A program made the translations under genes and the position numbers. Shown piece by piece: positions 1-64,000 of a stretch of 64,000 bases of DNA; position 1 is the first letter of the stretch, and each line of letters opens with the position of its first letter. Under the pieces are notes generated by a model, which saw nothing but the letters and a program-made list of their open reading frames with translations, was not told the origin of the DNA and did not search any database. The stretch lies in assembly GCA_963746775.1 (NCBI GenBank), contig CAVVCK010000001.1, forward strand, positions 339,050 through 403,049. Direction: 5' to 3'. Origin of the DNA: an uncultured bacterium (GTDB lineage Bacteria; Patescibacteriota; JABMPQ01; CAVVCK01).

Positions 1-708
1 ATAAGTCATAATTTTCAAACCATCTGTGATTTGTGCCAGATACTCAAAATCCATCCCACCCGCCCAATCTATGGCCGGTGTAGAAATTGTTACTTTTGAT
101 CCAGTAATATTATTGTGAATTGTATTAGTTAGATCATGCATGAAATCATTGAATTCCTCCTTTTCAGCTTTTCCAACATATTCAAAGTCAATATTTACGC
201 CATCGCAATTAGTACTTTGCACTTCCTTTAATATATTAGAAATGGCATTCTGCCTGTTAGTTTTACTTCCCAAGAGTTCTACTATTTGATCCGAATCAAA
301 GTTCATAATACTTAAAACAACTCTTACTCCATTAGAATGTGCCTTATTAATTAATTTTATATAAGGCCAGCCATGCCTATCTGTAATCTCACCCCTTTGG
401 TCTATAACTATGGCATGAAAGGCAATATCGGTTAAAAGTTCGTAATCATAATCTAAGTACGAATCAGAGCCCCAATAAGGATAAAAACCAAATACAGTCT
501 TTTTAACCCTTGGACTCTCTGAAGTCGAGAGAGAAATTATTTTTTCACTAGATTCAAACTCAGCAGCTTTAACACCCTCATTTTTCTCTGAATCAATTTG
601 ATGAACACTTTTATAATTTGAAATATCGGCTGCAAAAATATTATTTCCATAAATTAAAAAAGACAGAACTAACAAGAAACTTGATATGATTTTTGTTTTT
701 TGTTTCAT
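1..708 (-). CDS. Secreted glycoside hydrolase family 18-like protein, partial (C-terminus beyond window start). N-terminal signal peptide MKQKTKIISSFLLVLSFLIYG.
   Basis: Hand translation of the minus strand from the ATG at 706-708. It contains FGFYPYWG and the catalytic-type motif DGVNIDFEY (DxxDxDxE variant with N at the second Asp). It is not in the ORF track because it runs off the window edge. Confidence 0.55.
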   Translation of the reverse strand, partial: MKQKTKIISSFLLVLSFLIYGNNIFAADISNYKSVHQIDSEKNEGVKAAEFESSEKIISLSTSESPRVKKTVFGFYPYWGSDSYLDYDYELLTDIAFHAIVIDQRGEITDRHGWPYIKLINKAHSNGVRVVLSIMNFDSDQIVELLGSKTNRQNAISNILKEVQSTNCDGVNIDFEYVGKAEKEEFNDFMHDLTNTIHNNITGSKVTISTPAIDWAGGMDFEYLAQITDGLKIMTY

Positions 709-710
709 TA

Positions 711-1838
711 TTATAAATTTGGTTTAATATATTCTATTTCTCTAAAATCATCTTCTTCCCACTTTTCTTTGTCTTCTTCTAAATTAACTATAGCCATCTT
801 GGGAGTTTCAACTTTATTTTTATAATGACTCAATTTACTATTATTTCCCCCGCTAGAAAAAATCGTTACCAGTTGATTATTAAATATAATGTCCGCACCA
901 TTTTCTTTTGGCTCATGGCTTCTTAACATAACTCTAGCTCCAATTTGACTCATAAATTTTTTAAAAGCCCCTTCTCCGAATTCAACAAATTCAGCTTCTT
1001 CTGGTTTATCTTTTTTTTCAGGCTCTCTATCAATATTAGGGATTGTTTCTGCGCTTTTAAACCCCGGGTCATTCCAGCGCATTTGTTCTAATATTCTCTC
1101 ATTATTTAGTTGCCGCAAAGTATCTACTCCTTTGTTGGGAATACCACCATGAACTGCCGCTATTCCACTAGCAGTTAAAACTATTCCGGGCAGTTCTTTA
1201 AATAAATCAACATATTCTGACAGAAGCTCCAGGCCTTTAACACGATTATTATGCTCCCTTCTTGGATAAACCTCTTTAAGTATAGATTTAAATAAGCAAT
1301 TATATCCATATATTGTTCCCAGCATGCTTTGATCCATCCCTTCATGATTCCCCCTCATTAAAATAACATTTTCTGGGTATCTTTCCTTGAGCTTTAGTAC
1401 CAATCCTAATGCTCCGATGCTATCTTCCCCTCGATTAGCATAATCACCTTCGAAAATTAAAACTTTTTCTTGATCACCTCTTTCCATGCCCTCAATAAAA
1501 CCACTCTGCTCAACAGCTGAAATAACAGCCTCTGAATCACCATGAATATCACCAATAAAAATACCTTCCCCCCGACGCGGCAAATAAGCTACCTTGCCAT
1601 CAACAAAATATTCACTACCATAAGGACCATTTTCAATTTCTGAAATTTTTTTATTATCAGCCAAAAAACCTTTTCCCTTTTCTCGTTCTTTTTCTAATAT
1701 TCCCCTAATATTAGTTATTAATTCTTTTATTTTTTCTGGCCTTCTTTCGCTGGCCATTTCATAAATTTCCCTCTTTGCACCAATGATATGTTGTTCTAGT
1801 TCAATTTCCTCCTGTTCTTCTGATCCTCTTTCTGTCAT
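711..1838 (-). CDS. PPP-family Ser/Thr protein phosphatase (calcineurin-like metallophosphoesterase)
   Basis: Metallophosphoesterase motifs GDIHGD, GDYANRGEDS and RGNHE. Confidence 0.8.
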   Translation of the reverse strand: MTERGSEEQEEIELEQHIIGAKREIYEMASERRPEKIKELITNIRGILEKEREKGKGFLADNKKISEIENGPYGSEYFVDGKVAYLPRRGEGIFIGDIHGDSEAVISAVEQSGFIEGMERGDQEKVLIFEGDYANRGEDSIGALGLVLKLKERYPENVILMRGNHEGMDQSMLGTIYGYNCLFKSILKEVYPRREHNNRVKGLELLSEYVDLFKELPGIVLTASGIAAVHGGIPNKGVDTLRQLNNERILEQMRWNDPGFKSAETIPNIDREPEKKDKPEEAEFVEFGEGAFKKFMSQIGARVMLRSHEPKENGADIIFNNQLVTIFSSGGNNSKLSHYKNKVETPKMAIVNLEEDKEKWEEDDFREIEYIKPNL

Positions 1839-1861
1839 ACAATTTTTATTAATTAATTGAC

Positions 1862-2563
1862 TTACTCTTTACGACTCGCCTCCATCTTATCTTTAATTTC
1901 CTGCAAACGAGAAAGCCGTTCTGTTATAAATTGAGGTCCCCTGTCATTTGATATTTTTCCTATCTCTTCCATTAAATCATAGAATTCATTCATCTTTCTG
2001 CCATAAGGAGTATCAAGCATTTCTTCCCGAAATCCTTCAGCCTCTCTTTCTGCTCTTTCTAAATCTTCCTCCAAGACTTTTTTGTTTCCCTCTTTGGGAA
2101 CATTTATTTTTCTTTTTATTTCCTTAATTCTTCCCAAGGCTACTTCGTAATATTTGCTTAAATCTAAACAAATTTCATAACCATTTGAATCATCTTCTTT
2201 AGATTTTTCTCTCTCGCTAATAAGCTTGCTTATTCGCTTTAAAATTCCCCGATACTCACTGATCTCATCATCTATAAAAGATTTTATTAAATTTTTACTA
2301 TCTTTATTATCTTCTCTTTCTAAAATAACTTTTAAAATATCTTCTTTAAATATCTCTTCTCTTCCATCATTAGAAAATTTGGACAAATATAAATCTTTGC
2401 TTCTATCACCTGCCAAGGGAACTTCCGAATATAATCTTTCTCTTTCTTGAAGTTCATTCTTAATTTCATGAGCATAATTTAAGATATCGTCTTTCGGGTA
2501 TCTTTCTAACTCGGGATTATCCCATCTAAAATCGTTAGGACCCTCCCTATTAAATTCTCCCAT
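1862..2563 (-). CDS. Hypothetical charged/coiled-coil protein, co-directional with the phosphatase
   Basis: Long ORF with K/E-rich low-complexity sequence and no recognisable motif. Confidence 0.5.
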   Translation of the reverse strand: MGEFNREGPNDFRWDNPELERYPKDDILNYAHEIKNELQERERLYSEVPLAGDRSKDLYLSKFSNDGREEIFKEDILKVILEREDNKDSKNLIKSFIDDEISEYRGILKRISKLISEREKSKEDDSNGYEICLDLSKYYEVALGRIKEIKRKINVPKEGNKKVLEEDLERAEREAEGFREEMLDTPYGRKMNEFYDLMEEIGKISNDRGPQFITERLSRLQEIKDKMEASRKE

Positions 2564-2578
2564 AAATTTACTTTTTTA

Positions 2579-3469
2579 TTAAATTTTTATTCCTCTTAGA
2601 TTCTTAATCCGATCTTCAACCAAAGGATGGGTAGAAAAAAGCTTATTCATAAAACCTTTTTTTCGAAAAGGATTACTAATATAGAGATGAGCCGTTGCTT
2701 TATTAGCTCGAATGACACTAGAATTCTGGGAAATCTTTTCCAAAGCAGAAGCTAAACCTTCTGGATAACGAGTTAAAAGCGCTCCATCAGCATCTGCTAG
2801 AAATTCTCTTTTTCGAGATAAAGCGGCCTGCATAACAGCAGCAACAATAGGAGATAATATTGATAAAACTATAGCCGCAATCATCATAATCATACCAAAT
2901 TGCCCCGAATCTCTATCTTTTCCTCTGCGGCCAAAAAAACTCCAGCGCATAAACCAATCAGCAAGTAGAGTTACGAAACCCACTAAAACAACAATGACTG
3001 TTGATAACAAAATATCGCGATTGCCAATATGAGATAATTCATGAGCAATTACCCCCTCTAATTCTGATTTTTCTAAAGAATTTACTAATCCAGAAGTCAA
3101 AGCTATAACGGAGTGTTCCGGATTTCTGCCAGTGGCAAAAGCATTCATGCCGCTATCTTCTATTATATAAATTTTAGGGACAGATAGCCCCGCTGTAATG
3201 CATAAATTTTCCACCAAATGATAAATTTCTTTGTTATTTTCATGATTAATTTCATAAGCACCGCTCATCAATAAAACAATTTTATCCGACCACCAATAGC
3301 TAACAAAACTCATAATAACACTAAAAAAGACAGCCAAAAACAAAACTCCTTGGCTATCCATAACATAACTAAAAATATATCCGACTCCTATGACAAATAT
3401 AAAAAATAAAGTCATTAAAAGCCAAGTTTTTCTTATATTTGAATCTTTATGAGTATAGAGTGTGGCCAT
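2579..3469 (-). CDS. htpX: Zinc metalloprotease HtpX (M48 family)
   Basis: HELSH zinc motif, four TM segments and an HtpX-like N-terminus. Confidence 0.85.
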   Translation of the reverse strand: MATLYTHKDSNIRKTWLLMTLFFIFVIGVGYIFSYVMDSQGVLFLAVFFSVIMSFVSYWWSDKIVLLMSGAYEINHENNKEIYHLVENLCITAGLSVPKIYIIEDSGMNAFATGRNPEHSVIALTSGLVNSLEKSELEGVIAHELSHIGNRDILLSTVIVVLVGFVTLLADWFMRWSFFGRRGKDRDSGQFGMIMMIAAIVLSILSPIVAAVMQAALSRKREFLADADGALLTRYPEGLASALEKISQNSSVIRANKATAHLYISNPFRKKGFMNKLFSTHPLVEDRIKNLRGIKI

Positions 3470-3549
3470 AGATCAATATAACAAGATAACAAAATAACAA
3501 TAAAAAACAAGTTTTATAAAAATTGTTATTTTGTTTTTATGTTCTTGCG

Positions 3550-4125
3550 TTATTTTGATTCACTAAAATCAACCTTAGGTGCTTCTTTTTCCCCTTCTTC
3601 TATTTCAAAGAAATCAGCCGGCTTGAAACCAAACATAGAAGCAATTAAATTAGTTGGAAATTGCTCCTGTTTAGTATTGTAATCTCTAGTGTTACCATTA
3701 TAAAATCTTCTTGATGCTTGAATTTTGTTTTCTGTATCAGACAGTTCCTGCTGTAAAGCTAAAAAATTCTGATTAGCTTTTAAATCAGGATAAGCTTCAG
3801 ATACAGCGAATAATGATTTTAAAGCTCCCGACAACATATTTTCAGCTTGAGCACTTTCTGCTGCATTACCAGATTTTTCTGCCTGCATAGCTTTTGATCT
3901 AGCTTCAGTTACTTCCTGAAAAACTTTATTCTCATGCCCAGCATAACCTTTTACAGTTTCAATTAAATTTGGAATTAAGTCATAGCGCCTCTTTAACTGG
4001 ACATCAATGTCCGACCAGGCTTCCTTGACTCGGTTACGCATTTTTACCAGACCATTATAGGTAGCAATAAGCCAAGCTACCACTACTGCAATCGCACCCA
4101 TAAAAACGAAGAAAATAATACCCAT
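3550..4125 (-). CDS. LemA family membrane protein
   Basis: N-terminal TM segment plus the LemA signature (DVQLKRRYDLIPNL). LemA and HtpX are a common gene pair. Confidence 0.8.
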   Translation of the reverse strand: MGIIFFVFMGAIAVVVAWLIATYNGLVKMRNRVKEAWSDIDVQLKRRYDLIPNLIETVKGYAGHENKVFQEVTEARSKAMQAEKSGNAAESAQAENMLSGALKSLFAVSEAYPDLKANQNFLALQQELSDTENKIQASRRFYNGNTRDYNTKQEQFPTNLIASMFGFKPADFFEIEEGEKEAPKVDFSESK

Positions 4126-4157
4126 AGTTTTTATTTTAATTAATAAATTATATTATA

Positions 4158-4838
4158 TTATATTTTATCATTTATTAGTCCATCTTTCAATCTAATTGTC
4201 TTTTTGGCATATTCGGCAATTTCTTCTTCATGGGTTACCATAATGATTGTTTTACCAGCTTTATTTAAATTTTTTAAAATTTCCATTATTTCTAGCCCTT
4301 TTCGGGTATCAAGATTTCCCGTAGGTTCATCAGCTAATATAATTGAAGGACTATTAATTAAAGCTCTGGCTATAGCAATTCTTTGTTGCTCTCCTCCGGA
4401 TATCTCATTGGGCTTATGTTTCGTGCGATGAAATAAACCTACTTCTTTCAAGGCCTTTTCGGCTTTTCTTTTTCTATTTTTATAACTAATCCTCTTTTTA
4501 TTATACGACAAAGGCAGCATTACATTTTCGAGAGCACTATGGCGTGATAATAAATTAAACATTTGAAAAACGAATCCTATTTTGTTATTTCTAATTCGAG
4601 CAAGCTCTTTCTTACTTTTCTGGTCTACTCTTTTACCACTCAACAAATAACCGCCTGCGGTAGGAGTATCCAGAAGTCCTATCAAATTCATTAAAGTTGT
4701 TTTACCACTACCTGATGGCCCCATTAAGGCTATAAAATCTCCTTTCTCAACCTCCAAAGAGATATTCTGCAAAGCTTCAACTTTAACTTTGCCCAAGCTA
4801 TAAGTTTTCTTTATATTTTTTAATTCTATTAAGGGCAT
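4158..4838 (-). CDS. ABC transporter ATP-binding protein (MacB/LolD-type)
   Basis: Walker A GPSGSGKTT, ABC signature LSGGEQQRIAIARAL and Walker B ILADEPT. Confidence 0.9.
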   Translation of the reverse strand: MPLIELKNIKKTYSLGKVKVEALQNISLEVEKGDFIALMGPSGSGKTTLMNLIGLLDTPTAGGYLLSGKRVDQKSKKELARIRNNKIGFVFQMFNLLSRHSALENVMLPLSYNKKRISYKNRKRKAEKALKEVGLFHRTKHKPNEISGGEQQRIAIARALINSPSIILADEPTGNLDTRKGLEIMEILKNLNKAGKTIIMVTHEEEIAEYAKKTIRLKDGLINDKI

Positions 4839-4900
4839 ATTTAAATTTAATTAACTTTTTTATATTAAATAATTACACGCGGATTTAAAATTTATATTTT

Positions 4901-4962
4901 ATACATACAGGTTTGAAACCTAAACATATTTTGTACATACAGGTTTGAAACCTGTATCTACC
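4901..4962 (-). repeat. REP-like palindromic repeat family 1, two tandem units (ACATACAGGTTTGAAACCTGTAT) fused to the stop codon of the LCP gene
   Basis: Same ~26-bp unit is seen at 14801-14880, 22568-22652, 59694-59718 and 63343-63420. The last unit ends ...CCTGTATCTACC and overlaps the TAG stop. On the minus strand each unit starts with GTAG. Confidence 0.8.
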
Positions 4963-5996
4963 TACCTCAAATACTTCTCTACCATCTTCTCCTTCCCCTC
5001 TTCATCAATCACCCAAAAATACAAATTCTTTCCAAAATTTTCTACATACAAGGTTTCCCCATGTCCCGGAACAAAATCAGTTTTTATATCGCCTAAACTT
5101 AATTTTCCAAATCTTCTCACAAAAGTTGTCGCTCCAAACATTCCTGCTCTGGCAAAATCAATATTGATTTCAGCGTTATCACTTTCTTTCAAGTAATTAT
5201 AAACTTTCTGCGCAGTATCTTTATTTTTCATTTGACTTAAAACTGCTCTAAATACTTTCCTTTGATCATCAGTTCTAGCAAAGTCCCCTCCAGCTCTATA
5301 TCGATCACGCACCTGAGCTAGCGCTTTTTCCCCATCATAATACCCGTCATCAGTCCACACTCCACCTACCATATCCACAACATCTTTAAAGCTCTCAAAA
5401 GTAAATTCTACTGTGCCATTAATTTTTATACCTAAAAAATCTTCAATAGTCTTTTGGGTTAATTTAATATTACCAATACTAGATTTATCAGTTAAATCTC
5501 CATAAATATAAGCATGGGTAATTTTATCCAAACCATGTCCTTCAATATTTACCCGGCTATCTCTTGGAATGGTAATTAGGCTGGTTGGTTTACTAGGATT
5601 CTTGGGAATAGAAAAAATCATTAAAACATCAGAACGTGCCCGCTCCTCTCCCCTTCTATCACAACCTACAATTAAAATATTATATCGATCAGGCATTAGC
5701 GCATAAACAATTCCAAATAATAAAATTGGGATAATTATAATTAGAGGTAGGATTATTTTTAGGAATATTCGTCTTTTCTTTTTTTTCCCTTTGCCCGCCG
5801 TAGCTGCCTCCTTCGCCGAAGTAGCTACGGAGGCCGAGTTGGCGGAGGAGGGTTTGTCCGCCGAAGTTTTAACGAAGGATTTACCCGCTGTAGTTTTAAC
5901 AGAAGTAGACTTGTCCGCCACAGATTTGTCAAAAATAGATTCTTTTTTATTTATATTTTCTTCACTAACTTTTCCAAGCTTTATGATTTTTGGCAT
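4962..5996 (-). CDS. LytR-CpsA-Psr (LCP) family cell-envelope phosphotransferase
   Basis: N-terminal K/S-rich region, a TM segment, then the LCP core (ILIVGCDRRGEERARSDVLMIFSI...ITIPRDSRV). Confidence 0.8.
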   Translation of the reverse strand: MPKIIKLGKVSEENINKKESIFDKSVADKSTSVKTTAGKSFVKTSADKPSSANSASVATSAKEAATAGKGKKKKRRIFLKIILPLIIIIPILLFGIVYALMPDRYNILIVGCDRRGEERARSDVLMIFSIPKNPSKPTSLITIPRDSRVNIEGHGLDKITHAYIYGDLTDKSSIGNIKLTQKTIEDFLGIKINGTVEFTFESFKDVVDMVGGVWTDDGYYDGEKALAQVRDRYRAGGDFARTDDQRKVFRAVLSQMKNKDTAQKVYNYLKESDNAEINIDFARAGMFGATTFVRRFGKLSLGDIKTDFVPGHGETLYVENFGKNLYFWVIDEEGKEKMVEKYLR

Positions 5997-6026
5997 ATGT
6001 TTATATTATATTTTATTCTCTTCTGT

Positions 6027-6090
6027 AGGTTGGTTTAAGTGAAACGAACCTAACATTCAATTGTTGGGTTTCTTAACTTCAACCCAACCT
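6027..6090. repeat. REP-like palindrome family 2, long variant (GTAGGTTGG...CCCAACCTAC)
   Basis: Inverted termini GTAGGTTGG and CCAACCTAC flank ~45 bp. It is related to the short family-2 copies at 49358, 51890 and 59626. Confidence 0.6.
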
Positions 6091-6931
6091 ACTTTATTTT
6101 TTTTGATTTTGATCCTATTTTAAAATTTTGTCCACTTACTACTTTTTTACCTGTTTTCTTTTCTAATTCCAAACGCGCATTTTTAGCTACTCTGCCACCC
6201 TTCTTAGCTGGACCTTTATTTTCTTTTAAACCTTTTGCCTCTACGGTTTCTGCGATTTGACGAGTAGAGAGTTCAGCTAAAGCAGTAAAAACTAATTCTG
6301 CATCGGTCATATGGTCACGCAAATTTTCTCTTTTTAGATTTTTTAAATTCTTATGTTCCCTGACTGATAATTCGCTCCATTCTCGATGAATAATATTAGT
6401 CAAAATAGCATATTCGTCTTTTTCCTTAACCTCATTATCTTTCCAATAATCCGTTAGTTTATTTCTGATTTCTTGTCCCATCATTCTTTGTTGAACCCAT
6501 TTCTTGCTTCTGCCCATTTTTTGCCAATAATCTCGAGAACGATTTAGGGCTTTTTCCGGATCATTTATTTCTTCTATGCGCTCATAACCTACCCTAGCTA
6601 ACCATAATTTTACCGGTTCGGCTTTAGGGCTGGGGATAGATTGAATTAGACGTAGTAGAGTTTCTGTATCGGCTGTATCAGTTTCACGCATTTTTCCATC
6701 TTCTGCTACCATTTTCAACCGGTGACATTTTGTCACCGCTTCACTTCCCTCTTTTTTAAGCCTTTCTGATAGTTTATTCCAATATTTTCTGACAGTTTGA
6801 TAATTAGGTTGTTCAATTAAAATCTGAACAATATCAATAATAGAAAAATACCATTTTTCTTTTTTCTCATCCCAAATCCGCCTAATTTTTTTATCTTTAA
6901 ATATGGCTAATTTTTGAGATTGTTTTTTCAT
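6089..6931 (-). CDS. DNA-damage-inducible protein D (DinD/Bro-N-like) family protein
   Basis: Strong resemblance to the DinD family (YFSIIDIVQIL, HRLKMVAEDGKMRETDTADTETLLRLIQSIPSPKAEPVKLWLARVGYERIEEI). Confidence 0.7.
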   Translation of the reverse strand: MKKQSQKLAIFKDKKIRRIWDEKKEKWYFSIIDIVQILIEQPNYQTVRKYWNKLSERLKKEGSEAVTKCHRLKMVAEDGKMRETDTADTETLLRLIQSIPSPKAEPVKLWLARVGYERIEEINDPEKALNRSRDYWQKMGRSKKWVQQRMMGQEIRNKLTDYWKDNEVKEKDEYAILTNIIHREWSELSVREHKNLKNLKRENLRDHMTDAELVFTALAELSTRQIAETVEAKGLKENKGPAKKGGRVAKNARLELEKKTGKKVVSGQNFKIGSKSKKIK

Positions 6932-6943
6932 GACTTTTTTTGA

Positions 6944-7489
6944 TTAACTATTAGATTCCGATAGTTCAGCGTAATTCACATGTATTTTTCTATATTTTTC
7001 TTTATAAATTTCAATAACACTCCTTTTGTCATGTTTGCTTGAATCAATGCCAAATTCTTGTAAAAATTTATCAACCTTTCTTTTATCTGATAAATTAAAT
7101 TTTACTTCCAAAAACATTCCTAGTTCCTTTGTAGTATCAAGATCAAAACGAATAAACTCATTTTTCCAAGTTTGGCGATATTTATGAAAGGTAAAAATTG
7201 GCAAATATCCCAGTCTCTCAAGAATAGACTGAACTTGATCAGCTCTTTGTATATCCGACTCAAAATGTTCCCACTCACCAGTTTTATTATCACGAATTTT
7301 CATATCTAATTTTTGTACACCTTGAGACTTCTTAATTCGCAAGATTGAATAAAAATTATCATTAGTATTTGGAACTTCAAAATATATATACGCATATTTA
7401 ACAGCAGGACCAAACTCAACATTTTTTACTTTTACCTTATTTTTAAAATCATCTTCTACCTGAAATTTATATTGAACTTTCTTTTCCAT
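6944..7489 (-). CDS. CYTH-domain protein (CyaB/thiamine-triphosphatase-like). Start re-called at the internal Met MEKKVQYKF.
   Basis: The ORF-track N-terminal extension is R-rich and overlaps the upstream terminator hairpin. Downstream of Met52 the protein shows an EVKFNL-type CYTH beta-barrel pattern. Confidence 0.45.
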   Translation of the reverse strand: MEKKVQYKFQVEDDFKNKVKVKNVEFGPAVKYAYIYFEVPNTNDNFYSILRIKKSQGVQKLDMKIRDNKTGEWEHFESDIQRADQVQSILERLGYLPIFTFHKYRQTWKNEFIRFDLDTTKELGMFLEVKFNLSDKRKVDKFLQEFGIDSSKHDKRSVIEIYKEKYRKIHVNYAELSESNS

Positions 7490-7577
7490 AAAATATTTGT
7501 TATTTATACTCAAAATCACAAGAACATTGTGAAAACCCCTCCTACCTCCCCTTGGTAAGGGGAGAATTAAAATTATT

Positions 7578-8804
7578 CTATTCATACCGCAGCGCCTCAA
7601 TCGGATTCTTTCTCGCTGCCTTAACTGCCGGAGCCACTCCAAATATTATACCTACTAAAACTGAAATAGAAAAAGCCAAAACCAAAGCATATAAAGTAAT
7701 TTGTGGCTCAATTGGTGAATATTTCGATATAAAGAATGATCCTACATAAGCAAGCCCTACTCCCAATCCTCCACCTATTAAACTTATCACTGTGGCTTCA
7801 ATTAAAAACTGAACCATGATATTGCCAGACGTTGCACCCAAAGCTTTTCTAATGCCAATCTCTCGAGTACGTTCTGTAACAGATACCAACATAATATTCA
7901 TAATACCAATGCCGCCAACCAATAAAGATATAGCGGCAATACCAGAAAGCAAAGTGGTAATTAAGCTAATTATTTGCTCAAACATAGCTAACATATCTTG
8001 TTGAGTCATCACAGAAAAATCTTCATTGCCTTCATGTCTTTCCAATAATAATTCTTTGATTTGATTTTGTACGCTGCCAACTTCATCTTTATTACGTGCT
8101 TGCATAGTAATACGATTCAATTTATTAGTTTCAAACATCTCCTCAGCTACTGTAATCGGAATTACCGCCATTAAATTAGCATCGATTCCTATGCTACTTA
8201 ATCCTTCAGTTTTCATAGTACCTACTACTTCAAATTCTTCTTTATTTATTTCTATCTTTTTTTCCAAAGGGTCTTCTTCTCCAAATAAATCTTTTACTAT
8301 AGTATCACCTATTACCACAATTTTATTTTTATCATTCATGTCTTGATCATCAATAAATCTTCCTCTATTTAAATTATAAAATCCAATGAACTGCAATGTA
8401 GGCTCAGACCCTACTAGCATAGGTACTGCTTTTTTGCCCTCATAAATAAAATTGCCACCCACAAACATAATAGAAGAAACATTTTCTACCCCCTCAATCT
8501 TTTCTTCAATAGATTTTTTATCATCCAAAGTTAAAGTGGAAATACCAGCCACTCCGGCCATAGAAGACATACCGCCGCCATTACCATCATTATTGCCAGC
8601 TACTTGTCCCGGTAATACTATTATTAAATTAGACCCAATAGCTTCAATTTCAGAAGCTACTCCCTTTTTAACTCCTTCACCCATAGCTAGCAAAGTAATT
8701 ACGGAAGTAACTCCGATAATAATGCCAAGCATAGTCAAAAAAGCTCTAATTTTGTTAGATAGAATTGACTTTACAGCTATTTTTAGATTTTCTAATATAA
8801 GCAT
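7578..8804 (-). CDS. ABC transporter permease (MacB/FtsX family)
   Basis: N-terminal TM segment, a large periplasmic domain, then a C-terminal 3-TM FtsX domain. Confidence 0.85.
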   Translation of the reverse strand: MLILENLKIAVKSILSNKIRAFLTMLGIIIGVTSVITLLAMGEGVKKGVASEIEAIGSNLIIVLPGQVAGNNDGNGGGMSSMAGVAGISTLTLDDKKSIEEKIEGVENVSSIMFVGGNFIYEGKKAVPMLVGSEPTLQFIGFYNLNRGRFIDDQDMNDKNKIVVIGDTIVKDLFGEEDPLEKKIEINKEEFEVVGTMKTEGLSSIGIDANLMAVIPITVAEEMFETNKLNRITMQARNKDEVGSVQNQIKELLLERHEGNEDFSVMTQQDMLAMFEQIISLITTLLSGIAAISLLVGGIGIMNIMLVSVTERTREIGIRKALGATSGNIMVQFLIEATVISLIGGGLGVGLAYVGSFFISKYSPIEPQITLYALVLAFSISVLVGIIFGVAPAVKAARKNPIEALRYE

Positions 8805-8873
8805 GATAAGCTAGTATATAATTATTGTATTGTTATTATATCTAATAACTGCAAATCAAACAACCATCTAAAA

Positions 8874-9548
8874 ATGACATCAGAACGCCTCCAAAAAATA
8901 ATCGCCCAATCAGGACTTTGTTCCAGAAGATCCGCTGAAAAATTAATCGCTCAGGGCAAAGTTACTATAAATAATAAAATAGCTAAGCTTGGTGATAAAG
9001 CCACAAACCAGGATATTATTAAAGTTGAGAATAAAATTATTAAATCTCAAGAAGAAAAAATTTATATCGCACTAAATAAACCAGCCAGCTACACTACTAC
9101 TAATAAAGATAGGTTTGCCGAGAAAAAAGTTATTGATTTAATCAATATTCCTCAAAGAATTTTCCCAGTTGGACGATTAGACAAAGATACGGAAGGATTA
9201 ATATTCCTAACTAATGATGGTAATTGGACTAATAAAATTACCCATCCTAAGTTCGAGAAAGAAAAAGAATATTACGTCGAGCTAAATAAAATTTTAAAAA
9301 AAGAAATTTTAAATGAAATAAATAAAGGCTTTACATTAGAAGATGGATATATAAAACCTTTGGTAAAAATAATTTCCAATAAATCTTATTTAATTATAAT
9401 TCACGAAGGAAAAAATAGAATTGTGAAAAGGATATTTAGAAATTTTGGCTATCATGTAAAAAGACTTGTTCGAGTTAGAATTGGAAAATTTGAATTAGGT
9501 GATTTAGAATCAGGAAGATGGAAATATATTAAACCAAACTCTATCTAA
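8874..9548 (+). CDS. Pseudouridine synthase, RsuA/RluB family
   Basis: S4 domain (GLCSRRSAEKLI) and the catalytic motif GRLDKDTEGL. Confidence 0.85.
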   Translation: MTSERLQKIIAQSGLCSRRSAEKLIAQGKVTINNKIAKLGDKATNQDIIKVENKIIKSQEEKIYIALNKPASYTTTNKDRFAEKKVIDLINIPQRIFPVGRLDKDTEGLIFLTNDGNWTNKITHPKFEKEKEYYVELNKILKKEILNEINKGFTLEDGYIKPLVKIISNKSYLIIIHEGKNRIVKRIFRNFGYHVKRLVRVRIGKFELGDLESGRWKYIKPNSI

Positions 9549-9550
9549 CA

Positions 9551-9582
9551 GAAGTCCAGCTCCCTATAGGGAGCTGGACTTC
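9551..9582 (+). terminator. Perfect 14-bp-stem palindrome (GAAGTCCAGCTCCC TATA GGGAGCTGGACTTC) downstream of the pseudouridine synthase gene; likely terminator
   Basis: Perfect inverted repeat immediately after the stop codon, followed by TTATATT. It shares the CCCTATAGGG centre with family-4 palindromes. Confidence 0.5.
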
Positions 9583-9608
9583 TTATATTAACGATTTAGT
9601 TATTTTTT

Positions 9609-9670
9609 ATTCGTAACATTAGTACTCATTCGTATACATCTCTCGAGTATTCTCGAAAGATTGGCATTAT
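9609..9670. promoter_or_regulatory. ATTCGTAT direct-repeat element (copy 3, diverged) with a TTGGCATTAT tail
   Basis: ATTCGTAACATTAGTACTCATTCGTATA at 9609-9636 plus TTGGCATTAT at 9661-9670. Related to the elements at 48463-48499 and 55848-55883. Confidence 0.5.
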
Positions 9671-10509
9671 TATTTTATCAAGAAAAACAAAGCTCCCAAT
9701 AAAACCAAAACAATTCCCATCCCCAGCTTCATTTCCTTCTGCCTTTTCTCTTGCCATTCTTTTAAATCTGCGATTCTTTTGCCTAAAATAATTAAAATAT
9801 AAATAATTACTAAAGGCATTACGAACAACAAGTTGTAAATAAAAAGATAAGCAATCACATGCCCTCGTCCTAAGTTTTCATATAGAAGACTAATTGACCC
9901 GACATATAAAGGAAGTGAACAAGGCAGTTCAAAAAGCGTTACTATTATTCCTAAAATTATAGTAGCCGGTACAGAAGCTTTCTGCACAAATTTAGTTAAT
10001 TTCATTCTTTGAGACTGCGGAATCTGTAAAGAGAATCCTTTGCCATACCAAAAAAAGTCTTTAATATTTATCAGTCCGGCAATGATAATTATAGTGCCTA
10101 AAATATATTCAATAATTTTCGAAACATCACGATAATAAGGCTGAGAAACTAGCACGCTAATAAATTTATAAAAAATTATGCCAATAGAAAAATAAGTCAG
10201 AAAAATAGTAATAATATAAACAGCTCCAATTTTGGGTACTTGCTCTTTTTTCTTGGCAAAAACAATCATATAACCAAGCAGCAAAATCATCATGCCAATA
10301 GCGCAGGGATTAATACCATCAATCATTCCCGCCACCACAATAACCGGCAAAGTAAAATTAGATAAAGTGGTATTAAAAATAGAGCTTCGTCCGCAATTTA
10401 TTTCTGATTGAATGCCATTAATTTGACAATTTAAATCATCTGCAAAAGCAAAATTCGTAATAGAAAATAAACAAAGAAAAATAAACAAAAATATTACAAT
10501 TCTATTCAT
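9670..10509 (-). CDS. CcdA/DsbD-family thiol-disulfide transporter membrane protein with an N-terminal Cys-containing secreted extension
   Basis: Two conserved TM cysteines (GINPCAIGMM and FELPCSLPLY) typical of the CcdA/DsbD core. The adjacent gene is thioredoxin-like. Confidence 0.6.
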   Translation of the reverse strand: MNRIVIFLFIFLCLFSITNFAFADDLNCQINGIQSEINCGRSSIFNTTLSNFTLPVIVVAGMIDGINPCAIGMMILLLGYMIVFAKKKEQVPKIGAVYIITIFLTYFSIGIIFYKFISVLVSQPYYRDVSKIIEYILGTIIIIAGLINIKDFFWYGKGFSLQIPQSQRMKLTKFVQKASVPATIILGIIVTLFELPCSLPLYVGSISLLYENLGRGHVIAYLFIYNLLFVMPLVIIYILIILGKRIADLKEWQEKRQKEMKLGMGIVLVLLGALFFLIK

Positions 10510-10647
10510 TGTTTTAAAATTAATAAGTAGAAATTAGCCAGTAGTCAGTAGAAATAAATAATATTCTCTACTAACTACTAGCTAATCACTATTCTCTAAA
10601 ATAAAATTATATCACTTCCAAAAAATAAAAAAACCTTTTATCTATAA

Positions 10648-10679
10648 GAAATCCGAAACCCTATAGGATTTCGGATTCC
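10648..10679. repeat. Palindrome family 4 (AATCCGAAACCCTATAGGrTTTCGGATT)
   Basis: Near-perfect 32-bp palindrome between the DsbA-like and CcdA-like genes. A second copy is at 54621-54652. Confidence 0.7.
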
Positions 10680-10753
10680 CGCACTCACCTCCTCAAAAAA
10701 TAAAAAGTCCTGCTTTATTAGCAGGACAATTGTTAGCAATAATTAATATTTTA

Positions 10754-11383
10754 TTACTTTAATTCTTTCTCTATCATTCCAACTAATTCATCCCAAGTTT
10801 TATAATTTTGTAATTTCTTGCCATTCAAATAAAATGTTGGGGTAGCACTTATTTTCAATGCTTGAGCTTTTAATATTTTTTCATTTACATAAGATTTTTT
10901 CTCACCTGAATCTAGAGATTTATTAAATTGTTCGGTATTTAGGCCTAAACTTTTAGCATATTCTTTAAAATGTTTTATAGCTTCTTTTTCATTTAAAGAT
11001 TGTCCCCAGATACTTTGATTTTGAAACAATAAATCATGGTATTCCCAATATTTTCCTTGATCATTAGCACACTGAGCTGCCTCAGAAGCTAATATTGAAT
11101 ATTTATGAAAAGGTGTATCTTGGAAAACTACTTCTAGCTTATTAGGATATTTATCTTTTAACTCATCAACTATTTGTGAAGCTTGAGCACAAGCCGGGCA
11201 TTGAAAATCACTATATTCTTCTAAAACCACTTTCCCGTTATTGCTTTCCAAAGGTTTGGCTATTTCTCCTTCTAAACTTTCGTTTTTATTCTTAAAAGAA
11301 GCATTGGCATATATTAAAATCCCAGCAAATATCACTAAGATTCCTAATCCAATTATTATTTGTGTTTTATTTATTTTATTCAT
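10754..11383 (-). CDS. DsbA/BdbD-like thiol:disulfide oxidoreductase (thioredoxin fold, CPAC)
   Basis: N-terminal TM segment and the CxxC motif FQCPACAQ. Confidence 0.8.
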   Translation of the reverse strand: MNKINKTQIIIGLGILVIFAGILIYANASFKNKNESLEGEIAKPLESNNGKVVLEEYSDFQCPACAQASQIVDELKDKYPNKLEVVFQDTPFHKYSILASEAAQCANDQGKYWEYHDLLFQNQSIWGQSLNEKEAIKHFKEYAKSLGLNTEQFNKSLDSGEKKSYVNEKILKAQALKISATPTFYLNGKKLQNYKTWDELVGMIEKELK

Positions 11384-11476
11384 TAAATTATAATTATTTT
11401 TTATTACCTTAAAAGATACTAAAAAAGAAAATAAAAATCAACCCAGAATTACAGGGTTGATTTTTTAAATATTTTT

Positions 11477-11710
11477 TTAATCCTTATCCTTTCTACGAAA
11501 AGATATCATTCCTTTTTCTCTGTCTACTTCCATTTCTAATTTTCCTTCACTTTGTTTTGGTTTTGGTGGATAAGGATAACGTTCAACATTCCCACCCTTT
11601 ATAATTCTCGATCTAAAAAAACTTTTTTTTAATGGCGGTTTTCCTTCTTGATCCTTTCCTGATGTTTCTGGAATTTCTTCTGGCTTCGGAAAACCTTTTT
11701 CTCCTTCCAT
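11477..11710 (-). CDS. Hypothetical small basic protein
   Basis: ORF only. It is co-directional with and at the end of a three-gene unknown operon. Confidence 0.35.
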   Translation of the reverse strand: MEGEKGFPKPEEIPETSGKDQEGKPPLKKSFFRSRIIKGGNVERYPYPPKPKQSEGKLEMEVDREKGMISFRRKDKD

Positions 11711-11741
11711 ATTTTTTTGATTAATTAATAAGCTTTTATTT

Positions 11742-12455
11742 TTAAATATTGATCTTGATTTTCTCTAATCTTTCCATTTCTTTTTCTGAAGATTCAATTT
11801 TTCCTTTCAGTTCTTCCCTCTCTCTTGCTGATTGCTCATCTCTTTCTACAATTTTTTCTGCACTACTTTTTAAAACTATAAGCTTTCGCATAACCGCCTT
11901 ACCAGATTCTTTTTCTGCTTTAGTTTTGTTAGCTAAATGTTCCCCGGCTAATTCCACAACCTTTCCCCATTGTTCTAACTCAGCTCTATTCATTTCGATC
12001 TTTCCTTCTATTCCTTCCGCTCGTTGTTTCAGTTCTTCTATGTTTATTCTAACTTCTTCCTTTTTACTATCTAAAAAAGCTTGGGCTATTTCTTGATCAA
12101 TTACATTCCCTCCTTCATCTAAAGCCATACCTACCACTATATCAGCATCATCAACCACATTTGTTGTTAATATCAATTCTTTTAGTGTTTCAATGCTTTT
12201 TTCTTTTGTTTGTCCAGGATATGTCCTGTCAATAAATCTACCTAGGCTATCATCGTTAGAATCTCCTGATCTTCTTCCTAATATTTCTCTCATTTTATCG
12301 CTTGGCCTTCTAGAACTCATTATCACTTTTTTGCGTTTACTTTCTTTTGCTTTTCTTTCTGCAACAAAATCAATTACCTCTTTAAAATAAACCTGAGAAT
12401 CATAATTTTCTCCTCCCTCTCTAGCTCCTTCTGGTATTGGTTTATCAACTGACAT
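11742..12455 (-). CDS. Hypothetical coiled-coil protein
   Basis: E/K-rich C-terminal coiled coil. There is a 11-bp gap to the upstream 439-aa ORF. Confidence 0.5.
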   Translation of the reverse strand: MSVDKPIPEGAREGGENYDSQVYFKEVIDFVAERKAKESKRKKVIMSSRRPSDKMREILGRRSGDSNDDSLGRFIDRTYPGQTKEKSIETLKELILTTNVVDDADIVVGMALDEGGNVIDQEIAQAFLDSKKEEVRINIEELKQRAEGIEGKIEMNRAELEQWGKVVELAGEHLANKTKAEKESGKAVMRKLIVLKSSAEKIVERDEQSAREREELKGKIESSEKEMERLEKIKINI

Positions 12456-12466
12456 ATATTTTTAAA

Positions 12467-13786
12467 TTAATTAATAAATTTTTCTATCTCTTCCTTTGTA
12501 ATATATCCCTTATAAAAATTATCAATAATTAACTTTTCTATAGCTTCCTTTCCAAAATATTCGATAAATATTTTATTCCACATAGCTTCTTGGTGATGAT
12601 ATAAATACTTAATCATTTCCTTTTCTTTAACCAAAGACATCACGCTATCAATCAAATTCATACTGACCAAGCTCTCTATCTCCCCATTTTTTTTTATTAT
12701 TTTATTTTCCATTGTTCCATTAACATGTTTCCCTTCTCCCTTAAAAAAATCACCTACAAAATTTAGATTTTTCCAAAAAGTAAAATCTAAATCAGAATCA
12801 ATAGCATCGAGCTTGGAAATATCATTTTCTGCTTTATCCCAATGAATTGTTTCGGGATTTACGTGTGACTCTATTAATCTAAAATCGTTAGCATTATCTT
12901 TGGCTAAATATCTTTGTACGATTCGCCAACTACCCTGTGGTATATTTTTTTGATCAGAAACATCGCCGCGTAAGGCTGAAATTAATTTTTCTAAAAAATT
13001 TTCTTGTTTGGAATAATTTTCAATAATTTTTGAATAAAAATCAATCTCATGCAAATAATGTAAAAGTAAAGAAAAAACTCTTAAGGTCTCACCAGACGAA
13101 TTAATTTGTAGAGGTATAACAAATATAATTCCCAATTCTTTTAGATGACTGACATTGTGATATTTCTTTTTTATAAATTTCTCTGCTACCTTAAGCCATT
13201 TGTTATTTAAAATCAAAACTTTTATTTCTCGCCTTTCAAAATCTGAGACCTTTATATCACGATACCCCTTACTTAAAAATTCAGTCATCCATTCCTCACT
13301 TTCCACGAAACGCAAAGAAGAATACACTTCGTCAAAATCTTCTTTAGCTAGAAGATCTCCTACGTTTTTATAGCCTAAAGCTTTTATAATATTTTGCGGC
13401 GGATGCTTTTCTAGTATTTCCTTAGCTTTCTCTTTTTTTAAAAAAAACCCATCTCTAATATTAGCTATTTCCTTAGCTTTAGAAATTATTTCCCCGCAAT
13501 GATCCTGCGTTTTACAAGTAGGCTTTCCTAAAATTTCAAAAAGATCACTATCATCATTTTTTAATTTAGAGATTATAGCTCTATATACTTCCTCACTAGA
13601 AGAATTTTTAGAAAGTTTTAAATAACCTAATATTTCTTTAACTTTAAAATCGTTTTCAGCAATTATTTGATCTAAAATGCCAGATGTATCACACATCTTA
13701 TCCAAAGAAAGACAAAGCTTTTGTAAATATTCTGGTTTTGTTCTTAATATTTTAGATATTTTTTCTATCGCGTATAGATGTTCCAT
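12467..13786 (-). CDS. Hypothetical 439-aa protein; start abuts the stop of the PfkB kinase gene
   Basis: Long ORF with no recognisable motif. Confidence 0.55.
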   Translation of the reverse strand: MEHLYAIEKISKILRTKPEYLQKLCLSLDKMCDTSGILDQIIAENDFKVKEILGYLKLSKNSSSEEVYRAIISKLKNDDSDLFEILGKPTCKTQDHCGEIISKAKEIANIRDGFFLKKEKAKEILEKHPPQNIIKALGYKNVGDLLAKEDFDEVYSSLRFVESEEWMTEFLSKGYRDIKVSDFERREIKVLILNNKWLKVAEKFIKKKYHNVSHLKELGIIFVIPLQINSSGETLRVFSLLLHYLHEIDFYSKIIENYSKQENFLEKLISALRGDVSDQKNIPQGSWRIVQRYLAKDNANDFRLIESHVNPETIHWDKAENDISKLDAIDSDLDFTFWKNLNFVGDFFKGEGKHVNGTMENKIIKKNGEIESLVSMNLIDSVMSLVKEKEMIKYLYHHQEAMWNKIFIEYFGKEAIEKLIIDNFYKGYITKEEIEKFIN

Positions 13787-14755
13787 TTATTTCTTGTTTA
13801 CTTCTACTTTTTCAAAATTATTTAAATCTTTTTTATTCAATAATCCATTCTTGGCCCCAATTTTCTGAATTACCGAAGTAGCATTGGCCGATCCTAATTG
13901 GATAGCATAGGAAATATCATTTTTTAAAATCATACCGGATACAAATCCAGATCCAAAAGCGTCCCCTGCTCCAGTTCGTTCAATGCCTTCTCCACCCAAA
14001 GAAGGGGCATTATAAATTATACGGTTATCAGCTACCCTAACCCCTTTATTCCCCCTAGTCATAACTACTACATTCGGTACTAGACTATCTAATTTATTTA
14101 AAATTTCTTTTTCTTTCTCAGTATTTTCTCCGATTAGACTTGCTGCTTCTTCCTGATTTAAAATTAAAATATCAGTCTTGTTTAATAATGGCTTTAATTG
14201 CTCATCTTTTATTTCTTTAGAACCAGGATTAAAAGCTATTTTTGTATTATTTTCCTGAGCCTGTTCAAATATTTTATTAAGCAATTCAAAATTACCATTA
14301 GTTGAAGCAATATAAAACCACTTAGCTTTTAATTTATCCCAATCTATTTTTTCCGGATTGATATGGCTAGATGCTCCACGATAAACTAATATGGTCCGAC
14401 CTTCGTATTTAGACGACAGAATAACTGAATAGGCAGTTTTTTCTTTTCCATCTTTCATCACGAAAGATGTATCAACGCCATTTTCTTTTAACTCCTCTAT
14501 TATGTATTTTCCCGATAAATCTTCTCCGATTTGTGCAACACAAATGGTCTCAAACCCTAATCCAGCAAAAGATACTGCTGTATTCGTACCTCCACCACCA
14601 GTTGTAAAAACTACATTATCTATCTCAACCTTCGATCCCAAGTCCATAGCCAAAGCTTTGCCTGATAAAAATTCTTTATTTTCTAAAATTTTAAAATCAG
14701 GGCTATAGAAAAAGGCGTCCCTGGTGGCTGATCCAAATGTAATTACATCGTACAT
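13787..14755 (-). CDS. PfkB-family carbohydrate kinase (ribokinase-like)
   Basis: GGGGTNTAVSFAGLG N-terminal motif and the C-terminal TGAGDAFGSGF anion-hole motif. Confidence 0.85.
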   Translation of the reverse strand: MYDVITFGSATRDAFFYSPDFKILENKEFLSGKALAMDLGSKVEIDNVVFTTGGGGTNTAVSFAGLGFETICVAQIGEDLSGKYIIEELKENGVDTSFVMKDGKEKTAYSVILSSKYEGRTILVYRGASSHINPEKIDWDKLKAKWFYIASTNGNFELLNKIFEQAQENNTKIAFNPGSKEIKDEQLKPLLNKTDILILNQEEAASLIGENTEKEKEILNKLDSLVPNVVVMTRGNKGVRVADNRIIYNAPSLGGEGIERTGAGDAFGSGFVSGMILKNDISYAIQLGSANATSVIQKIGAKNGLLNKKDLNNFEKVEVNKK

Positions 14756-14800
14756 ATTTTATATTTATTCGCGAATTGATTTTATTTAAATTCATCTCTG

Positions 14801-14880
14801 GCACATACAGGTTTTAAACCTGCCTTGTACATACAGGTTTTAAACCTGCCTTGTACATACAGGTTTTAAACCTGTATCTA
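14801..14880 (-). repeat. REP-like family 1, three tandem units, fused to the gap stop codon
   Basis: ACATACAGGTTTTAAACCTG(CCTTGT) three times. The last unit ends CCTGTATCTAC. Confidence 0.8.
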
Positions 14881-15882
14881 CACCTTAATTCTACTCGCCT
14901 TTAATATATGCTCCAATAAAGTCCAAGAATATCCCATTTCGTTATCATACCAAGCTAAAATTTTTACCAAATCTCCATCTACAACATTGGTAAATTCACT
15001 ATCAACTATGGAAGGGCATTTATTTCCTACGATATCAGAAGAAACTAGAGGTACCCCAGATACTTTTATAATATTTTTCCATCTTGTTTCTTGTGATGCT
15101 TCTTCTAAAATTTTATTAACTTCTTCTTTGGATGTTTTCCTCTTAGCTATAAATGTAACATCAGCTATCGATCCACAAATATTAGGAACCCGAAGAGCTA
15201 GACCATCAAATAAATTTTCCAAAGATGTAACTACTTTCGTAACAGCAATAGCAGCGCCGGTTGTCGATGGAATAATATTTTCTGCTGCTGCTCTGCCACG
15301 ACGCATATCTTTTTTCTCCGAAGGACTATCAACCAAGCTTTGGGTTGCTGTATAGGCATGAACGGTATTGAGAATGGCTTTTTTTACACCTAATTTTTCC
15401 GATAAAATATCCATCACCGGTGCTACTGCATTAGTTGTACAAGAACCATTATTAGTAATTATATTGTCCTTTAATTTTTCTTCATTAATTCCTAATAGCA
15501 CTGTCTGCGCATCTTTAGAAGGAGCAGAAATAATTACTCTCTTTGCTCCTGCTCTAACATGTTTTTCCGCATCAGCTTTCTTGGTAAATACTCCTGTTGA
15601 TTCAATAACTACATCTATACCTAAATCTTTCCAAGGTAGCTTCTCCGGTTCTCTTTCTTGGCAAAATAATATTTCCTTGCCATCAACCATTAATTTGCCA
15701 TCACGGGTTTTAACATCTCCCTCATATTCCCCATAAACAGTATCGTAATCTAGAAGATAAGCTAAATTTTCTAAGTCTCCCAAATCATTTATACCAACAA
15801 TTTCTATTTCCGGATGCTGAAAAGCAAGACGAAAAAAGCCTCTTCCTATACGACCAAAGCCATTTATAGCTACTTTTATCAT
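14878..15882 (-). CDS. gap: Glyceraldehyde-3-phosphate dehydrogenase
   Basis: NAD-binding NGFGRIGR motif and the catalytic SCTTN motif. Confidence 0.9.
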   Translation of the reverse strand: MIKVAINGFGRIGRGFFRLAFQHPEIEIVGINDLGDLENLAYLLDYDTVYGEYEGDVKTRDGKLMVDGKEILFCQEREPEKLPWKDLGIDVVIESTGVFTKKADAEKHVRAGAKRVIISAPSKDAQTVLLGINEEKLKDNIITNNGSCTTNAVAPVMDILSEKLGVKKAILNTVHAYTATQSLVDSPSEKKDMRRGRAAAENIIPSTTGAAIAVTKVVTSLENLFDGLALRVPNICGSIADVTFIAKRKTSKEEVNKILEEASQETRWKNIIKVSGVPLVSSDIVGNKCPSIVDSEFTNVVDGDLVKILAWYDNEMGYSWTLLEHILKASRIKV

Positions 15883-15958
15883 ATGTTTTTTGTTTTATTG
15901 AAAAAATTAAAGACTATTATCTCTTTTATATATTATAGCATATTTTTGCCTTTAACAA

Positions 15959-15988
15959 AAGTAGGGAACAAAAATTTTTGTTCCTTAC
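15959..15988. repeat. GTAGG-headed palindrome (GTAGGGAACAAAAATTTTTGTTCCTTAC) upstream of gap
   Basis: 14-bp arms with one mismatch. Confidence 0.5.
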
Positions 15989-16132
15989 TAATACATAAAC
16001 AAGGTTTTATAAAAAGTGTAATTTGGGGGAAGCAGCCATCAATTTTTAATAAGCTACGATTATTAGGAAGGTTTGGTTAGTTTTCATACCATTCATTGCC
16101 GCTATTCCGGAAAACAGTAGCCCAACCAATAG

Positions 16133-17210
16133 TTACCGTTTAGAATCTGGTTGGTATTTAGAAATAATTTCAGGCATATTGGCCTGTTTTTTAATTGTTA
16201 ATTCAAGGGGATATTTACCATTTAGATATTTGAATTTCTGACTACAATCAGTATATTTTTTTGTTCTTCTACGGATTAAATAAGCATTAAGAAATCTTTC
16301 AGCATTCTTAAATGATTTGAATCCTTTAATACTTGTTAGTCTAGCGTTTAAATGTGAATTGAATAGTTCTATTAGATTAGTATCTCTAGGACAGTGGGGT
16401 ATATTTTGGTAAGTGAATAGGTTTTCTTCTTTCTTGTAGATATCTATTAGAACACTTTGTCTTAATAAATTCTTTCTCGCATACTTGGTAAATATATTAT
16501 GTAAAGATTTGTTTAATTCTTCTTTAGTTTTTTTCTCCTCTACTTTACTTTTAAAAATATATTCATTAAGCTTGTGAAAAAATAGTAGGTGTTGTTCTTC
16601 CGTCCTTATTCTTGTTTTTTGTCTTATGTTTTCTAGATAATGATTGTGGCAAAGCTGTATTTTGGCTTTAGGATAATAGTACAAAAGCCCTGGTTTTAGG
16701 GCAGGCAGTATATCGTCACAGATAACTACTTGTAGTGGATAGTTACAAGTCTTTAATAATCTAAAGTATCTTCTAAAGGCTTCTTCATTCTCTGAAGGAG
16801 AAAGTATTCCTACAGGAAGATCATGCTTTAGATAATCAATACCGTAAATGAACGGTATTTTTTTATGGTAGCCTTTTACTTTTATGAACTTACCATCAAC
16901 TACAATAACACCTGAGAAGCGATTGCAATAGCTCATTGTTAGCCAAGTGTTATTAGATAAGCTATTCATTTCTTCTTCTACCTGAAGAAAAACTTTAGCA
17001 GGAGATATATTATTCTCATCAGCTAGTTTTCTAAAAGATATTCCATCAACATGTTAAATCCATAACTTTTTCTTTTTACTCCGATGATCAATTGAAAATG
17101 AGCTTTTACATATTTTACAATAATATCTTTTCCTACCATCTCTGCTACCCCATTTAATAGTTCTTTTACTTTTACACTTAGGACACTTTAATTTACGTTT
17201 TTTTTGTCAT
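16133..17210 (-). pseudogene. IS1-family transposase (InsA-like Zn-finger N-terminus plus InsB-like DDE domain), disrupted
   Basis: The 278-aa ORF carries TNLIELFNSHLNARLTSIKGFKSFKNAERFLNAYL (compare IS1 InsB [27 protein letters not shown]...YL). Upstream in the same frame, the reading is continuous across a TAA at 17054-17056. A Zn-finger segment (KLKCPKCKSKRTIKWGSRDGRKRYYCKICKSSF) lies further 5' and is only in frame with the ATG at 17208-17210 if the A8 run at 17198-17205 is read as A7. Confidence 0.65.
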
Positions 17211-17297
17211 GTTTTGCTTAATTAACTAGTTAAATCAGTATATTTTAACTAAATTAAGCTTTAAAATCAAGATTTACCAACCGAAATCTAAACGGTA
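16134..17297 (-). mobile_element. IS1-family insertion sequence (~1.16 kb) with 23-bp imperfect terminal inverted repeats and a 10-bp target-site duplication
   Basis: Left IR is TACCGTTTAGAATCTGGTTGGTA (16134-16156) and right IR is TACCAACCGAAATCTAAACGGTA (17275-17297), matching at 20 of 23 positions. Flanking direct repeats CCAACCAATA lie at 16122-16131 and 17299-17308. The internal transposase has the IS1 InsB-type signature. Confidence 0.8.
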
Positions 17298-17550
17298 TCC
17301 AACCAATACGAAACTGAGCATTCCCCGCTCTAGCCGGACCTTGATGATCGGTCTCTGTCCTCTGACAGTAGACACGGCCTCCATGACTTTCCGGACAATG
17401 TTGTAATTCACTATCCCCAGAAGTTTCAGCCACCATCACAGGCTCTGCATCTCCTTCTCTTCCAATCTTTAGCCCAAGCCTAACACCGTCTCCTATCGAA
17501 AAACCGGTATCAACCACATGATCTCCTTTTCCCATCTTCACGTCACTCAT
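17254..17550 (-). CDS. Small GC-rich hypothetical protein whose last ~21 codons were replaced by the IS insertion
   Basis: Joining the flanks at the target-site duplication reconstructs an uninterrupted C-terminus ...AQFRIGWATVFRNSGNEWYEN*. The current ORF instead reads into the IS right end (...RIGWIPFRFRLVNLDFKA*). Local GC is ~50% against ~30% background. Confidence 0.4.
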   Translation of the reverse strand: MSDVKMGKGDHVVDTGFSIGDGVRLGLKIGREGDAEPVMVAETSGDSELQHCPESHGGRVYCQRTETDHQGPARAGNAQFRIGWIPFRFRLVNLDFKA

Positions 17551-17671
17551 CCTTCCCTTCCTTTCGTTATCCCCCTCAAAAAAATGTGCAAGTTTATATA
17601 ATAATTATATTTTAGACCTAGTCAAATAAAAAAGACTCCGATAAGGTCTTTTTTATAAAATTCAAAGATAC

Positions 17672-19180
17672 TTAAACCAAACTCTCTCCTGTCATCTCCT
17701 TCGGCTTTTCTAAATTCAACATCTTCAATATAGTCGGTGCCACATCCTGCAACCCTCCTTTATTTCTCAAAATTTTAGAATATTTATTACTTATTAATAT
17801 AAACGGCACAGGATTGGTCGTATGAGCAGTCATAGGTTCGCCTGTTTCCATATCTACCATTTCCTCAGCATTACCATGATCAGCTGTAATTATAATATGA
17901 TAGTTTTTCTTCAATCCTTCCCGAACGATATCACCAATTGCTTTATCTATAGTCTCCACCCCTTTAATAATTGGTTTAGGATTAGCTGTATGCCCCACCA
18001 TATCTCCATTACATAAATTGGTAAAAATTACTTCATGTGCTTCGTCTCTAGTATCTTGTATAATTTCACGAGCAATATCCGGAGTACGCATTTCTGGTTT
18101 TTCATCATGGGTTTTTATATCGGAGTACGAATCCAACATTATCCTATCCTCACCTTCCAAGGCCTTCATTTTTTTACAATTTAGAAAATAGGTTAAATGG
18201 TTAAATTTTTCTGTCTCCGTTACACGTAATTGTTTTAAACCTGCTTGAGATATTATTTCACCTAAAGTATTTATAATCTTCTCCGGCTGGAAGGCAACCT
18301 CGCAGTCAAATTCTTCTCTATATTGTGTCATAGTCACATATTTTAAATTCTTTATTTTTGATTTTAAAAATTTATCCGTCATTTGTACTGCTCTATCTGA
18401 TCTAAAGTTTACAAATATTACTGCATCGTTAGATTTAATACAGCCCTCTTCACCTTCACCAATTTCAATATGGCAGGGCCGTATAAATTCATCAGTCTCG
18501 CCTGATTTATAAGCATCATCAATAGCTTCGCAAGCATCTTTATATTTTTTTCCCTCTTTACCAACTAAAATATTGAAGGACTTATCCAAGCGGTCATAAT
18601 TATTATCTCTATCCATAGCATAATATCTGCCCGCAATTGAGGCTATTTTGCCAAATTCAATTTTATCAATATAGTCTTGCAGTTCTCCTACATATTTCTT
18701 AGCGCTCTTAGGTAATGTATCCCGTCCATCCGTAAAAACATGCACTAAAACATTTTTAACACCCATCTTTTTAGCTAAATCCAAAAGAGCATAAAAATGT
18801 TCCTGATGAGAATGTACTCCGCCCGGACTTACCAAACCCTTCAAATGCAAAGTGCTGTTATTTTTCTTAACATGTTCTATAGCTCCTAAAATCGCTTTAT
18901 TTTTTTCAATATCCTTAGATTCAATTGCCTTTTTTATTTTTAATAAATCTTGAAAAATAATTCGGCCTGCACCAATAGTCATATGATTTACTTCCGATGT
19001 ACCCATTTGGCCAACTGGCAACCCCACACTTTCTCCCGAAGCATTTAAAATTGCATAGGGATATTTTTTTAGAAATTTATCATAATTAGGGGTATTGGCT
19101 TGTGCTATAGCGTTATTTTCTGCTTCCTCTAAATAACCCCAGCCATCTAGAATTATTAAAATTAGTCTATCTTTGGTCAT
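17672..19180 (-). CDS. gpmI: 2,3-bisphosphoglycerate-independent phosphoglycerate mutase
   Basis: iPGM N-terminus (LIILDGWGY) and full length ~500 aa. Confidence 0.9.
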   Translation of the reverse strand: MTKDRLILIILDGWGYLEEAENNAIAQANTPNYDKFLKKYPYAILNASGESVGLPVGQMGTSEVNHMTIGAGRIIFQDLLKIKKAIESKDIEKNKAILGAIEHVKKNNSTLHLKGLVSPGGVHSHQEHFYALLDLAKKMGVKNVLVHVFTDGRDTLPKSAKKYVGELQDYIDKIEFGKIASIAGRYYAMDRDNNYDRLDKSFNILVGKEGKKYKDACEAIDDAYKSGETDEFIRPCHIEIGEGEEGCIKSNDAVIFVNFRSDRAVQMTDKFLKSKIKNLKYVTMTQYREEFDCEVAFQPEKIINTLGEIISQAGLKQLRVTETEKFNHLTYFLNCKKMKALEGEDRIMLDSYSDIKTHDEKPEMRTPDIAREIIQDTRDEAHEVIFTNLCNGDMVGHTANPKPIIKGVETIDKAIGDIVREGLKKNYHIIITADHGNAEEMVDMETGEPMTAHTTNPVPFILISNKYSKILRNKGGLQDVAPTILKMLNLEKPKEMTGESLV

Positions 19181-19306
19181 TTTCTATTATTATTAATTAT
19201 ATTCTAAGTATATAGTTTTTTATTAAATATTCAATAATTTCGAAAAGATAATTTTATTTTTTTTACCTTATTATAGCCAATTTTTGACTAGTTTACACTA
19301 AAATCC

Positions 19307-19335
19307 TTGACATAAATACAACTATATGCTATTAT
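19307..19335 (+). promoter_or_regulatory. Near-consensus sigma70 promoter (TTGACA-N17-TATTAT) driving the GC-rich ncRNA island
   Basis: TTGACA at 19307-19312, a 17-bp spacer, then TATTAT at 19330-19335. No protein gene lies downstream on the plus strand. Confidence 0.55.
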
Positions 19336-19389
19336 CTGCAAGTTATGCTTCCAAAATGCATATTTTTCTATTAAATTAGCATTTCATAG

Positions 19390-19787
19390 AAATAACGCAC
19401 ATTGGAAGGGAGGTGGCCGTGTTTTATTACGCGGTCCGGTTCGATTGACGAAGGGCCCTTGCGCCCAACACAAACGTCAAAGAGAAGAACCCGAAAACCA
19501 CAACCGGCTCTCGGCCATCGAGCGACGAACAGCCAGAGCCATAACTGTCCCTTTGGGACAAGGAAGGAAGGTAAAGCACCACCTGTTCTGACATACTCTG
19601 TCTGATCTGCCTGGTGAGCAGAGATGAAAGACAGAGAGAGCTCGTGCATCTGCGCGAGCTACCATCTCCTCCAAAAAAGGAGGTGGATCAGGCACGGTCA
19701 ATGGTGCTGGAGTTTTCTCTCGCAAGAGAGAAATACCCCGAAAAAAAGGGAGGTCACTGAGCTATTGCAGTTCAAACCTCCAGTCTC
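19390..19787 (+). ncRNA. Unclassified structured RNA in a GC-rich island (predicted mature RNA from roughly 19343 to the hammerhead cleavage site at 19787)
   Basis: ~52% GC against ~30% background. Multiple perfect helices are visible: AGCTCGTGC/GCGCGAGCT at 19640-19661, CTCTGTCT/AGACAGAG at 19606-19636, GGCTCT/AGAGCC, GTCCC/GGGAC, and GGAGGT...ACCTCC. Overlapping ORFs on both strands are short and mutually exclusive. The RNase P P4 motif (GGCTTA) and tmRNA termini were not found. Confidence 0.45.
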
Positions 19788-19844
19788 TCCCGCTAAAAGC
19801 GGGACTGATGAGTCCTGATTATACAATTTATAAGGACGAAAGAC
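19783..19844 (+). ncRNA. Candidate type III hammerhead ribozyme at the 3' end of the GC-rich RNA
   Basis: All core positions are present. Stem I is TCCCGC-TAAAA-GCGGGA (19788-19804), followed by CUGAUGA (19805-19811). Stem II is GTCCT...AGGAC (19812-19837) with the G10.1-C11.1 pair. GAAA is at 19838-19841. Stem III is GTC(19783-19785)/GAC(19842-19844) plus the A15.1-U16.1 pair. The cleavage triplet is CUC, with the cut between 19787 and 19788. Stem III is only 4 bp. Confidence 0.45.
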
Positions 19845-19847
19845 CAT

Positions 19848-19875
19848 AAAAAAGAATTTGGTAAAATCCAGGTTC
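19848..19875. terminator. Bidirectional terminator hairpin (AAAAAAGAA...TTCTTTTTT) between the ncRNA and ogt
   Basis: 9-bp A/T-rich stem with T-runs on both strands between convergent transcription units. Confidence 0.4.
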
Positions 19876-19879
19876 TTTT

Positions 19880-20176
19880 TTATTTGAAATTATACAGATA
19901 TTTATTTAAATCAATTTTGCCTGACTTAATTTCTACTCCCTCTTCTTTTAATTTCTCTTTTTTCTTCTTATGCCCCCACCTAAATCCACCTACAAACCCA
20001 TCAGATCTAACTACTCTGTGACAAGGAACCTGCTTACTTCTATTTTTATTCAAAGCATTGCCTACTGCTCGATATGCTTTTGGCATACCTAAAGCTCGAG
20101 CTATTTCTTTATAAGCAGAAACTTTTCCTCTAGGTATTTTTTGCGTAATTTCAAATACTTTTTCTTTAAAATTCAT
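19880..20176 (-). CDS. ogt: Methylated-DNA--protein-cysteine methyltransferase (Ogt/MGMT DNA-binding domain protein)
   Basis: Active-site PCHRVV motif. Confidence 0.85.
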   Translation of the reverse strand: MNFKEKVFEITQKIPRGKVSAYKEIARALGMPKAYRAVGNALNKNRSKQVPCHRVVRSDGFVGGFRWGHKKKKEKLKEEGVEIKSGKIDLNKYLYNFK

Positions 20177-20190
20177 ATGTTAATATAAAA

Positions 20191-20213
20191 GGCAGGATAA
20201 GATCCTGCCCTAC
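20191..20213 (-). terminator. Palindrome family 3 (GTAGGGCAGGATCTTATCCTGCC + T-run on the minus strand); terminator after dfx
   Basis: GC-rich 7-8-bp stem followed by TTTTAT on the minus strand. A second copy at 59662-59684 follows the RND gene. Confidence 0.65.
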
Positions 20214-20239
20214 ACTGTTTTTTATAGCAAAAACATATT

Positions 20240-20617
20240 TTATTCACTTTTCCACAATTCATGAATATTACAATATTCTCGAGCGCTAATATTATCAGCT
20301 TTTACACAAAATTCTGCTTCAGGACTATCACCGGGCTTTAGATATTTACGATAAGTTACTCCATCAGCCTCAATAGCAATCCATTCAATATAATGTTCCT
20401 CCTCCATAGGATGAAGAACTGAGCCAACCTTTACTTTCACGCCATTTTCTGTCTTCTCGATTACCGGCACATGTTTTTCATTGCCTTCGTCTTCACTCTT
20501 CTCTTTTTGCAACTTCATAGGCTCTCCACAACAAACTAATTCTCCTGCACCTCCATGTAATACCTCTACGATATTGCCACAAACTTCACATTTATAAACT
20601 TGTTTTTGTTCTGCCAT
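20240..20617 (-). CDS. dfx: Desulfoferrodoxin (2Fe superoxide reductase)
   Basis: N-terminal desulforedoxin Cys cluster (CEVCGN...VCCGEPM) plus the C-terminal SOR domain (HVPVIE, ...YCNIHELW). Confidence 0.85.
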
Positions 20618-20742
20618 TTTTTTTTATTTTATTCCTACGAAACCCGTAGGATTTATTAATATATTATTATATCAAAAAATCGATTAACATAAAATATGCT
20701 TCGTACTTCCCTTCGTTCAAGGGAGAGAGGTACGAACTCATA

Positions 20743-20871
20743 TTATTTGTCACACTGGCATTCACTTTTTACTTTACCACATTTTTCACATTTTTCTTCC
20801 ATGTTTTCTCCACAACACTCCTTCATCTCATCTGATTCGGTGTGACAATGTTTACATTTATATTTGTTCAT
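20743..20871 (-). CDS. Unannotated 42-aa Cys-rich small protein (MNKYKCKHCHTESDEMKECCGENMEEKCEKCGKVKSECQCDK)
   Basis: Not in the ORF track (under 60 aa). A strong RBS AAGGAGGTGAT lies 6 nt upstream of the ATG. It has 10 Cys in CxxC/CC/CxxC/CxC spacing, and a hairpin follows the stop. Confidence 0.55.
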   Translation of the reverse strand: MNKYKCKHCHTESDEMKECCGENMEEKCEKCGKVKSECQCDK

Positions 20872-20967
20872 TTTAATCACCTCCTTTGTCTGCCGAAACC
20901 TTAGTGTGAGTGGACATTGCCCACTTTAACTTCAGCCAGGGCTAATTTTTTATATCCCTTTATATAC

Positions 20968-21216
20968 TTAGTTAATTCCTAAAATTTCTGATATCTTTTC
21001 TTTATCAAAACCAATTATAATTTCTTCCTGGCCATCTTTTTCAATCATTATTACCGGCACTGACATTTGTTCTGTTTTTTTCACCATTTCTTCAGCTGCC
21101 TCTCTATTTTTCGCTACATTAATATCAGTATATTCTATCTTATTTTCATCAAAAAACTCTTTAACCATTATACAATAAGGACAAGTTGGAGTCGAATAAA
21201 TTTTTACTTTGAGCAT
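20968..21216 (-). CDS. Glutaredoxin-like protein (NrdH/Grx family, CPYC)
   Basis: TCPYC active site in an 82-aa thioredoxin fold. Confidence 0.8.
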   Translation of the reverse strand: MLKVKIYSTPTCPYCIMVKEFFDENKIEYTDINVAKNREAAEEMVKKTEQMSVPVIMIEKDGQEEIIIGFDKEKISEILGIN

Positions 21217-21242
21217 ATTATTTTTTAATTAATTTATAAATT

Positions 21243-21422
21243 CTATTTCTCCTTGAGTCTGCGACACGAAGGGCAATATTTATGAACATTACTTCTTATT
21301 TTAGCATCTCTTTCTTCCTCGTAATCAAAATCATTTACCCATGTTTCAAATTGTACTTTACACATATCACATTCTCTTTTTATTTTTTCCCCTACGGGAT
21401 TTGTAAAATTATCTTTTTTCAT
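21243..21422 (-). CDS. Unannotated 59-aa zinc-ribbon protein (CDMC...CPSC)
   Basis: Hand translation gives MKKDNFTNPVGEKIKRECDMCKVQFETWVNDFDYEEERDAKIRSNVHKYCPSCRRLKEK. It is one codon under the ORF-track cutoff. Confidence 0.45.
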   Translation of the reverse strand: MKKDNFTNPVGEKIKRECDMCKVQFETWVNDFDYEEERDAKIRSNVHKYCPSCRRLKEK

Positions 21423-21457
21423 ATTTTTATATTTTTAATTTTTTATATTTTTAAATC

Positions 21458-22051
21458 TTAAATTTTTCCTACTAAATTCAAACCTGGTTTTAGAGTCTTG
21501 CCTCCTGGTATCCAATTAACCGGGCAAGCATAACCTTTGTGCTCTGCTGTAAATTTAGCTGCCTGTAATTTTCTCAATATTTCTTCAATATTGCGTCCAA
21601 TATCATTATCATGTATTTCATAAGATTTGATTACACCATGAGGATCAACTATTATAGTGGTACGCAATGACACGCCTTCTTCTTTCAAATAAGTACCCAA
21701 GGCTCTACACATCTTGCCAGCCGGATCTGCCAGCATAGGATATTTAATTTTCTTAATAGCTTCTGAATTATCATGCCAAGCCTTATGGACAAAAACCGTA
21801 TCTGTACTAATACTCACAATTTCCGCTCCCTCGCTTTTAAATTTATTATAATTTTCAGCTGCTGCTTCTAATTCTGTTGGACAAACAAAGGTAAAATCTG
21901 CGGGATAAAATAGCATTATAAGCCACTTGCTTCTATAGTCTGATGGCTTAATCTTCCTAGTCTTACCTTTATAAAATGCTTCTAGCTCTATATCAGGCAC
22001 CATCTGCCCTATAATTGGAATATAATTTTCTTCAAAATATACTTCTTTCAT
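21458..22051 (-). CDS. Peroxiredoxin (AhpC/TSA family)
   Basis: Peroxidatic Cys motif FTFVCPTE. Confidence 0.9.
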   Translation of the reverse strand: MKEVYFEENYIPIIGQMVPDIELEAFYKGKTRKIKPSDYRSKWLIMLFYPADFTFVCPTELEAAAENYNKFKSEGAEIVSISTDTVFVHKAWHDNSEAIKKIKYPMLADPAGKMCRALGTYLKEEGVSLRTTIIVDPHGVIKSYEIHDNDIGRNIEEILRKLQAAKFTAEHKGYACPVNWIPGGKTLKPGLNLVGKI

Positions 22052-22085
22052 AAATTTTTTGTTAACCCCGTAGGGGTGTTTTTAA

Positions 22086-22457
22086 TTAATTATTTTTATT
22101 TTGGCATTTTTTACAAATACCATATAAATAAATTTGATAATTTTTAACTTTACCTACTTTTACACATTTACAATCCAACTTACAGAATTTTCCAAAAAGA
22201 TCATAAATTTTATTACATTTCTCACAAACAAAATGTCCATGAGGTGAAATATCAGCATCAAAATGTGAGATCTCAGTATTTATTTCACAAATCTCACCCT
22301 TTTCTTTAAAATTTTTTAATATTCTATAAACCGTCCCCTGACTGATCTGAGGTAATTTCTTTTTTACATTTTTATAAACCTCCTCAGCCGAAGGATGAGA
22401 TTCAACGCTCTTTAAATAATCAATGATCACTTTCTTTTGATTGGTTAATCTTTCCAT
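22086..22457 (-). CDS. Fur-family transcriptional regulator, PerR-like
   Basis: Winged-helix N-terminus, HFVCEKC...C metal-site motifs, and placement inside an oxidative-stress gene block. Confidence 0.7.
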   Translation of the reverse strand: MERLTNQKKVIIDYLKSVESHPSAEEVYKNVKKKLPQISQGTVYRILKNFKEKGEICEINTEISHFDADISPHGHFVCEKCNKIYDLFGKFCKLDCKCVKVGKVKNYQIYLYGICKKCQNKNN

Positions 22458-22567
22458 ATTTCTTATTAGTAATTATTACTAATTAAATATTATTACTATT
22501 AATATTTTATGTCAAGAAAATTTGTGGATAACTAAAAAATGGGTTATAAACCCATCTCTACGATATC

Positions 22568-22652
22568 GTACATGCAGGTTTGAAACCTGTATTCCCAAAT
22601 ATACGGGTTTTAAACCTGTATTCCTGTACATGCAGGTTTTAAACCTGCATCT
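22568..22652 (-). repeat. REP-like family 1, three tandem units, fused to the trxB stop codon
   Basis: TACATGCAGGTTTGAAACCTGTATTCC, ATACGGGTTTTAAACCTGTATTCC and TGTACATGCAGGTTTTAAACCTGCATCTACC. Confidence 0.8.
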
Positions 22653-23565
22653 ACCTCTTTCCCGCCAAATACCGCGCCACCTTCAACAAGGCCATACACC
22701 CCTGCCCCGCTGATATTACATATTGATATTCATGGCCTGAAGCAACATCACCAGCAGCATATATGCCTGGCACATTAGTTTGCATTTGACAATCAACTTG
22801 AATATGCCCATCTTCATCTAATTCTACTATATCTTTAAAAGACTCCGTATTGGGCCTACGGCCAATTTCTATAATTACTCCTCTAACATTTATCTCTTTT
22901 ACCACTCCTTCTTGTTCAAATTTTAAACCAGATACTATTTTTTCACCTAAAATTTCTTTGGTATCAACATTATATAATATTTCCACTTTAGGATCATTAA
23001 TTGTCCGTTCCATTAAATATTCATGGCCCATTAATTTATCATCACGTACTATCAAATAAATTTTGGAAGCAATATTTTTCATAAAATCAACTGCTTCCAT
23101 AGCTGAATTACCTCCACCAATCACAGCCACCGGCATATCAGGAAATAAGGGGCCATCGCAGATAGCACAATAAGTTACCCCCCGACGAGCAAATTTATCT
23201 TCTCCTGGCACATTTAATTTACGTGATTTAGATCCAGTCGTTATAATTATTGATTTTGTTCTATATTTACTTTTATCAGTAATAACTTCAAAATCTATCC
23301 CTTCTTTTCTGACACTTTTTACATATTCACTAACAATTTCTACTTGATTAATTTCCATTTGCTTCTTCATAATAGATCTCAATTCAATACCAGTCGTCTG
23401 GATAATGCCAGGATAATTTAATATTTCTCCACTAACTAGAAATTGACCACCAAAATCTGGTGCAATGATTTTATAATTCATTCTCTTGCGAGAAGCATAA
23501 ATAGCAGCCGTTAAGCCCGACATACCAGCACCAATAATAATTGTCTCTAATTTATTTTCTTTCAT
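22651..23565 (-). CDS. trxB: Thioredoxin-disulfide reductase
   Basis: FAD motif GAGMSGLTAA, redox-active CAICDG and NADPH-binding GGGNSA. Confidence 0.9.
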   Translation of the reverse strand: MKENKLETIIIGAGMSGLTAAIYASRKRMNYKIIAPDFGGQFLVSGEILNYPGIIQTTGIELRSIMKKQMEINQVEIVSEYVKSVRKEGIDFEVITDKSKYRTKSIIITTGSKSRKLNVPGEDKFARRGVTYCAICDGPLFPDMPVAVIGGGNSAMEAVDFMKNIASKIYLIVRDDKLMGHEYLMERTINDPKVEILYNVDTKEILGEKIVSGLKFEQEGVVKEINVRGVIIEIGRRPNTESFKDIVELDEDGHIQVDCQMQTNVPGIYAAGDVASGHEYQYVISAGQGCMALLKVARYLAGKR

Positions 23566-23653
23566 AAAGCCTTCTTAATTATTTTTTTAAAATATTTAGA
23601 TGAAATAAATTTCAACTTATTTCAATACCAAACCACTTCAACTTTTTCTAAAT

Positions 23654-24238
23654 TTAATAATTCTCACTCTTTAATTGATAATAGCTTCTGGGATGATCAC
23701 AAGAAGGACAAGTCTGAGGTGGTTCCTCACCAAAGTGAACATAACCACACTCCATACAAACCCACCATACTTTCTTTTCTTTTTTAAAAATAGTACCTGC
23801 TTCTATTTGCTCTAATAATTTTTTATATCTTCCTTCGTGGTGCCCTTCAGCCTTAGCAATAGATCTTAGCCGATCAGCTATTCTATTTAATCCATCTTCC
23901 TCTGCCTGCTTAGCAAAATCAGGGTACATTGTATTATATTCATAATTTTCTCCCTCGATAGCTGCTTTTAAATTATCAATAGTTTTGCCATATGTTAATG
24001 GTGCAGTTGCTTCTATTTTAATTTCTTTGAGGTCTTCCCCTAATTTTTTTTTCACTTCCTGAATATGCTCAAACAATCTTTTAGCATGTTCTTTTTCATT
24101 ATCGGCTGTGATTTGAAAAATTTCTCTAATTTGTTCATAGCCTTCTTTACTAGCTAATTTGGCATAAAAAGTATATCTATTACGAGCCTGACTCTCTCCT
24201 ATAAAAGCTTTGGTCAAATTTTCTAATGTTTCTTTCAT
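23654..24238 (-). CDS. rbr: Rubrerythrin
   Basis: Ferritin-like di-iron ExxH motifs plus a C-terminal rubredoxin CMECGY...CPSC. Confidence 0.9.
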   Translation of the reverse strand: MKETLENLTKAFIGESQARNRYTFYAKLASKEGYEQIREIFQITADNEKEHAKRLFEHIQEVKKKLGEDLKEIKIEATAPLTYGKTIDNLKAAIEGENYEYNTMYPDFAKQAEEDGLNRIADRLRSIAKAEGHHEGRYKKLLEQIEAGTIFKKEKKVWWVCMECGYVHFGEEPPQTCPSCDHPRSYYQLKSENY

Positions 24239-24260
24239 TTAATTGCTATTTAAAAAATAT

Positions 24261-25556
24261 TTATTCCCAAATATAGTTTGAAAATCCCCAATTTATCAAA
24301 TCCTCCATGGTCCTCTGTAAATCGCTATAACTATTATCTCCCATTATAACTCCAACGATTTCATGTCCTTCGCTATTTTTTGCCTTAATCATTAAATTAT
24401 AATTTATTCCACCCCAGGAATAAGGTAAATAGCCAGTTTTTCCACCTGTGATATAGAGACTAGAATTTAACAATTTATTAGTATTATTACAGTCCAAATA
24501 TCTACCTGAGTTAGTTGTATAAAATCCGTAGCTTTTAGTTGTGCTAGCTTGCAACATTTCCATTTTTCTATAGGCATAGCTAGATAATTCAGCATAATCT
24601 AGAGCTGAAGATTGATCACGGGAATCAAGTCCAGTCATTTCTACGAAACTAGTATTACTAAGACCCAACACGCTAGCTTTTTCATTCATTTTATTTACGA
24701 AATCTGTTGTTGACATTCCAGTTGACCGAGCCAATGCTTTAGCCGCATTATTTTTTGATCCTACTAATGTGGTATAAAATAAATCACCAGCCCTCACTAC
24801 CTCTCCAGCATAAAAACCTATGCGCGCTCCCTCAGCATCATCGTAAGGAGAAATCATTATTTCTTTATCAAAGCCTGGATTATTTTCCAAAAATATAGTA
24901 GCCGTCATTACTTTGGTCATACTAGCTAGTGGTAATTTTTGGCTACCATTCTTTTCCCATAATACCATGCCACTTTTACTATCTATTAGAGCAGCTGACA
25001 AAGCATTAACATTTATACCTCGGCTCTCACCAATTTTCTCCGGACCATTAGCATTATTTAGGTCTTCAAAAACAGCTACTTTAGAATAAGGAAAATGGAT
25101 ATAGGCTCTGGCTTCTTTATTATTATAATCAACCTGGGTAGGTATAGCTTGCCACTCATTCGTTACTCGATTATAAAAATTTATTTCTTTTTTATAAATA
25201 CTATCAGAATCATATTTTATCGCTAAAACAATCGGATCATCCAGCACATAAGGTTTATCCATGGAAATATTATATAAATAAAGATCACTAATTAATTTTT
25301 TTTCTTCGGGCATATTTTCTACTTCATTTTCATCTAATTTCTCTAGCTTTATGGAAGATTCCTCTTTAAAAACATTAGGAAATATACCTACTCGAAATTC
25401 CTGATCTAGCAAATCAACCGTATACCCTTTTACTATAGTTTTAGCATCTAAATGAATGCGGCGAGTTATGGTTTCAGCTGAAGATATTGAGGGAAATAAC
25501 AAAAATATACCCAAAATGACTAGACTTAAAATTTTTGATTTTCTTTTTATTTTCAT
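24261..25556 (-). CDS. D-alanyl-D-alanine carboxypeptidase (S11 family serine peptidase) with an N-terminal extra domain
   Basis: Signal peptide, SxxK motif ASMTK, SGN-like and KTG motifs. Confidence 0.7.
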   Translation of the reverse strand: MKIKRKSKILSLVILGIFLLFPSISSAETITRRIHLDAKTIVKGYTVDLLDQEFRVGIFPNVFKEESSIKLEKLDENEVENMPEEKKLISDLYLYNISMDKPYVLDDPIVLAIKYDSDSIYKKEINFYNRVTNEWQAIPTQVDYNNKEARAYIHFPYSKVAVFEDLNNANGPEKIGESRGINVNALSAALIDSKSGMVLWEKNGSQKLPLASMTKVMTATIFLENNPGFDKEIMISPYDDAEGARIGFYAGEVVRAGDLFYTTLVGSKNNAAKALARSTGMSTTDFVNKMNEKASVLGLSNTSFVEMTGLDSRDQSSALDYAELSSYAYRKMEMLQASTTKSYGFYTTNSGRYLDCNNTNKLLNSSLYITGGKTGYLPYSWGGINYNLMIKAKNSEGHEIVGVIMGDNSYSDLQRTMEDLINWGFSNYIWE

Positions 25557-25698
25557 ATTTTTAAAAAATTACTTTAAATACATAATAACACATTTTTACC
25601 AATATCCCCACCTTCTATTGTACTTTTAATATAAAGATGTATACTATATTTGAGGTAGGTTCATTCATTGAATCTCTTTTTTAGAAATCCAATAATGA

Positions 25699-26019
25699 GT
25701 GGTCGGCCTACAATTTAGTAATCAATATTCAAAAATGGAAAACAAGAAATTATACGTTGGAAATTTATCATACGACACTACTGAAGAAAGTTTAAAAACT
25801 ACTTTTTCAGAAGCAGGTACAGTTGAGACAGCAAACATCATTGTTGATAAATACACCAATCGTTCTAAAGGTTTTGGATTCGTTGAGATGTCTACTCCAG
25901 AAGAAGCTCAAAAAGCTATCGAATTATTCGATGGTAAAGAGCTTGATGGAAGAAATCTTAAAGTAAACGAAGCTAAGCCAATGGAAAAAAGAGCTCCTAG
26001 AGATGATTTTAATCGTTAA
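25699..26019 (+). CDS. RNA-binding protein (RRM domain)
   Basis: RNP2 LYVGNL and RNP1 KGFGFVEM. Confidence 0.85.
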   Translation: MVGLQFSNQYSKMENKKLYVGNLSYDTTEESLKTTFSEAGTVETANIIVDKYTNRSKGFGFVEMSTPEEAQKAIELFDGKELDGRNLKVNEAKPMEKRAPRDDFNR

Positions 26020-26080
26020 ACCTTTGCTTTTTAAGCTACGGTTTACTAAGTAAGGTTAAGATTTAAATAGGTAAGACTCA

Positions 26081-26108
26081 AAAACCCCGCTAATTGCGGG
26101 GTTTTTAT
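26081..26108 (+). terminator. Rho-independent terminator (CCCCGC TAATT GCGGGG TTTTT)
   Basis: GC-rich hairpin plus a T-run downstream of the RRM gene. Confidence 0.8.
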
Positions 26109-26239
26109 TATATACTCAATTATTTAAGTAAAGAAAAAGATATCCTATAGCTACTGTCTTTATTTAATTCAAATTCGGATAAAAAATAAACGTTTTTAAA
26201 ATATTAAAATTTAGAATTAAAAAAACGAAGGGGTATGAA

Positions 26240-27025
26240 TTATATATTTTTTAATGCTTTTAAAATTTTACTATGTATTAACCCATTAGAGCCCAAAATA
26301 TTTTCATCATTAATATTCCATTCTTGATTATCATAATTAGTTACCCTACCACCAGCTTCTCTAACAATTAAAGCTCCCGAGGCTACATCCCAAGGATTAG
26401 TTCCTTTGATCATAATAGAATCTATTCTTCCACAAGCAACCCAAGTGAATTCAACTACCGCACTACCCAAATGCCTTGTTTCAAAGCTATTCAATTTAAA
26501 GTGATTATAAATTTTAAGCAATTCCTTAACATGTGCTTGTTTATAACCATAACAAAAAGCTAAAAATGCTTTTTTTAAATCTTTCGTGTTTGATACTGCT
26601 ATTCTCTTATTATTTAAATAAGCACCCTTACCCTTCTCAGCCCAAAATAGTTCTTTAGAAAAAGGAATGTATATAACCCCTAAAACAATCTTATTTTTAC
26701 AAAGTAAAGCAATAGATACTCCAAATAAGGGATTTTTAGAAGAAAAATTTGTCGTCCCATCAAGGGGATCTATAACCCATAAGTAATCTGAATTTTTATT
26801 TTTTCCTAAACCTGCTTCTTCTGATAAAAATTGATGTGTAGGAAATTTTTTCTTGATTGCTCCTAAAATCATTTTTTCCGACTCATAATCATATTTGGTT
26901 ACAATTTCGTGCTTGCTTTTATGTTCATAATTTATTTTCAAATTATTCATAAAAACATCCCACAAATAATCACCTGATTCCTTAGCTAATTTTTTTGCTA
27001 ATAATAACTCCTTTGAAAAATCCAT
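26240..27025 (-). CDS. Inositol monophosphatase family protein (SuhB-like)
   Basis: WVIDPLDGTTNF motif. Confidence 0.85.
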   Translation of the reverse strand: MDFSKELLLAKKLAKESGDYLWDVFMNNLKINYEHKSKHEIVTKYDYESEKMILGAIKKKFPTHQFLSEEAGLGKNKNSDYLWVIDPLDGTTNFSSKNPLFGVSIALLCKNKIVLGVIYIPFSKELFWAEKGKGAYLNNKRIAVSNTKDLKKAFLAFCYGYKQAHVKELLKIYNHFKLNSFETRHLGSAVVEFTWVACGRIDSIMIKGTNPWDVASGALIVREAGGRVTNYDNQEWNINDENILGSNGLIHSKILKALKNI

Positions 27026-27092
27026 TTTTTGTACTTTATTTTTTAATATTTTTATTATGACCTTTTTATTTTAAATGGCAAACGAAAAATTT

Positions 27093-27114
27093 GTAGGGGC
27101 AGAACAGCCCCTAC
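27093..27114. repeat. Palindrome family 5, short form (GTAGGGGCAGAACAGCCCCTAC)
   Basis: 8-bp GC stem. The long form is at 30004-30032. Confidence 0.6.
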
Positions 27115-27192
27115 GTTAATAGGACTAATTTTCTTTGACTTTTGGACTAATAAAAACTATTATATTGCTACTAGTCTAAGCATATTTTGGAA

Positions 27193-27264
27193 TAGCGAAA
27201 TGAAACGAAGTGGAATTTCGCGCCAAACCACGAACGCGAAATTTCGCTCCGCTACATTTCGCTA
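27193..27264. promoter_or_regulatory. Nested inverted repeats with five ATTTCGC/GCGAAAT motifs immediately upstream of HMG-CoA reductase
   Basis: Outer IR TAGCGAAATG (27193-27202) pairs with CATTTCGCTA (27255-27264). Inner IR GGAATTTCGCG (27212-27222) pairs with CGCGAAATTTCG (27236-27247). Confidence 0.5.
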
Positions 27265-27281
27265 ATCCTTAATAAAAATCC

Positions 27282-28508
27282 ATGAAAAATATACTTAAAA
27301 AATTACAAGAAGGACACATTAAGTTTCACGAAATAGAAAAATATGCCTCAGCCAAAGAAGCATCTGAAATTAGATTACTTTTTATTGAAAAATTAGCTAA
27401 AAATAACTATTCCGAATTAAAAAACTATAATTTAGATCCTAAATTATTACAAAATAAAAATATAGAAAATTTTATAGGCTCAACTGAATTACCCCTAGGA
27501 ATTGCCGGACCGATTAAAGTCAAAGGAGAAAATTCCAATGGAGAATATTTTCTACCACTCGCAACAACCGAAGGCGCACTCGTTGCAAGTGTTAGTAGAG
27601 GCTGTAAAGTTGTAAATTTATCAGGAGGAACAAAAACTGATTTAGAATATATTGGCACCACCAGAGCACCGCTTTTTAGTGTTAAAGATTTAAAAACTGC
27701 CAGAGAATTTATAAATTGGGTTAATAAAAATATTGCTAAACTTAAAGAAGTCGTGGAAAAAGTTGATCCTTTTGTAAAATTAATCAAGATTGAACCATTT
27801 TCTTCCGGAAAAAATATTTGGCTTAGAATATATTTTAATACTTATGACGCTATGGGTATGAATATGGCTACCCAGGCTTCTCAGAAAATAGGAGAATATG
27901 CTGAAAAATATTTTAAATCCGTAAAATTAATTGCTACTTCAGGTAATTTGTGTGTTGATAAAAAAGCAAGTTCCATAAATGCTATCCTTAGCCGCGGCCG
28001 CAAGGTCCAAGCCGAATGTTTTATTAAAAATGAAGTTATAAAAAAATATTTACACACTACCCCAGAAAAATTAGTAGAAGTAAATCACAAAAAAACTTGG
28101 CAAGGAGCAGTTCTCTCTGGCAGCATCGCCGCCAATGCTCATATCGCTAATATTATTGCAGCTATCTTTATTGCCACTGGACAAGATGCCGCTCAATTAG
28201 TTGAATCCAGTTCAGGTAATACTACTTTTGAATTAGACAAAGATGGAGTTTATACTTGCGTCACCCTGCCTTCTTTAATGATCGGCACCGTTGGCGGTGG
28301 CACAGGTTTACCTAAACAAAGTGAAGCTATTAATTTAATGTTAAAGAATATAGGATCGTCCAAAGAAAAATCTAAATTAAATCGTACTAATAAATTAGCA
28401 GAAATTATAGCTAGTGCTTGTCTTGCAGGCGAGATAAGTTTGCATGGAGCCTTGGCTTCTGGACATTTGGCTTCTTCTCATATGAAGTTGGGGAAGGGAT
28501 TTAAATAA
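27282..28508 (+). CDS. hmgA: Hydroxymethylglutaryl-CoA reductase
   Basis: HMGR catalytic-domain motifs (EGALVASVSRGCK, DAMGMNM, GTVGGGT). Confidence 0.85.
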   Translation: MKNILKKLQEGHIKFHEIEKYASAKEASEIRLLFIEKLAKNNYSELKNYNLDPKLLQNKNIENFIGSTELPLGIAGPIKVKGENSNGEYFLPLATTEGALVASVSRGCKVVNLSGGTKTDLEYIGTTRAPLFSVKDLKTAREFINWVNKNIAKLKEVVEKVDPFVKLIKIEPFSSGKNIWLRIYFNTYDAMGMNMATQASQKIGEYAEKYFKSVKLIATSGNLCVDKKASSINAILSRGRKVQAECFIKNEVIKKYLHTTPEKLVEVNHKKTWQGAVLSGSIAANAHIANIIAAIFIATGQDAAQLVESSSGNTTFELDKDGVYTCVTLPSLMIGTVGGGTGLPKQSEAINLMLKNIGSSKEKSKLNRTNKLAEIIASACLAGEISLHGALASGHLASSHMKLGKGFK

Positions 28509-28916
28509 ATGAACAATATTATTGAGATAATTATATCCACTATAATAAGTACTGGAATTATTGCCGGAGTAATTAACTATTGGTTCGACAAAAAACTACG
28601 CACACACGAAATAAAACTTAAAAAATATATCGAATTAATAGAAGAGCTGGCTAAACTTATAGGAAGTGAAGCAAACTGGGATGATTTAAGGCCGCTACTT
28701 AATGAAGCTCTACTTTTTGCTTCCGATAATGTGGTCAAAGAAATATTGAAATTTAATATCCGGTTCAATGATAAAAGTAAAGATGCAAAAGAAGGTAAAT
28801 TTCAAATGACAGAGAAAGATATACAACCTTTAATTATTGCTATACGAGAAGAATTATATTTAAAATCAAAATCTATTAAAGAAAGTGGATTAACATTTTT
28901 TCGAAAAATAAATTGA
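28509..28916 (+). CDS. Hypothetical 135-aa protein (N-terminal TM) inserted between HMGR and HMGS
   Basis: ORF whose start overlaps the hmgA stop (TAAATG). Confidence 0.5.
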   Translation: MNNIIEIIISTIISTGIIAGVINYWFDKKLRTHEIKLKKYIELIEELAKLIGSEANWDDLRPLLNEALLFASDNVVKEILKFNIRFNDKSKDAKEGKFQMTEKDIQPLIIAIREELYLKSKSIKESGLTFFRKIN

Positions 28917-28917
28917 A

Positions 28918-29994
28918 ATGAAACCAAAAAACACCGTCGGCCTAATTTCCTACGGCACCGACATTCCTCAAAATAGAATAAAGATTAAAGATATAGCTCT
29001 CGCTTGGAATAAAGATCCTAAAGCAATAGAAGCTTCTTTAGGTGTGATTGAAAAAGCAATACCTTCTAAAGATGAAGACACTGTAACACTTGCTACTAAT
29101 GCAGCTCTTGAAGCAATGGAAAAATTAAAAAATAAACCAAATATAGGAGCAATTTATACCGGCTCAGAAAGTCATCCTTATGCAGTTAAATCCACTTCCT
29201 CAATAGTCGGTGAAGCCTTAGGTATTGGTAATAATTATACAGCCGCTGACCTAGAGTTTGCTTGCAAGGCTGGAACAGCTGGTGTACAAATGATAACAGG
29301 AATGGTCTCTTCTGGTATGATTGAATACGGAATAGCTATTGGAGCAGACACAGCTCAAAGTAAACCTGGCGATGCACTTGAATACGCTGCCGGTGCCGCC
29401 GGTGCATCATTTATTATTGGATCAAAGAAAGAAGAAATTATCGCTAAAATTTTATATACCGAAAGCTTTACATCCGATACTCCAGACTTCTGGCGCCGAG
29501 AACATCAAGTCTATCCTTCCCACGCTGGCCGCTTCTCCGGAGAGCCTGCGTACTTTAAACATATAATTAGAGCAGTTCAGAATACTTTAAAAAATACCAA
29601 ATCCCGAAGGGTCGCCGGAGAGGCGACAAAAATATCTGATTTTGATCATGTTGTTTTTCATATGCCTAATGCTGCCTTCCCCCGCAAAGCTGCTAAAATC
29701 TTAGGAGTTACAGATAAACAATTACAAGCAGGCTTTATCGGACCATATTTAGGAAATAGCTATTCTGCCTGTTCTTTGGTAGGTTTAGCCTCCGTTCTAG
29801 ACCAAGCTAAACCCAAAGATAAAATATTATTATGCTCATACGGATCAGGTAGTGGCAGTGATTGTTTTGTAATGGAAGTAACAGAGAATATTAAGAAGCT
29901 TAAGAAGACAAAAACAGTTCAAGATAAAATTGATAATAAAGAATATATTAGTTATACAGAATATTTAAAGAATATGGGGAAATTGAAGATGTAA
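28918..29994 (+). CDS. Hydroxymethylglutaryl-CoA synthase (archaeal-type)
   Basis: Active-site Cys context LEFACKAGTAG and the C-terminal SYGSGSG motif. Confidence 0.8.
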   Translation: MKPKNTVGLISYGTDIPQNRIKIKDIALAWNKDPKAIEASLGVIEKAIPSKDEDTVTLATNAALEAMEKLKNKPNIGAIYTGSESHPYAVKSTSSIVGEALGIGNNYTAADLEFACKAGTAGVQMITGMVSSGMIEYGIAIGADTAQSKPGDALEYAAGAAGASFIIGSKKEEIIAKILYTESFTSDTPDFWRREHQVYPSHAGRFSGEPAYFKHIIRAVQNTLKNTKSRRVAGEATKISDFDHVVFHMPNAAFPRKAAKILGVTDKQLQAGFIGPYLGNSYSACSLVGLASVLDQAKPKDKILLCSYGSGSGSDCFVMEVTENIKKLKKTKTVQDKIDNKEYISYTEYLKNMGKLKM

Positions 29995-30003
29995 ACGCTA
30001 GAT

Positions 30004-30032
30004 GTAGGGGCAGAACACTGTTCTGCCCCTAC
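30004..30032. repeat. Palindrome family 5, long form (GTAGGGGCAGAACA CTG TGTTCTGCCCCTAC)
   Basis: Perfect 13-bp arms between HMGS and the thiolase. Confidence 0.7.
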
Positions 30033-30046
30033 AATAAATAAAATCA

Positions 30047-31189
30047 ATGAAAGAAATCTACATAAAAGGCACCGGCCTAACAAAATTCGGTGAAGTTTGG
30101 AATAAAGATTTAAGAGATCTTGCTTTTGAGGCGGGAATAAAAGCTATTAAAGACGCTAAAATTGATTTGCAAGAAATCGATGCTATTTATGTTGCTAATA
30201 TGAAAGCCGGAGAATTCGCCGGACAAGATCACCTGGGAGCCTTAGTTTCAACTATTTTTAATTTAGATATACCAGCTTTCCATATAGAAGCTGCTTGTGC
30301 TTCCGGAGGTGTAGCTATAAACCAAGCCTATCTGAGTTTGCTATCTGGAAAATACAAAAATATCTTAGTCCTTGGAGTTGAGAAAATGACTGACCAAGAT
30401 GCAACCAATACTACTAAAGGATTAGCCGGAGCTGCTGACGAAGAATGGGAAGCACACTACGGCGCAACCTTCCCCTCCCTTTACGCCATGATCGCTCAAG
30501 AACATATGCGTAGATACAAAACCATCAGAAAAGATTTAGCTCTTATCGCTTGTAAAAATCATCACAACGCCACTTTTAATGAATACGCTCAATACCAAAA
30601 AGAAATAACCGTTGATAATGTCTTAAATGCTTCGCCCATCGCTGAACCTTTAGGATTGTTAGATTGCTCCCCTATCACTGATGGTGCTGCAGCAGTTATT
30701 TTGTCAAACAACAGAAAAAGTAAAGTTAAATTAATAGCCTCAGAAGTTACTACCAGTACTCTAGCCCTTCATGATAGAAAAGATATTACAACCCTAGATG
30801 CAGCCATTAAAGCTTCCCAGAAAGCTTATCAGTCCATCAATATTAAACCACAAGATATAGACATAGCCGAAGTACATGATTGTTTTACTATTGCCGAACT
30901 TCTAGCTTATGAAGATTTGGGCTTCTGTAAAAAAGGTGAAGGAGCAAAATTAATCAGATCAGGTAAATTAAATTTAGATGGATCACTACCTATCAATACT
31001 TCCGGTGGACTTAAAGCCTGTGGCCATCCAGTAGGTGCAACTGGTATTAAACAAGTCATAGAAATAGCTACTCAACTAGAAGGTAAAGCTGGAAAACGAC
31101 AAGTTAAGAAAAATTTAAAATACGGGCTAACACATAATATTGGTGGCAGTGGTGCCACAGCTGTAGTAAATATTTTAACCAAATCATAA
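30047..31189 (+). CDS. Archaeal-type thiolase (acetyl-CoA C-acetyltransferase / SCP-x-like)
   Basis: Thiolase fold with catalytic Cys context EAACASGG and the C-terminal GHPVGATG motif. Confidence 0.8.
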   Translation: MKEIYIKGTGLTKFGEVWNKDLRDLAFEAGIKAIKDAKIDLQEIDAIYVANMKAGEFAGQDHLGALVSTIFNLDIPAFHIEAACASGGVAINQAYLSLLSGKYKNILVLGVEKMTDQDATNTTKGLAGAADEEWEAHYGATFPSLYAMIAQEHMRRYKTIRKDLALIACKNHHNATFNEYAQYQKEITVDNVLNASPIAEPLGLLDCSPITDGAAAVILSNNRKSKVKLIASEVTTSTLALHDRKDITTLDAAIKASQKAYQSINIKPQDIDIAEVHDCFTIAELLAYEDLGFCKKGEGAKLIRSGKLNLDGSLPINTSGGLKACGHPVGATGIKQVIEIATQLEGKAGKRQVKKNLKYGLTHNIGGSGATAVVNILTKS

Positions 31190-31587
31190 TGTATAAAGGT
31201 TCATCGCCTAAATCCTGGCGAAAATATAAAACTAAATATAGACTACTGGGCAATCAAGGAACAAAATCAGGTAAAAAATATTATCCACCTGTTTTTGTAT
31301 CTAAAAAAAATCCCTCAGAAAAATTAAAAGAATATAAATTTAAACCAGAAGGAAAATTAATCACTTGGTCTATTGTTCACGGCGCACCTAAGGGCTATGA
31401 AGAATACGCACCCTATATCATTGGTATAATAGAACTAGAAGAGGGTGAACGAATAACCTCTCAAATAGTTAATGTAAAAAAATCACAATTAAAATACGGC
31501 CTTAAATTGAGAGCCGTCTTTAGAAAAATATATCAGGATGGTGATAAGGGAATTATTGATTATGGATTGAAGTTTACTTTAAAATAA
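31189..31587 (+). CDS. DUF35-family OB-fold protein (partner of archaeal thiolase/HMGCS complex); Zn-ribbon cysteines absent
   Basis: Start overlaps the thiolase stop (ATAATG). OB-fold-like core (GKLITWSIV...YIIGIIELEEGERITSQI). Confidence 0.55.
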   Translation: MYKGSSPKSWRKYKTKYRLLGNQGTKSGKKYYPPVFVSKKNPSEKLKEYKFKPEGKLITWSIVHGAPKGYEEYAPYIIGIIELEEGERITSQIVNVKKSQLKYGLKLRAVFRKIYQDGDKGIIDYGLKFTLK

Positions 31588-31671
31588 AATTAACAATCAT
31601 AAAAAGAGGCTAAACTTTTTTAAGTCTGAGTCTCTTTTTTATTCTTAATTTTTATTTCCTATTTTAAATTA

Positions 31672-33594
31672 TTAGTTCACACCATGCCAGTTTTCTATAA
31701 CTGCAATCCCTACTCCATTTCGAAGGGTAGGATCACCAAAAGCAAAGAAATTAGGAGTCGGTCTGAGGATACCTGAAGGCTCATAACCTAAGATATGAGG
31801 ACCATTAGAGCCTATAGGAGAAATAAGTAACTCTTGGGCTTCATCGGCAGGATCCAATTGAGCTGCTCGAATAGTAAAGTCTCCTCTAACTTGTTCTTCA
31901 TAGACCCACCAGAAATTCTTTCTTTCTCCCTCTTTGTCAAAGGCGTTTACTTGGGAAGAACCGTTATTAGGAGTAGTGTAGATCCTTTCTCCGGCACCGA
32001 CAGCAGTTAAACCTTGATTAATAGCTGTTTCATAAGCTAGAAAATGATTATACAATAATGACCCATCTGCTTTGTAAATATAGACGTAGGGATCAGCCGG
32101 ACCATGATTAGGGGTAACTAATATTTCATCAGCTCCATCATTGTATTGGAAAGTACCTAAATTACAGCCTACATCTTGAAAGGGTGCTTCAAATTCAGCA
32201 GACTTTACCCAGTTATCTATACCTGATACATCGGTATAAACTCGGACCAAAGGAGCCCTGTCACCAGTTAGACAAAAAGCAGCATCATCTTGAAAACCAT
32301 CATTATCAAAATCTCCTGATGTGGCCGATAATCCATCTCTAATAGATGAATCAAAGACAAACATTTGACCTAAAGAAGATAAAGAACTATCTTCTTTTAA
32401 CCCACGAACAAGAGCTTGAGGACCACCATTATTAATAGCAAATAATAAAAATTGATCTAAAACACCATTATTATTCTGATCTATAGGAATAATCCCTGCT
32501 CCACCTAGATATGATTCGGGAAAAAGATCGGTAATATCTTCTTCTAATAAAGAATTACTGCCATCCGTAGTTGCTTTGGAGTAAGCTTGAAGACGAGTTG
32601 GTTCGCCAGGACCAGAGGTTGTAAGAATTTTGGGAGAAATAGTTAGCCCTTCCGTCTCAGATTTTTCTTCGTCGGATTGTTCAGTGTTTGTAGCTACAAA
32701 ATAAGTGGCATGATCAACCGTAAAACTACATTGCTCCTCACTTACAGTACATTCAGTTTCATTGGCCCAAGCCTCCCCACCTTCTTCAAGTGACTGGATT
32801 CGCAAAGTCATACCTTCATATCCTGAACCAACATTTAGAGAAACAGTAACATTTTTACTAAAATTAAGGTTTAAACCAGGAATTCCTAATCTAATAGCTA
32901 AAACAGGATCACCTATTATATTAGTCGAAGGCAGATTATCAATATCGACAACCTGATTAACCATTCTATAAAATTCAAAGCTCCCTCCTTCACTACGTGT
33001 TACCACAGTATCTACAGGAAAAGTTACCGTCGTTCTATTTGAGCTAAATTCCCATTCTTCCTCAATAGTAACATTTGATGACTCGGCAGTATTAGCAATA
33101 GTTACCCCTTTAGCATCCGGTAGAGCAGCAAGTTCCTCAGGGGTATACCACTTTTGATTATTAAGCCTATCAGAAACAAGAAACCAGCCCACTTCCCAAA
33201 TCCCCACTTTAGACCATCTCGGAATAGTTGCTGTACCAGTATAAGTTCCAGATTTATCATCGCCCGAAACTCTTGTAATCTCAAAACTAGTATACTGCGT
33301 CCCAATCAACGCCTTTATAGCCAACCAAGGAGGACTTCCAACCTGAGTACCATCCCAATCACAGTCGTCATAGACACAAACCCCCGAAAGGTCATCAGAA
33401 ATAACAGCTTCAAAGGTAAGAGTTTGAGCGCTATCAGAAGTATTGATTTCTGCCGGCATTATACTAAATGACTCTATAACCGGAGGTGTTCGATCTTCTT
33501 CTGCCTTAACTTTCGGCACATTTATTGATAAAGTCAGAGAACAAAATACAATCATCAAAGCAACTACAATCAAATTACTTACTACTTTTTTCAT
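31672..33594 (-). CDS. Large secreted protein with FG-GAP/VCBS-like repeats
   Basis: Signal peptide and the motif SGDFDNDGFQDD. Confidence 0.5.
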   Translation of the reverse strand: MKKVVSNLIVVALMIVFCSLTLSINVPKVKAEEDRTPPVIESFSIMPAEINTSDSAQTLTFEAVISDDLSGVCVYDDCDWDGTQVGSPPWLAIKALIGTQYTSFEITRVSGDDKSGTYTGTATIPRWSKVGIWEVGWFLVSDRLNNQKWYTPEELAALPDAKGVTIANTAESSNVTIEEEWEFSSNRTTVTFPVDTVVTRSEGGSFEFYRMVNQVVDIDNLPSTNIIGDPVLAIRLGIPGLNLNFSKNVTVSLNVGSGYEGMTLRIQSLEEGGEAWANETECTVSEEQCSFTVDHATYFVATNTEQSDEEKSETEGLTISPKILTTSGPGEPTRLQAYSKATTDGSNSLLEEDITDLFPESYLGGAGIIPIDQNNNGVLDQFLLFAINNGGPQALVRGLKEDSSLSSLGQMFVFDSSIRDGLSATSGDFDNDGFQDDAAFCLTGDRAPLVRVYTDVSGIDNWVKSAEFEAPFQDVGCNLGTFQYNDGADEILVTPNHGPADPYVYIYKADGSLLYNHFLAYETAINQGLTAVGAGERIYTTPNNGSSQVNAFDKEGERKNFWWVYEEQVRGDFTIRAAQLDPADEAQELLISPIGSNGPHILGYEPSGILRPTPNFFAFGDPTLRNGVGIAVIENWHGVN

Positions 33595-33749
33595 TTTTAT
33601 AAATTAATTATTAAAAATAAAAAACCCGCATTAAAAAATACAGGTATCAATTAATCAAATCTATATAAACTTTTTTCATTTTGTTTTAATTTGTTTTTTT
33701 ATTATAGCATGAAAATATTATTTAACCAAATTATTTTTCGAGACTCCCT

Positions 33750-34739
33750 CTATCTAGTAATATTCACCCTATAAAAATCCATTTTATTCTCTTTTAAAAA
33801 ATTTTCTATCTTCTCCTGATCCCCACCAAAACAAATCAAAGCTCCACTCCCTTCACCTTTATGCGCTCCCGCCCCAGATACCTTTGTATGACCACCTAAA
33901 TTACTCAGATCATTAATTAACTTTTGCGTCTTAGAAGTTACAATCCCTAAATCAATTAGTTCTTCTCCTGCCATATCTATAATTTTATAAAATTTTTCTT
34001 TGTTATCTTCCTCCAAGGCATCAATTAAATCGTAAGTTAATTTTTCTAAATTCTTAAATATTTTCCCTGCTTTAGCAGGATCTTTTTTAATATTATTTTT
34101 AACAAATTCAACTACCTCGCCAGTCAAAGCTTCCGGATTTCCAGAATTTATTATTAAAATGTCATTCAAAATATCTGACTCTATTTCTAATTTCTCATAA
34201 TCAAATCCCTCTTTCTTCTTCCGATATTTCATCAACCCTCCATAAATTATAGCAATTTGATCTAGTCCACTGGACTTGTAACCATGAAATTTAGTCTCCA
34301 CTTCCATGGCAATCTTAAACAAATCTTCTTTGTTCAATTCTTTTTTAAAATTTTTTGATAAAGCCTTAGCCATGCTCACAATAACGCTAGTCGATACTCC
34401 GCATCCTCCAAGAGGTGCTTCTTTTTCAATCTCTATCACTATTGGTTGAACATCCTTAACCTTTAAATATTTTAAAACTACGTTTAAGCTAATTTTAAAA
34501 AGTTTATCCCTCTTATTATTATATTTAAAACTATCTCCTAGCTTTAAAATTTCTTTAATATTATATTCGCCCCTATAATTGTTCTCTTTGTCCTCAACAA
34601 TAATCATTTCTCCATTAAAAAGCTTAACTTCACAATAACAATACATATTTATCGCACAAACTAAAGCAGGCTTACCATACACAACACTATGCTCTCCTAT
34701 TAAAATTATTTTTGTTGGGGATTTTTCTCTTATAGGCAT
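33750..34739 (-). CDS. GHMP-family kinase, probable mevalonate kinase
   Basis: GHMP ATP-binding motif (APLGGCGVSTSV) and genomic proximity to HMGR/HMGS. Confidence 0.6.
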   Translation of the reverse strand: MPIREKSPTKIILIGEHSVVYGKPALVCAINMYCYCEVKLFNGEMIIVEDKENNYRGEYNIKEILKLGDSFKYNNKRDKLFKISLNVVLKYLKVKDVQPIVIEIEKEAPLGGCGVSTSVIVSMAKALSKNFKKELNKEDLFKIAMEVETKFHGYKSSGLDQIAIIYGGLMKYRKKKEGFDYEKLEIESDILNDILIINSGNPEALTGEVVEFVKNNIKKDPAKAGKIFKNLEKLTYDLIDALEEDNKEKFYKIIDMAGEELIDLGIVTSKTQKLINDLSNLGGHTKVSGAGAHKGEGSGALICFGGDQEKIENFLKENKMDFYRVNITR

Positions 34740-34741
34740 TG

Positions 34742-35491
34742 TTATATCTTTATTTCCATTAAATCTTTTGCCAAAACAATTTCCCCTTTAAATTCTTTTG
34801 CTGCTTCTTTTTTTATATTAATTTTTTCTACTTCTGGATAAAAATGAGTTAGAACTAATTTTTTCACATTAGCTTTATTCCCAATTTCCCCTGCCTGACT
34901 TGGAGTTAAGTGTCCGTCAAATTTAGTAGGCAGAGCTGCCTCAATTAAAAGTAAATTTGTATTTTTGGATAAATCTATAATATTTTTACAAGGACCAGTA
35001 TCACCAGCTATTACTACTGATTTATTATTATCTTTAAATCGATAAGCTGCTGTATTCATCCCTGGAACATGCTTTAAATATTTCACCCTAACTTTTCCAA
35101 AAGAAAATTTCTTAGATGCTTCGCTCATTTCGAAAACTTTTACGAATTTTATTTTCTTTAATAAACCAAAGGCTAATAGATATTTATTATAAAATTCCTT
35201 AAATCCCTTTGGTCCGATAATATTTAAAGTTTTTCTAGTTACACCCCATAATTCATCTACATAATATAGTTGTAAATAGACAATAAGATCAGACACGTGA
35301 TCAGGATGAATGTGGGTAATAAAAATATAATTTATTTTTTTATAATCAAAACCTGCATTATTGAAATTATTAAAAGTACCACAACCCATATCAACTAAAA
35401 TATTTTCTCTACCAATAGATAGAACATAACCTGGACTTTTTCTCTTTGGATTCGGCATACATGTACCTGAACCTAGGATTGTTAATTTCAT
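34742..35491 (-). CDS. MBL-fold metallo-hydrolase
   Basis: HxHxDH motif ITHIHPDHVSD. Confidence 0.75.
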   Translation of the reverse strand: MKLTILGSGTCMPNPKRKSPGYVLSIGRENILVDMGCGTFNNFNNAGFDYKKINYIFITHIHPDHVSDLIVYLQLYYVDELWGVTRKTLNIIGPKGFKEFYNKYLLAFGLLKKIKFVKVFEMSEASKKFSFGKVRVKYLKHVPGMNTAAYRFKDNNKSVVIAGDTGPCKNIIDLSKNTNLLLIEAALPTKFDGHLTPSQAGEIGNKANVKKLVLTHFYPEVEKINIKKEAAKEFKGEIVLAKDLMEIKI

Positions 35492-35504
35492 ATTTTATTT
35501 CTTA

Positions 35505-35545
35505 TTTTTTTGTACGTAGTACCGGCCTCTCCAGGCCGGTACACA
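35505..35545. repeat. GTAG-headed GC palindrome (GTAGTACCGGCC TCTCCA GGCCGGTAC)
   Basis: 9-bp GC-rich stem in an AT-rich spacer upstream of the MBL gene. Confidence 0.5.
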
Positions 35546-35827
35546 TTATTCACCAAACGAACTAATATCTATTTTTTTCAAATCATTTGGTTCTTTATTC
35601 AAACATAATTACCCAAGCATAATATGCAAAATGGAATTTATTTTTATAAAAATTTAAATTTTCTAAAATAATTTTACACAAAATTTGATCTTTAAAATAA
35701 GGGATTCTCTTATATGTACAAAAAGTTAAGAAATATATTTTTTTATTTAAAATTAATCTCAGTGGATGCATATATCTCATTAGCATACCAACCCTGGGGG
35801 GGTTGCTACTACGAAAACAAATAATAT

Positions 35828-36697
35828 TTATTTTCTCAATCCCTTTAAAACCTCCAAATCCTTCATTCTCTCCCTATCTCCCGGCGTTTCGATAACCATA
35901 TTAACATCTTTCAATCGACTATCTCCCACAATTGCTCTAAATCCTTCCAAACCTATTTTTCCCTTACCAATATGTTCATGCCTATCTTTCTTAGCATTAA
36001 AATCAACCATAGAATCATTGCCATGAATTAATTTTAAATATTTTAAACCTATTATTTTATCAAAATCATCAAAAGTTTTTTTGACTGTTTTTTTATCCTT
36101 TAGGTCATAACCAGAAGCAAAGGCATGCGCTGTATCAAAACAAACTCCAATTTTATTTTTAAAAATTTTTACCTTTTCTACTTCCTTGATAATATTAGCA
36201 ATCTCCTGAAAATCATCACCAATAATTTTCCCTGCTCCTGCCGCAATCTCTATTAAAAATTGTGTATTGCCTTTATAATTTTTTAAAACTTCACAAATTC
36301 CCTTAACTACTTTTTTAAAAGATTCTTTCTCACCTAAATCTTTGGCACTACCCAGGTGAGTCATTAAGTATTTAGCGCCTAACTTTGATCCTCGCTCTAA
36401 TTCTTCCTTTAAAACAGAAATAGAACCGTGATAGATTCTATTATTTTTCGATCCCAAATTAATATAGTAAGGAGTATGAATATAAAATTCCTTCTGTTTA
36501 TATTTTTTTAAATTATTTTTAAAATCTAAAACAACATCTGAAGTTAACTCTGGAGCCTTACCACCTCGAGGAGATCTAGAAAATATTTGAAAAACTTCAC
36601 AACCTAAATCCAAAGCTCGCTTGGGAGCATTTTGAATTCCTCCAGCTATTGAAACGTGAGCACCAAAATACATTTGAATTAAATTACTAATTTCCAA
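35828..36697 (-). CDS. nfo: Endonuclease IV (AP endonuclease family 2)
   Basis: Nfo-like N-terminus (GAHVSIAGG), TIM-barrel metal ligands HLGS and YLINL-type motifs. Confidence 0.8.
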   Translation of the reverse strand: MEISNLIQMYFGAHVSIAGGIQNAPKRALDLGCEVFQIFSRSPRGGKAPELTSDVVLDFKNNLKKYKQKEFYIHTPYYINLGSKNNRIYHGSISVLKEELERGSKLGAKYLMTHLGSAKDLGEKESFKKVVKGICEVLKNYKGNTQFLIEIAAGAGKIIGDDFQEIANIIKEVEKVKIFKNKIGVCFDTAHAFASGYDLKDKKTVKKTFDDFDKIIGLKYLKLIHGNDSMVDFNAKKDRHEHIGKGKIGLEGFRAIVGDSRLKDVNMVIETPGDRERMKDLEVLKGLRK

Positions 36698-36838
36698 TAC
36701 CCAATTTCCAATAAAAATTTTAATGTTAAATTACAAAAATAATTTAGACATTAGACATTTTGATTTTTATTAGAAATTAAAAATTATTAATTGGAAATTA
36801 TTCCGCCTTTTATAAATAACTTTTAACAAACTAAAAAA

Positions 36839-37285
36839 TTATTCCCTAATCAACAGCTTCACAATATCCGCTCTACTAACAATCCCCAATAATCTACCAT
36901 CTCTAACAACCGGTACTGGATTAATATGTTCTTCTTCAATTAAAGAAGCTACATCTTCTACGGAATAATCAGGATCTACCGTTACTACCTCAGCTGTCAT
37001 CAATTCACACGCTTTGGTCGCTAATATTTTCTCTAACTCGCTTTCAACTTCAGAAGGATCCTCTAAATAAAGAAAACTATTTAAAAGTTGAATATAACTA
37101 GGCATATGCAATTTTGCTTTTTGCATAATAAGATCTGCTTCAGTAACAATTCCCACAATTTCCTTACCTTTTACTACGGGTATGCCTGTTAAATTATTTT
37201 CAATCAAAAGTTTAGCCACTTCCTTTATAGAAGTATCTTCCCTACAGGTAATAACATTTTTCCTCATTATTTCCGATATTTTCAT
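36839..37285 (-). CDS. CBS-domain pair protein
   Basis: Two CBS motifs (GIPVVKGKEIVGIVTEADL and PVPVVRDGRLLGIVSRADI). Confidence 0.8.
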   Translation of the reverse strand: MKISEIMRKNVITCREDTSIKEVAKLLIENNLTGIPVVKGKEIVGIVTEADLIMQKAKLHMPSYIQLLNSFLYLEDPSEVESELEKILATKACELMTAEVVTVDPDYSVEDVASLIEEEHINPVPVVRDGRLLGIVSRADIVKLLIRE

Positions 37286-37387
37286 ATTTTTTATATTTAT
37301 TTTAATAATCGATACTAATATACAAATTTATACTAATAAATATTCATTTGTATAATTCGTATTCATTAGTATATTTGTATCGTGTAC

Positions 37388-38668
37388 TTATTTTACCATT
37401 TTCTTCACTAAATATTCAAATACTTTTCTGTTTTGTATTAATGTTCTTATATAATCCTCATACTCTGCTGATTTAATTTGTTCTATTATTTTTTTGTCAT
37501 ACGCATACCGAGCTAAAGTTTTATTTTTTTCTTCTTCAACTTCCTTGTTATTAGCTTCAATTTTTTCAATTTTAGCTATTTCTCTTAAAATTAATCCGTA
37601 TTTTGCCCGCTTAGAAGCTTTATCTTCAAATTCTTTTTTTAATTCTTCTTCTGTTTTTTTAATACTTTCTAAATATTTTTCATATTCACCACCTGAGGCA
37701 GCTACCATGTTTTTTAATTCAGCTATCATTTTATTTATTTCACCTTGAACTAAAACCTCTGGAAGTTCTAGCTCTGTTTTTTCAGCTATTTTTTCAAGCA
37801 TTGCTTCCTCTAATCTTGATTTTTCTTTTTGTTGTTCTTCTTTCTCTAAATTTTCTTTAAGCTTTGCTTTTAAATCTTCTAAATCCTTAAATTGTCCCAA
37901 AGATTTTATAAACTCATCATTTATTTCAGGTAAATTTCTTTCACTCACTTTTTTCATTTCTACTTTAAATTCAACATCCCTGTCTGCTAAATTATTTTGG
38001 TGATATTTCTTAGGAAATCTCACACTAAATTCCTTCTTGTCTCCAACTTTCATACCAATTAGATTATCTTCAAATCCTGGTACAAATTGTCCTTCGCCAA
38101 TTATTATGGGATGATTTTTACTCTCACCCTTATCTACGGGTACTTTATTTAAATAAGTCTTAAAATCAACCTCAACAACATCTCCTGATTTTGCTTCTCT
38201 TTTTACTTCAGAATTTTTAGCTCTGCTTTTTCTTAAATTTTCAATCATCTCCTCAACTTTTTTTTCCTCAACTTTTATTTCTTTCTTTTTAACACTAATT
38301 TTATCATATTCGGGTAATTTAAATTCAGATAAATAAGAAACTGTTGCCTTAAATTCAAAAGGATTGTCTGGAACTAATTTTTCCATCTTTATTTCTGGTT
38401 GAGCAATTGCTTCTATTTTATTCTCGGTTATCGCCTGAACATAAAATTTAACAATTGCCTTTCTGGAAGCTTGTTCCCAGAGACCAAAAGTTCCTACTTC
38501 TTTTTCCACAATATTACGTGGTACATGACCCTTTCTAAAGCCAGGAATACTTAAAGTATTAGAAATTTCTTTAGCCGCTTGTTCTAAAAAAGGTTCCATT
38601 TCTGAAACTTCTGCGGAAATATTTAATTCTACCTTACATTTAGGTAATTTTTTAACTTCTACTTGCAT
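37388..38668 (-). CDS. tig: Trigger factor
   Basis: Trigger-factor N-terminus, central FKBP-type PPIase, C-terminal domain, ~430 aa. Confidence 0.85.
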   Translation of the reverse strand: MQVEVKKLPKCKVELNISAEVSEMEPFLEQAAKEISNTLSIPGFRKGHVPRNIVEKEVGTFGLWEQASRKAIVKFYVQAITENKIEAIAQPEIKMEKLVPDNPFEFKATVSYLSEFKLPEYDKISVKKKEIKVEEKKVEEMIENLRKSRAKNSEVKREAKSGDVVEVDFKTYLNKVPVDKGESKNHPIIIGEGQFVPGFEDNLIGMKVGDKKEFSVRFPKKYHQNNLADRDVEFKVEMKKVSERNLPEINDEFIKSLGQFKDLEDLKAKLKENLEKEEQQKEKSRLEEAMLEKIAEKTELELPEVLVQGEINKMIAELKNMVAASGGEYEKYLESIKKTEEELKKEFEDKASKRAKYGLILREIAKIEKIEANNKEVEEEKNKTLARYAYDKKIIEQIKSAEYEDYIRTLIQNRKVFEYLVKKMVK

Positions 38669-38877
38669 AAATTCAATTTGTTAATAATTTAAATTTAACT
38701 AATTTTTTATTAATTAAGATACGTATTTTAAGAATATAATTTTTAAGTCATAAAATCAAGTCTAACTTGACAAAAGCATCTATAACCTTAAAATCTAGGC
38801 ATTGGAAGTCATTAGCCATTAATAATTCAAAATAACAGCTAATCTACTAATGACTAATTAACTAATTACTAAACTCT

Positions 38878-39453
38878 ATGGATTTAATACCCACTGTAAT
38901 AGAAAAATCAACTTATAGCGAACGTGCCTATGATATTTATTCCCGCCTTTTGAAAGAAAGGATTATTTTTTTAGGCGGTCCCATAGACGATAACGTTGCC
39001 AATACCATTATCGCCCAACTTCTTTTCTTGGAAAGTGAAGATAAACACAAAGACATTAAATTATATATTAATTCCCCTGGTGGATCAGTTACGGCTGGGT
39101 TAGCTATCTATGATACTATGCAATATGTTAAATCAAACGTCTCAACTATTTGTGTAGGTTTAGCTGCTTCTATGAGTGCAACTCTATTGGCCGCAGGAAC
39201 AAATGGTATGAGATATGCCCTGCCAAATTCGGAAATTATGATTCATCAGGTCATGGGTGGAGCCCAGGGACAAGCTACTGATGTAGCCATATCAGCCAGA
39301 CATATTATTAAAGTAAAAGAAAATTTAAACAAAATATTATCTAAGCATACCGGACAGAATATAGCCCGCGTAGAGAAGGATACTGACCGAGACAATTATA
39401 TGAATCCGCAAGATGCCAAAAAATATGGTATAATAGATCAAATTATTAAATAA
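38878..39453 (+). CDS. clpP: ATP-dependent Clp protease proteolytic subunit
   Basis: Catalytic Ser context [14 protein letters not shown] plus His and Asp motifs. Confidence 0.9.
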
Positions 39454-39538
39454 ATTATGCTTACTAATATACGAATTATAATTATATTAGTAATATTATT
39501 AGTATAATTCATACGTATTAGTATTGATATATTCACAT

Positions 39539-39688
39539 ATGACTAAAAAAGTTAAACAAAAAATAAAAAATGCTAAAACGAGACTTAAGAAAATTCCAAT
39601 AGCTATTATATCTCTAATATTCGGAACTTTTTTCTTTGCTTTTTTAGCTATTTTTATCAGAAAAAAAGGTAAAAATAAGAATAAATAA
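39539..39688 (+). CDS. Possible 49-aa single-TM small protein in the long clpP-rny spacer
   Basis: Unannotated small ORF MTKKVKQKIKNAKTRLKKIPIAIISLIFGTFFFAFLAIFIRKKGKNKNK. No other support. Confidence 0.25.
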   Translation: MTKKVKQKIKNAKTRLKKIPIAIISLIFGTFFFAFLAIFIRKKGKNKNK

Positions 39689-40107
39689 ACTACGTATGAA
39701 ATTCTGAATATATTAATATTAATTTTTTCTTTTAGAATAGTCCTGTTAACCAGAAAAAAGTGAACTTGTAAGCGTTAGAATTTAATACGTAGTAAATATC
39801 GTTGCAATTATTTCATAAACATGCTAGATTTTAAATAATCAATTTATTAAATAATAAATCGTAAACTTTCGTAGAAATTGAATTATCTTGAAATTATTAT
39901 GTTAGAAAACAATACTAAAATAAGAGAGCTTGGAGAAGATACAGTTAATTCTGTGGATTTTTTAAATTATCTTTCAAAAAAGACTATTAATTCTCTAATT
40001 AAGAAAAAGGCTATTAAAAAACTAGCTAAATCTCATATTTTAGTACTTTAAAATACTGTAATTCTTGATCAAAATTACGAAATTGCTTACGAAAGAAAGG
40101 CAAATAT

Positions 40108-41634
40108 ATGGAAATTTTAATTGTTGTTATTCCTATTGCAACTTTGTTAGGAGGACTGGGAACTGGATACTTCTTGCGTAAAAAACTTGCTATAAAACAA
40201 AAAGAGAGCGCTGAGTTCGATGCAGATAAAATCATTGGCGAAGCTAAAACTAAAGAAAAGGAAATTATTATCGCTGCCAAAGACCAAGCCCTAAAAATTA
40301 CTGCCGAGGGAAAATCCGAAGAACAAGAAAGAAAAAATAAAATATCTCATTTAGAAAATCGCTTAGAAAAACGCGAGGAGTTTTTAGATTCAAAACTTGA
40401 TGAAATAGAAAAAAATAGAAAAGACTTAGAAATCAGAGCTAAAAATGCTCAAAGAATAAAACAAGAATTAACCAGTATAAAAATAAAACAATTAGAAACT
40501 CTGGAAAAAGTAGCCGCTCTATCTAAAGAAAAAGCTAAAGAAGTATTATTAGAAATGGTAGAAAAAGACATGCAAGATCAGGTATTAGCTCGCATAGAGA
40601 AAGTAAAAAGAGTAACCAAGGAGAAAGCTGATGTTGAGGCTAGAAATATTATAGCCCAAGCAATACAGCGACAATCTCAATCTCAAGCATCTGAGACAAC
40701 CACCACAGTTGTAGCTCTTCCTTCTGATGAAATGAAAGGAAGGATTATTGGACGCGAAGGAAGAAATATTAAAAAACTTGAAGAAATGACTGGAGTAGAG
40801 ATTGTGGTTGATGATACTCCTGAAGCCATTGTTATTTCTGGATTTAACCCTATTAGACGCCACGTAGCTAAAATGACTTTAGAAAAATTAATTTTAGATG
40901 GCCGAATACATCCCGCCAGAATTGAAGAAAAAATAGAAGAATCAAAAAGAGAAATTGCTAAAAGTATTAAAGAAACAGGAGAAAACACAGTTTATGACTT
41001 AGGTATTGCCGACTTTGATCCTAAATTAGTTCAATTATTAGGAAGACTAAAATATAGAACTAGTTATGGACAAAATGTGTTACAACATTCTGTAGAAGTA
41101 GCTAACCTTTCGGCTATCATAGCCGAAGAGTTAGGTGCTAATGTTTCTGTAGCTAAAAGAGCAGGTATTATGCACGATATTGGTAAAGCGGTTGATCATG
41201 AAGTCGAAGGAACTCATATTGAAATTGGCCGAAATATTTTACAAAAATTCAAGGAATCACCAGAAGTTATTCATGCTATGGAATGTCACCATGATGATGT
41301 CGAACCAAGAACAGTTGAAGCAGTCATAGTTGATGCTGCCGATTCTATTTCAGGTGCCAGACCCGGAGCTCGTAAAGATACCTATGAAAATTATATAAAA
41401 AGACTTGAGGAACTAGAAAATATTGCTACTACTTTCAAAGGTGTTGAAAAATCATACGCCATTCAAGCTGGCCGAGAAGTAAGAGTTTTCGTTATGCCTA
41501 ATGAAATTGATGATTTAGCTGCTACCAAACTTGCCAAAAACATAGCTGATAAAATAGAAGCTGAACTTAAATATCCTGGTGAAATTAAGGTTAACGTTAT
41601 TAGAGAAACTAGAGCTATTGAATACGCTAGATAG
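40108..41634 (+). CDS. rny: Ribonuclease Y
   Basis: N-terminal TM, coiled coil, KH domain (GRIIGREGRNIK) and HD domain (MHDIGKA). Confidence 0.9.
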   Translation: MEILIVVIPIATLLGGLGTGYFLRKKLAIKQKESAEFDADKIIGEAKTKEKEIIIAAKDQALKITAEGKSEEQERKNKISHLENRLEKREEFLDSKLDEIEKNRKDLEIRAKNAQRIKQELTSIKIKQLETLEKVAALSKEKAKEVLLEMVEKDMQDQVLARIEKVKRVTKEKADVEARNIIAQAIQRQSQSQASETTTTVVALPSDEMKGRIIGREGRNIKKLEEMTGVEIVVDDTPEAIVISGFNPIRRHVAKMTLEKLILDGRIHPARIEEKIEESKREIAKSIKETGENTVYDLGIADFDPKLVQLLGRLKYRTSYGQNVLQHSVEVANLSAIIAEELGANVSVAKRAGIMHDIGKAVDHEVEGTHIEIGRNILQKFKESPEVIHAMECHHDDVEPRTVEAVIVDAADSISGARPGARKDTYENYIKRLEELENIATTFKGVEKSYAIQAGREVRVFVMPNEIDDLAATKLAKNIADKIEAELKYPGEIKVNVIRETRAIEYAR

Positions 41635-41760
41635 GGAATAAATCGAAATAAATTGAGATACAATAGAGATACATAAAAACTGATTATAATACATCTAAAA
41701 CAATGTATTTCTACAAATTTTAACTGTATTTCATTTTTTACTCTATATTAATATTAAGAG

Positions 41761-42555
41761 ATGAAAATAATTTTCTTCGGAGATGTGGTTGGCCAACCAG
41801 GCCGTAGCGCTCTTCGCCAAATAATCCCAGAAATTAAAGAGGAATACAACCCTGATGTAATTATTTGTAATGGTGAAAATTTAGCTCACGGTAAAGGTAT
41901 TACAGAAAAAACACTACAATCGATTATTGATGCTGGCATAGATGTAGTAACTTCTGGCAATCATATCTTTAAAAAGAAAGAAGGAATCGAAATTTTAATG
42001 CAGGAAAAATTACCTGTAATTAGACCAGCTAACTATCCCCCAGGAGTTCCGGGCAGAGGTTATATTTCTATAGATATTGGCACCGAAAAACTTCTAGTTA
42101 TTAACGTTATTGGACAAGCTTTTTTTGGAGAAGACTTTGATTCCCCTTTTAGAAAATTAGATGAAATTCTAGATTCGAAAGAAGCTTCAGGCGCTAATGC
42201 TATTCTTGTGGATGCCCATACGGAAGTAACTTCAGAAATTAAAGCTCTGGGATATTACTTAGATGGCCGAGTCTCCGCTTGTCTCGGCACCCATACTCAT
42301 ATTCCTACTGCTGACAGTAGAATTTTAAATAAAGGCACTGCCTATTTATCAGATGTCGGTATGGTTGGCATTAAAGATTCTGTTTTAGGTGTTAGAAAAG
42401 ATGAAGTTTTAGAAAAATTTCTAACTCAAATGCCCGCTAAATTTGAAATAGAAGATCATGGAATATGTGAAATTTCCGGTGTTTATATAGAAACTGAAGA
42501 AGGATCAATTAAAGCCAAAAAAATAGAACCAATATATAGGGAAGTGGAAGTCTAA
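41761..42555 (+). CDS. ymdB: YmdB-family metallophosphoesterase (2',3'-cyclic-nucleotide phosphodiesterase)
   Basis: N-terminus MKIIFFGDVVGQPGR and the conserved rny-ymdB gene pair. Confidence 0.85.
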   Translation: MKIIFFGDVVGQPGRSALRQIIPEIKEEYNPDVIICNGENLAHGKGITEKTLQSIIDAGIDVVTSGNHIFKKKEGIEILMQEKLPVIRPANYPPGVPGRGYISIDIGTEKLLVINVIGQAFFGEDFDSPFRKLDEILDSKEASGANAILVDAHTEVTSEIKALGYYLDGRVSACLGTHTHIPTADSRILNKGTAYLSDVGMVGIKDSVLGVRKDEVLEKFLTQMPAKFEIEDHGICEISGVYIETEEGSIKAKKIEPIYREVEV

Positions 42556-42686
42556 TAGTTTAAATTGTTAAATATTTTATTTTTAAAACCACTATTTAGG
42601 TTATCCACAATATAATTTGCTTAAATTTAAGTATTTGGCTATAATTAGGTAAATTTAAGATTCAATATTAATCTATAAGAAAGGGG

Positions 42687-42977
42687 GTGAGAAAAATGAA
42701 TAAAATGGAATTAGTTGCTGCCTTAGCTTCTAAGGCTGGCATTTCAAAGAGTGATGCTGAAAACTGTCTTAATGGTTTAGTTTCTATCGTTACTGAAAAA
42801 ATGAAAGCTGCAGAAAAAGTAGCTATTACAGGTTTTGGAACATTTGGCATTACTGACAGAAAAGCAAGAACAGGTGTTAACCCTCAGCATCCTTCACAAA
42901 AGATCCAAATCCCTGCTATGCGCGTACCTAAATTTACAGCTGGCAAGACCCTAAAAGATACTCTTAAGAACAAATAA
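42687..42977 (+). CDS. hup: HU-family DNA-binding protein (alternative start at the ATG at 42696)
   Basis: HU signature (MNKMELV...GFGTFGITDRKARTGVNPQ) with an RBS AAGGGGGTG upstream. Confidence 0.85.
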   Translation: MRKMNKMELVAALASKAGISKSDAENCLNGLVSIVTEKMKAAEKVAITGFGTFGITDRKARTGVNPQHPSQKIQIPAMRVPKFTAGKTLKDTLKNK

Positions 42978-43006
42978 GATAAATCTTTTATATAATAAAT
43001 AAGACC

Positions 43007-43040
43007 CATATTAATAGGGTCTTATTTATTTTACAAAATG
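43007..43040 (+). terminator. Rho-independent terminator after hup (AAGACCC ATATTAAT AGGGTCTT ATTTATTTT)
   Basis: Hairpin plus a T-rich tail. Confidence 0.7.
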
Positions 43041-43174
43041 TAAAATAAAAAATGATTATTTATCTTATCAGAGCACAGGGATTCTTCGCCTCCTCGGCGG
43101 ACCAGCCGACAGAGGCTGGGAACCCAGTACTTATTTTAAAAGGTTAAATTAAACAAAAATAATTGTTACATCTA

Positions 43175-43245
43175 TCGGGGCACAGGGATTCGAACCCAGG
43201 CTAAATCCTCCCAAAGGACTCGTGCTACCATTACACTATGCCCCG
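43175..43245 (-). tRNA. tRNA-Pro (anticodon UGG), no encoded CCA
   Basis: Hand-folded cloverleaf: C1-G72 acceptor (CGGGGCA/TGCCCCG), anticodon loop TTTGGGA, T-loop TTCGAAT, discriminator A. The T-stem has one U-U mismatch. Confidence 0.8.
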
Positions 43246-43477
43246 GATATATAGAAAATATAGGTCATAATTAATTCTCTGTCAATTAAACAAACATATT
43301 ACTAAAATTAAATGACTGCCTGACCTATTCACTATAATAATTCATCTAAGGTCTAATTCACCTAATAAAATAATCAAATCTTAAATTAATAATTAAAAAA
43401 ATATTTATTAATTTTGATATTTTATTATTTAACCTTTTATTAGGTGAATTAGATAAATTGTAATTTAGGTGAATTCA

Positions 43478-46417
43478 TTATTTATTTTTTAACTCATAAA
43501 TCCACTTTGGCAACAAAAAATAAGCAGTACATAGAAAAGAAAATATTAATAAAACAATCACATTCCCTCCGGCCTGAGGAATATTTCCGCCAATTTTATT
43601 TGTAATACTATCTAATATCCCTCCTTCTCCATTTCTTATATCGCTTTGATAACGAGGCAACACTCTATACCCGGAGGAAGTCTCACTCTCAATCCCTAAG
43701 ATTGTTATTTTATCACCCTTTTTCATTTCTGGTTTTTCTATACCAGTATTGGTATTAATATAAACCTTAGCCTGTCCGCTGCCATCATCTACATAAAAAA
43801 CATTGCCAGATGTTTTAGCTATTTCACCAGCAATTTTAATTAATTGTCCCTCATAATCTTCTTTTATGTCTCCTGTTTTAATTTCCCTAGGCTGCGGAGC
43901 AGATTTATGGCTAAAAATTTGAACATCTTCTTTGGCTGATACATTTATTTTCTTTTCATTACCACTTTCTGATGTTTTGCCAAAAACAGTTACTTCATCG
44001 CCTAATTCTAATTTGGGGAAATCTTCTTTAGAAAAATATATTTGCATACCAGCACTTGAATCCTGAATATAAAAAGTTTTCTTGCTAAATAATCCCGGCT
44101 CAGATATTACTGTGCCTTTTATTTTTACTTCTGTATTTTTTTCTTTAGCTCGGGCTTCTTTGATAGAAATAATACCTAAAGCATTACTATCTGACTGCTC
44201 ACTACTTTCTTCAGAATTAGTTGTTGTATTAGAAGTGTTATTACTATCTTCATTAGTAGCATCATTTTCTTCACTGTTTGTATCTTCATTACCCTCTTCA
44301 TCTTCATTTGAAATAATATTTTCTTTTCCTGGTGTCGGCGTGTTAGTCCACTCAAAATTATTTTCATCATTTAGAGCATAAGCATATCCTTCTTTGGCAC
44401 TTTCTTTATAATAAACTTCTGAAGCAATCTCACTATCAGGATAAATTAATCTTGCTTTCTCATCACTATTATTTAAGGAAAGTTTGGTTTCCCCTCTGTA
44501 AAACACTAAATATTCATTAGCTTTAATTGCTTTATCTGTGATAGTATATGGACTACTACCACCATCAGTATCATCAATTTGCCATGATTCTAAATCAACC
44601 TCTTCGCTTCCTTTATTATAAATTTCAATAAATTCTCCTTCGTCAGCTGTATCACTACCTGCTGGATTAGGTAATACTTCCGTTATAATTACATCCTTGG
44701 AAAAAGATTCAGAAATATTTTCTTCTGAATTTGTATTCGTGGTTGTATTAGAATCAGAACTTGGCGTTGTTTCATCTTCTGTTTCTGGCTCTATAATTTT
44801 AACTTTTAGAGTATCGCTATCTTCTCCTCCCCGGCTGTCACTAACAATAAGTTTAACTGTGAAACTGCCTGCCTTAGAATAGACATGCGTTGTTTTATTA
44901 CCTTCACCCTTATTTCCATCGCCGAAATCCCATTTGTAAGCTAATTCATCTCCATCAGAATCAGAGGATTTACTGCCATCAAAAGTAATTTTCTCATTAA
45001 TCTCTGCTTCCATATCGTTCCCTAATAAAGCTTCTGGATTATGATTTTCTGAAATTATTTGGTTCATTTGACCCGGAGTCGGCTCTATACTCCACTGCCA
45101 TAAACTTTCTAATAAATTATATGATTGCCCCTCGGGTGCTGATTCGGAATAAGTAACTGTGTCTAATAAATTACTATTGGGCTGATGCAAGTTTACGGTT
45201 TCCCCACCTGTATTATTTAGAGATATCCCACTAATATTTCTATAAATTATAAAATACCCCTGAGCAGCTATTGTTGTAGAAGTAAAATCATCACCAGAAA
45301 TAACATAATTTGTACTAGAATCACCCACTTGCCAATTCTTTAGATCAACTGCTTCATTGCTTTTATTATAAAGCTCAATATATTCTCCCTCGCTATCACT
45401 ACCAATTGGATTGGGTAAAATTTCATTAATTATTATCTGATCAGAATAAGTAGGTTCTATAATTTCAATTTCTATACTATCTTCTGCTTCATTAGAAGCG
45501 CTATCTATAACACTAATCGGTATTTCATAATTTCCAAAATTAATATTAACAGGTAGGCTATATTCATAGTTATAAATACCATCACTAGCCTCTATATCAC
45601 CATTAGTCCCATCATCAAACATTGATTGAGTATCACTGCCGCCTATGGCTGACAAATCAAGATTAACTGATTCAATATCGCTTAAACCATCTTCATCGGA
45701 AATTTCAGCTGTAAATAATATAGAATTTTCTTCACCTAAAATAAATGAATTGGGATTGGCTTCCAAAGATATTATTTCAGGCGATTCATTTACATATTCA
45801 TTAGAAATACCATAAGTTGGACTATTAAATTCTTGCCAATCACTAAGTTCATTGTTATCTTCACCATCAGCTATTAAACCTAAGGAATGTCCACTAGAAA
45901 TATCTTCTAAATATTCACCATCTTCCCAAATTCCAGCCAAAACTGCATTATTGTCATCCGTTCCGCTATCTCCACCCCAAGCCATAAAATCAACTATGGT
46001 TGTACTATCAAATACTGTTGAATTATTATAAATAGATACTTGATCTGAAGTATTAGCATAATGCGATTCATGTCCATAATTAGCATATATTATTCCTAAA
46101 CTATCGGAAAAATCTAAATCTTCTGTCCCACTATCTGATCTAATTATTAAAAAATTATTAGCTGGCAATATAACTGAGCATGTAAAAATATATTCAGGTG
46201 CTGCATCTTCATCTGTTATTGCCCAATCGTTTAAATCAACATCATCTGCTCCAGCATTATATAATTCCACCCACTCTACTCCATCTACCGGATCATACAT
46301 AACTTCATTAATTTTTATATTGAAATCAGCTGCTTTTATAACTTTCACCGGTAAAATAAAAAAATTTCCTAAAGAAATTAAGGAAATCATAAAGACATTA
46401 AAAAGTTTTTTGATCAT
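43478..46417 (-). CDS. Giant secreted protein with three lamin-tail (LTD) domains, a PKD domain, a C-terminal OB-fold and a TM anchor
   Basis: Signal peptide. LTD motifs are NIKINEVMYDP...EWVELYN, IIINEILPNP...EYIELYN and VIITEVLPNP...EFIEIYN. PKD motif is WDFGDGN. OB-fold is near FYIQDSSAGMQIYF. A hydrophobic C-terminus follows. Confidence 0.6.
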   Translation of the reverse strand: MIKKLFNVFMISLISLGNFFILPVKVIKAADFNIKINEVMYDPVDGVEWVELYNAGADDVDLNDWAITDEDAAPEYIFTCSVILPANNFLIIRSDSGTEDLDFSDSLGIIYANYGHESHYANTSDQVSIYNNSTVFDSTTIVDFMAWGGDSGTDDNNAVLAGIWEDGEYLEDISSGHSLGLIADGEDNNELSDWQEFNSPTYGISNEYVNESPEIISLEANPNSFILGEENSILFTAEISDEDGLSDIESVNLDLSAIGGSDTQSMFDDGTNGDIEASDGIYNYEYSLPVNINFGNYEIPISVIDSASNEAEDSIEIEIIEPTYSDQIIINEILPNPIGSDSEGEYIELYNKSNEAVDLKNWQVGDSSTNYVISGDDFTSTTIAAQGYFIIYRNISGISLNNTGGETVNLHQPNSNLLDTVTYSESAPEGQSYNLLESLWQWSIEPTPGQMNQIISENHNPEALLGNDMEAEINEKITFDGSKSSDSDGDELAYKWDFGDGNKGEGNKTTHVYSKAGSFTVKLIVSDSRGGEDSDTLKVKIIEPETEDETTPSSDSNTTTNTNSEENISESFSKDVIITEVLPNPAGSDTADEGEFIEIYNKGSEEVDLESWQIDDTDGGSSPYTITDKAIKANEYLVFYRGETKLSLNNSDEKARLIYPDSEIASEVYYKESAKEGYAYALNDENNFEWTNTPTPGKENIISNEDEEGNEDTNSEENDATNEDSNNTSNTTTNSEESSEQSDSNALGIISIKEARAKEKNTEVKIKGTVISEPGLFSKKTFYIQDSSAGMQIYFSKEDFPKLELGDEVTVFGKTSESGNEKKINVSAKEDVQIFSHKSAPQPREIKTGDIKEDYEGQLIKIAGEIAKTSGNVFYVDDGSGQAKVYINTNTGIEKPEMKKGDKITILGIESETSSGYRVLPRYQSDIRNGEGGILDSITNKIGGNIPQAGGNVIVLLIFSFLCTAYFLLPKWIYELKNK

Positions 46418-46605
46418 AGTAACCTCCTATTACTATTAATTAATTTTTATCTAAAATATTTATTTTATACACTTGGTTGACTAGGAAAAGGGTTAAAATT
46501 CTTTATTTCGGCAATATCTTCTTTTGATAATATTTTATTTCTACTGTGAATTTCAATTTCTTTATTCAGCTTATTATCCACCTTTTTAACTAAAGGTACT
46601 TGTTT

Positions 46606-46824
46606 TTAATCTTGCATTTTAGCGCTTAATCCATCAATCTTTTCTTCTAAATCTTCTTTTACTCCTCCTAAATCTTGTTTTACTCCTTCTAAATCTAGTC
46701 TTACTGTTTCCAAATCTGCTTTTGTAGCTAATTCTTCTAAGTCACTTTTTGTAGCTGTTTGATCAAAACCATTTTTAACCATAATAGCTAATTTTTCTAA
46801 TTCCTCTTTTGTTTCCTTATCCAT
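46606..46824 (-). CDS. Small coiled-coil protein with repeated xDLExxK motifs
   Basis: Internal repeats (KSDLEELATKADLETVRLDLEGVKQDLGGVKEDLEEK). Confidence 0.4.
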   Translation of the reverse strand: MDKETKEELEKLAIMVKNGFDQTATKSDLEELATKADLETVRLDLEGVKQDLGGVKEDLEEKIDGLSAKMQD

Positions 46825-46889
46825 ATAATTATAAATTTTTATTTTATATTCTCCATTTTAATACCTTCTAAATTCAAGTCAAAAAAATT

Positions 46890-47897
46890 TTAATCAGCCA
46901 TTTGTTTTTTAAAATCCTCTACCATAGCTACTGGTGTCGGATCCTGACCTGCTCCAATAGCTAAATAATAAGATACCCAATCAAATAAAATAAGAGCATT
47001 AAATATTTTTTCTAAATCATTTTCTTTATTCATATCTACTATAGTCACCTTCACTCCTTTTTCTTCCAATATTTTTGCAGTAATATCAAATCTTTTTAAA
47101 ATTCTTTCATGGTCCGCATAATCTCTAAAGATAATGACATGATAATTGCCATTTAACCTCGTATAACCCACCATTTCATTATGATTCATTTCTGGAAAAG
47201 CATTATAAAAAGCTTCAGTTTTAGAATTCTCATTTATTTTTATCTTACAAATCTGAGCTACAGACTTTCTATATTTTTCAGAAGCATAAATAATAGGTGT
47301 AAATCCATGCAAATCTTGAGCAATTTCCTTGCCACGTTCTTCCAGTTCTTCTGGCTTTAGAGATTCTGCTAATTCTTTTATTTCTTCATTAATATTATCA
47401 ATTACACCACAATTAGATAAAACTTTTATCATAGAAGTAAAAGAATAACCTAGGGCGCAACGAGGCTGAAAATCTGGTCCATCATTAGGATATTCTACAA
47501 AAGGCATGTTATAATTTTGACAAGCATTAGCTAATTTGCTGCCACCCCTAGCAAAGCCTACAGTTCTATAATTTTTACCCGTTAATTCTTTAAAACAAGA
47601 CAGTGGTTCTTCAGTGTTTCCTGAGTAAGATGAGGTAAATATTAAAGTTTTTTCATTTACCCCAACTGGCAGAGTATAATTACGATTAACTATCGCTGGA
47701 AAATCTATATTTTTATAATCTAAATAAGCTTTGACTAAATCACCTGGCAAAGCAGAGCCACCCATCCCGCAAACTACTAATTTATTAAATTCTCCTTCTA
47801 ATTTTTTATCTTTGGCAAAATCTAGTGCTTTTAAAAATTGATTAGGAAAATCTAAAATAACCTGTCTAAAATTTGATTTGTCGATTGGATTATTCAT
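46890..47897 (-). CDS. Bifunctional phosphoglucose/phosphomannose isomerase (archaeal-type SIS-domain PGI/PMI)
   Basis: SIS-domain N-terminus and length typical of the PGI_PMI family. Confidence 0.7.
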   Translation of the reverse strand: MNNPIDKSNFRQVILDFPNQFLKALDFAKDKKLEGEFNKLVVCGMGGSALPGDLVKAYLDYKNIDFPAIVNRNYTLPVGVNEKTLIFTSSYSGNTEEPLSCFKELTGKNYRTVGFARGGSKLANACQNYNMPFVEYPNDGPDFQPRCALGYSFTSMIKVLSNCGVIDNINEEIKELAESLKPEELEERGKEIAQDLHGFTPIIYASEKYRKSVAQICKIKINENSKTEAFYNAFPEMNHNEMVGYTRLNGNYHVIIFRDYADHERILKRFDITAKILEEKGVKVTIVDMNKENDLEKIFNALILFDWVSYYLAIGAGQDPTPVAMVEDFKKQMAD

Positions 47898-47994
47898 AAT
47901 TAATAGCTATATTTTAAAAAAATTTGAATTAGTGATTGAGTAGAATTTATTAGAACTTTAACCCTACTCTATATAAAGAAGTGCGAAAAAAGAA

Positions 47995-48228
47995 CTATCG
48001 CTTGTCATTCAATTCTACAGAAATTAAGAAATTTCCTTTTGACATTTGTTCATCCGGAGAAATAATAATCTTTTCTTCAAATCCTATACAAGTAATTTCA
48101 ACTCCATCTCTTCCCTCTAATAAGCAAACGAAAACTCCTCGCCCCACTGGTACATTAATACCGGTTTTCAAAGAAATATTCCGCTGCCTACCGGATCTTT
48201 TATCTTTGATTGTTAGCTCAGCTTCCAT
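47995..48228 (-). CDS. Hypothetical 77-aa protein (chosen over the overlapping plus-strand ORF 47981-48286)
   Basis: The minus-strand ORF has a balanced composition. The plus-strand overlap is S/L/F-rich AT-frame noise. Confidence 0.4.
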   Translation of the reverse strand: MEAELTIKDKRSGRQRNISLKTGINVPVGRGVFVCLLEGRDGVEITCIGFEEKIIISPDEQMSKGNFLISVELNDKR

Positions 48229-48310
48229 CTTCCTCTCCTCCTCTCAAGGAAACTCATTATTTAATAAAATAGTCTTTATTAAATAATTAATTTCCTTATA
48301 TTTCAAAAAA

Positions 48311-48392
48311 TGCCCAGGGTGGGACTCGAACCCACAAGAGTTGCCTCACTAGCTCCTAAGGCTAGCGTGTTTGCCAATTTCACCACCTGGGC
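48311..48392 (-). tRNA. tRNA-Leu (anticodon UAG), long variable arm, no encoded CCA
   Basis: Acceptor GCCCAGG/CCTGGGC, anticodon stem CTAGC/GCTAG with loop CTTAGGA, T-arm GTGGG-TTCGAGT-CCCAC. Confidence 0.85.
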
Positions 48393-48430
48393 TCAATATA
48401 ATACTAATCTGCCTCTAACGTCAGACATGT

Positions 48431-48499
48431 ATACGAATTATACCAATTATACTAATTATCTATTCGTATCATTAGTACCCATTCGTATATTGGCATTAT
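48431..48499 (-). promoter_or_regulatory. Conserved ~70-bp ATTCGTAT direct-repeat element upstream of tRNA-Leu (copy 1)
   Basis: ATTCGTATCATTAGTACCCATTCGTATATTGGCATTAT is preceded by TATACCAATTATACTAATT. Almost identical to 55811-55883. Confidence 0.6.
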
Positions 48500-48531
48500 A
48501 ATTATACTATCAAAATATTCACATTTGGCAA

Positions 48532-49302
48532 TTACTTTTTATCTTTTTTCTTTCTATTTAAAGGACTTCTAAATAAATTTAAAATCAATAAAACAATACT
48601 TCCAATAAAAAAATATTTAGTATACTTATAAATCTCTCTATAAATATCTTCTTTCTTTTTAATTATTTCAAAATCAGTCAAATATACCACTTCGCAGGCA
48701 TTATTACCTGTATCTAACCTAGTAGTGCTTGTACTGCGCTTAAATTGTCCGTCATTAGCAGAATATTCCACTAAATATCCTTTGAAATGAATTTGATCCC
48801 CTATCTCTACCGACATAATTTTTTTAGCAATTTCTTCATTATCAGCTAGCAAATGATTATTAGACAAATGACTAAAAGAAAATTTAGATTGTACTTCCTG
48901 TCCTGCTCCATTTTTACTTTCCATATAGCAAGTCCAGCTACCGCTTTTAAATTTCATTTGCTTATAAACTTCTGTATCAATATTACTCCCCCAAATAACA
49001 CAAACATCTTTCAAATTAATAAAATCATTCCATGCTTTATGATAATAGTCCCACCATTTATTGGCATTATGATAAGTTACCACTAAGCCATAAAGCTCAT
49101 AACTAGTTATTGGTTTTATATTATAAGTAACATCGCCTACCCTTTTTTCAAAAGACTCTTTGTCAGTATGCTCTTGTATCGGCTCCTGGAATAGCCTCTC
49201 ATCAATTTCTCCTTTCTCTGGTAATTGATCTTTTAGAAAATATGAAGTAATTAAAATAATAATGCTGAGCAGTAGAATAATTTGTAATATTCTTTTAAAC
49301 AT
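48532..49302 (-). CDS. Hypothetical membrane-anchored/secreted protein
   Basis: ORF with an N-terminal TM and a C-terminal TM plus basic tail. Confidence 0.5.
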   Translation of the reverse strand: MFKRILQIILLLSIIILITSYFLKDQLPEKGEIDERLFQEPIQEHTDKESFEKRVGDVTYNIKPITSYELYGLVVTYHNANKWWDYYHKAWNDFINLKDVCVIWGSNIDTEVYKQMKFKSGSWTCYMESKNGAGQEVQSKFSFSHLSNNHLLADNEEIAKKIMSVEIGDQIHFKGYLVEYSANDGQFKRSTSTTRLDTGNNACEVVYLTDFEIIKKKEDIYREIYKYTKYFFIGSIVLLILNLFRSPLNRKKKDKK

Positions 49303-49357
49303 GGTTTTATGGTAGGATTATAACATAAATTTTATAATTTTATTGATATTTTATATG

Positions 49358-49387
49358 TAGGTTGGGTTGAGTACTCGAAACCCAACA
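49358..49387. repeat. REP-like palindrome family 2 (GTAGGTTGGGTTGAGTACTCGAAACCCAAC)
   Basis: 8-bp stem GTTGGGTT/AACCCAAC. Copies are at 51890 and 59626. Confidence 0.75.
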
Positions 49388-49463
49388 TTAAATTAAAATA
49401 GACATTTTTCACCCCCAAATTACGTATAAATAATATATTTAAAATATTTTTAACTTAAACTCT

Positions 49464-50783
49464 TTGAAAACCATTACCGAAAAACTAAAAAAAAATCAAG
49501 GATGGATCCTTGTTATTCTACTCTCTATCATCCCCTTCCTGCTTTGGCTCACTACTTCTAAGCTTGATCCTCCCCTAGAAAATATTAAAACCCTTAGCGC
49601 TAGTTTAGGTGAAATATTAGGACTAACAGGTATTGTTTTGTTGTCACTAAATTTTATACTTGCTTCCCGCCTGCCTTTCATCGAAAAATTATTTTACGGA
49701 CTCAATAATGTTTACAAACAACATAACACAATAGGCCAACTGGCTTTTATTTTTTTACTTTTTCATCCTCTGCTGCTTATCGCCCGCTACGCAACTAATT
49801 CTACTGAGGCAGCTAAATTTTTATTGCCAAGCCAAATTTGGTCACGCGATTATGGCAATATTGCTCTTGGTGTAATGATTATATTAATTATTCTAACTCT
49901 TTACCTACAACCAAAATACAATATCTGGAAAATAACTCATAAATTTTTTGGTCTAGCTATTTTATTCGGTTCTCTCCATGCCTATTCAATTCCCGGATAT
50001 GTTATGAAAAATTTCTTTCTTAAAGGTTACATTATAATTATTACCCTGTTAGGAATTACCGCTTTCCTATATAAAGTTATTTTTGAAAAATTTTTATTAA
50101 AAAAATATAAATACCAAGTAGAAGAAATAAAAAAACTTAATGACTTCATCATTGAAATTACTCTCAAGCCTCTAGATAAAAAAATTAATTTTAGGCCCGG
50201 TCAATTTGTTTTTATTTCTTTTAATCAGAGAGGATTATCCAAAGAAAGTCATCCCTTTTCTATCACTTCTGCACCTTGGGAAAACAATTTGAAATTAGCT
50301 ACCAAAAAGCTTGGCGATTATACTAGCAATCTGCCTTATGATTTAGAGAAAGGCGCTCTCGCTCAAATAGAAGGACCTTTTGGAGTTTTTTCCTATACTA
50401 ATATCAATAATCAAAATCAAATTTGGATTGCCGGAGGTATTGGCATTACTCCTTTTATTAGCATGGCCAAGGATTTGCTAAATCAAAATTATCCTTATCA
50501 TATTCAATTATTTTATTGTACAAAGGATGAAAAAGAAGCTATCTATTTAGATTTTTTAAAGGAAATTCAGGCTAAATTTAGTAATAATTTTCAAGTTATT
50601 CCTTTTTTATCAAATACTAATGGCCATATTAATTTTGAAAAAATTAATAATTTAGTTACCAATCTACGTAGTAAAGATATATTAATTTGCGCCCCGCCAG
50701 TTATGATAAATGCCCTAAAAAATGATTTTATAAATCATGGATTAAATAAGGATAAGATGCATTCAGAAGAGTTTAATTTCTAA
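49464..50783 (+). CDS. Ferric-reductase-like transmembrane oxidoreductase (FRE/NOX family) with FAD/NAD(P)-binding domain
   Basis: Multi-TM heme domain with conserved His, HPFSI FAD motif, and GGIGITP NAD-binding motif. Confidence 0.75.
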   Translation: MKTITEKLKKNQGWILVILLSIIPFLLWLTTSKLDPPLENIKTLSASLGEILGLTGIVLLSLNFILASRLPFIEKLFYGLNNVYKQHNTIGQLAFIFLLFHPLLLIARYATNSTEAAKFLLPSQIWSRDYGNIALGVMIILIILTLYLQPKYNIWKITHKFFGLAILFGSLHAYSIPGYVMKNFFLKGYIIIITLLGITAFLYKVIFEKFLLKKYKYQVEEIKKLNDFIIEITLKPLDKKINFRPGQFVFISFNQRGLSKESHPFSITSAPWENNLKLATKKLGDYTSNLPYDLEKGALAQIEGPFGVFSYTNINNQNQIWIAGGIGITPFISMAKDLLNQNYPYHIQLFYCTKDEKEAIYLDFLKEIQAKFSNNFQVIPFLSNTNGHINFEKINNLVTNLRSKDILICAPPVMINALKNDFINHGLNKDKMHSEEFNF

Positions 50784-50789
50784 AAAACT

Positions 50790-51209
50790 ATGAAAAAAGT
50801 AACACTAATACTATTAATGATTTTCTTCGCCGTAAGCGGTTTAATATTTATTTTGGGATCTCTGAACCGTCAAAATAATTCTAATACTGCTCTTAACCAA
50901 AACACGATTATTAATACTAATAGCTCATCTCAAACTAACACTTCTCCTACCACAAATACCCCCACCACAAATTCAACACCAACTTTTACGCTAGCTGATA
51001 TTTCAAGCCATAACATTAGAAGTAATTGTTACCTGGCTATCAATAACAATGTCTATGATGTTTCTTCTTACATTAGCTTTCATCCTGGCGGATCAAGTTC
51101 TATTACTTCAAATTGTGGAAAAGAAGTAACCGGAATATTCAGCAGAATTCATTCTAATAGAGCTTGGGATTTGCTGGCTAAATATAAAATAGGAGTTCTT
51201 AGTAATTAA
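50790..51209 (+). CDS. Secreted/anchored cytochrome b5-like heme-binding domain protein
   Basis: HPGG motif in a cyt-b5 fold, adjacent to the FRE gene. Confidence 0.75.
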   Translation: MKKVTLILLMIFFAVSGLIFILGSLNRQNNSNTALNQNTIINTNSSSQTNTSPTTNTPTTNSTPTFTLADISSHNIRSNCYLAINNNVYDVSSYISFHPGGSSSITSNCGKEVTGIFSRIHSNRAWDLLAKYKIGVLSN

Positions 51210-51321
51210 TGCCAGGAATTTTCCTTGATAAATAAAATAAATCTATAAAAAGGTTTATTTTTTTTAATTTAATTGCAATATTCCCTATTTAACTTAAAAT
51301 AATAAATAACATCATAAAAAT

Positions 51322-51846
51322 ATGAGAATGTTAAAATTTCCTTTATTTCGTCAAACAAAAAGCTACGACTGTGGTGCTATTACCACTCAAATGGTTTTGG
51401 CTTATTTTGGTATAAATATCAGGGGTGATATTATTATTAAAGAAGTTAAAACCAATAAATCGGGTACTAAAATTGAAAATATTATAAAAGTATTAAAAAA
51501 GTATAAATTAAAATATAAAGCAGGCCAATCAGACATCAAAAATCTAAAAAAATTTCTTAAAGAAAATAAGCCAATTATTATTCCCCTGCAAGCCTGGACA
51601 AACAAAAAGGAAATTAATTGGCAGAATGATTGGTCAGACGGACACTATGTTGTCGCTATAGGCTATGATAAAAATAAAATTTACTTTGCTGATCCTTCTT
51701 CTATTTATAAAACCTATTTAACTTATACTGATCTAGAAAAAAGATGGCATGATATAAGCGTAGATGGTAAAAAATATATTCATTTTGGAATTGCTGTTTC
51801 AGGCAAAAGAAAATATACTCGTCATAAAATAATACATATTGATTAA
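51322..51846 (+). CDS. Papain-like (C39-like) cysteine peptidase domain protein
   Basis: N-terminal QTKSYDCGAITTQM catalytic Cys context and a downstream His (GHYVVAIGYD). Confidence 0.5.
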   Translation: MRMLKFPLFRQTKSYDCGAITTQMVLAYFGINIRGDIIIKEVKTNKSGTKIENIIKVLKKYKLKYKAGQSDIKNLKKFLKENKPIIIPLQAWTNKKEINWQNDWSDGHYVVAIGYDKNKIYFADPSSIYKTYLTYTDLEKRWHDISVDGKKYIHFGIAVSGKRKYTRHKIIHID

Positions 51847-51889
51847 TATGCATAGTTTAATTTTAATATTTGTTGGTGAAGTAAATAAA

Positions 51890-51919
51890 GTAGGTTGGGT
51901 TGAGTATTCGAAACCCAAC
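51890..51919. repeat. REP-like palindrome family 2 copy
   Basis: GTAGGTTGGGTTGAGTATTCGAAACCCAAC. Confidence 0.75.
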
Positions 51920-51947
51920 CATTAAAATATATTAATAAAAAATAATT

Positions 51948-52310
51948 ATGCCAGAAACACCACCAGAAAATAGACCAAATGAACAAATTGAAAAATCAAA
52001 AGAAATAAATCTTGCAGAATTAAGTTTTGAGGAATTAGAGAAATTACTTAAAGAAACTAAAGAATTAGCTAGAAAAACATTTAAACAAGTAGAAAATGGA
52101 TTTGTTAACGCTAAAGGAGAGGGTATTTATATTGGTAAAGTATATGATCAATATAAAATAAGTGAAGCCTCTAAATCAATACCTGAATTTCATCGTTTTC
52201 TAGAAAATAATACTAATCCAATCTTAACCAGAGGTTCTTCTAATAAAGAAGAAATGATGCAAGCATTAAAAGAAATGATTGAGGAGTTAGAATTTAGAAT
52301 AATTAAATAA
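51948..52310 (+). CDS. Hypothetical 120-aa protein
   Basis: ORF only. Confidence 0.45.
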   Translation: MPETPPENRPNEQIEKSKEINLAELSFEELEKLLKETKELARKTFKQVENGFVNAKGEGIYIGKVYDQYKISEASKSIPEFHRFLENNTNPILTRGSSNKEEMMQALKEMIEELEFRIIK

Positions 52311-52320
52311 ATATTCTTTA

Positions 52321-53040
52321 ATGAACATTACCCCCATCAAAACCCGCAAAATAAATCCTCCTCAAGATGATTTATATAAAATATTAGACAAATATTGCCC
52401 TAAATTAGAAGAGGGCGATATTCTTTTAATTACTTCGAAAATTTTAGCTATACATCAAGGTCAATGCTTTCCTATGAAAGAGGTAAAAGATAAAGATAAG
52501 TTAATTAAATCTGAAGCAGACATTTCTATTCCCCGTAAAGAATGCCCAGGAGAATATGCTATGTTAACTATTAAAAATAACACCCTTATCCCCTCGGCCG
52601 GCATTGATGAAAGCAATGCTAATGGCTATTATATTCTATGGCCCAAAAGTCCCGAAAAAGAAGCTAAATTAATTTGCCAATATTTAAAAAAGAAATTTAA
52701 AATTAAAAAATTAGCAGTTATAATTACTGACAGTCATACTACTCCACTGCGTTCAGGAACACAGGGTATTTCCATCGGTTTTTATGGCCTGAAACCATTG
52801 CGAGACTACAGAGGCAAATTAGATTTATTCGGTAGAAAATTAGAAGTATCTCAAATAAATATTGTCGACTCGCTAGCTTCTATAGGAACTCTAGCTATGG
52901 GTGAAGGGAAAGAATGTACACCCCTAGCTCTAGTTAGAGAAGCTAGAGTTCAATTTACCAATAAAGAAACTTTTAAAGATCTATTTATTCCTTTTAAAGA
53001 AGATATTTATTACCCTTTATTAAAATATTTTAAACAATAA
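52321..53040 (+). CDS. CofE-like F420-0:gamma-glutamyl ligase family protein
   Basis: Motifs SAGIDESNANG, VIITDSHTTPLRSG and GEGKECTPLALVR. Confidence 0.65.
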   Translation: MNITPIKTRKINPPQDDLYKILDKYCPKLEEGDILLITSKILAIHQGQCFPMKEVKDKDKLIKSEADISIPRKECPGEYAMLTIKNNTLIPSAGIDESNANGYYILWPKSPEKEAKLICQYLKKKFKIKKLAVIITDSHTTPLRSGTQGISIGFYGLKPLRDYRGKLDLFGRKLEVSQINIVDSLASIGTLAMGEGKECTPLALVREARVQFTNKETFKDLFIPFKEDIYYPLLKYFKQ

Positions 53041-53125
53041 TTCTTTTATATAAATGACAGGTATGCTTGTCATCTATAAAAATATTTAAGAAGATTTGGA
53101 TTAAATTTAAAAAATAGTCAAAACT

Positions 53126-54568
53126 ATGCCTATAAAAAAAACCTCCACCATCCATGACCTTATCCATAATCAAGACATGCATTATTTTGAATCTAAAAGA
53201 AAAAATCGCAGCCGCTATACTGTGCTTGGCAATCCTAAAAAAATTAGAAGAATTTTGATCCATAAAGCAAGATTCGTTATCACTGTTAATAAAGATGATC
53301 GTTTGAAAATTTTGCCAGATTACTCTATTTATATCATCAACGGCCGCATTAAAGAAGTTTTTCCTGGAGATAAGAGTAAAATTTCCATTAATGACATAGA
53401 TTTAATTTATGATGCTTCTAAGAGAGGCGGTATAGTTATTACTCCTGGCTTTATTAATGCCCATACCCATCCGCCTATGTATATGCTCCGCTCTTCTATG
53501 ACTCTTGATAAAGGATCTATAGAGAAGCAAGTAGAAAAAATGGCTAGATTGGAAAATAAGATGAATGACGATGATTTTTTTCTTGGTGCAGTTGGTGATC
53601 TAACCGAAGAACAAAAAAACGGCATTACCACTACCCTAAGCCATTACGGAACATTTGAACCCGTTGAAAAAGCAGCCAAACTTATTAAACAAAACGTAAT
53701 TAATGCTATTTCAGCTGTATCAAATTCTCATCCTCAAAATTCACCAGAAATGGTAGAAAAAATATTAAATAATAAAAAGAAATATTATACAACCCCGGCT
53801 ATCGCTATCCACTATTTGCATAAAGCTGATAGAAATCAAATAGAAAAAATAAAGAAATTAATTAAAAAACACAATGTGCTTTTCACTATGCATGCAGCTG
53901 AGAGTGAAAAATGGGCGCAAGAGTGCGTTAAAAAGTTTGGCAAAAGAACAGTCGAGGCAGCCGTTGACTTAGGCATTGCTAACTCTAATTTATTATTATC
54001 ACATTGCGTTCACTTCAGTGAAGAAGAAATAAAATTAGTTAGAAAACATAAAATTGGCATAGTACATCTCCCTACCTCCAATAGAATTCATAATACCGGG
54101 GATTTTAAATATCCTGAATTTGCTGCTATCGGTGCTAATAAACAAATTTGCCTGGGAACTGATAGTGTTATCTCTAAAAATAGTCTAGATCTATTAACCG
54201 AAGCTCTACAAACTAGAATTGTCCACATAAATAAAATGAGAGTTCTGTACGAAGACCTATTTAAAATGATGACTTCCCAGGCAGCTCATATTTTAAAGTT
54301 GGGTCGGGTGGGTAAAATTATGGCTAATCATCGAGCAGATTTGTCTTTCTGGAAATTAAAAGATAGAGGTTTTCTCCCTTATAATGAGAAAGAACCCTTG
54401 AGTTTGGTTGGCAATATGATAACCCATGGCGGACGCAATATTAGAGACCTAATGATTAACGGCGAGTTCGTTATTTCTAATAGAATGCATAATTTAATTA
54501 ATGAAAGTGAACTTTTAATTAAACTTCAGGAATCTCATATGAAATTAAGGAAAAGAGCTAGAATATAG
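53126..54568 (+). CDS. Amidohydrolase-superfamily metal-dependent deaminase/hydrolase
   Basis: N-terminal metal ligands INAHTHPPM (HxH), central His and C-terminal Asp. Confidence 0.75.
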   Translation: MPIKKTSTIHDLIHNQDMHYFESKRKNRSRYTVLGNPKKIRRILIHKARFVITVNKDDRLKILPDYSIYIINGRIKEVFPGDKSKISINDIDLIYDASKRGGIVITPGFINAHTHPPMYMLRSSMTLDKGSIEKQVEKMARLENKMNDDDFFLGAVGDLTEEQKNGITTTLSHYGTFEPVEKAAKLIKQNVINAISAVSNSHPQNSPEMVEKILNNKKKYYTTPAIAIHYLHKADRNQIEKIKKLIKKHNVLFTMHAAESEKWAQECVKKFGKRTVEAAVDLGIANSNLLLSHCVHFSEEEIKLVRKHKIGIVHLPTSNRIHNTGDFKYPEFAAIGANKQICLGTDSVISKNSLDLLTEALQTRIVHINKMRVLYEDLFKMMTSQAAHILKLGRVGKIMANHRADLSFWKLKDRGFLPYNEKEPLSLVGNMITHGGRNIRDLMINGEFVISNRMHNLINESELLIKLQESHMKLRKRARI

Positions 54569-54620
54569 AAAATAGAGATTAGAAATTAGTTATCAAATTT
54601 CCATACACCAATTATAAAAA

Positions 54621-54652
54621 GGAATCCGAAACCCTATAGGGTTTCGGATTCC
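54621..54652. terminator. Palindrome family 4 (perfect 32-bp GGAATCCGAAACCCTATAGGGTTTCGGATTCC) between convergent genes; probable bidirectional terminator
   Basis: Perfect 15-bp stem. Second copy at 10648-10679. Confidence 0.6.
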
Positions 54653-54693
54653 TGCATCAAATTTCTTTAGTTTTCAACAATTTAACAATTTAT

Positions 54694-55764
54694 TCAATAA
54701 TTCGGCGCCTTCTCTACCCTCCCTAAATCATGCGGATGACTCTCTTTCAATCCCGCATTAGTAATTTTTACAAACACCGCTTTCCTCCATAAATCTTTAA
54801 TATCTCTAGCCCCACAATAACCTAAGCCCTGTTTTAATCCACCTACTAATTGTTTTATAATTTCTATTACACTGCCTTTATATTCATTATAGCCTACTAC
54901 CCCTTCAGCAGTCATATCTCTTTTATTCTTCTTATCACTTTGCATGTATCTATCACTGGACCCTTTTTGCATAGCCTCTATTGATCCCATACCTCTATAT
55001 ATTTTATATTTTTTTCCTTTGTAAAGTAAAATTTTACCTGGTGCCTCATCTGTTCCAGATAAAAGTCCACCAAGCATTACGCAACTTGCCCCAGCCGCCA
55101 AAGCTTTTACTATATCACCAGAATATTTAATCCCTCCATCAGCAATGATAGGAGTTTTTGTTTTTTGGGCTACTTTAACTGCTTCCATGACTGCAGTTAA
55201 TTGAGGTACGCCAATACCAGCAATAATTCTGGTCGTACAAATGGAGCCAGGCCCTACTCCTACTTTAACAATGTCTGCGCCAGCTTTAACTAAATCATTA
55301 GTTGCCTTGCCTGTAGCTACATTTCCTCCAACTATTAAGACTTTTGATCCATATTTTTTCTTCAGTTTTTTTATAATTTCCTGTACTTTATAATAATGGC
55401 CATGAGCTACGTCTATAATTAATAAATCCACACCTGCCTCAACTAATAAATCTGCTCTCTCTAATGAATCTTTGCCTACCGATATAGCTGCTCCACATTT
55501 TAAATTTTCTGATTTTACTTTTTTTACTTCTTCCGCTTGCTTTTCCGGTGGTAAATTTTTATGTATTACGCCTAGTGCTCCCATTTTTCCCAATTCGATG
55601 GCCATTTTACTTTCAGTTACAGTGTCCATAGCAGCTGACAAGATTGGCACTTCTAATTCTAAATTTTTACCTAATCTTGTTTTTGTACTTACCTTGCTGG
55701 GTGAATATTTTGATGCTTGAGGTACTAATAATACATCGTCGAAGGTTAGAGCTTCTTTTATCAT
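54694..55764 (-). CDS. guaB: IMP dehydrogenase (CBS-less short form) / GMP-reductase-like
   Basis: IMPDH catalytic loop [11 protein letters not shown], phosphate-binding [17 protein letters not shown], adjacent to guaA. Confidence 0.8.
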
Positions 55765-55810
55765 ATTGTTTTATTTAAATATTTTTACTGTTTGTATAAT
55801 GCTAATATAC

Positions 55811-55883
55811 TAATCTATACCAATAATACTAATTGACAGTAGGACAATTCGTATCATTGTAAACATTCGTATATTGGCATTAT
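55811..55883 (-). promoter_or_regulatory. Conserved ~70-bp ATTCGTAT direct-repeat element upstream of guaB (copy 2)
   Basis: ATTCGTATCATTGTAAACATTCGTATATTGGCATTAT plus CTATACCAATAATACTAATT. Confidence 0.6.
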
Positions 55884-55941
55884 TGATCTTTATTTTACCT
55901 AAAAACTCAGCTATAATCAATATACTATTTTTTAAAAATTT

Positions 55942-57741
55942 ATGACCAATCAAATAGCCATTCTAGACTTCGGCTCTCAATATACCCATCTTATTACCCG
56001 TCGAATAAGGGAACTAGGAGTTTTTTCGAAAATTTTCCTACCCAATATTAAATTATCTGATTTAAAAGACGTAAAAGGAATTATTTTGTCTGGAGGACCA
56101 CAAAGTATAGGAAACCAAAAAATTAAATTCAACGGAGATATATTTAATTTAAATATCCCTATTCTGGGACTTTGCTATGGCCACCAATTAATCGCCCATC
56201 ATTTTGGAGGAAAAGTAAAAAGTGGCCAGACAAAAGAATATGGCCTCGCTCAAATTAATATTTCAAAAGATAATGGATTATTTAAAAATCTAAAAAAAAG
56301 TGAGCAAGTCTGGATGAGCCATGGTGATTCTGTTATAAAATTACCCAAAAATTTTCAAGCAACCTCCAAAACTTCTAACTGCCCTATTGCCTCTATAGCT
56401 AACATTGAAAAAAATATTTATGGTTTGCAATTTCATCCTGAAGTAACTCATACTGTAAATGGATTAAAAATTATAGAAAATTTTGTCTTTAATATTTGTA
56501 AGTGCCAAAAAAATTGGTCTACGAATCAATATTGGATTGAGCTAGAAAAAAATATTAAAAAGCAAGTCGGAAACAAAAATGTATTTTTGTTAGTCTCTGG
56601 CGGAGTAGACTCAACAGTTTGTTTTGCTCTTTTAGAAAAAGTATTAGGTAAAAAAAGAGTTTTTGGTCTTCATATAGATAATGGATTTTTAAGACACCGA
56701 GAATCTAAATGGGTTAAAAAAAGCCTATCTAGAGCCGGCTTTAGCGATTTAACCGTAATCGATGCCTCCAGGGAATTTCTTAAAAACACTGCCAAGATAA
56801 CTGATCCAGAAAAAAAGCGAGCCATAATCGGTAAAACATTTTTATATATCAAAGATAAGATAATGAAAGGAAATAAAATGAAACAAGATGATTGGATACT
56901 CGCTCAAGGCACTATTTATCCAGATACCATAGAGAGCGGATCAACTAAGCATGCCGATAAAATTAAAACTCATCACAATAGAGTTAAGGAAATTTTAAAA
57001 TTAATGAAGGCTAGAAAATTAATAGAACCTTTATCAGAATTATATAAAGATGAAGTAAGAGATTTAGGGAAAAAATTAAAATTACCCAAAAAATTATTAG
57101 CAAGACATCCTTTCCCTGGCCCAGGACTTGGCATTAGAACGCTCTGTAGTAATGGTAGAAATACGATTAAAAATAAATCCAATCTTGATAAAAAATTAAA
57201 GAAATTTGTTGGATCTAAAATAAATATTACTGCCCTCCCCATAAAAAGCGTAGGCGTACAAGGAGATAATCGTACTTACAATCATCCTACTTTAATTTCT
57301 GGAAACTTGAATTGGAAAAAGCTATCAGAACTTTCTCCTAAAATAACTAATAAATTCAAAGAAATTAATAGGGTCGTTTATTTAATAGCACCTAGCAAAA
57401 TAAACTTTAAAAAAATAAGGATAAAAGAAGCATATTTAACTGAAAAACGCTTAAATTTGCTAAGAAAAGTAGATAAGATTATTATGGATGAAACTAAAAA
57501 ATATAAAATATATAAAGATATATGGCAATTTCCAGTAGTGCTTGCTCCTCTTTCTATTAATTCCGGCGAAACTATAATCTTGCGACCCATACAATCCAAA
57601 GAAGCCATGACTATTAATTTTTACCAAATGAATAAGAAAATTTTAAATTCTATAGCTTCTAAAATTATGAAAATTCCTGGAATTGATATGGCTTTATACG
57701 ATATCACTAATAAACCACCGGGTACTATTGAGTGGGAATAA
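55942..57741 (+). CDS. guaA: GMP synthase (glutamine-hydrolysing), 599 aa with extra inserts in the C-terminal dimerisation region
   Basis: GATase catalytic GLCYGHQL, PP-loop SGGVDS, C-terminal KPPGTIEWE. Confidence 0.9.
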   Translation: MTNQIAILDFGSQYTHLITRRIRELGVFSKIFLPNIKLSDLKDVKGIILSGGPQSIGNQKIKFNGDIFNLNIPILGLCYGHQLIAHHFGGKVKSGQTKEYGLAQINISKDNGLFKNLKKSEQVWMSHGDSVIKLPKNFQATSKTSNCPIASIANIEKNIYGLQFHPEVTHTVNGLKIIENFVFNICKCQKNWSTNQYWIELEKNIKKQVGNKNVFLLVSGGVDSTVCFALLEKVLGKKRVFGLHIDNGFLRHRESKWVKKSLSRAGFSDLTVIDASREFLKNTAKITDPEKKRAIIGKTFLYIKDKIMKGNKMKQDDWILAQGTIYPDTIESGSTKHADKIKTHHNRVKEILKLMKARKLIEPLSELYKDEVRDLGKKLKLPKKLLARHPFPGPGLGIRTLCSNGRNTIKNKSNLDKKLKKFVGSKINITALPIKSVGVQGDNRTYNHPTLISGNLNWKKLSELSPKITNKFKEINRVVYLIAPSKINFKKIRIKEAYLTEKRLNLLRKVDKIIMDETKKYKIYKDIWQFPVVLAPLSINSGETIILRPIQSKEAMTINFYQMNKKILNSIASKIMKIPGIDMALYDITNKPPGTIEWE

Positions 57742-57745
57742 TTTT

Positions 57746-58660
57746 ATGACTAAAAACAAAGAAAAAACAGGAACAATTTTAATAATTTTAAGCACAGCTA
57801 TTTGGGGTATGTTTCCAGTACTCACAAATTATGGTACAAAAAATATTTCTCCCCTAACTTTTGCTGCTCTAACTACTTTAGTATCTAGTATTGCTACTTT
57901 TCTCTACATGATTTCAGAGAAAAAGTTCTACCAGCTAAAGGAAAGAAAAACACATTTCCCTCTTTTAATGATCACCATTTGCATCGTAATAATTCCCTAT
58001 ACTCTTTTGTTTATAGGTTCAAGTATGACTTCCGGTATAAATACTTCACTTTTGCTTTTGTCTGAAGTCGTTTTTACTCTTATTTTCACCCCTTTCATAG
58101 GCGAGAGAACTACTGGCTACAAATTATTAGGCGCAGGAGGAATATTCTTTGGTGCTTTATTTATACTTTATAATGGAACACTGGCTATAAATACTGGCGA
58201 CTTGCTTATTATTCTAAGCACTTTAACCTATCCTATTGGTAATTTTTATGCTAAAAAAGCACTAAATACTCTATCACCTTCTGTAATATTATTTGTTCGT
58301 TTTCTTTTTGGTGGATTATTTATATTATTTTTATCAATTATATTTGAAAAAGACGCCAATATAATTCATATTTTTATTAATTTCTGGCCCATAATCATTA
58401 TAACTGGATTTCTTGTCTTAGGTTTAAATAAAATAATCTGGTATGAAGGTCTAAAAAGAATAGATATTTCTAAATCAATATCCCTAGGAGCTACCTCACC
58501 TATATTTAGTTTAATAGTCTTAATATTATTTTTCGGAGAAAAAATATCTATATATCAAACTATAGGCATATTCATTATGGCTATCGGAGTCTATTTTTCT
58601 ATAAAGAGAAAATCAGTAGACAAGAAAATAACTAAATATGCCCAAAGTATTGATAATTAA
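57746..58660 (+). CDS. EamA/DMT-family transporter (start re-called at MTKNKEK to avoid overlap with guaA)
   Basis: Ten predicted TM segments in two EamA repeats. Confidence 0.7.
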   Translation: MTKNKEKTGTILIILSTAIWGMFPVLTNYGTKNISPLTFAALTTLVSSIATFLYMISEKKFYQLKERKTHFPLLMITICIVIIPYTLLFIGSSMTSGINTSLLLLSEVVFTLIFTPFIGERTTGYKLLGAGGIFFGALFILYNGTLAINTGDLLIILSTLTYPIGNFYAKKALNTLSPSVILFVRFLFGGLFILFLSIIFEKDANIIHIFINFWPIIIITGFLVLGLNKIIWYEGLKRIDISKSISLGATSPIFSLIVLILFFGEKISIYQTIGIFIMAIGVYFSIKRKSVDKKITKYAQSIDN

Positions 58661-58785
58661 ACTTATTAATAATATAATTAAGTCTCTCCTAAAGAATAGT
58701 TATTTAAAAATTTAATATTTTCTTGGCAAATGAAAGTTTTGGACAATAGAGGTGAAAAACTTCCGTATGCTAAGAAACATTTTAA

Positions 58786-58828
58786 ACTTAAAAAGACCGC
58801 ATTAATATGGAACTATGCGGTCTTTTTT
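58786..58828 (+). terminator. Rho-independent terminator (AAGACCGCA...TGCGGTCTT TTTTGG) ~130 bp after the EamA gene
   Basis: 9-bp GC-containing stem plus a T-run. It lies inside ORF 58730-59038, which argues that ORF is spurious. Confidence 0.6.
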
Positions 58829-59099
58829 GGTTTGAGGAAACGGAGGAAGAAAGATGGCTCTTTGGTCAAAGTTATGGTCGTACCTGTATTCTCTAGAAAT
58901 AAGAGCTCAAATAAAATACTGGAAAAGACTTGGCGAAGAGCTCAAAAAATAGGTTATGATGATGTTAATATTCATAACCTAAATAGGCTTCATAGAGGAA
59001 TAATCAGGCACATCCAAATAAAAATCGCTTCTGGGTAGCAATCTTATCCGGAATCAGCTGGATAATCATCTTCCTTTCCACCCACGTTTATTAGTTCCA

Positions 59100-59135
59100 A
59101 CTAAAAAGGAACACAAATTTCTCGCCCGTGTTCCC
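59100..59135 (-). terminator. Rho-independent terminator for msrB (GGAACAC...GTGTTCC + TTTTTAG on the minus strand)
   Basis: 7-bp stem followed by a T-run on the minus strand just after the msrB stop. Confidence 0.65.
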
Positions 59136-59159
59136 TAAAATTTTGTCTAAAATTATTTT

Positions 59160-59579
59160 TTAATCAAATAACTTTTTATATTCCCCATACCCTTCTTTTT
59201 CTAAATCCTCTTTGGAAATAAATCTCAATGAAGCAGAATTAATACAGTATCTCGGCTGTCCTTTCGGCCCATCATCAAAGACATGGCCCAAATGTGATCC
59301 TGATTTTTTTGTTTTAACTTCTACTCTTTTCATGCCCAAACTGCTATCTTCTTTTTCCACTACGCTTTCTTTATTGATAGGTTTAGTAAAAGAAGGCCAG
59401 CCTGTACCGGAATCAAATTTGTGGTGAGAACTAAAGAGTGGCTCGCCGGAGACAACATCAACATATATTCCCTTTTTTTTATTATCCCAATATTCATTAT
59501 TAAAAGCAGGTTCAGTCCCACATTGCTGGGTTACTTTATATTGTATCGGTGTTAATTTTTTCTTTAAATCTTTTTTCAT
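59160..59579 (-). CDS. msrB: Peptide-methionine (R)-S-oxide reductase
   Basis: SelR motifs GTGWPSF and [10 protein letters not shown]. Confidence 0.9.
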
Positions 59580-59625
59580 ATGGTTAAAAATTATTTATTT
59601 ATATTTTTATTATAGCATAATTCAA

Positions 59626-59718
59626 GTAGGTTGGGTTGAGTACTCGAAACCCAACAAAAAAGGCAGGATACGATCCTGCCCTACAATATTGTTGTACATA
59701 CAGGTTTCAAACCTGTAT
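59626..59718 (-). repeat. Cluster of three different REP-like palindromes between the RND gene and msrB: family 2 (59626-59655), family 3 (59662-59684) and family 1 (59694-59718)
   Basis: GTAGGTTGGGTTGAGTACTCGAAACCCAAC, GGCAGGATACGATCCTGCCCTAC and GTACATACAGGTTTCAAACCTGTAT lie consecutively, 6 bp after the RND stop. Confidence 0.8.
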
Positions 59719-59724
59719 TTCTAA

Positions 59725-62700
59725 TTAGCCAACAACCTTCCTCCCAAACCTCCCCCTAAACCACCCAAATATTCTCTCCACCATATTAATTACAATCGGC
59801 AAAACTATCAAATTACCAATAGTGGCAAAAGTTAAACCGAAAATTACAGTTGTCCCCAATCCTCTCCAGAAAGGATCTTGAATTGTTAGGGGTACAATGG
59901 CGGCAATAGTAGTAATAGAAGTAGAAAAAATAGGTTTAAATCTCATCTTGCCAGTCTCAACTAGCGCTTCAGATAATTTTTGATTTTTATCTCTCTTTCT
60001 TAATCTATTGAAATAATCAATAAAGACAATGGCATCATTAACCACAATACCTACTAGAGTTATTACACCTAAACCGGAGATCATATCCAGTGAACTTCCT
60101 ACCGCATAAAGTGCTGGAAAAACACCAATCAAAGCCACTGGTACTGCCAACATAATCATTAAAGGCTGTAAGTAAGAATTAAATTGATAAGCTAAGATCA
60201 AAAAAACAGCTATAATAGCAATAATAAAGGTAACTAAAAGCTTGTTAAAGTCAGTAGCAATATCAGAAGCAAAGCCGCCGTAAGCAATACTATCTTCATC
60301 TAGACCAAAATCATTCAGTCTGTCTTTATTTAGATAATCTTGGATATCTTTTTGTACTTTAGTAATTTCAGCTGCCTTATCCTCATCAGCTACATCTAAA
60401 TATATTTGGTAAGAAACCGACCTTGCCCCATCAATAAAGTTAATCGATTGAGCCTTGTCCTCCGACTTTACTTCCGCTATATCAGACAATTTAATAGGCT
60501 TTATACCTTGCACTCCTACAATTAAATTTTTTATATCATCGATAGATTTTTTAGAATTTTCATTGAATAATAATTTTACTCCATCTTGCCTACCGCCTTC
60601 TCCAATAGTTACTTTGCCTAAATCAGATTCAGAAAAGACGCTATTTACAATCATAGAAGTAGTCAGCGGTGCAATACCATATTCTTCTATTTTATTTTTA
60701 TCAAAATTAATCTCTATAGAAGGAACTAAATTATCTTTTAGCTCATTGCTAATCTTATTAATTTTAAAATCTCCATTATCTTCTTTTCCTACAACAAAAC
60801 TGTCTAACCCCTCTATAGTTTTTTTAATAGCTTCTCCATCGGTATTTTTTACTTCTACAATAACATCATAAGAGGAAGAGGTTGGGCCATAGCCTTGAGC
60901 ACCAACACTAATAGTAGTATCTTGAGGTGCCCTATCTCTAATATAATTAATTTTTTCGTTCAAATTATCTACAATAGTATAGACTGTAGTATCTTTATCA
61001 TTTCTTCTTTTTGATGGATCAGTTATTAAAATAAATAGCTGCCCTTGCATCATAAATGAACCTTCGAAATACGGTACTTTTATGGCTTCTTTCATTAAAT
61101 CAGAAGTTATTTCTTTCTTTACTTCATTGCTTGTCCCTACTGGAAAATCCATGCTTATACTAAATTGCTGGGTATCAGTCATAGGAAATTGAGAAGATTT
61201 CACCTTGCCTGTTCCTACTAAAGACATACTATAAATAAATCCAGCCAATAGAATCAAAACTATAGCTAATTTATAAGTCCATTTTCTATAAACCCTAGAC
61301 ATAAATCGGCCATAAACTTCCACTAGTTTATCAATCATTTTCTGGCCATAAAAAACTATAGCTGGCAAAACTAAATATTTTTGTGATTTGGTTAATCTTC
61401 TTTCTTTTCTTTCTTCTTCTGTCTCTTTCTTTAAAATCCATTTACCTAGAAGTGGAGTAATACTAATGGCTAAAAAATAAGATACCACTAACATAATAAT
61501 CATAGTATAGGGAATATATTTCATAAATTCCCCTATAATTCCACCCATTCTGGCAGCCGGAATGAAAACTACCACTGTTGTCGCTGTAGCTGAAGTTACC
61601 GCCGGACCTAAATCGCGAATAGTACTCAGTGCTGCTTTTAATTTGCTGTCTCCGTACTTACTCATGCGATGCTGCATACCTTCAGCAATAACAATAGCAT
61701 TATCAACTATAATACCTAGGGTCAAAATCATAGCAAAGGTTGTCAGAATATTAATAGTAAAGCCCAGCTCGTAGAGAATAAATAAAGTTATTAAGAAAGA
61801 AAAAGGGACAATCAGTGATACTACTAAGCCTGCCCTAATATCAATAAAAAACATAAAGACAACCAATATAATAATTAAACCAAAAATCCCATTGCGAAGC
61901 AGCGTTGATATTTGAGTCTCTACATAGGTTGAAGAATCATAAGTTAAATCGATATTAATATTTTCATCTAGAATATTTTTATCATAAATTTTATCTATGG
62001 CCGCCGTAATATCTTTTTTCATCTTAATAACATCTCCCTTGTCTTGTTTAATCAACATTAGATATACTGCCTGATCACTATATTGAGGCTGCCCATCTCT
62101 TAAAAATCCAGCTGCCAATTGAGTATCACCTGACTTCGCTTCTTCCGTTATCTCGGCTATTTCCGATAATTTAGAACCATCAGCCAAAGTTATATTTTTA
62201 ATATCGTCTATTTGGCTTACAGGATTATTAATAGTAATTTGCTTAGAAATATTAGTCTCCTCATCTGTAATGCTTCCTCCAGGCAAGACCTGTAAATTAG
62301 CTTGGATAATTTGCTTTACAGTATTTACATCCAATCTTTTCTCCTGAAGCGCTTTGGCATCAAGCTTGATTTTTACATCAAAATCAGTTTCTGGCATTAC
62401 CTGCACTTCTTTGATTTCTTTACTTTCTTTTTCTAAATATTCTTTTACCTTGGGTGCTTTTTTAATTATTTCATTGTAGGAAATTTTATCACTAGATAAA
62501 ACGTAAACCAAAGAAGGACCAGCTGCATCCTCTGTACCCACATTAATATCCACACCATCCGGCAAGCTAGCTTTATTAGCTAGCTCATTAAATTCAGTAA
62601 TAGTTTTATTAATAGTTTCTTTATCAAAACTCTTAGTCTCGATTACTACGCTTCCATAATTAGCATAAGCTGATGATCTCATCTTTGCTACTTCCTTATG

Positions 62701-62961
62701 ACCCTTGATTTGGTTCTCTATAGGTTTGATAACATCAGAACCTATTACTTCTGGACTAGCACCAGGATAAGTGGCTGATACAAAAATATAATTAATAGGA
62801 ATAGAAGGAAAATCCTGCCTTTGGTTATTACTTGCTCCGAAAAGCCCCAAAATAACTAAAGCAATTAGTAAAATAATGGTTAATTTATATTTTGTAATAA
62901 AAAATTTAGCCCATTTGCTAAAAAAGTTTAGTTTTTCTTCTTTTATATTATTATTTCTCAT
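59725..62961 (-). CDS. RND-superfamily efflux/exporter permease (AcrB/MMPL-like, 12 TM)
   Basis: Two large periplasmic loops each followed by TM bundles, ~1080 aa. Confidence 0.7.
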   Translation of the reverse strand: MRNNNIKEEKLNFFSKWAKFFITKYKLTIILLIALVILGLFGASNNQRQDFPSIPINYIFVSATYPGASPEVIGSDVIKPIENQIKGHKEVAKMRSSAYANYGSVVIETKSFDKETINKTITEFNELANKASLPDGVDINVGTEDAAGPSLVYVLSSDKISYNEIIKKAPKVKEYLEKESKEIKEVQVMPETDFDVKIKLDAKALQEKRLDVNTVKQIIQANLQVLPGGSITDEETNISKQITINNPVSQIDDIKNITLADGSKLSEIAEITEEAKSGDTQLAAGFLRDGQPQYSDQAVYLMLIKQDKGDVIKMKKDITAAIDKIYDKNILDENINIDLTYDSSTYVETQISTLLRNGIFGLIIILVVFMFFIDIRAGLVVSLIVPFSFLITLFILYELGFTINILTTFAMILTLGIIVDNAIVIAEGMQHRMSKYGDSKLKAALSTIRDLGPAVTSATATTVVVFIPAARMGGIIGEFMKYIPYTMIIMLVVSYFLAISITPLLGKWILKKETEEERKERRLTKSQKYLVLPAIVFYGQKMIDKLVEVYGRFMSRVYRKWTYKLAIVLILLAGFIYSMSLVGTGKVKSSQFPMTDTQQFSISMDFPVGTSNEVKKEITSDLMKEAIKVPYFEGSFMMQGQLFILITDPSKRRNDKDTTVYTIVDNLNEKINYIRDRAPQDTTISVGAQGYGPTSSSYDVIVEVKNTDGEAIKKTIEGLDSFVVGKEDNGDFKINKISNELKDNLVPSIEINFDKNKIEEYGIAPLTTSMIVNSVFSESDLGKVTIGEGGRQDGVKLLFNENSKKSIDDIKNLIVGVQGIKPIKLSDIAEVKSEDKAQSINFIDGARSVSYQIYLDVADEDKAAEITKVQKDIQDYLNKDRLNDFGLDEDSIAYGGFASDIATDFNKLLVTFIIAIIAVFLILAYQFNSYLQPLMIMLAVPVALIGVFPALYAVGSSLDMISGLGVITLVGIVVNDAIVFIDYFNRLRKRDKNQKLSEALVETGKMRFKPIFSTSITTIAAIVPLTIQDPFWRGLGTTVIFGLTFATIGNLIVLPIVINMVERIFGWFRGRFGRKVVG

Positions 62962-63034
62962 CTATTTTTATATTTAAAATTAATAAAAAAAATCCCTTCC
63001 AATAATTTAAGGAATAAATAAATTGAATTACTAT

Positions 63035-63262
63035 TTACTCGTCTTGCTCTATCCCAAGCATTCTTCTAACTTCTTCTTCGATTGCACCTAGTCTTTCGCT
63101 AAAATCATCAAATTTAAAATCACTACCCAATTTTTTCTGAGCAGCTAATAATTCTTGTTGCAATCTATAAACCACGCTGGTTGCAATCTCTTTTTTTCTA
63201 TCCTCTATGCTTTTTTCTGATTGACCGCTCTCTTTTTCAAATTGATTTAACATTTCCGACAT
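63035..63262 (-). CDS. Hypothetical small coiled-coil protein
   Basis: ORF only. Confidence 0.35.
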   Translation of the reverse strand: MSEMLNQFEKESGQSEKSIEDRKKEIATSVVYRLQQELLAAQKKLGSDFKFDDFSERLGAIEEEVRRMLGIEQDE

Positions 63263-63342
63263 AAAATTGTATTTATTACTATCTCTATTTAATTATTTTT
63301 TAATGTTTGTGTCAATTTTAAAATCTTCGAAACCACATTCTT

Positions 63343-63420
63343 ATACATGCAGGTTTTAAATCTGTATTCCAATATATAACCTATATTCCAATATATACAG
63401 GTTTCAAACCTGTATCTACC
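63343..63420 (-). repeat. REP-like family 1, two units with a degenerate middle unit, fused to the rlmN stop codon
   Basis: ATACATGCAGGTTTTAAATCTGTATTCC ... ATATACAGGTTTCAAACCTGTATCTACC. The overlapping ORF 63289-63498 is rejected. Confidence 0.75.
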
Positions 63421-64000
63421 GTTCTCCTGCCAATTGCCCGCAAGCTCCTTTAATATTTTGCCCAAATTTATATCTCTCCACAACTGTAATATTTTCATTT
63501 TCTAATATTCTTTTAAATTTTCCTATCTGATCAGGATAAGATGATTTGAATTTACCAGTTTCATTATAATTAATTAAATTTACAAAAAATAAATGTTTTA
63601 AATTATCTTTCAAAAGATTAGCTAGCTCCCTGGCCATATCTTGCGAATCATTTATATCCCGAAGCATTACATATTCTATCATTACTTTTCTATTGGTTTC
63701 TTTTATATATTCTTTGACCGCCTTTAATACTTTTTCTATAGGATAATTGGTATTAACAGGCATTAATTGGCTGCGTAATCTACCATTTGGTGCATGCAAT
63801 GATAGAGCTAAATTAATCTGCTTGCCCTCGCTAATCAATCTCCTAATCCCCTCAGGAATACCACAAGTAGAAATAGATATTCTACGTGACCCTATATTAA
63901 ACTTTTCTTTATCATTTAAAATATGAATAGCTTTTATTACTTCTTCATAATTAAGTAATGGCTCACCCATTCCCATAAAGACAACGTTATCTATTTTCTC
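63416..64000 (-). CDS. rlmN: Radical-SAM 23S rRNA/tRNA methyltransferase RlmN/Cfr family, C-terminal part (N-terminus beyond window end)
   Basis: GMGEPLLN motif, and the ORF runs off the window. Confidence 0.75.
   Translation of the reverse strand, partial: EKIDNVVFMGMGEPLLNYEEVIKAIHILNDKEKFNIGSRRISISTCGIPEGIRRLISEGKQINLALSLHAPNGRLRSQLMPVNTNYPIEKVLKAVKEYIKETNRKVMIEYVMLRDINDSQDMARELANLLKDNLKHLFFVNLINYNETGKFKSSYPDQIGKFKRILENENITVVERYKFGQNIKGACGQLAGER

Follow-up and report, generated by a model that had tools for sequence, protein, structure and literature searches.

Rubredoxin serves as an electron donor to superoxide reductase (SOR) and to rubrerythrin, for example in the rbo-rub pair of D. 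vulgaris. In C. pasteurianum, a rubredoxin gene reportedly lies downstream of cp34-cp9-cp20. The FeS4 site of the desulforedoxin type is a distorted rubredoxin-type centre. The products of cp34-cp9-cp20 form an NADH peroxidase composed of a thioredoxin-reductase-like flavoprotein (Cp34), a YruB glutaredoxin-like protein (Cp9) and an AhpC-type peroxiredoxin (Cp20). Cp9 is described as situated between a thioredoxin reductase and a peroxiredoxin and as ferrying electrons between both (PMC3720550). According to SORGOdb, sor genes cluster with rubredoxin (PMC3116461).

Layout of the locus

The window, that is, the whole 64-kb stretch of DNA that was analysed, comes from a small, AT-rich genome. 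It contains a block of genes, all on the minus strand, in the order rbr-trxB, perR-prx-z59-grx-c42, dfx, ogt:

23654-24238, minus strand: rbr, rubrerythrin, 194 aa (Pfam Rubrerythrin and RUBY_RBDX)
22651-23565, minus strand: trxB, thioredoxin-reductase-like flavoprotein, 304 aa, CAIC active site (Pfam Pyr_redox_2, 2e-44)
22086-22457, minus strand: perR, PerR-like Fur-family repressor, 123 aa (Pfam FUR)
21458-22051, minus strand: prx, AhpC-type typical 2-Cys peroxiredoxin, 197 aa (Pfam AhpC-TSA, 1.7e-35, and 1-cysPrx_C)
21243-21422, minus strand: z59, 59 aa, CxxC...CPxC
20968-21216, minus strand: grx, YruB/Cp9-family glutaredoxin-like redoxin, 82 aa, CPYC (Pfam Glutaredoxin)
20743-20871, minus strand: c42, 42 aa, eight cysteines
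20240-20617, minus strand: dfx, desulfoferrodoxin (2Fe superoxide reductase), 125 aa
19880-20176, minus strand: ogt, stand-alone methyltransferase catalytic domain, 98 aa, PCHR motif (Pfam DNA_binding_1, 3.4e-29)

A preliminary description of this DNA had placed the ORFs on the minus strand at these positions, and all of them were found there. Pfam and NCBIfam confirmed the domains of its seven named genes (ogt, dfx, glutaredoxin-like, prx, Fur/PerR-like, trxB and rbr). Its figure of nine annotated genes is really these seven plus two mini-ORFs. The NCBIfam scores exceed the cut-offs for rbr (RuberyRbr, 253 bits against 200), dfx (TIGR00320, 215 against 147), ogt (TIGR00589, 84.8 against 46.4) and grx (TIGR02196 GlrX_YruB, 90.6 against 88.55), and lie below them for prx (TIGR03137 AhpC, 237 against 272) and trxB (TIGR01292, 303.8 against an equivalog cut-off of 343). 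The block is an ordinary, compact, PerR-centred oxidative-stress cluster of the anaerobe type (SOR/Rbr/Prx), in agreement with the preliminary description.

All three components of the Cp34/Cp9/Cp20 system are present in this one locus. Since grx passes the YruB-family model and Cp9 is described as the carrier in the published scheme (PMC3720550), the analogy with that system is supported. By this analogy, TrxB would reduce the YruB/Cp9-type glutaredoxin-like protein, which would in turn reduce the AhpC-type peroxiredoxin. Likewise, Dfx would convert superoxide to peroxide and Rbr would reduce peroxide. However, the gene order differs from that of C. pasteurianum, the genes are divided between two transcription units, and a PerR-like repressor and two interleaved extra mini-proteins are found here.

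As a peroxide and superoxide defence locus, the block is predicted to form four transcription units: rbr-trxB, perR-prx-z59-grx-c42, dfx, and ogt. The following elements lie between or within them:

24299-24270, minus strand: promoter-like element of rbr, TTGATA-18-TATATT
22541-22650, minus strand: three tandem 29-nt hairpin units, then the hairpin GGGTTTATAACCC and a T-run
22487-22515, minus strand: perR promoter, TTGACA-17-TAATAT
22465-22483, no strand: Fur-family operator, a perfect 19-bp 9-1-9 palindrome, ATTAGTAATAATTACTAAT, located past the -10 hexamer and ahead of the perR start codon
20877-20886, minus strand: perfect Shine-Dalgarno (SD) sequence of c42, AAGGAGGTGA
20700-20736, minus strand: stable hairpin directly past the c42 stop codon (folding z-score -4.5)
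20670-20675, minus strand: conserved promoter-like TTGATA of dfx
20189-20211, minus strand: intrinsic terminator 3' of dfx

The three 29-nt units are copies of a dispersed palindrome, ACAGGTTTNAAACCTGT, and the hairpin array is likely the end of the rbr-trxB unit. The terminator-like hairpin that parts c42 from dfx is likely the end of the perR operon. Six of the seven c42 loci carry a hairpin at this place, with differing sequences. Separately, a GC-rich structured RNA of 650 bp with a hammerhead ribozyme was observed just downstream.

The PerR-like regulator and its operator

The top NCBIfam models for perR are PerR models (89 and 86 bits) against 49 bits for Fur, and in the PDB it is matched best by B. 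subtilis PerR (2FE3, E 1.1e-19). Its residues H21, D67, H73, H75 and D86 align with all five regulatory ligands of 2FE3, the PerR-type Asp included, and C78, C81, C115 and C118 align with all four zinc ligands, so that the Cys4 Zn site is conserved. Compared with the B. subtilis protein, however, it is short (123 aa) and has extra cysteines. As in the PerR regulons of Gram-positives and anaerobes, the regulator's own promoter and a palindromic Fur-family operator overlap. This promoter is kept in six relatives (L001, L004, L006, L007, L009 and L091), and the 19-bp operator recurs unchanged in L091 and with a single change in the L001 group. Both promoter and 9-1-9 palindrome are conserved in two other lineages. 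The PerR assignment and the conserved palindromic operator are thus both supported.

The promoter probably drives perR-prx-z59-grx-c42 as a single unit. A PerR-type repressor would bind the palindrome within its own promoter, and peroxide would release the operon by oxidising the metal site of the repressor. The box differs from those of known PerR regulons in its half-site, which is TAGTAAT rather than TTATAAT. When we compared it with published consensus sequences, this half-site came out nearer to the Zur-type TCGTAAT. PerR boxes had been expected upstream of prx, rbr and dfx, whereas the single convincing box in this locus is the one in the perR promoter.

Two conserved, lineage-restricted small genes and the likeness of c42 to desulforedoxin

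The two mini-ORFs, c42 and z59, are real, conserved and lineage-restricted genes, because they keep their position beside the YruB/Cp9-type grx in related metagenomic contigs and their dN/dS is 0.04-0.19, as for their neighbours, with synonymous change saturated. Lack of conservation or of a coding signature had been named beforehand as grounds for rejecting them; they are under purifying selection and their synteny is conserved. Neither is unannotated as first thought, since both exact sequences are present in NCBI and ENA, and z59 has been called on many metagenome contigs.

The c42 gene and its AAGGAGGTGA lie where the preliminary description had put them, although the protein has eight cysteines (C6, C9, C19, C20, C28, C31, C38 and C40) and not ten. 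It is very rare, with seven sequence variants found, six of which keep all eight cysteines. Its dN/dS of 0.04-0.19 is in the range of grx, dfx and perR. It lies directly 3' of a YruB-type grx in six of seven lineages, at a spacing of 28-33 nt in most of them. The constant neighbour is grx and not dfx: a TlpA-like gene and a CcdA gene stand between c42 and dfx in L097, and L093 has c42 with neither grx nor dfx nearby. Moreover, c42 is missing from the relatives L001-L010 despite the same perR-prx-z59-grx-dfx order, and therefore it is not required for Dfx. The SD sequence of c42 is the sole 10-nt SD match in the window, where 56 of 61 genes are without any SD core, and it is kept upstream of the homologues in L091, L094, L095, L096 and L097. 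Because this perfect site stands in a genome otherwise without SD sites, c42 would be made in large amounts, together with the redoxin.

No Pfam or NCBIfam family matches c42. It had been said to resemble neither rubredoxin nor classic metallothionein spacing, but its N-terminal half, YKCxxC-x9-CCGxxM (C6, C9, C19 and C20), has the look of a shorter version of the desulforedoxin Fe(Cys)4 domain in the neighbouring dfx. Residues 4-26 share the YKC-x2-C...CCG-x2-M pattern of D. gigas desulforedoxin (1DXG) and the Dfx centre-I domain (PF06397/TIGR00319), including the two adjacent cysteines by which the distorted site is defined, and the gene adjoins dfx. These domains ranked first in both profile-profile and fold comparisons. 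In hhalign against 30 Dfx N-terminal domains, the probability was 88.7% (P 2.5e-6). The profile score was 27.8, and none of 300 column shuffles reached it (10.5 +/- 2.7, maximum 20.6). With the AF2 model of c42 (pLDDT 85, confident in one of five models), ranks 1, 2 and 4-7 of a Foldseek PDB search were desulforedoxin 1DXG, Dfx 1DFX and SORs, at TM 0.5-0.6 against about 0.3 for rubredoxins; the protein is so small that the E-values (0.2) do not reach significance. On the other hand, the CxxC-to-CC loop has 9 residues rather than 15, and c42 falls below the curated cut-offs, with 9.8 bits against 23 for the Pfam desulforedoxin model and no match to the NCBIfam desulforedoxin models. A second group, CxxCG-x5-CxC (C28, C31, C38 and C40), is absent from desulforedoxin.

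The best reading of c42 is a small two-site Cys4 putative metalloprotein in the Grx/SOR redox chain. Its first site would be derived from, or convergent on, the desulforedoxin centre, with a loop six residues shorter, and the protein would probably partner the Grx/Dfx/Rbr system as a small one-electron carrier or handler of metal. Metal binding is supported by the His-rich tail of the closest relative, the L097 variant (His4, ...DDMPHHHHDE). The metal could also be Zn, and the sites would then be purely structural. Possibly c42 stands in for rubredoxin, most plausibly as a substitute electron donor. Rubredoxin, too, is a small Cys4 protein, and its gene, like that of c42, neighbours dfx, rbr or the gene of a YruB-type redoxin. 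Among 80 loci from other lineages, 11 encode a classical rubredoxin no more than 6 kb from dfx. Pattern scans of the window and of the c42-clade contigs gave no small ORF of rubredoxin pattern, although the genome may encode a rubredoxin outside these 64 kb. However, c42 has neither the CPxCG second knuckle at rubredoxin spacing nor the aromatic core. A PerR-controlled defence locus with c42 as redox partner and z59 as helical accessory is the overall explanation that we hold with middling confidence. The sensor or chaperone proposed earlier for c42 is not the best-supported reading.

It is unlikely, but worth serious weighing, that c42 is a metallothionein-like buffer or metallochaperone instead of an electron carrier. 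It would then trap or pass on the Fe, Zn or Cu freed by peroxide-damaged metalloproteins, or load iron into Dfx and Rbr. Eight cysteines in 42 residues, the His4 tail of the closest relative, a typical feature of proteins that handle metals, the high abundance implied by the SD sequence, and presence or absence varying between close relatives, as expected for an accessory gene, all agree with such a role. However, the cysteine pattern is fixed in two discrete groups of four and corresponds to a known redox-centre motif, not to the clusters of metallothioneins, and no metallothionein model in Pfam or NCBIfam matches. These groups and the desulforedoxin-type motif, which indicate metal sites, also make it quite improbable that c42 (and z59 perhaps likewise) serves the redoxin as a thiol/disulfide client or redox buffer, replacing low-molecular-weight thiols at the protein level in a glutathione-free organism or acting as an oxidation-signalling thiol switch, as the close grx-c42 adjacency and the constant place of z59 before grx might suggest. 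Similarly improbable is a generic, non-redox zinc knuckle, for example for nucleic-acid or protein binding, whose desulforedoxin likeness would be convergence of a short Cys motif. Weak, non-significant matches to Zn_ribbon_8 and the TFIIE zinc finger point that way, as does the rubredoxin profile, which scores 25.9, close to desulforedoxin, and aligns only over the first knuckle. Yet the CCGxxM half, which is specific to desulforedoxin/Dfx, lies within the c42 alignment, the fold matches favour the same family, and the gene remains inside oxidative-stress clusters. Finally, that the small ORFs are chance ORFs, or that c42 is a RiPP precursor (SCIFF/ranthipeptide type), as short, Cys-rich ORFs outside any Pfam family might suggest, is largely refuted and hardly credible given the selection, SD and synteny described above, with no radical-SAM or other maturase gene adjacent at any locus and no SCIFF or other NCBIfam match.

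The mini-protein z59

The CxxC...CPxC pattern of z59 is present as first described. The zinc ribbon seen in it is not supported, since the AF2 model, built from two sequences only, is all helices (pLDDT 82). We read z59 as a helical protein with four cysteines that is accessory to the redoxin, and as a guess the cysteines might bind Zn or act as a dithiol switch. Homologues lie directly 5' of grx in L001-L010, L091/L092, L096, L097 and L106. The dN/dS is 0.08-0.19, and 25 alignment columns are invariant, all four cysteines among them.

The gene block and its regulator

All ORFs that the preliminary description had named in the block were found where it placed them, and the domain content it claimed for them was borne out by the Pfam and NCBIfam models.

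Genes of the block, all on the minus strand, in the order rbr to ogt
rbr: rubrerythrin; NCBIfam 253 bits, above the cut-off
trxB: thioredoxin-reductase-like flavoprotein; Pfam domain above the cut-off, NCBIfam TrxR equivalog below it (303.8 against 343)
perR: Fur-family regulator; PerR models score best
prx: AhpC-type 2-Cys peroxiredoxin; Pfam domain above the cut-off, NCBIfam AhpC equivalog below it (237 against 272)
z59: 21243-21422, minus strand; 59-aa mini-protein with CxxC and CPxC motifs
grx: 82-aa glutaredoxin-like protein; TIGR02196 (YruB family) 90.6 bits, above the cut-off of 88.55
c42: 20743-20871, minus strand; 42-aa Cys-rich mini-protein, sequence MNKYKCKHCHTESDEMKECCGENMEEKCEKCGKVKSECQCDK
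dfx: desulfoferrodoxin; TIGR00320, 215 bits
ogt: stand-alone catalytic domain of O6-alkylguanine methyltransferase, 98 aa

The block as a whole is an ordinary, textbook defence of an anaerobe against oxidative stress. Among species representatives, the closest perR/rbr/dfx sets were labelled Candidatus Saccharibacteria (loci L025 and L033), from which a Patescibacteria-like host may be guessed. The block resembles the Cp34/Cp9/Cp20 system, which is a peroxidase chain of Clostridium pasteurianum (PMC3720550). The likeness lies in a redoxin of the YruB/Cp9 family (grx scores above the TIGR02196 cut-off) and in the TrxR-like flavoprotein and AhpC-type 2-Cys peroxiredoxin encoded with it, all three within 2.6 kb. 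By analogy, TrxB, the YruB/Cp9-type redoxin and the AhpC-type peroxiredoxin would form the peroxide arm as the same chain, here under a PerR-type switch.

The regulator was compared with the PDB. The best match was B. subtilis PerR (2FE3, E 1.1e-19), and the top two matches were both PerRs. Its residues H21, D67, H73, H75 and D86 aligned with the regulatory site of 2FE3, and C78, C81, C115 and C118 aligned with the Zn site. We take the regulatory ligands of B. subtilis PerR to be H37, D85, H91, H93 and D104, and its structural Zn site to be a Cys4 site. The NCBIfam PerR models gave 89 and 86 bits versus 49 for Fur, all under the cut-offs of 180-200. A promoter and a candidate operator lie ahead of perR.

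Regulatory features upstream of perR
22515-22487, minus strand: perR promoter, TTGACA-17-TAATAT
22465-22483: candidate operator, a perfect 19-bp 9-1-9 palindrome ATTAGTAATAATTACTAAT between the -10 hexamer and the perR ATG

The promoter and the palindrome are conserved in L091, a locus from a relative, and in the group of relatives represented by L001, where the palindrome carries one change. PerR boxes had also been anticipated elsewhere in the block. Nothing comparable was present upstream of rbr, trxB or dfx, and the other promoters yielded only matches with three mismatches, as expected in AT-rich DNA. Hairpins and terminators suggest that the block is divided into four transcription units.

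Predicted transcription units
Unit 1: rbr-trxB
Unit 2: perR-prx-z59-grx-c42
Unit 3: dfx, preceded by a separate conserved TTGATA element and followed by a terminator (20211-20189)
Unit 4: ogt

The mini-genes c42 and z59

Both c42 and z59 are genuine genes. They had been introduced as unannotated, which is right insofar as neither is in the first-stage ORF track, but both exact sequences were already in NCBI and ENA. The 42-aa protein has eight cysteines and not the ten ascribed to it. The possibility that the mini-ORFs are spurious had been tied to a lack of conservation or of coding signatures. It falls because synteny is kept and dN/dS is low: the pairwise Nei-Gojobori values, for which synonymous sites are close to saturation, were 0.04-0.19 for c42 and 0.08-0.19 for z59, in the same range as those of the neighbours grx, dfx and perR.

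The c42 gene is very rare. With c42 as the sole query, a word-indexed search in 5.8 billion proteins returned no match beyond c42. HMMER, run exhaustively over 1.84 billion representative proteins, found two relatives, and six clusters emerged when a profile was run against 5.8 billion proteins; the cluster listing added a seventh variant. All eight cysteines are retained in every variant but one of these seven. In six of seven lineages c42 lies directly 3' of a YruB-type grx, with a conserved AAAGGAGGTG ahead of it. A stable hairpin (20700-20736 in the window) follows it in six of seven loci, and the hairpin sequence varies among them. The gene is missing in the relatives L001-L010, which have 53 bp between grx and dfx. 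The most divergent homologue (L093:961-1083, 49% identity) retains all eight cysteines; it lies between genes for a dual-specificity phosphatase and an EamA transporter, has no Shine-Dalgarno (SD) site, and has neither grx nor dfx nearby.

The host genome seems to be largely without SD sites: the SD core was absent from positions -20 to -4 in 56 of the 61 window ORFs of at least 80 aa. The 10-nt SD of c42 is the sole perfect one in the window. A single perfect site among mostly SD-less genes argues for selection for high c42 expression.

The spacer between grx and c42 is 96 nt in the window (20872-20967), 137 nt in the closest relative L097 (433-569) and 28-33 nt in other relatives. The added length is made up of one to three degenerate units of ~33 nt that end in CTAAGG-N-T-N-CGGC immediately before the SD, and it showed no significant fold. 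A riboswitch or structured leader was considered for the 96-nt spacer and rejected (folding z-score -0.8, single copy, no Rfam match). The spacer is a lineage-specific expansion, in part repeated in L097. In that relative (L097:570-2064), genes for a TlpA/ResA-like thiol:disulfide oxidoreductase and for a CcdA/DsbD_TM membrane protein come after the c42 homologue, ahead of dfx-ogt-iPGM.

The z59 homologues (53 aa) share 25 invariant columns, and all four cysteines are among them. In every related contig that is long enough, z59 lies immediately upstream of the 82-aa redoxin gene.

Gene order around z59 in related loci
L001-L010, relatives without c42: perR-prx-z59-grx-dfx-ogt
L091/L092: perR-z59-grx-c42-dfx
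L096: perR-prx-z59-grx-c42
L097, L106: z59 immediately upstream of grx

The cysteines form a CxxC motif (18-21) and a CPxC motif (50-53). The earlier assignment of z59 as a zinc ribbon was not supported: the AF2 model, built from only two input sequences, is all-helical with four helices (pLDDT 82), no zinc-ribbon Pfam model matched, and no significant fold match was found in the PDB. In this model C18 and C21 lie within helix 9-31, and C50 and C53 at the start of a helix. Pfam, NCBIfam and PDB sequence comparisons of z59 likewise gave nothing significant. The distance from z59 to the redoxin gene behind it is always 23-31 nt, and this fixed place suggests that z59 is a partner of the YruB-type redoxin. 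As to its mechanism, one might guess at a Zn(Cys)4 site or at a dithiol switch.

Predicted metal sites and possible role of c42

On the basis of motif, profile and fold comparisons, c42 is read as a desulforedoxin-like mini-metalloprotein with two Cys4 sites, for which a site of the Fe(Cys)4 type is predicted. Its YKC-x2-C ... CCG-x2-M pattern is the desulforedoxin-type Fe(Cys)4 signature, and Dfx, encoded next to c42, has this centre as its N-terminal domain. In desulforedoxin the centre holds one high-spin Fe in a distorted tetrahedral Cys4 site, with absorption bands near 370 and 507 nm and EPR g values near 7.7, 5.7, 4.1 and 1.8. All six aligned c42 members have C6, C9, C19, C20, K5 and M24, and so does L097, which stands outside the alignment; Y4 and G21 are each retained in six of seven. 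The corresponding signature positions are invariant or nearly so across 30 Dfx N-terminal domains. When the c42 family was aligned with these 30 domains by hhalign, the probability was 88.7% (P 2.5e-6), and residues 4-26 of c42 were laid onto Dfx residues 8-36 with a single 6-residue gap. The score of 27.8 was reached by none of 300 column shuffles (10.5 +/- 2.7, maximum 20.6), and the reversed alignment scored 8.2. The gap falls between CxxC and CC, where desulforedoxin and the Dfx domain have 15 residues and c42 has nine.

An AF2 model of c42 was built from six input sequences, and one of the five models exceeded a pLDDT of 80 (best 85, the other four 65-71). Foldseek comparison of the model with 350,542 PDB chains placed desulforedoxin 1DXG at rank 1 (probability 0.98, TM 0.59), Dfx 1DFX at rank 2 and superoxide reductases at ranks 4-7; with a query this small, these matches (TM 0.5-0.6, E 0.2-2) are not significant. 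No Pfam or NCBIfam model was significant for c42. Pfam desulforedoxin (PF06397) gave 9.8 bits (E 0.84, cut-off 23) with only residues 1-9 aligned, and the NCBIfam models, including TIGR00319, gave no match at E <= 0.1. PDB sequence searches with the c42 and z59 profiles returned nothing significant, desulforedoxin appearing only at E 4.7. The c42 protein is similar to desulforedoxin in motif and probably in predicted fold but lies outside the family by curated HMMs and loop length. It would be a rare form, so far undescribed, of a metal centre whose type is known, and no account of a c42-like protein was found in the published literature.

The likeness to rubredoxin is limited to one knuckle. 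PF00301 did not match c42, and the two knuckles (CxxCG/CPxCG, ~30 apart) with the aromatic core of rubredoxin were not found in it. A profile of ten rubredoxins aligned with the first knuckle alone (15 columns), and rubredoxins appeared in the Foldseek comparison at rank 14 or lower with a TM of about 0.32. The C-terminal half of c42, CxxCG-x5-CxC, holds a second set of four cysteines. An origin of c42 by internal duplication was not supported, 44 of 200 shuffles scoring as high as the comparison of its halves. A SCIFF/Cys-rich RiPP precursor was rejected: no NCBIfam model matched, and no locus contained a radical-SAM maturase gene.

Dfx and rubrerythrin require one-electron donors, and the classical donor is rubredoxin. 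According to SORGOdb, sor genes cluster with rubredoxin (PMC3116461). Of 80 loci of other lineages, 11 had a classical rubredoxin gene (52-75 aa) no more than 6 kb from dfx (L012, L018, L031, L035, L043, L047, L053, L056, L061, L079 and L082), and none of these 11 contains a c42-like ORF. In L056 the rubredoxin gene (6381-6539) lies directly 3' of dfx. Pattern scans of the window and the c42-clade contigs gave no small ORF of rubredoxin pattern. It may be that c42 fills the place of rubredoxin towards Dfx and rubrerythrin, or otherwise handles their metal. We propose, as quite an improbable reading, that c42 could be the founder of undescribed two-centre mini iron proteins, in which a shortened desulforedoxin site and a second Cys4 site are packed into ~40 residues, and that it would replace rubredoxin in a narrow bacterial clade that has small genomes and is apparently poor in rubredoxin. 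It would be reduced via TrxB and the YruB-type redoxin, perhaps with the help of z59, and hand electrons singly to superoxide reductase and rubrerythrin. If so, c42 would join the two-electron chemistry of thiols to the one-electron chemistry of iron within a single PerR-controlled operon. Several findings speak against c42 as a rubredoxin stand-in: it is dispensable in close relatives, its steady neighbour is grx and not dfx, and a terminator-like hairpin stands between c42 and dfx.

A role as metal buffer or chaperone is possible, if on the whole unlikely. The c42 of L097, which is 88% identical, ends in a His-rich tail (...DDMPHHHHDE), and this fits a metal-binding role of c42. That c42 is a thiol client of the redoxin is very doubtful; the constant neighbourhood of grx speaks for it, the desulforedoxin-type signature against it. 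A generic zinc knuckle is hardly probable beside that signature.

The interest is moderate and mainly bioinorganic. Stand-alone desulforedoxin is a bioinorganic curiosity, studied for the most part in a single Desulfovibrio species and still without a clear physiological role. The c42 protein may offer a natural desulforedoxin-like module that is smaller still and includes a second Cys4 site; its gene is under strong purifying selection in a PerR operon beside dfx. It would give a minimal scaffold for the study and engineering of Fe(Cys)4 centres, and it is a candidate for the electron donor that superoxide reductase and rubrerythrin are missing in reduced genomes. It would also be an instance of a functional protein of ~40 residues under the length cut-off of the first-stage ORF track. 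A second uncharacterised partner may be z59, with its predicted helical Cys4 arrangement, always upstream of the YruB-type redoxin.

A GC-rich structured RNA and a dispersed palindrome

Opposite the gene block, on the plus strand between ogt and the phosphoglycerate mutase gene, lies an island of ~650 bp (19232-19890) with 51-55% GC in a genome of ~30% GC. It has its own promoter, TTGACA-17-TATTAT (19307-19335), and a bidirectional terminator; the RNA running from promoter to terminator has 54% GC. Its core of ~440 nt is highly structured, and the MFE was -205 kcal/mol, compared with -143 +/- 6.8 in shuffled sequences (z = -9.2). A type III hammerhead motif is situated at the 3' end of the GC-rich RNA (19780-19847); its core CUGAUGAG...CGAAA is intact, and it scored 24 bits with Rfam, below the gathering score. 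The RNA matched no other Rfam family at E <= 10, ARAGORN found no tmRNA, exact-pattern scans (one of metagenomes, two of viral contigs) were empty, and nhmmer against the loci collected up to that stage gave no match.

The island is an insertion relative to L097, where the gap between ogt and iPGM is 28 bp. In L001 and L002 an ATPase gene occupies its spot. Some strains of the nearest relative (L001, L003 and L005) have an inserted ATPase_2/DUF234 gene that separates ogt from iPGM, and their ogt homologue (L001:2354-2637) matches as two overlapping pieces in different frames and is probably frameshifted. In two metagenome loci, L100 and L105, GC-rich non-coding stretches carry the same hammerhead and a terminator at their 3' end, and stem I in L100 shows two compensatory changes. 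A metagenome pattern scan also gave hammerhead-like motifs with identical stem II and stem III sequences in unrelated surroundings (L099, L101, L102, L103 and L104); L101 has two copies, 1.2 kb apart.

A dispersed palindrome, ACAGGTTTNAAACCTGT, is present in 11 copies at five sites, where ~0.01 would be expected by chance.

Sites of ACAGGTTTNAAACCTGT
4907-4955
14807-14875
22574-22648
59700-59716
63349-63413

The copies are often in tandem arrays with a period of 26-32 nt, and one array lies 3' of trxB. These elements make up five of the eight perfect 9-1-9 palindromes of the window. The copy at 59700-59716 coincides with the anticodon arm of tRNA-Ser(UGA).

Follow-up and report, generated by a model that had tools for sequence, protein, structure and literature searches.

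How a set of mevalonate genes resembling those of archaea came to stand in a bacterium, and whether an additional gene and a palindrome lying among them belong to the pathway, is the question raised by the 64-kb stretch of DNA analysed here (referred to as the window). A sequence-only reading had described an archaeal-style module of HMG-CoA reductase (HMGR), HMG-CoA synthase (HMGS), thiolase and DUF35, interrupted by both elements. The region is the early mevalonate pathway in the archaeal-like form known from CPR bacteria; the observation is real but largely ordinary. The locus is very probably a CPR upper mevalonate operon, inherited within the CPR and carrying lineage-specific inserts. The host is a CPR/Patescibacteria bacterium whose closest named relative is a Dojkabacteria MAG, and its bacterial nature, as assumed earlier, was borne out by genes in the window for trigger factor, ClpP, RNase Y, YmdB, LytR-CpsA-Psr and S11 peptidase.

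Gene content and enzyme identity

Open reading frames were re-called on both strands and palindromes were called anew, and the ORFs matched the coordinates of the sequence-only reading exactly, the palindrome lying where it had been placed (Table 1). Its gene identities held as well: HMGR, HMGS, thiolase, DUF35, the GHMP kinase and the MBL-fold hydrolase all passed curated family thresholds.

Table 1. Positions of genes and sequence elements in the mevalonate region, counted from the first letter of the window
Feature	Position	Strand	Basis or remark
GTAG-headed GC-rich hairpin GTAGGGGCAGAACAGCCCCTAC	27093-27114	.	IMPase-hmgA intergenic region
Sigma-70-like promoter TTGACT-17 nt-TATTAT	27135-27163	+	10/12 hexamer matches
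Long palindromic element in hmgA 5' leader	27183-27274	+	Folding; ends 7 nt 5' of ATG
hmgA, class I (NADPH-type) HMG-CoA reductase, soluble catalytic domain only	27282-28508	+	PF00368
135-aa gene, N-terminal transmembrane helix and helical bundle	28509-28916	+	CPR-restricted family
Archaeal-type HMG-CoA synthase	28918-29994	+	TIGR00748; E-C-H-N catalytic tetrad intact
Perfect 15+15 palindrome TGTAGGGGCAGAACA-C-TGTTCTGCCCCTACA	30003-30033	.	In 52-nt HMGS-thiolase spacer
Archaeal-type acetoacetyl-CoA thiolase (AACT)	30047-31189	+	NF004720; CxS (CAS), HDxF (HDCF), GHx (GHP)
DUF35 scaffold: N-terminal SWRxxxxxY, degenerate Cys-free ribbon segment, OB fold	31189-31587	+	PF01796
640-aa secreted protein	31672-33594	-	Weak FG-GAP similarity (FG-GAP_3, below cutoff)
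GHMP kinase	33750-34739	-	PF00288 passes; convergent with operon
MBL-fold hydrolase	34742-35491	-	PF12706, PF00753 pass; upstream of kinase
GTAG-headed hairpin GTAGTACCGGCCTCTCCAGGCCGGTAC	35516-35542	.	Flanks transposase remnant
Y1/HUH RAYT-like transposase remnant, first 58 codons	35598-35771	-	Stop just before HUH motif

The reductase scored 391 bits against PF00368 (cutoff 27) and 402 against the class I model TIGR00533, under the equivalog cutoff of 442, compared with just 64 against the class II model TIGR00532. For HMGS, scores of 419 against TIGR00748 (HMG_CoA_syn_Arc, cutoff 353) and 461 against NF003274 (cutoff 244) were obtained, versus 143 against the bacterial-type TIGR01835 (cutoff 360). 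The thiolase reached 518 against NF004720 (cutoff 420), was over threshold for PF22691 and PF00108, and scored 493 against the equivalog NF053570 (AcCoTHIOL_METTL), under the cutoff of 600. DUF35 scored 60 against PF01796 (cutoff 27), with no match to PF12172. The profile searches thus placed both the DUF35 and the thiolase calls over cutoff. The archaeal type of the enzymes was confirmed by their best solved-structure matches, namely the thiolase/HMGCS/DUF35 complex 6ESQ and, for the reductase, 6HR7 (6hr7, HMG-CoA reductase, 329 bits).

Both hexamers of the promoter-like element upstream of hmgA, together with much of its spacer, are kept in three syntenic genomes (the window, L085 and L087). 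The element is likely the operon promoter, and as a single conserved promoter it would drive co-transcription of hmgA, HMGS, the archaeal-type AACT and the DUF35 scaffold. The long palindrome in the hmgA leader folds with a dG of -42.5 kcal/mol (z -7.3) and matched no Rfam family; it is found in the window and in L085. Because it is absent from L087, where the ATG lies ~18 nt past the -10 box, it was interpreted as an indel and not as a conserved regulatory RNA.

Downstream, the GHMP kinase scored 155 against the mevalonate kinase model TIGR00549 (cutoff 163, narrowly missed) and 45 against the next-best GHMP family. All 11 of its PDB matches were mevalonate kinases (best 72 bits), and L085 and L087 have it at the same position. 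It is most likely a mevalonate kinase, to judge from these similarities, and its gene stands convergently downstream of the operon, parted from DUF35 by the gene for the predicted secreted protein. That 640-aa gene (GC 0.39, window mean 0.32) is a variable insert outside the pathway; its position is empty in L085 and holds a 565-aa unknown in L087. The convergent placement of kinase and MBL hydrolase described in the sequence-only reading was confirmed in position and family, and a link of the hydrolase to the pathway was not: the MBL gene is missing from the syntenic L087, and in L085 another ORF lies between it and the kinase. The hydrolase resembles RNase Z and cyclic-nucleotide phosphodiesterases.

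HMGR and the kinase would together lead to phosphomevalonate, with the later steps encoded outside the window. When ORFs of at least 110 aa were compared with Pfam, no later mevalonate gene (PMVK, DPMD/MPD, IPK, IDI) was found in the 64-kb window; a FUR-family ORF (22086-22457) was identified through the annotation of L001.

The predicted three-protein complex and the zinc ribbon of DUF35

The genes for HMGS, thiolase and DUF35 are adjacent and co-oriented. A channeling complex of the same three proteins from M. thermolithotrophicus was reportedly described by Vogeli et al. in PNAS in 2018 (PDB 6ESQ/6ET9). It is the best solved match for all three subunits: HMGS matched 6esq_I with 398 bits (PhlA 202; Enterococcus and Staphylococcus HMGS ~75), the thiolase matched 6esq_A with 370 bits (PhlC 102), and DUF35 aligned end to end with 6esq_E (E 6e-25). 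The HMGS segments GSESHPY, EFACKAG, VFHMPN and YLGNSYS align to 6esq_I with identical tetrad residues, and CAS, HDCF and GHP of the thiolase align to 6esq_A. Gene order is likewise shared, and the collinear, full-length DUF35 keeps the OB fold and the N-terminal segment. Unlike the archaeal system, the window encodes a DUF35 without zinc ligands in a bacterial host, the operon adds HMGR upstream and is interrupted by the foreign 135-aa gene and the palindrome, and the complex itself is a predicted one. By homology with the solved complex, DUF35 would bridge thiolase and synthase, and acetoacetyl-CoA from the unfavourable thiolase step would be consumed at once by the synthase.

The same architecture of HMGS-like, thiolase-like and DUF35 proteins occurs in repurposed bacterial trios, the acyltransferases PhlABC and MucABC (PDB 5M3K, 9VBO; PMC12960953), and PhlA, PhlB and PhlC were the second-best solved-structure matches for HMGS and DUF35. 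It is nevertheless extremely unlikely that the trio is a repurposed acyltransferase of this type or a scaffold for another CoA pathway (PHA, fatty-acid-like). The E-C-H-N, CxS, HDxF and GHx motifs tell mevalonate complexes from Phl/Muc acyltransferases (PMC12960953); the latter have lost E-C-H-N and HDxF, keep the zinc ribbon and have no adjoining HMGR or mevalonate kinase genes. As HMGS retains its tetrad here and the thiolase its HDxF motif, membership of PhlABC/MucABC was rejected. The archaeal complex moreover scored two to three times as high as Phl (398 versus 202 bits; 370 versus 102), HMGR lies directly upstream, and a mevalonate-kinase-like gene lies downstream.

The claim that DUF35 has lost all zinc-ribbon cysteines was upheld. 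The protein contains no cysteine at all, and its four zinc-ligand columns read G, S, S and, according to the alignment used, either N or a gap. An AF2 model (pLDDT 80) gave 6esq_E as top fold match (TM 0.76-0.79). Among the syntenic relatives, 67 of 73 DUF35 proteins keep the CCCC ligands. The closest relatives (83-89% identity) are likewise Cys-free, somewhat more distant ones retain CxxC...CxxC, and the ribbon is deleted in Dojkabacteria, Saccharimonadales and P0056. Across the 150 nearest DUF35 cluster representatives, ~1/5 to 1/4 have an incomplete ribbon, and the loss was therefore regarded as a recurrent variant.

Zinc is bound by all structurally characterised DUF35 proteins (PMC6996347), and loss or deletion of the ribbon in the CPR clade is a small point of structural and functional interest. 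With all four cysteines replaced, the ribbon would be a decayed one. Since the CPR clade and ~1/5-1/4 of the nearest clusters have lost or deleted it, it is probably dispensable for bridging. By extrapolation from the solved complex, the Cys-free DUF35 may still act as a scaffold, and the complex may form without zinc. A metal-free, shorter scaffold may help metabolic engineers who use the archaeal complex.

Relatives of the operon and its origin

Among GTDB species representatives, the closest HMGS was that of a Dojkabacteria MAG (63% identity), followed by Saccharibacteria, DPANN and Methanosarcinales (52-55%) and then by FCB and Planctomycetota bacteria (45-51%). The order HMGS-thiolase-DUF35 was found at nearly all of 80 related loci, many non-CPR bacteria among them. 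In a neighbour-joining tree of HMGS plus thiolase (723 columns, drawn without support values), the window grouped with L087 and L085, then with Dojkabacteria and then with Saccharimonadales, and this CPR clade was separate from the archaeal clades and from a large bacterial clade. The window's flanking genes and promoter recur in L085/L086 and L087, which differ from it at all spacers and at the HMGR-HMGS junction.

Archaeal AACT, HMGS, HMGR-I and mevalonate kinase (MVK) have been described in CPR, Dojkabacteria included (Hoshino & Gaucher 2018, PMC6107057). The CPR enzymes are mostly monophyletic, and those of the early steps are congruent with the CPR species tree (Hoshino & Gaucher, PMC6107057). 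The window agrees with this gene set in having an archaeal AACT in place of thiolase II, HMGS and HMGR-I close to archaeal ones, a probable MVK and clustered genes; Dojkabacteria are among the carriers named there, and the CPR sequences make up a clade of their own. It differs in that PMVK, DPMD, IDI-I and IPK lie outside the window, and the paper makes no mention of DUF35 (0 occurrences), zinc-ribbon decay or operon insertions (PMC6107057). Of the proposed archaeal-style module in a bacterium, the archaeal-type enzymes were thus confirmed, and what did not stand is its being unusual, such sets being known in CPR and the trio being syntenic in dozens of bacterial lineages. As to the archaeal affinity, for which a phylogeny had been suggested, by neighbour-joining the window falls in a CPR clade and not among archaea, and also apart from the large bacterial clade.

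Recent acquisition of the module from an archaeal source, such as a neighbouring DPANN or methanogen, would account for the archaeal type of all four enzymes, for the HMGS identity of DPANN and Methanosarcinales (54-55%, equal to that of Saccharibacteria) and for the module GC of 0.34-0.38, slightly above the window mean of 0.32; an archaeal origin has also been argued for bacterial MVA genes in general (PMC11052028). Such a recent transfer is argued against by the placement of the window in the CPR clade of the tree, where it is joined by two syntenic relatives as well as by Dojkabacteria and Saccharimonadales, outside the archaeal clades. The HMGR-HMGS-thiolase-DUF35 order and the chromosomal neighbours are conserved among the relatives, and the monophyly of most CPR enzymes noted above points the same way. 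This alternative was accordingly rated as highly improbable, and the arrangement has very probably been inherited within the CPR and not recently imported from archaea. An ancient transfer into a CPR ancestor, which is a distinct claim, may have taken place.

The origin of the mevalonate pathway (LUCA, archaeal stem, transfer into bacteria) is debated, with CPR sequences at the centre (PMC6107057, PMC11052028), and the locus adds one further well-preserved CPR mevalonate operon.

Inserted gene and palindromes

The 135-aa gene encodes a real CPR-specific, membrane-anchored helical protein. Its homologues number 40 to 41, with 48-100% identity; the AF2 model (pLDDT 87) is all-helical, and searches of Pfam, NCBIfam, PHROG and PADLOC with the protein, as well as of PDB folds with the model, gave no match. 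It had been described as overlapping the stop codon of hmgA (TAAATG), from which translational coupling and a role in the pathway were proposed. Adjacency was confirmed and overlap was not: the stop (28506-28508) and the ATG (28509) abut with no spacer, and a real 1-nt overlap (TAATG) is located at the thiolase/DUF35 junction. Abutting stop and start codons are compatible with translational coupling and uninformative on the function of the protein.

A role in the pathway, such as tethering or regulating the soluble HMGR or the thiolase/HMGS complex at the membrane, with a stoichiometry fixed by translational coupling, would suit the tight packing expected of a coupled operon member (0 nt after the hmgA stop, 1 nt before the HMGS ATG), the conserved, well-folded protein with its N-terminal transmembrane helix, and the fact that in the sister genome L087 the HMGR-HMGS junction is likewise occupied by a small ORF, one for which a transmembrane helix is predicted. 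That 198-aa ORF, however, is non-homologous (hhalign probability 1.3%). Among the closest relatives, the orthologous operons of L085/L086, L002, L003 and L015 have no 135-aa gene, and those of Dojkabacteria and both Saccharibacteria loci are without it; the seven genomic contexts of the family, window included, have no neighbour in common, and none of the six outside the window contains a mevalonate gene. Neither fold nor family ties the protein to isoprenoid enzymes. Because the gene is absent from the nearest operons, its homologues stand in unrelated contexts and the L087 ORF is unrelated, the pathway role was found to be unsupported, and it is considered very unlikely.

Instead, both the 135-aa gene and the palindromes have the look of recent insertions at this locus and not of parts of the pathway. 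The 408-nt gene would have landed exactly where the hmgA stop meets the HMGS start, to be carried as a co-transcribed passenger. Taken together, the variable junction and the hairpins suggest that passenger DNA accumulates even in a tightly packed essential operon of a reduced genome.

A combined reading, also decidedly improbable, would join the insert to the decayed ribbon of DUF35. The complex would be a zinc-free minimal CPR form, in which DUF35 bridges by no more than its N-terminal SWR...Y segment and its OB fold, and the series from a Cys-free (window) to a deleted ribbon (Dojkabacteria, Saccharimonadales) would record its reduction. Small membrane-protein genes would land preferentially at the HMGR-HMGS junction, and one of them, of the 135-aa family, would have been co-opted as an anchor that keeps the soluble complex at the membrane, the site of prenyl-carrier synthesis.

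The palindrome that had been placed between HMGS and thiolase and called REP-like was found there, GTAG-headed, GC-rich and extragenic. As RNA it forms a 14-bp stem with a 3-nt loop (dG -25.6, z -6.9). The window contains five perfect GC-rich hairpins, versus ~0.1 in shuffled sequences, and all five are intergenic. The exact family is represented by three arms (0.5 expected) at two loci in 64 kb (GTAGGGGCAGAAC hairpin), the hairpin in the IMPase-hmgA intergenic region being a short copy; the same region of L085 holds a different GTAG...CTAC hairpin doublet. In L085 and L087 the orthologous spacers lack the intra-operon palindrome and contain other GC-rich hairpins. Metagenome contigs, when scanned, yielded nothing beyond single matches due to chance and one terminator hairpin unrelated to it.

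Such a stable stem, placed exactly in an intercistronic spacer for which the relatives hold other hairpins, suggesting that structure is tolerated or favoured there, could also be a selected regulatory element, such as a stem-loop acting in mRNA stabilisation or processing, or else an attenuator, and not a selfish REP-like insertion. It would then set the ratio of HMGR/HMGS to thiolase/DUF35 expression, a function compatible with a REP-like origin. Against this, its sequence is not kept between close relatives, a sequence-related copy lies outside the operon, and, in this lineage, GTAG-headed hairpins are found on the flanks of a RAYT-like gene and at non-orthologous sites. There is no U-tract beside it on either strand, and it is therefore not a canonical terminator. 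A regulatory element is on balance unlikely.

The REP-like reading would cover the GTAG-headed palindromes upstream of hmgA, within its leader and in the HMGS-thiolase spacer. It would tie them to a RAYT-like transposase gene, since decayed, that stands 5.5 kb downstream of the intra-operon palindrome; the hairpins may be mobile and may have effects at the mRNA level. REP elements and RAYT (Y1/HUH, IS200/IS605-like) transposases are known from Proteobacteria. The likeness lies in short GC-rich, GTAG-initial palindromes in intergenic and intercistronic spacers and in a Y1 transposase gene that is hairpin-flanked in L085 and kept as a remnant in the window. The differences are that the exact family has only two loci in 64 kb, that the hairpins flanking the transposase belong to another family than the intra-operon palindrome, and that the window gene is truncated before the HUH motif. 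In L085, GTAGTACCGGCCTCTCCAGGCCGGTAC also flanks the intact Y1 transposase gene, which has GTAG/CTAC hairpins of this other sequence family on both sides, and L085 has another copy 5' of hmgA. The remnant in the window is 78% identical (tblastn) to the intact 174-aa PF01797 protein encoded at the syntenic site of L085.

Gene order, enzyme identity and pathway assignment

Every ORF proposed in the sequence-only reading was reproduced in a six-frame ORF list (table below), and family membership was assigned by searches with curated profiles, judged against each model's cutoff; the DUF35 and thiolase calls both passed. The DUF35 start codon shares one base with the thiolase stop (TAATG).

Coordinates of the features with family scores. 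Positions refer to the window unless L085, its closest syntenic metagenomic relative, is named.
Feature	Position	Strand	Description	Profile: score (cutoff)
hmgA (HMGR)	27282-28508	+	408 aa	PF00368: 391 (27); TIGR00533, class I: 402 (442, below); TIGR00532, class II: 64 (260, below)
135-aa gene	28509-28916	+	135 aa	
HMGS	28918-29994	+	358 aa	TIGR00748, archaeal: 419 (353); NF003274: 461 (244); TIGR01835, bacterial type: 143 (360, below)
Thiolase	30047-31189	+	380 aa	NF004720: 518 (420)
DUF35	31189-31587	+	132 aa	PF01796: 60 (27)
Secreted protein	31672-33594	-	640 aa	
GHMP kinase	33750-34739	-	329 aa	PF00288: 55 (22); TIGR00549, mevalonate kinase: 155 (163, below)
MBL hydrolase	34742-35491	-	249 aa	
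Y1/HUH RAYT-like transposase remnant	35598-35771	-	first 58 codons, stop just before HUH motif	
Intact transposase gene	L085 13333-13857		174 aa; GTAG/CTAC hairpins as around the window's remnant	
Leader palindromic element	27183-27274		dG -42.5, z -7.3	
Leader palindromic element	L085 6160-6280			

HMGS (398 bits), thiolase (370 bits) and DUF35 (E 6e-25) each had as top solved-structure match one of the three subunits of the complex from Methanothermococcus thermolithotrophicus (6ESQ/6ET9). The top PDB match of HMGR was 6HR7, an HMG-CoA reductase (329 bits), and all PDB matches of the kinase were mevalonate kinases. Residues telling true mevalonate complexes from the PhlABC/MucABC acyltransferases were taken from work on repurposed bacterial trios published in 2026 (PMC12960953). 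In HMGS (motifs GSESHPY, EFACKAG, VFHMPN and YLGNSYS) and thiolase (EAACASG, EVHDCF and ACGHPVGATG), the discriminating residues were present and identical in the aligned 6ESQ; unlike PhlABC/MucABC, the trio thus has all residues marking true mevalonate complexes in that study. With these residues intact, HMGR directly upstream and the mevalonate-kinase-like gene downstream, a Phl/Muc-type function was rejected, and a mevalonate function is, as judged from sequence, by far the best reading of the trio. Genes for later mevalonate steps were not found within the 64-kb window.

The locus is an upper mevalonate operon of the archaeal-like CPR type, a kind already described, and includes the thiolase/HMGS/DUF35 trio; the module was confirmed as observed, and its earlier interpretation was partly supported. 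Neither the decay of the DUF35 ribbon, nor the variable HMGR|HMGS junction, nor the REP/RAYT-like litter changes the expected mechanism.

Host and phylogenetic placing

The window (GC 32%), whose exact proteins were found on a 547-kb NCBI/ENA contig and on Logan contig L001, codes for trigger factor, ClpP, RNase Y, YmdB, LytR-CpsA-Psr and an S11 D-Ala-D-Ala carboxypeptidase, besides glycolytic enzymes and oxidative-stress proteins, and by this bacterial gene content the host is a bacterium. The nearest HMGS among 185,579 GTDB species representatives belonged to a Candidatus Dojkabacteria MAG (63% identity), and the sources named for homologues of the 135-aa protein and of DUF35 include 'Patescibacteria group bacterium' and 'Candidatus Dojkabacteria bacterium'.

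The module had been thought noteworthy in a bacterium, which it is not, since the CPR gene set has been reported and its order is common to many bacteria. According to Hoshino & Gaucher 2018, thiolase II is replaced in CPR bacteria by the archaeal acetoacetyl-CoA thiolase (AACT), and the HMGS, HMGR-I and MVK of these bacteria closely resemble archaeal sequences, are for the most part clustered and form CPR-specific clades, with Dojkabacteria among the carriers (PMC6107057). A single-protein scan of GTDB genomes gave at least 209 relatives, 80 of which were kept for gene-order comparison; the order HMGS-thiolase-DUF35 was preserved in nearly all of these 80, in lineages including Ignavibacteria, Zixibacteria, Planctomycetota, KSB1, TA06, Eisenbacteria, Gemmatimonadota and Aminicenantes.

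In a neighbour-joining tree built from HMGS and thiolase in concatenation (723 columns, without support values), the window grouped first with two syntenic relatives from metagenomes, next with Dojkabacteria and after that with Saccharimonadales; the clade so formed is separate from those of the archaea and from the large FCB/PVC bacterial one. The suggested archaeal affinity thus held for the type of the enzymes and not for their position in the tree: from this grouping, the published CPR gene set and the conserved gene order, the module is archaeal in type, yet sits in an ordinary CPR clade. Recent horizontal transfer from archaea was considered and rejected, since this placement outside the archaeal clades does not support it; in GC content the module showed no clear foreign signature. 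Whether the CPR ancestor had the module by inheritance or by acquisition is debated (PMC6107057, PMC11052028).

DUF35 zinc ribbon and HMGR|HMGS junction

The reported loss of all Zn-ribbon cysteines from DUF35 was borne out, the protein having no Cys at all; the first three ligand columns aligned to 6esq_E hold G, S and S, and the last has N or a gap according to the alignment used. Zinc is bound by every DUF35 protein whose structure has been characterised (PMC6996347). The CCCC pattern was retained in 67 of the 73 DUF35 proteins encoded at syntenic GTDB loci, and the exceptions include both other CPR loci, where the whole ribbon of ~30 residues is deleted and the N-terminal SWR...Y segment and OB fold are kept. 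Closer database relatives form a graded series of Cys loss: those at 83-89% identity are all Cys-free and of full length, and most at 49-61% carry CxxC...CxxC, except for the Dojkabacteria-labelled P0057 and P0058 (Cys-free, full length); in a further relative, P0056, the ribbon is deleted. An exhaustive search with phmmer covered 1.84 billion cluster representatives, and its best 150 matches were classified by Cys: four were present in 103, one to three in 11, and none in a ribbon-length segment in 9, while 18 were short forms (~100 aa) with the N-terminal Trp and without the ribbon, and 9 short forms without ribbon or N-terminus, which may be truncated. These classes show the Zn-ribbon-loss variant to be recurrent. 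The AF2 model of DUF35 (pLDDT 80) still had 6esq_E as best fold match (TM 0.76-0.79), with the two ribbon strands predicted from an input alignment that includes Cys-bearing homologues. In the window's clade, the ribbon may be dispensable for scaffolding. The documented decay series, together with its database frequency, is modestly new.

The 135-aa ORF is a real gene, with 41 database proteins at 48-100% identity, near-constant length and strongly conserved motifs. Its AF2 model is confident (pLDDT 87) and has a transmembrane helix at the N-terminus, then a helical bundle; neither a Pfam, NCBIfam, PHROG or PADLOC family nor a significant PDB fold match was found. Rather than overlapping the hmgA stop, as had been stated, its ATG abuts it (TAAATG), and its own stop lies 1 nt before the HMGS ATG; the gene would be co-transcribed and is probably translationally coupled.

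A pathway role, which had been suggested for it, was not upheld. The gap between hmgA and HMGS is 1 nt in L085/L086, the closest syntenic relative, and 15 nt in a second Saccharibacteria locus, and the two genes overlap in Dojkabacteria and in Saccharimonadales. Six other family members lie after groEL, beside thioredoxin or DsbD genes, among NYN, PIN and small unknown ORFs, after a RelA/SpoT gene or near phosphate-transport genes, with no mevalonate genes in any of these six contexts. The insert consists of exactly the ORF, without flanking non-coding DNA, and its GC of 0.28 is host-like. On account of this precise, host-like insertion, the absence from relatives and the unrelated contexts, the gene is read as a probable passenger at a variable junction. 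At the identical junction, the window's sister genome L087 carries an ORF of 198 aa (7058-7654, +) that has a hydrophobic helix at its N-terminus and whose homology to the 135-aa protein was rejected (hhalign probability 1.3%). This points to repeated gain of small membrane-protein genes at the junction, a variability which is modestly new. PHROG and PADLOC scans of both ORFs gave nothing significant, so that a phage or defence role is unsupported. Elsewhere, 135-aa homologues adjoin a TIR-domain gene (contig L083, 9010-9969, -) or lie within a run of small unknown ORFs including a PIN-domain gene (contig L208, 3743-7316), which hints at variable accessory islands.

Palindromes, mobile-element remnants and neighbouring genes

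The palindrome described between HMGS and thiolase was found as TGTAGGGGCAGAACA-C-TGTTCTGCCCCTACA at 30003-30033 in the 52-nt spacer, folding with a 14-bp stem (-25.6 kcal/mol, z -6.9). It has no U-tract and is thus not a canonical terminator; it may affect mRNA stability or how strongly the two halves of the operon are expressed relative to each other. The window has 5 perfect GC-rich hairpins with a stem of 9 bp or more, all intergenic, against ~0.1 in shuffles. Arms with the motif GTAGGGGCAGAAC number 3, where 0.5 are expected: both arms of the palindrome, at 30004, and one upstream of hmgA, at 27093. The exact family of the intra-operon palindrome comprises 2 loci in 64 kb. In a metagenome-wide scan for GTAGGGGCAGAACA, 120+ matches were single and due to chance, and the one that was palindromic (L119) was rejected as a terminator hairpin in an unrelated contig; the scan says nothing on copy number.

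A predicted promoter (TTGACT-17-TATTAT, 27135-27163) is common to the three syntenic genomes (window, L085, L087), whose spacers all differ; the HMGS-thiolase spacers of L085 and L087 hold other GC-rich hairpins. Between promoter and hmgA ATG, the window and L085 carry a palindromic element of 90-125 nt, absent from L087, in which the start codon lies ~18 nt past the -10 box, making its hmgA mRNA nearly leaderless. Rfam at gathering thresholds found only tRNAs in the whole window, so that no known riboswitch corresponds to the leader hairpin.

The transposase remnant is 78% identical to an intact PF01797 protein at the equivalent site in L085, whose gene has GTAG/CTAC-bracketed hairpins (GTAGTACCGGCCTCTC...) on both sides, with a further copy upstream of hmgA. 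In the window these flanking hairpins persist (35516-35542 and about 35790-35815); they differ from the family of the intra-operon palindrome. Since a hairpin-flanked transposase gene matches the REP/RAYT pattern, 'REP-like' is a fair label for the hairpins, and such litter in and around a mevalonate operon is modestly new. A 278-aa ORF (16133-16969, -) weakly matched the Mutator-family transposase PF00872 in its C-terminal part only (profile positions 203-369 of 379) and is probably another decayed mobile-element gene. A second hairpin family consists of perfect or near-perfect intergenic palindromes centred on CCCTA|TAGGG (9550-9583, 10650-10677, 15960-15989 and 54620-54653), two of which share AATCCGAAACCCTA, and AAAAACCCCGC-TAATT-GCGGGGTTTTT (26080-26106), after an RRM RNA-binding protein gene, looks like a bidirectional intrinsic terminator.

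Of the two genes that had been grouped with the module downstream, the kinase is mevalonate-kinase-like, but the MBL hydrolase, which resembles RNase Z and cyclic-nucleotide phosphodiesterases, is variable, being missing in L087 and parted from the kinase by another ORF in L085. The secreted protein between DUF35 and kinase is missing in L085 and replaced by a 565-aa unknown in L087; neither it nor the MBL hydrolase belongs to the module. Five ORFs of 120-439 aa were without Pfam match (1862-2563, -; 11742-13786, -; 48532-49302, -; 51948-52310, +), two of them (237 and 439 aa) being neighbours with a PfkB kinase gene shortly upstream. A redox set unusual for a reduced CPR genome is formed by a ferric-reductase-like transmembrane NAD/FAD oxidoreductase (49464-51209, +), a cytochrome b5-like protein after it and an F420-0:gamma-glutamyl ligase family gene (52321-53040).

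Follow-up and report, generated by a model that had tools for sequence, protein, structure and literature searches.

Several described systems share traits with module M, the repeated element analysed here, and the closest functional analogue would appear to be the Correia element of Neisseria. Like M, Correia elements (CREE; about 100-150 bp) have inverted ends and are intergenic at gene borders, their ends carry outward-facing promoter hexamers, and their presence varies between close relatives. A further likeness is that they can be co-transcribed and processed. Correia elements occur in a single genus, multiply as complete units, and carry an IHF site as well as a TA target duplication. 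By contrast, M has neither a target duplication nor a conserved interior, also exists as single or tandem arms, and is present in at least 81 species-level assemblies.

In architecture, M seems closest to activator boxes that replace a -35 element and to the tandem short operators of ribbon-helix-helix repressors. Pho boxes (PhoB/PhoP) and the 0A boxes of Spo0A are, like the boxes of M, direct repeats upstream of and overlapping a good -10 hexamer with a poor -35 (TTCGTA in M). Pho boxes recur at 11 bp and serve one regulon, whereas the boxes of M recur at 8-10 bp and have no functional regulon; they also extend through the -10 and the discriminator, and M faces stop codons as often as start codons. 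The met-boxes of MetJ and the heptads of the omega repressor resemble M in having units of 7-9 bp in 2-10 copies, both direct and inverted, with a fixed frame in which free positions vary. These arrays occupy few promoters per replicon, whereas M amounts to about one site per 10 kb and is located at gene 3' ends too.

REP/BIME and REPIN sequences are, like M, dispersed and intergenic, alternate in orientation, form genome-specific families and have been proposed to bind host factors. Known MITE and REP families are species- or genus-specific. The arms of M are not hairpins, and the two arms of a pair avoid complementarity; REPs, by contrast, are GC-rich hairpins tagged with GTAG or CGTC (PMC3733652). 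Finally, intervening sequences of 23S rRNA (helix 25/helix 45 type) are matched by M at one locus, where a pair of arms with GC-rich flanks replaces hairpin tips, but this likeness holds for few copies only, and most copies of M are unrelated to rRNA. For each of the three closest families, namely Correia elements, activator boxes and ribbon-helix-helix operators, M fails tests that define membership. A search of the literature on the octamers and on promoters, motifs, leaderless genes, MITEs and palindromes of CPR/Parcubacteria found no description of M, and Rfam returned tRNAs only, both for the whole window at gathering score and for the element at E <= 5.

An arm of M is a polar array of 3-5 tandem, phased ATTnGTAT boxes with the consensus [ATTnGTATy] ATTCGTATC ATTnGyAy(n) ATTCGTATA TTnGYATC, spaced 9, 9-11 and then 8 nt apart, and M is about 36-45 bp in length. 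One 8-mer is common to all five boxes, U3 and U5 included. Arms are single, tandem or, most often, arranged as back-to-back pairs with the last box (U5) outward. The U4/U5 junction is the only one compressed to 8 bp and yields an essentially invariant TATATT. The window, meaning the whole 64-kb stretch of DNA that was analysed, contains five such elements, at 9.6, 37.3, 39.5, 48.4 and 55.8 kb, with the following features.

9609..9669, plus strand: element C, a single arm, with U2 ATTCGTAAC, U3 ATTAGTACTC and U4 ATTCGTATA at 9609-9636
9637-9660, plus strand: element C, 24-nt insert, followed by U5 TTGGCATT at 9661-9668
37310..37337, minus strand: element D, left arm, boxes ATTAGTATAA, ATTTGTATA and TTAGTATCG, towards a CBS-pair gene
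37346..37382, plus strand: element D, right arm, boxes ATTTGTATA, ATTCGTATTC, ATTAGTATA and TTTGTATCG
39460..39476, minus strand: element E, degenerate left arm, U4 ATTCGTATA and U5 TTAGTAAG, 6 nt after the clpP stop codon (39451-39453)
39486..39525, plus strand: element E, degenerate right arm, ATTAGTAAT .. ATTAGTATA .. ATTAGTATT
48311-48392, minus strand: tRNA-Leu, neighbour of element A
48395..48424, minus strand: sigma-70-like promoter CTGACG-18-TATATT, directly upstream of the tRNA-Leu 5' end, between the tRNA and element A
48430..48456, minus strand: element A, left arm, three tandem 9-nt boxes ATTAGTATA ATTGGTATA ATTCGTATA (on the plus strand TATACGAAT TATACCAAT TATACTAAT), towards tRNA-Leu
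48457..48461: element A, spacer, TATCT, 5 nt
48462..48499, plus strand: element A, right arm, U2 ATTCGTATC, U3 ATTAGTACCC, U4 ATTCGTATA and U5 TTGGCATT (boxes to 48497), then AT
55797..55833, minus strand: element B, left arm, U2 ATTAGTATT, U3 ATTGGTATAG, U4 ATTAGTATA and U5 TTAGCATTA, towards guaB
55834..55846: element B, spacer, TGACAGTAGGACA, unrelated to the spacer of element A
55847..55883, plus strand: element B, right arm, U2 ATTCGTATC, U3 ATTGTAAAC, U4 ATTCGTATA and U5 TTGGCATT, then AT, towards guaA

Minus-strand boxes occupy the left side of every window element and plus-strand boxes the right, which makes the arms back-to-back with the last box outward. The right arm of element A faces the 3' end of a minus-strand ORF (48532..49302; no Pfam match), the stop codon of which is 34 nt away. 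Element B sits between the divergent guaB and guaA; the guaB ATG (55764) is 41 nt after U4 of the left arm and the ATG of guaA (plus strand, 55942) is 68 nt after U4 of the right arm. The single arm of element C is located downstream of an rluB-like gene and that gene's hairpin, and is flanked by two convergent genes; its U5 directly adjoins the stop codon (9670-9672) of the right-hand one, an SfLAP/DsbD-like gene. In element D, the CBS-pair gene has its ATG at 37285, 33 nt after U4 of the left arm, and trigger factor (37388..38668, minus strand) has its stop codon 6 nt from the last box of the right arm. The right arm of element E lies ahead of a small membrane ORF (39524/39540), which is followed by RNase Y.

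An earlier sequence-only reading of this DNA had described 48431-48499 and 55811-55883 as nearly identical, and this holds: the right arms of A (ATTCGTATCATTAGTACCCATTCGTATATTGGCATTAT) and B (ATTCGTATCATT-GTAAACATTCGTATATTGGCATTAT) are identical at 35 of 38 positions with one indel, and the left arms resemble each other. The diverged third copy placed at 9609-9670 is also present (9609-9669), with the 24-nt insert between its fourth box and the U5 box that follows. The proposed geometry, however, was wrong. Octamers ATTCGTAT had been taken as a simple pair spaced 21 bp, exactly two helical turns, apart, but the start-to-start distances are 19 (48462 to 48481), 18 (55847 to 55865) and 19 nt (9609 to 9628), and the suggested search pattern of two ATTCGTAT-type octamers separated by N13 matches neither copy A nor copy B. 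A third box lies between the two octamers and a fourth after them, giving a box period of about 9, 9-11 and 8 nt. The supposed half-site at 37355-37376 is part of a complete two-armed element (37310-37337 on the minus strand and 37346-37382 on the plus strand), and the degenerate fifth element at 39460-39525 had been overlooked. That the signal is not random AT-rich sequence was borne out: ATTNGTAT occurs 39 times in the window compared with 20.0 +/- 4.2 in shuffles, none of 100 shuffles reaching 39. Chains of at least three boxes at 8-11 nt spacing number six in the window and zero in 200 Markov simulations, and chains of at least two boxes number eight compared with a simulated mean of 0.38.

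A scan for the pattern ATTCGTAWCATT-N6-8-ATTCGTATA in one genome per species (185,579 species) gave at least 118 loci from at least 81 assemblies. Nearly all of the loci listed are labelled Parcubacteria-group, Paceibacterota or Patescibacteria, or by named candidate phyla, which among the matches listed are Taylor-, Jorgensen-, Harrison-, Zambryski-, Azam-, Wolfe-, Nomura-, Yanofsky-, Sung-, Lipton-, Kuenen-, Doudna- and Staskawicz-bacteria. The few other labels among these matches are, as deposited, 'Saccharibacteria' (automated TPA bins), three 'Gammaproteobacteria' and one 'Bacteroidetes'. Among the matches listed, locus GC content spans 32-56%, and M is found on as many as six contigs of a single assembly. 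In a scan of viral contigs, there was a single match, on a contig of a giant-virus bin that is possibly contamination, and no sign of use by phages. The eight bases after the scan pattern were not part of the search and are nevertheless conserved among the matches listed, as T (99%), T (98%), n, G (98%), Y, A (95%), T (97%) and C (69%), and a weaker box precedes the pattern. A further 114 arms found via the U4/U5 anchor only have the same periodic ATT..G.A. frame.

Placement was counted in the listed loci plus the window, using our own ORF calls. Among these, 219 of 238 cores (about 92%) are outside called ORFs, which make up 81.5% of the sequence. Neighbouring cores are arranged back-to-back in 74 cases, in tandem in 18 and face-to-face in none. 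A co-oriented start codon follows U4 at 12-25 nt (mode 16) in 49 arms, and in 60 arms U4 is followed at about 11 nt by a convergent gene's stop codon; about half of the arms in this set face gene 3' ends. Genes that start 12-25 nt after U4 include tuf, fusA, recA, groEL, dnaJ, ssb, rplF, rpsD, rpoA, nusA and gyrA. These start calls can be trusted based on the textbook N termini of EF-Tu, EF-G, RecA, GroEL, DnaJ, SSB, L6, S4, S7, S11, RpoA, NusA and GyrA; some other ORF calls run into the reverse complement of M and so acquire false 'MNTNDTN' N termini. M occupies convergent (11 of 101), divergent (9 of 96) and co-directional (91 of 635) spacers at similar frequency. By inspection, true single arms run antisense to the genes on both sides no less often than they run sense, as for the arm between rplF and rplR at locus L060. 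Four arms lie in tandem ahead of cysS (locus L082). Of 40 tRNAs in 139 loci, none is preceded by a sense core within 200 nt. Individual genes with an arm on either side are not enriched (Fisher p = 0.39), a test that the 8-kb length of the loci limits.

Two loci place M in or around rRNA genes. At locus L067, two identical 160-bp copies, each a pair of arms with GC-rich flanks, are located in two hairpin tips of one 23S gene, where they replace the tips of the helix 45- and helix 63-region hairpins in the manner of intervening sequences. At locus L019, an outward U5 lies a few nt before the start of the 23S processing stem's 5' half, and another before the start of a 5S-containing unit; the next pair follows a few nt after the end of that stem's 3' half.

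The presence of M at particular genes changes quickly. The upstream regions of guaB in relatives with GuaB proteins at 62-85% identity lack M; some of these relatives have other tandem-unit inverted repeats upstream of guaB instead. Among loci chosen for carrying M, recA (3 of 5) and gatA (3 of 4) seemed to be enriched beside it, and at locus L046 M lies 17 nt before recA. Eight recA loci of L046 relatives were also sampled without regard to M (RecA 88-95% identical, same ftsK, small gene, recA synteny): none of the eight has a canonical copy, and two have degenerate copies. The apparent enrichment at recA and gatA is thus largely a matter of ascertainment and turnover.

The relation of M to a promoter is mixed. 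Read from the consensus, forward arms contain TANNNT hexamers (TATCAT, TAGTAT and TATATT), and the reverse complement contains none. The TATATT at the U4/U5 junction is close to TATAAT, whereas the hexamer 16-18 bp upstream, TTCGTA, matches TTGACA at only three of six positions. The spacing of U2 to U4 corresponds to spacers of 17, 16 and 18 bp in 72, 46 and 9 cases, respectively, in a search that permitted these three values only. Start-proximal arms favour a U5 that begins with TTAG, giving TAGYAT (54% A compared with 26% in stop-proximal arms; hand-computed chi-square, p about 0.01). Genes without M in these genomes have a TANNNT hexamer ending at -7 in 10.8% of cases compared with a background of about 3%, which is a leaderless signature, so a compact promoter directly before the ATG is the expected design. 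Shine-Dalgarno sequences are scarce in these genomes (6-8%); their use is 3-8% in genes with and without M alike, and this contrast is uninformative. Where the ATG follows U4 at 12-18 nt, no second promoter can fit, barring co-transcription with the preceding gene. Genomes with M also use canonical promoters for stable RNAs, for example TTGACA-17-TATATT 11 nt before a tRNA-Pro and TTGACA-16-TACAAT at the 16S gene of an M-carrying genome (L049), and a further canonical promoter, TTGACA-17-TAATAT, is at about 22.5 kb in the window. With arms facing convergent stop codons about as often as start codons, and convergent and divergent spacers alike, the orientation and context of M seem unlike those of a simple promoter. 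The sequence-only reading had proposed a shared promoter module, of which the shared, non-random direct repeat with a -10-like TATATT stands, but stop codons are abutted about as often as start codons. Its statement that the copies lie upstream of minus-strand units is likewise true of one arm only, the other facing either guaA on the plus strand or the 3' end of a convergent gene.

Our preferred interpretation, which we advance tentatively, is that M is a fast-turnover polar array for a conserved factor, with an outward -10-like TATATT, that serves as a portable promoter or unit-boundary cassette. A factor conserved across Parcubacteria-type Patescibacteria would bind M as double-stranded DNA, and candidates for it are RNA polymerase whose specificity is set by an accessory or alternative subunit, or a small cooperative DNA-binding protein. 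M is very probably bound by a protein. Compression of the U4/U5 junction to 8 bp generates the outward -10-like TATATT, with the TTCGTA box placed 16-18 bp upstream. Given this hexamer and the upstream box, an arm that precedes a start codon by 12-25 nt may act as a compact promoter for a transcript with a very short leader or none. The partner arm, with its U5 at the stop codon of the preceding gene, would mark, and perhaps block, the end of the upstream unit, so that stop-proximal arms may have a terminating or insulating role. As copies are gained, lost and homogenised quickly within genomes, M would constitute a portable unit-boundary cassette and not a fixed operator of particular genes.

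A bolder form of this interpretation, which we consider improbable as it stands, is that M is the array of an undescribed, superphylum-wide factor that punctuates Parcubacteria chromosomes, with outward transcription starts on one face and a stop or insulation at the other. If so, the portability of this punctuation would allow it to split operons conserved in other bacteria (gatC-gatA, rpsG-fusA and rpsH-rplF), and 23S rRNA genes would be divided into separately transcribed pieces held together by intervening-sequence stems. Parcubacteria make up a large, uncultured share of bacterial diversity, and to our knowledge there is no experimental knowledge of how they start and end transcription. 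Because M is nearly unchanged in at least 81 species of differing base composition, is located at gene borders and has a fixed polarity, it provides a ready handle. It could be used to catch its binding protein, to annotate transcription units in metagenome-assembled genomes, as a portable promoter in genetic tools, and to ask whether split rRNA genes and operons are transcribed separately.

Alternatively, M could be a selfish, non-autonomous mobile repeat of the MITE, REPIN or Correia kind, in which the boxes are transposase or recombinase sites at the ends of an element of about 90-110 bp, copies have spread to any tolerated intergenic site, and promoter-like effects are incidental. The inverted-arm architecture, present in the form of terminal inverted repeats in the 74 back-to-back pairs, and the five elements within 64 kb fit such an origin, as does the similar frequency in every spacer type. 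The same is true of the identical 160-bp copies in two hairpin tips of one 23S gene, of the differences in presence between close relatives, and of copies that appear to have decayed. Genome dialects common to all copies also agree with it: in the window, the TTGGCATTAT tail is the fifth box in the local dialect, and other genomes have ATCGATACT, ATCATGT or TATATTTATTT. By contrast, symmetric direct repeats flanking 86 pairs do not exceed the shuffled-partner control, giving no target-site duplication. The spacer between conserved arms can be unrelated among copies of one genome, as in the window and in SRP178908_co1_167, where whole-unit copying would predict otherwise, although in H43-bin053_1 the copies do have a common spacer. 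Well-conserved single and tandem arms exist, the core is nearly invariant across the at least 81 assemblies and their range of GC content, distances to start codons are sharply constrained, and no transposase gene was seen to adjoin copies in an unsystematic look at the 8-kb loci. A mobile repeat seems to us rather unlikely as the origin of M, and if it were one, it would be unusually ancient or unusually widely transferred. An arm dialect common to copies with spacers that may be unrelated points to a protein that recognises each arm as duplex DNA and the preference of which would have drifted between lineages.

Such recognition could also come without any promoter function of M itself. A global repressor or architectural protein might bind the boxes cooperatively as an operator or nucleoid-protein array, much as MetJ met-boxes or omega-repressor heptads are bound, and occlude or insulate promoters and unit ends. 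That all five boxes have one 8-mer, including U3 in the position of the promoter spacer and U5 in that of the discriminator, indicates that a sigma factor alone is insufficient. The direct and inverted arrangement of boxes, the equal conservation of arms at stop codons, where no promoter is needed, and the existence of separate canonical promoters are all in keeping with an operator array; at tRNA-Leu and guaA, the array is upstream of a separate -10-like hexamer. On the other side are the ATG 12-18 nt after U4, which leaves no space for another promoter barring co-transcription, the invariant TATATT compression and the TTAG bias near starts, which point to a -10 function, and the lack, among the matches listed, of any candidate autoregulated DNA-binding gene recurring next to M. 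We regard a pure operator array as a doubtful explanation.

It is very unlikely that M acts at the RNA level, as a transcribed pair forming a long hairpin that terminates or stabilises the transcript or is cut by RNase III in the manner of an rRNA intervening sequence or REP. Pairs can fold, element A at -29.3 kcal/mol, and pairs cap the stems of 23S intervening sequences and lie between rRNA processing stems. However, element A has a z-score of just -1.9, its fold being equalled or bettered by 7 of 200 shuffles. Arm-to-arm covariation gave a result opposite to pairing: at free positions, the arms of an element resemble each other less than shuffled partners do (identity 0.12 and 0.10 compared with 0.36 and 0.34), and the length of U3 is equal between arms in just 42% of pairs, indicating that pairing is avoided, not selected. 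Single arms have no self-complementarity, a terminator scan at M elements found none, the arms being AT-rich with no T-run after them, and no Rfam family matches.

That M is a two-site direct repeat for a response-regulator-type protein co-regulating guaB, tRNA-Leu and the CBS gene, as suggested for the window, is largely refuted by how the boxes are spaced and by where M occurs across genomes, and we give it almost no credence. Direct repeats are present, and three of the five window copies are beside guaB/guaA, the CBS-pair gene or a tRNA. Sites of the OmpR/PhoB type repeat at 10-11 bp centre-to-centre, whereas the boxes of M repeat at 9, 9-11 and 8 bp; the octamers are 18-19 bp apart with a box between them, in arms of 4-5 boxes at 8-10 bp in place of two sites 21 bp apart. 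A guaB/tRNA-Leu regulon is not supported, as M is beside functionally unrelated genes (recA, fusA, tuf, groEL and ribosomal protein genes) in at least 81 assemblies and is missing upstream of guaB in the relatives described above. Two window copies abut gene 3' ends only, and a sigma-70-like promoter of the tRNA-Leu gene itself lies between that gene and element A.

A DNA uptake signal enriched by the bias of a competence machinery (compare the Neisseria DUS and Haemophilus USS) is scarcely credible: either orientation, frequent inverted pairs at gene ends and genome dialects would suit it, but known uptake sequences are short, about ten times denser than M and common inside genes, whereas M reaches just about 1 per 10 kb against an expected 1 per kb, is intergenic (the 92% of cores given above for the listed loci and the window), and is polar with constrained distances to start codons.

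Other candidates were compared with M and rejected. TIGR arrays are rejected, as M has only single free bases and no spacers. In a comparison of consensus sequences by eye, none of DnaA boxes, Fur, LexA, PurR/PurBox, CtsR, CIRCE, NrdR, sigma-54, sigma-28, sigma-H and ECF (CGTATA) sites fits all boxes. Separately from M, the window contains other repeats that do fit REP sequences, namely GTAG-ATACAGGTTTnAAACCTGTAT and GTAG-GTTGGGTT..AACCCAAC.

Among the genes of the window and of L001-L118, loci from at least 81 Parcubacteria-type assemblies selected for carrying M (the polar arm of four to five tandem ATTnGTAT boxes at gene borders), 510 are without an M element, and 10.8% of these have a TANNNT motif whose last base is exactly at -7 relative to the ATG, compared with about 3% for other positions. 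This placement is a signature of leaderless transcription. Shine-Dalgarno motifs are present in only 6-8% of genes. Textbook sigma-70 promoters were located as follows:

43257-43285, minus strand: TTGACA-17-TATATT, before tRNA-Pro
about 22.5 kb in the window: TTGACA-17-TAATAT
L049: TTGACA-16-TACAAT, before a 16S gene

These bacteria thus seem to have a primary sigma factor of the conventional type.

Between M and the ATG, a leader of 23-25 nt ending in TAAGCGAAGCGT-ATG and including a GCGAAGC mini-hairpin motif recurs in L002, L032, L035, L052, L087, L102 and L104. These loci are from different genomes, and the genes that follow the leader are rplF, recR, tuf, a HIT-family gene, pilC, dnaJ and clpP.

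Two genes of the window concern the CBS pair:

54694-55764: guaB, IMP dehydrogenase of 356 aa
36839-37285: separate gene for a CBS-pair protein of 148 aa

The IMP dehydrogenase is without the usual CBS pair, and the CBS-pair gene, 18 kb from guaB, likewise adjoins an M element. In loci of guaB relatives, other inverted repeats built of tandem units lie right before the ATG. In L119 and L121 (about 2260-2500) they consist of four copies of CTTATCTCG, preceded by copies of GCAAGATAAG at a distance of about 120 nt, and they consist of four copies of TTCTTAAT with inverted copies upstream in L133 (about 2380-2500). Their architecture is similar to that of M, but the unit sequence is different.

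M pairs also reside in 23S rRNA insertions of the intervening-sequence-like type, and further pairs are positioned between rRNA processing stems:

L067, 4860-4990 and 5530-5660: rRNA-associated M pairs
L019, 60-150 and 5950-6090: rRNA-associated M pairs
L043, L053 and L069: M pairs near 23S model position 2044

Several M copies and group I introns cluster at about position 2044 of the 23S rRNA.

The sole match to M in the viral collection (L139, 9473-9499) is on a contig from a giant-virus MAG; the contig may have been mis-binned and be of Parcubacteria origin. Where an ORF continues into the reverse complement of M, its predicted protein is falsely extended at the N-terminus, for example by MNTNDTN or MHANDTN; such ORFs were observed to the left of single arms in L016, L017, L018 and L039. 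Automated annotations of these MAGs may contain the same false extensions.

Two further repeat families are present in the window:

4889-4968, 14789-14888, 22556-22661, 59682-59729 and 63344-63426: GTAG-ATACAGGTTTnAAACCTGTAT, runs of one to three tandem hairpins
49349-49386, 51882-51919 and 59618-59655: GTAG-tagged hairpin GTAG-GTTGGGTT-GAGTAYTCGA-AACCCAAC

Every GTAG-ATACAGGTTTnAAACCTGTAT run begins directly at the stop codon of a gene on the minus strand, and the spacers holding these runs are those without M; the runs resemble a family of GTAG-tagged REPs or of 3'-end hairpins. The 59.6-kb copy of the other repeat is immediately 5' of the extended -10-like TGCTATAAT. ARAGORN predicted a tRNA-Ser at 59655-59742 (minus strand), where Rfam, by contrast, identified no tRNA. 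Since a terminator hairpin (GGGCAGGATCGTATCCTGCC) and a REP-like palindrome overlap this stretch, the call is probably a false positive.

Copy C, a single M arm at 9609-9669 (+), has a 24-nt insert, CATCTCTCGAGTATTCTCGAAAGA, at 9637-9660, exactly between boxes 4 and 5, and the insert contains an internal TCTCGA repeat.
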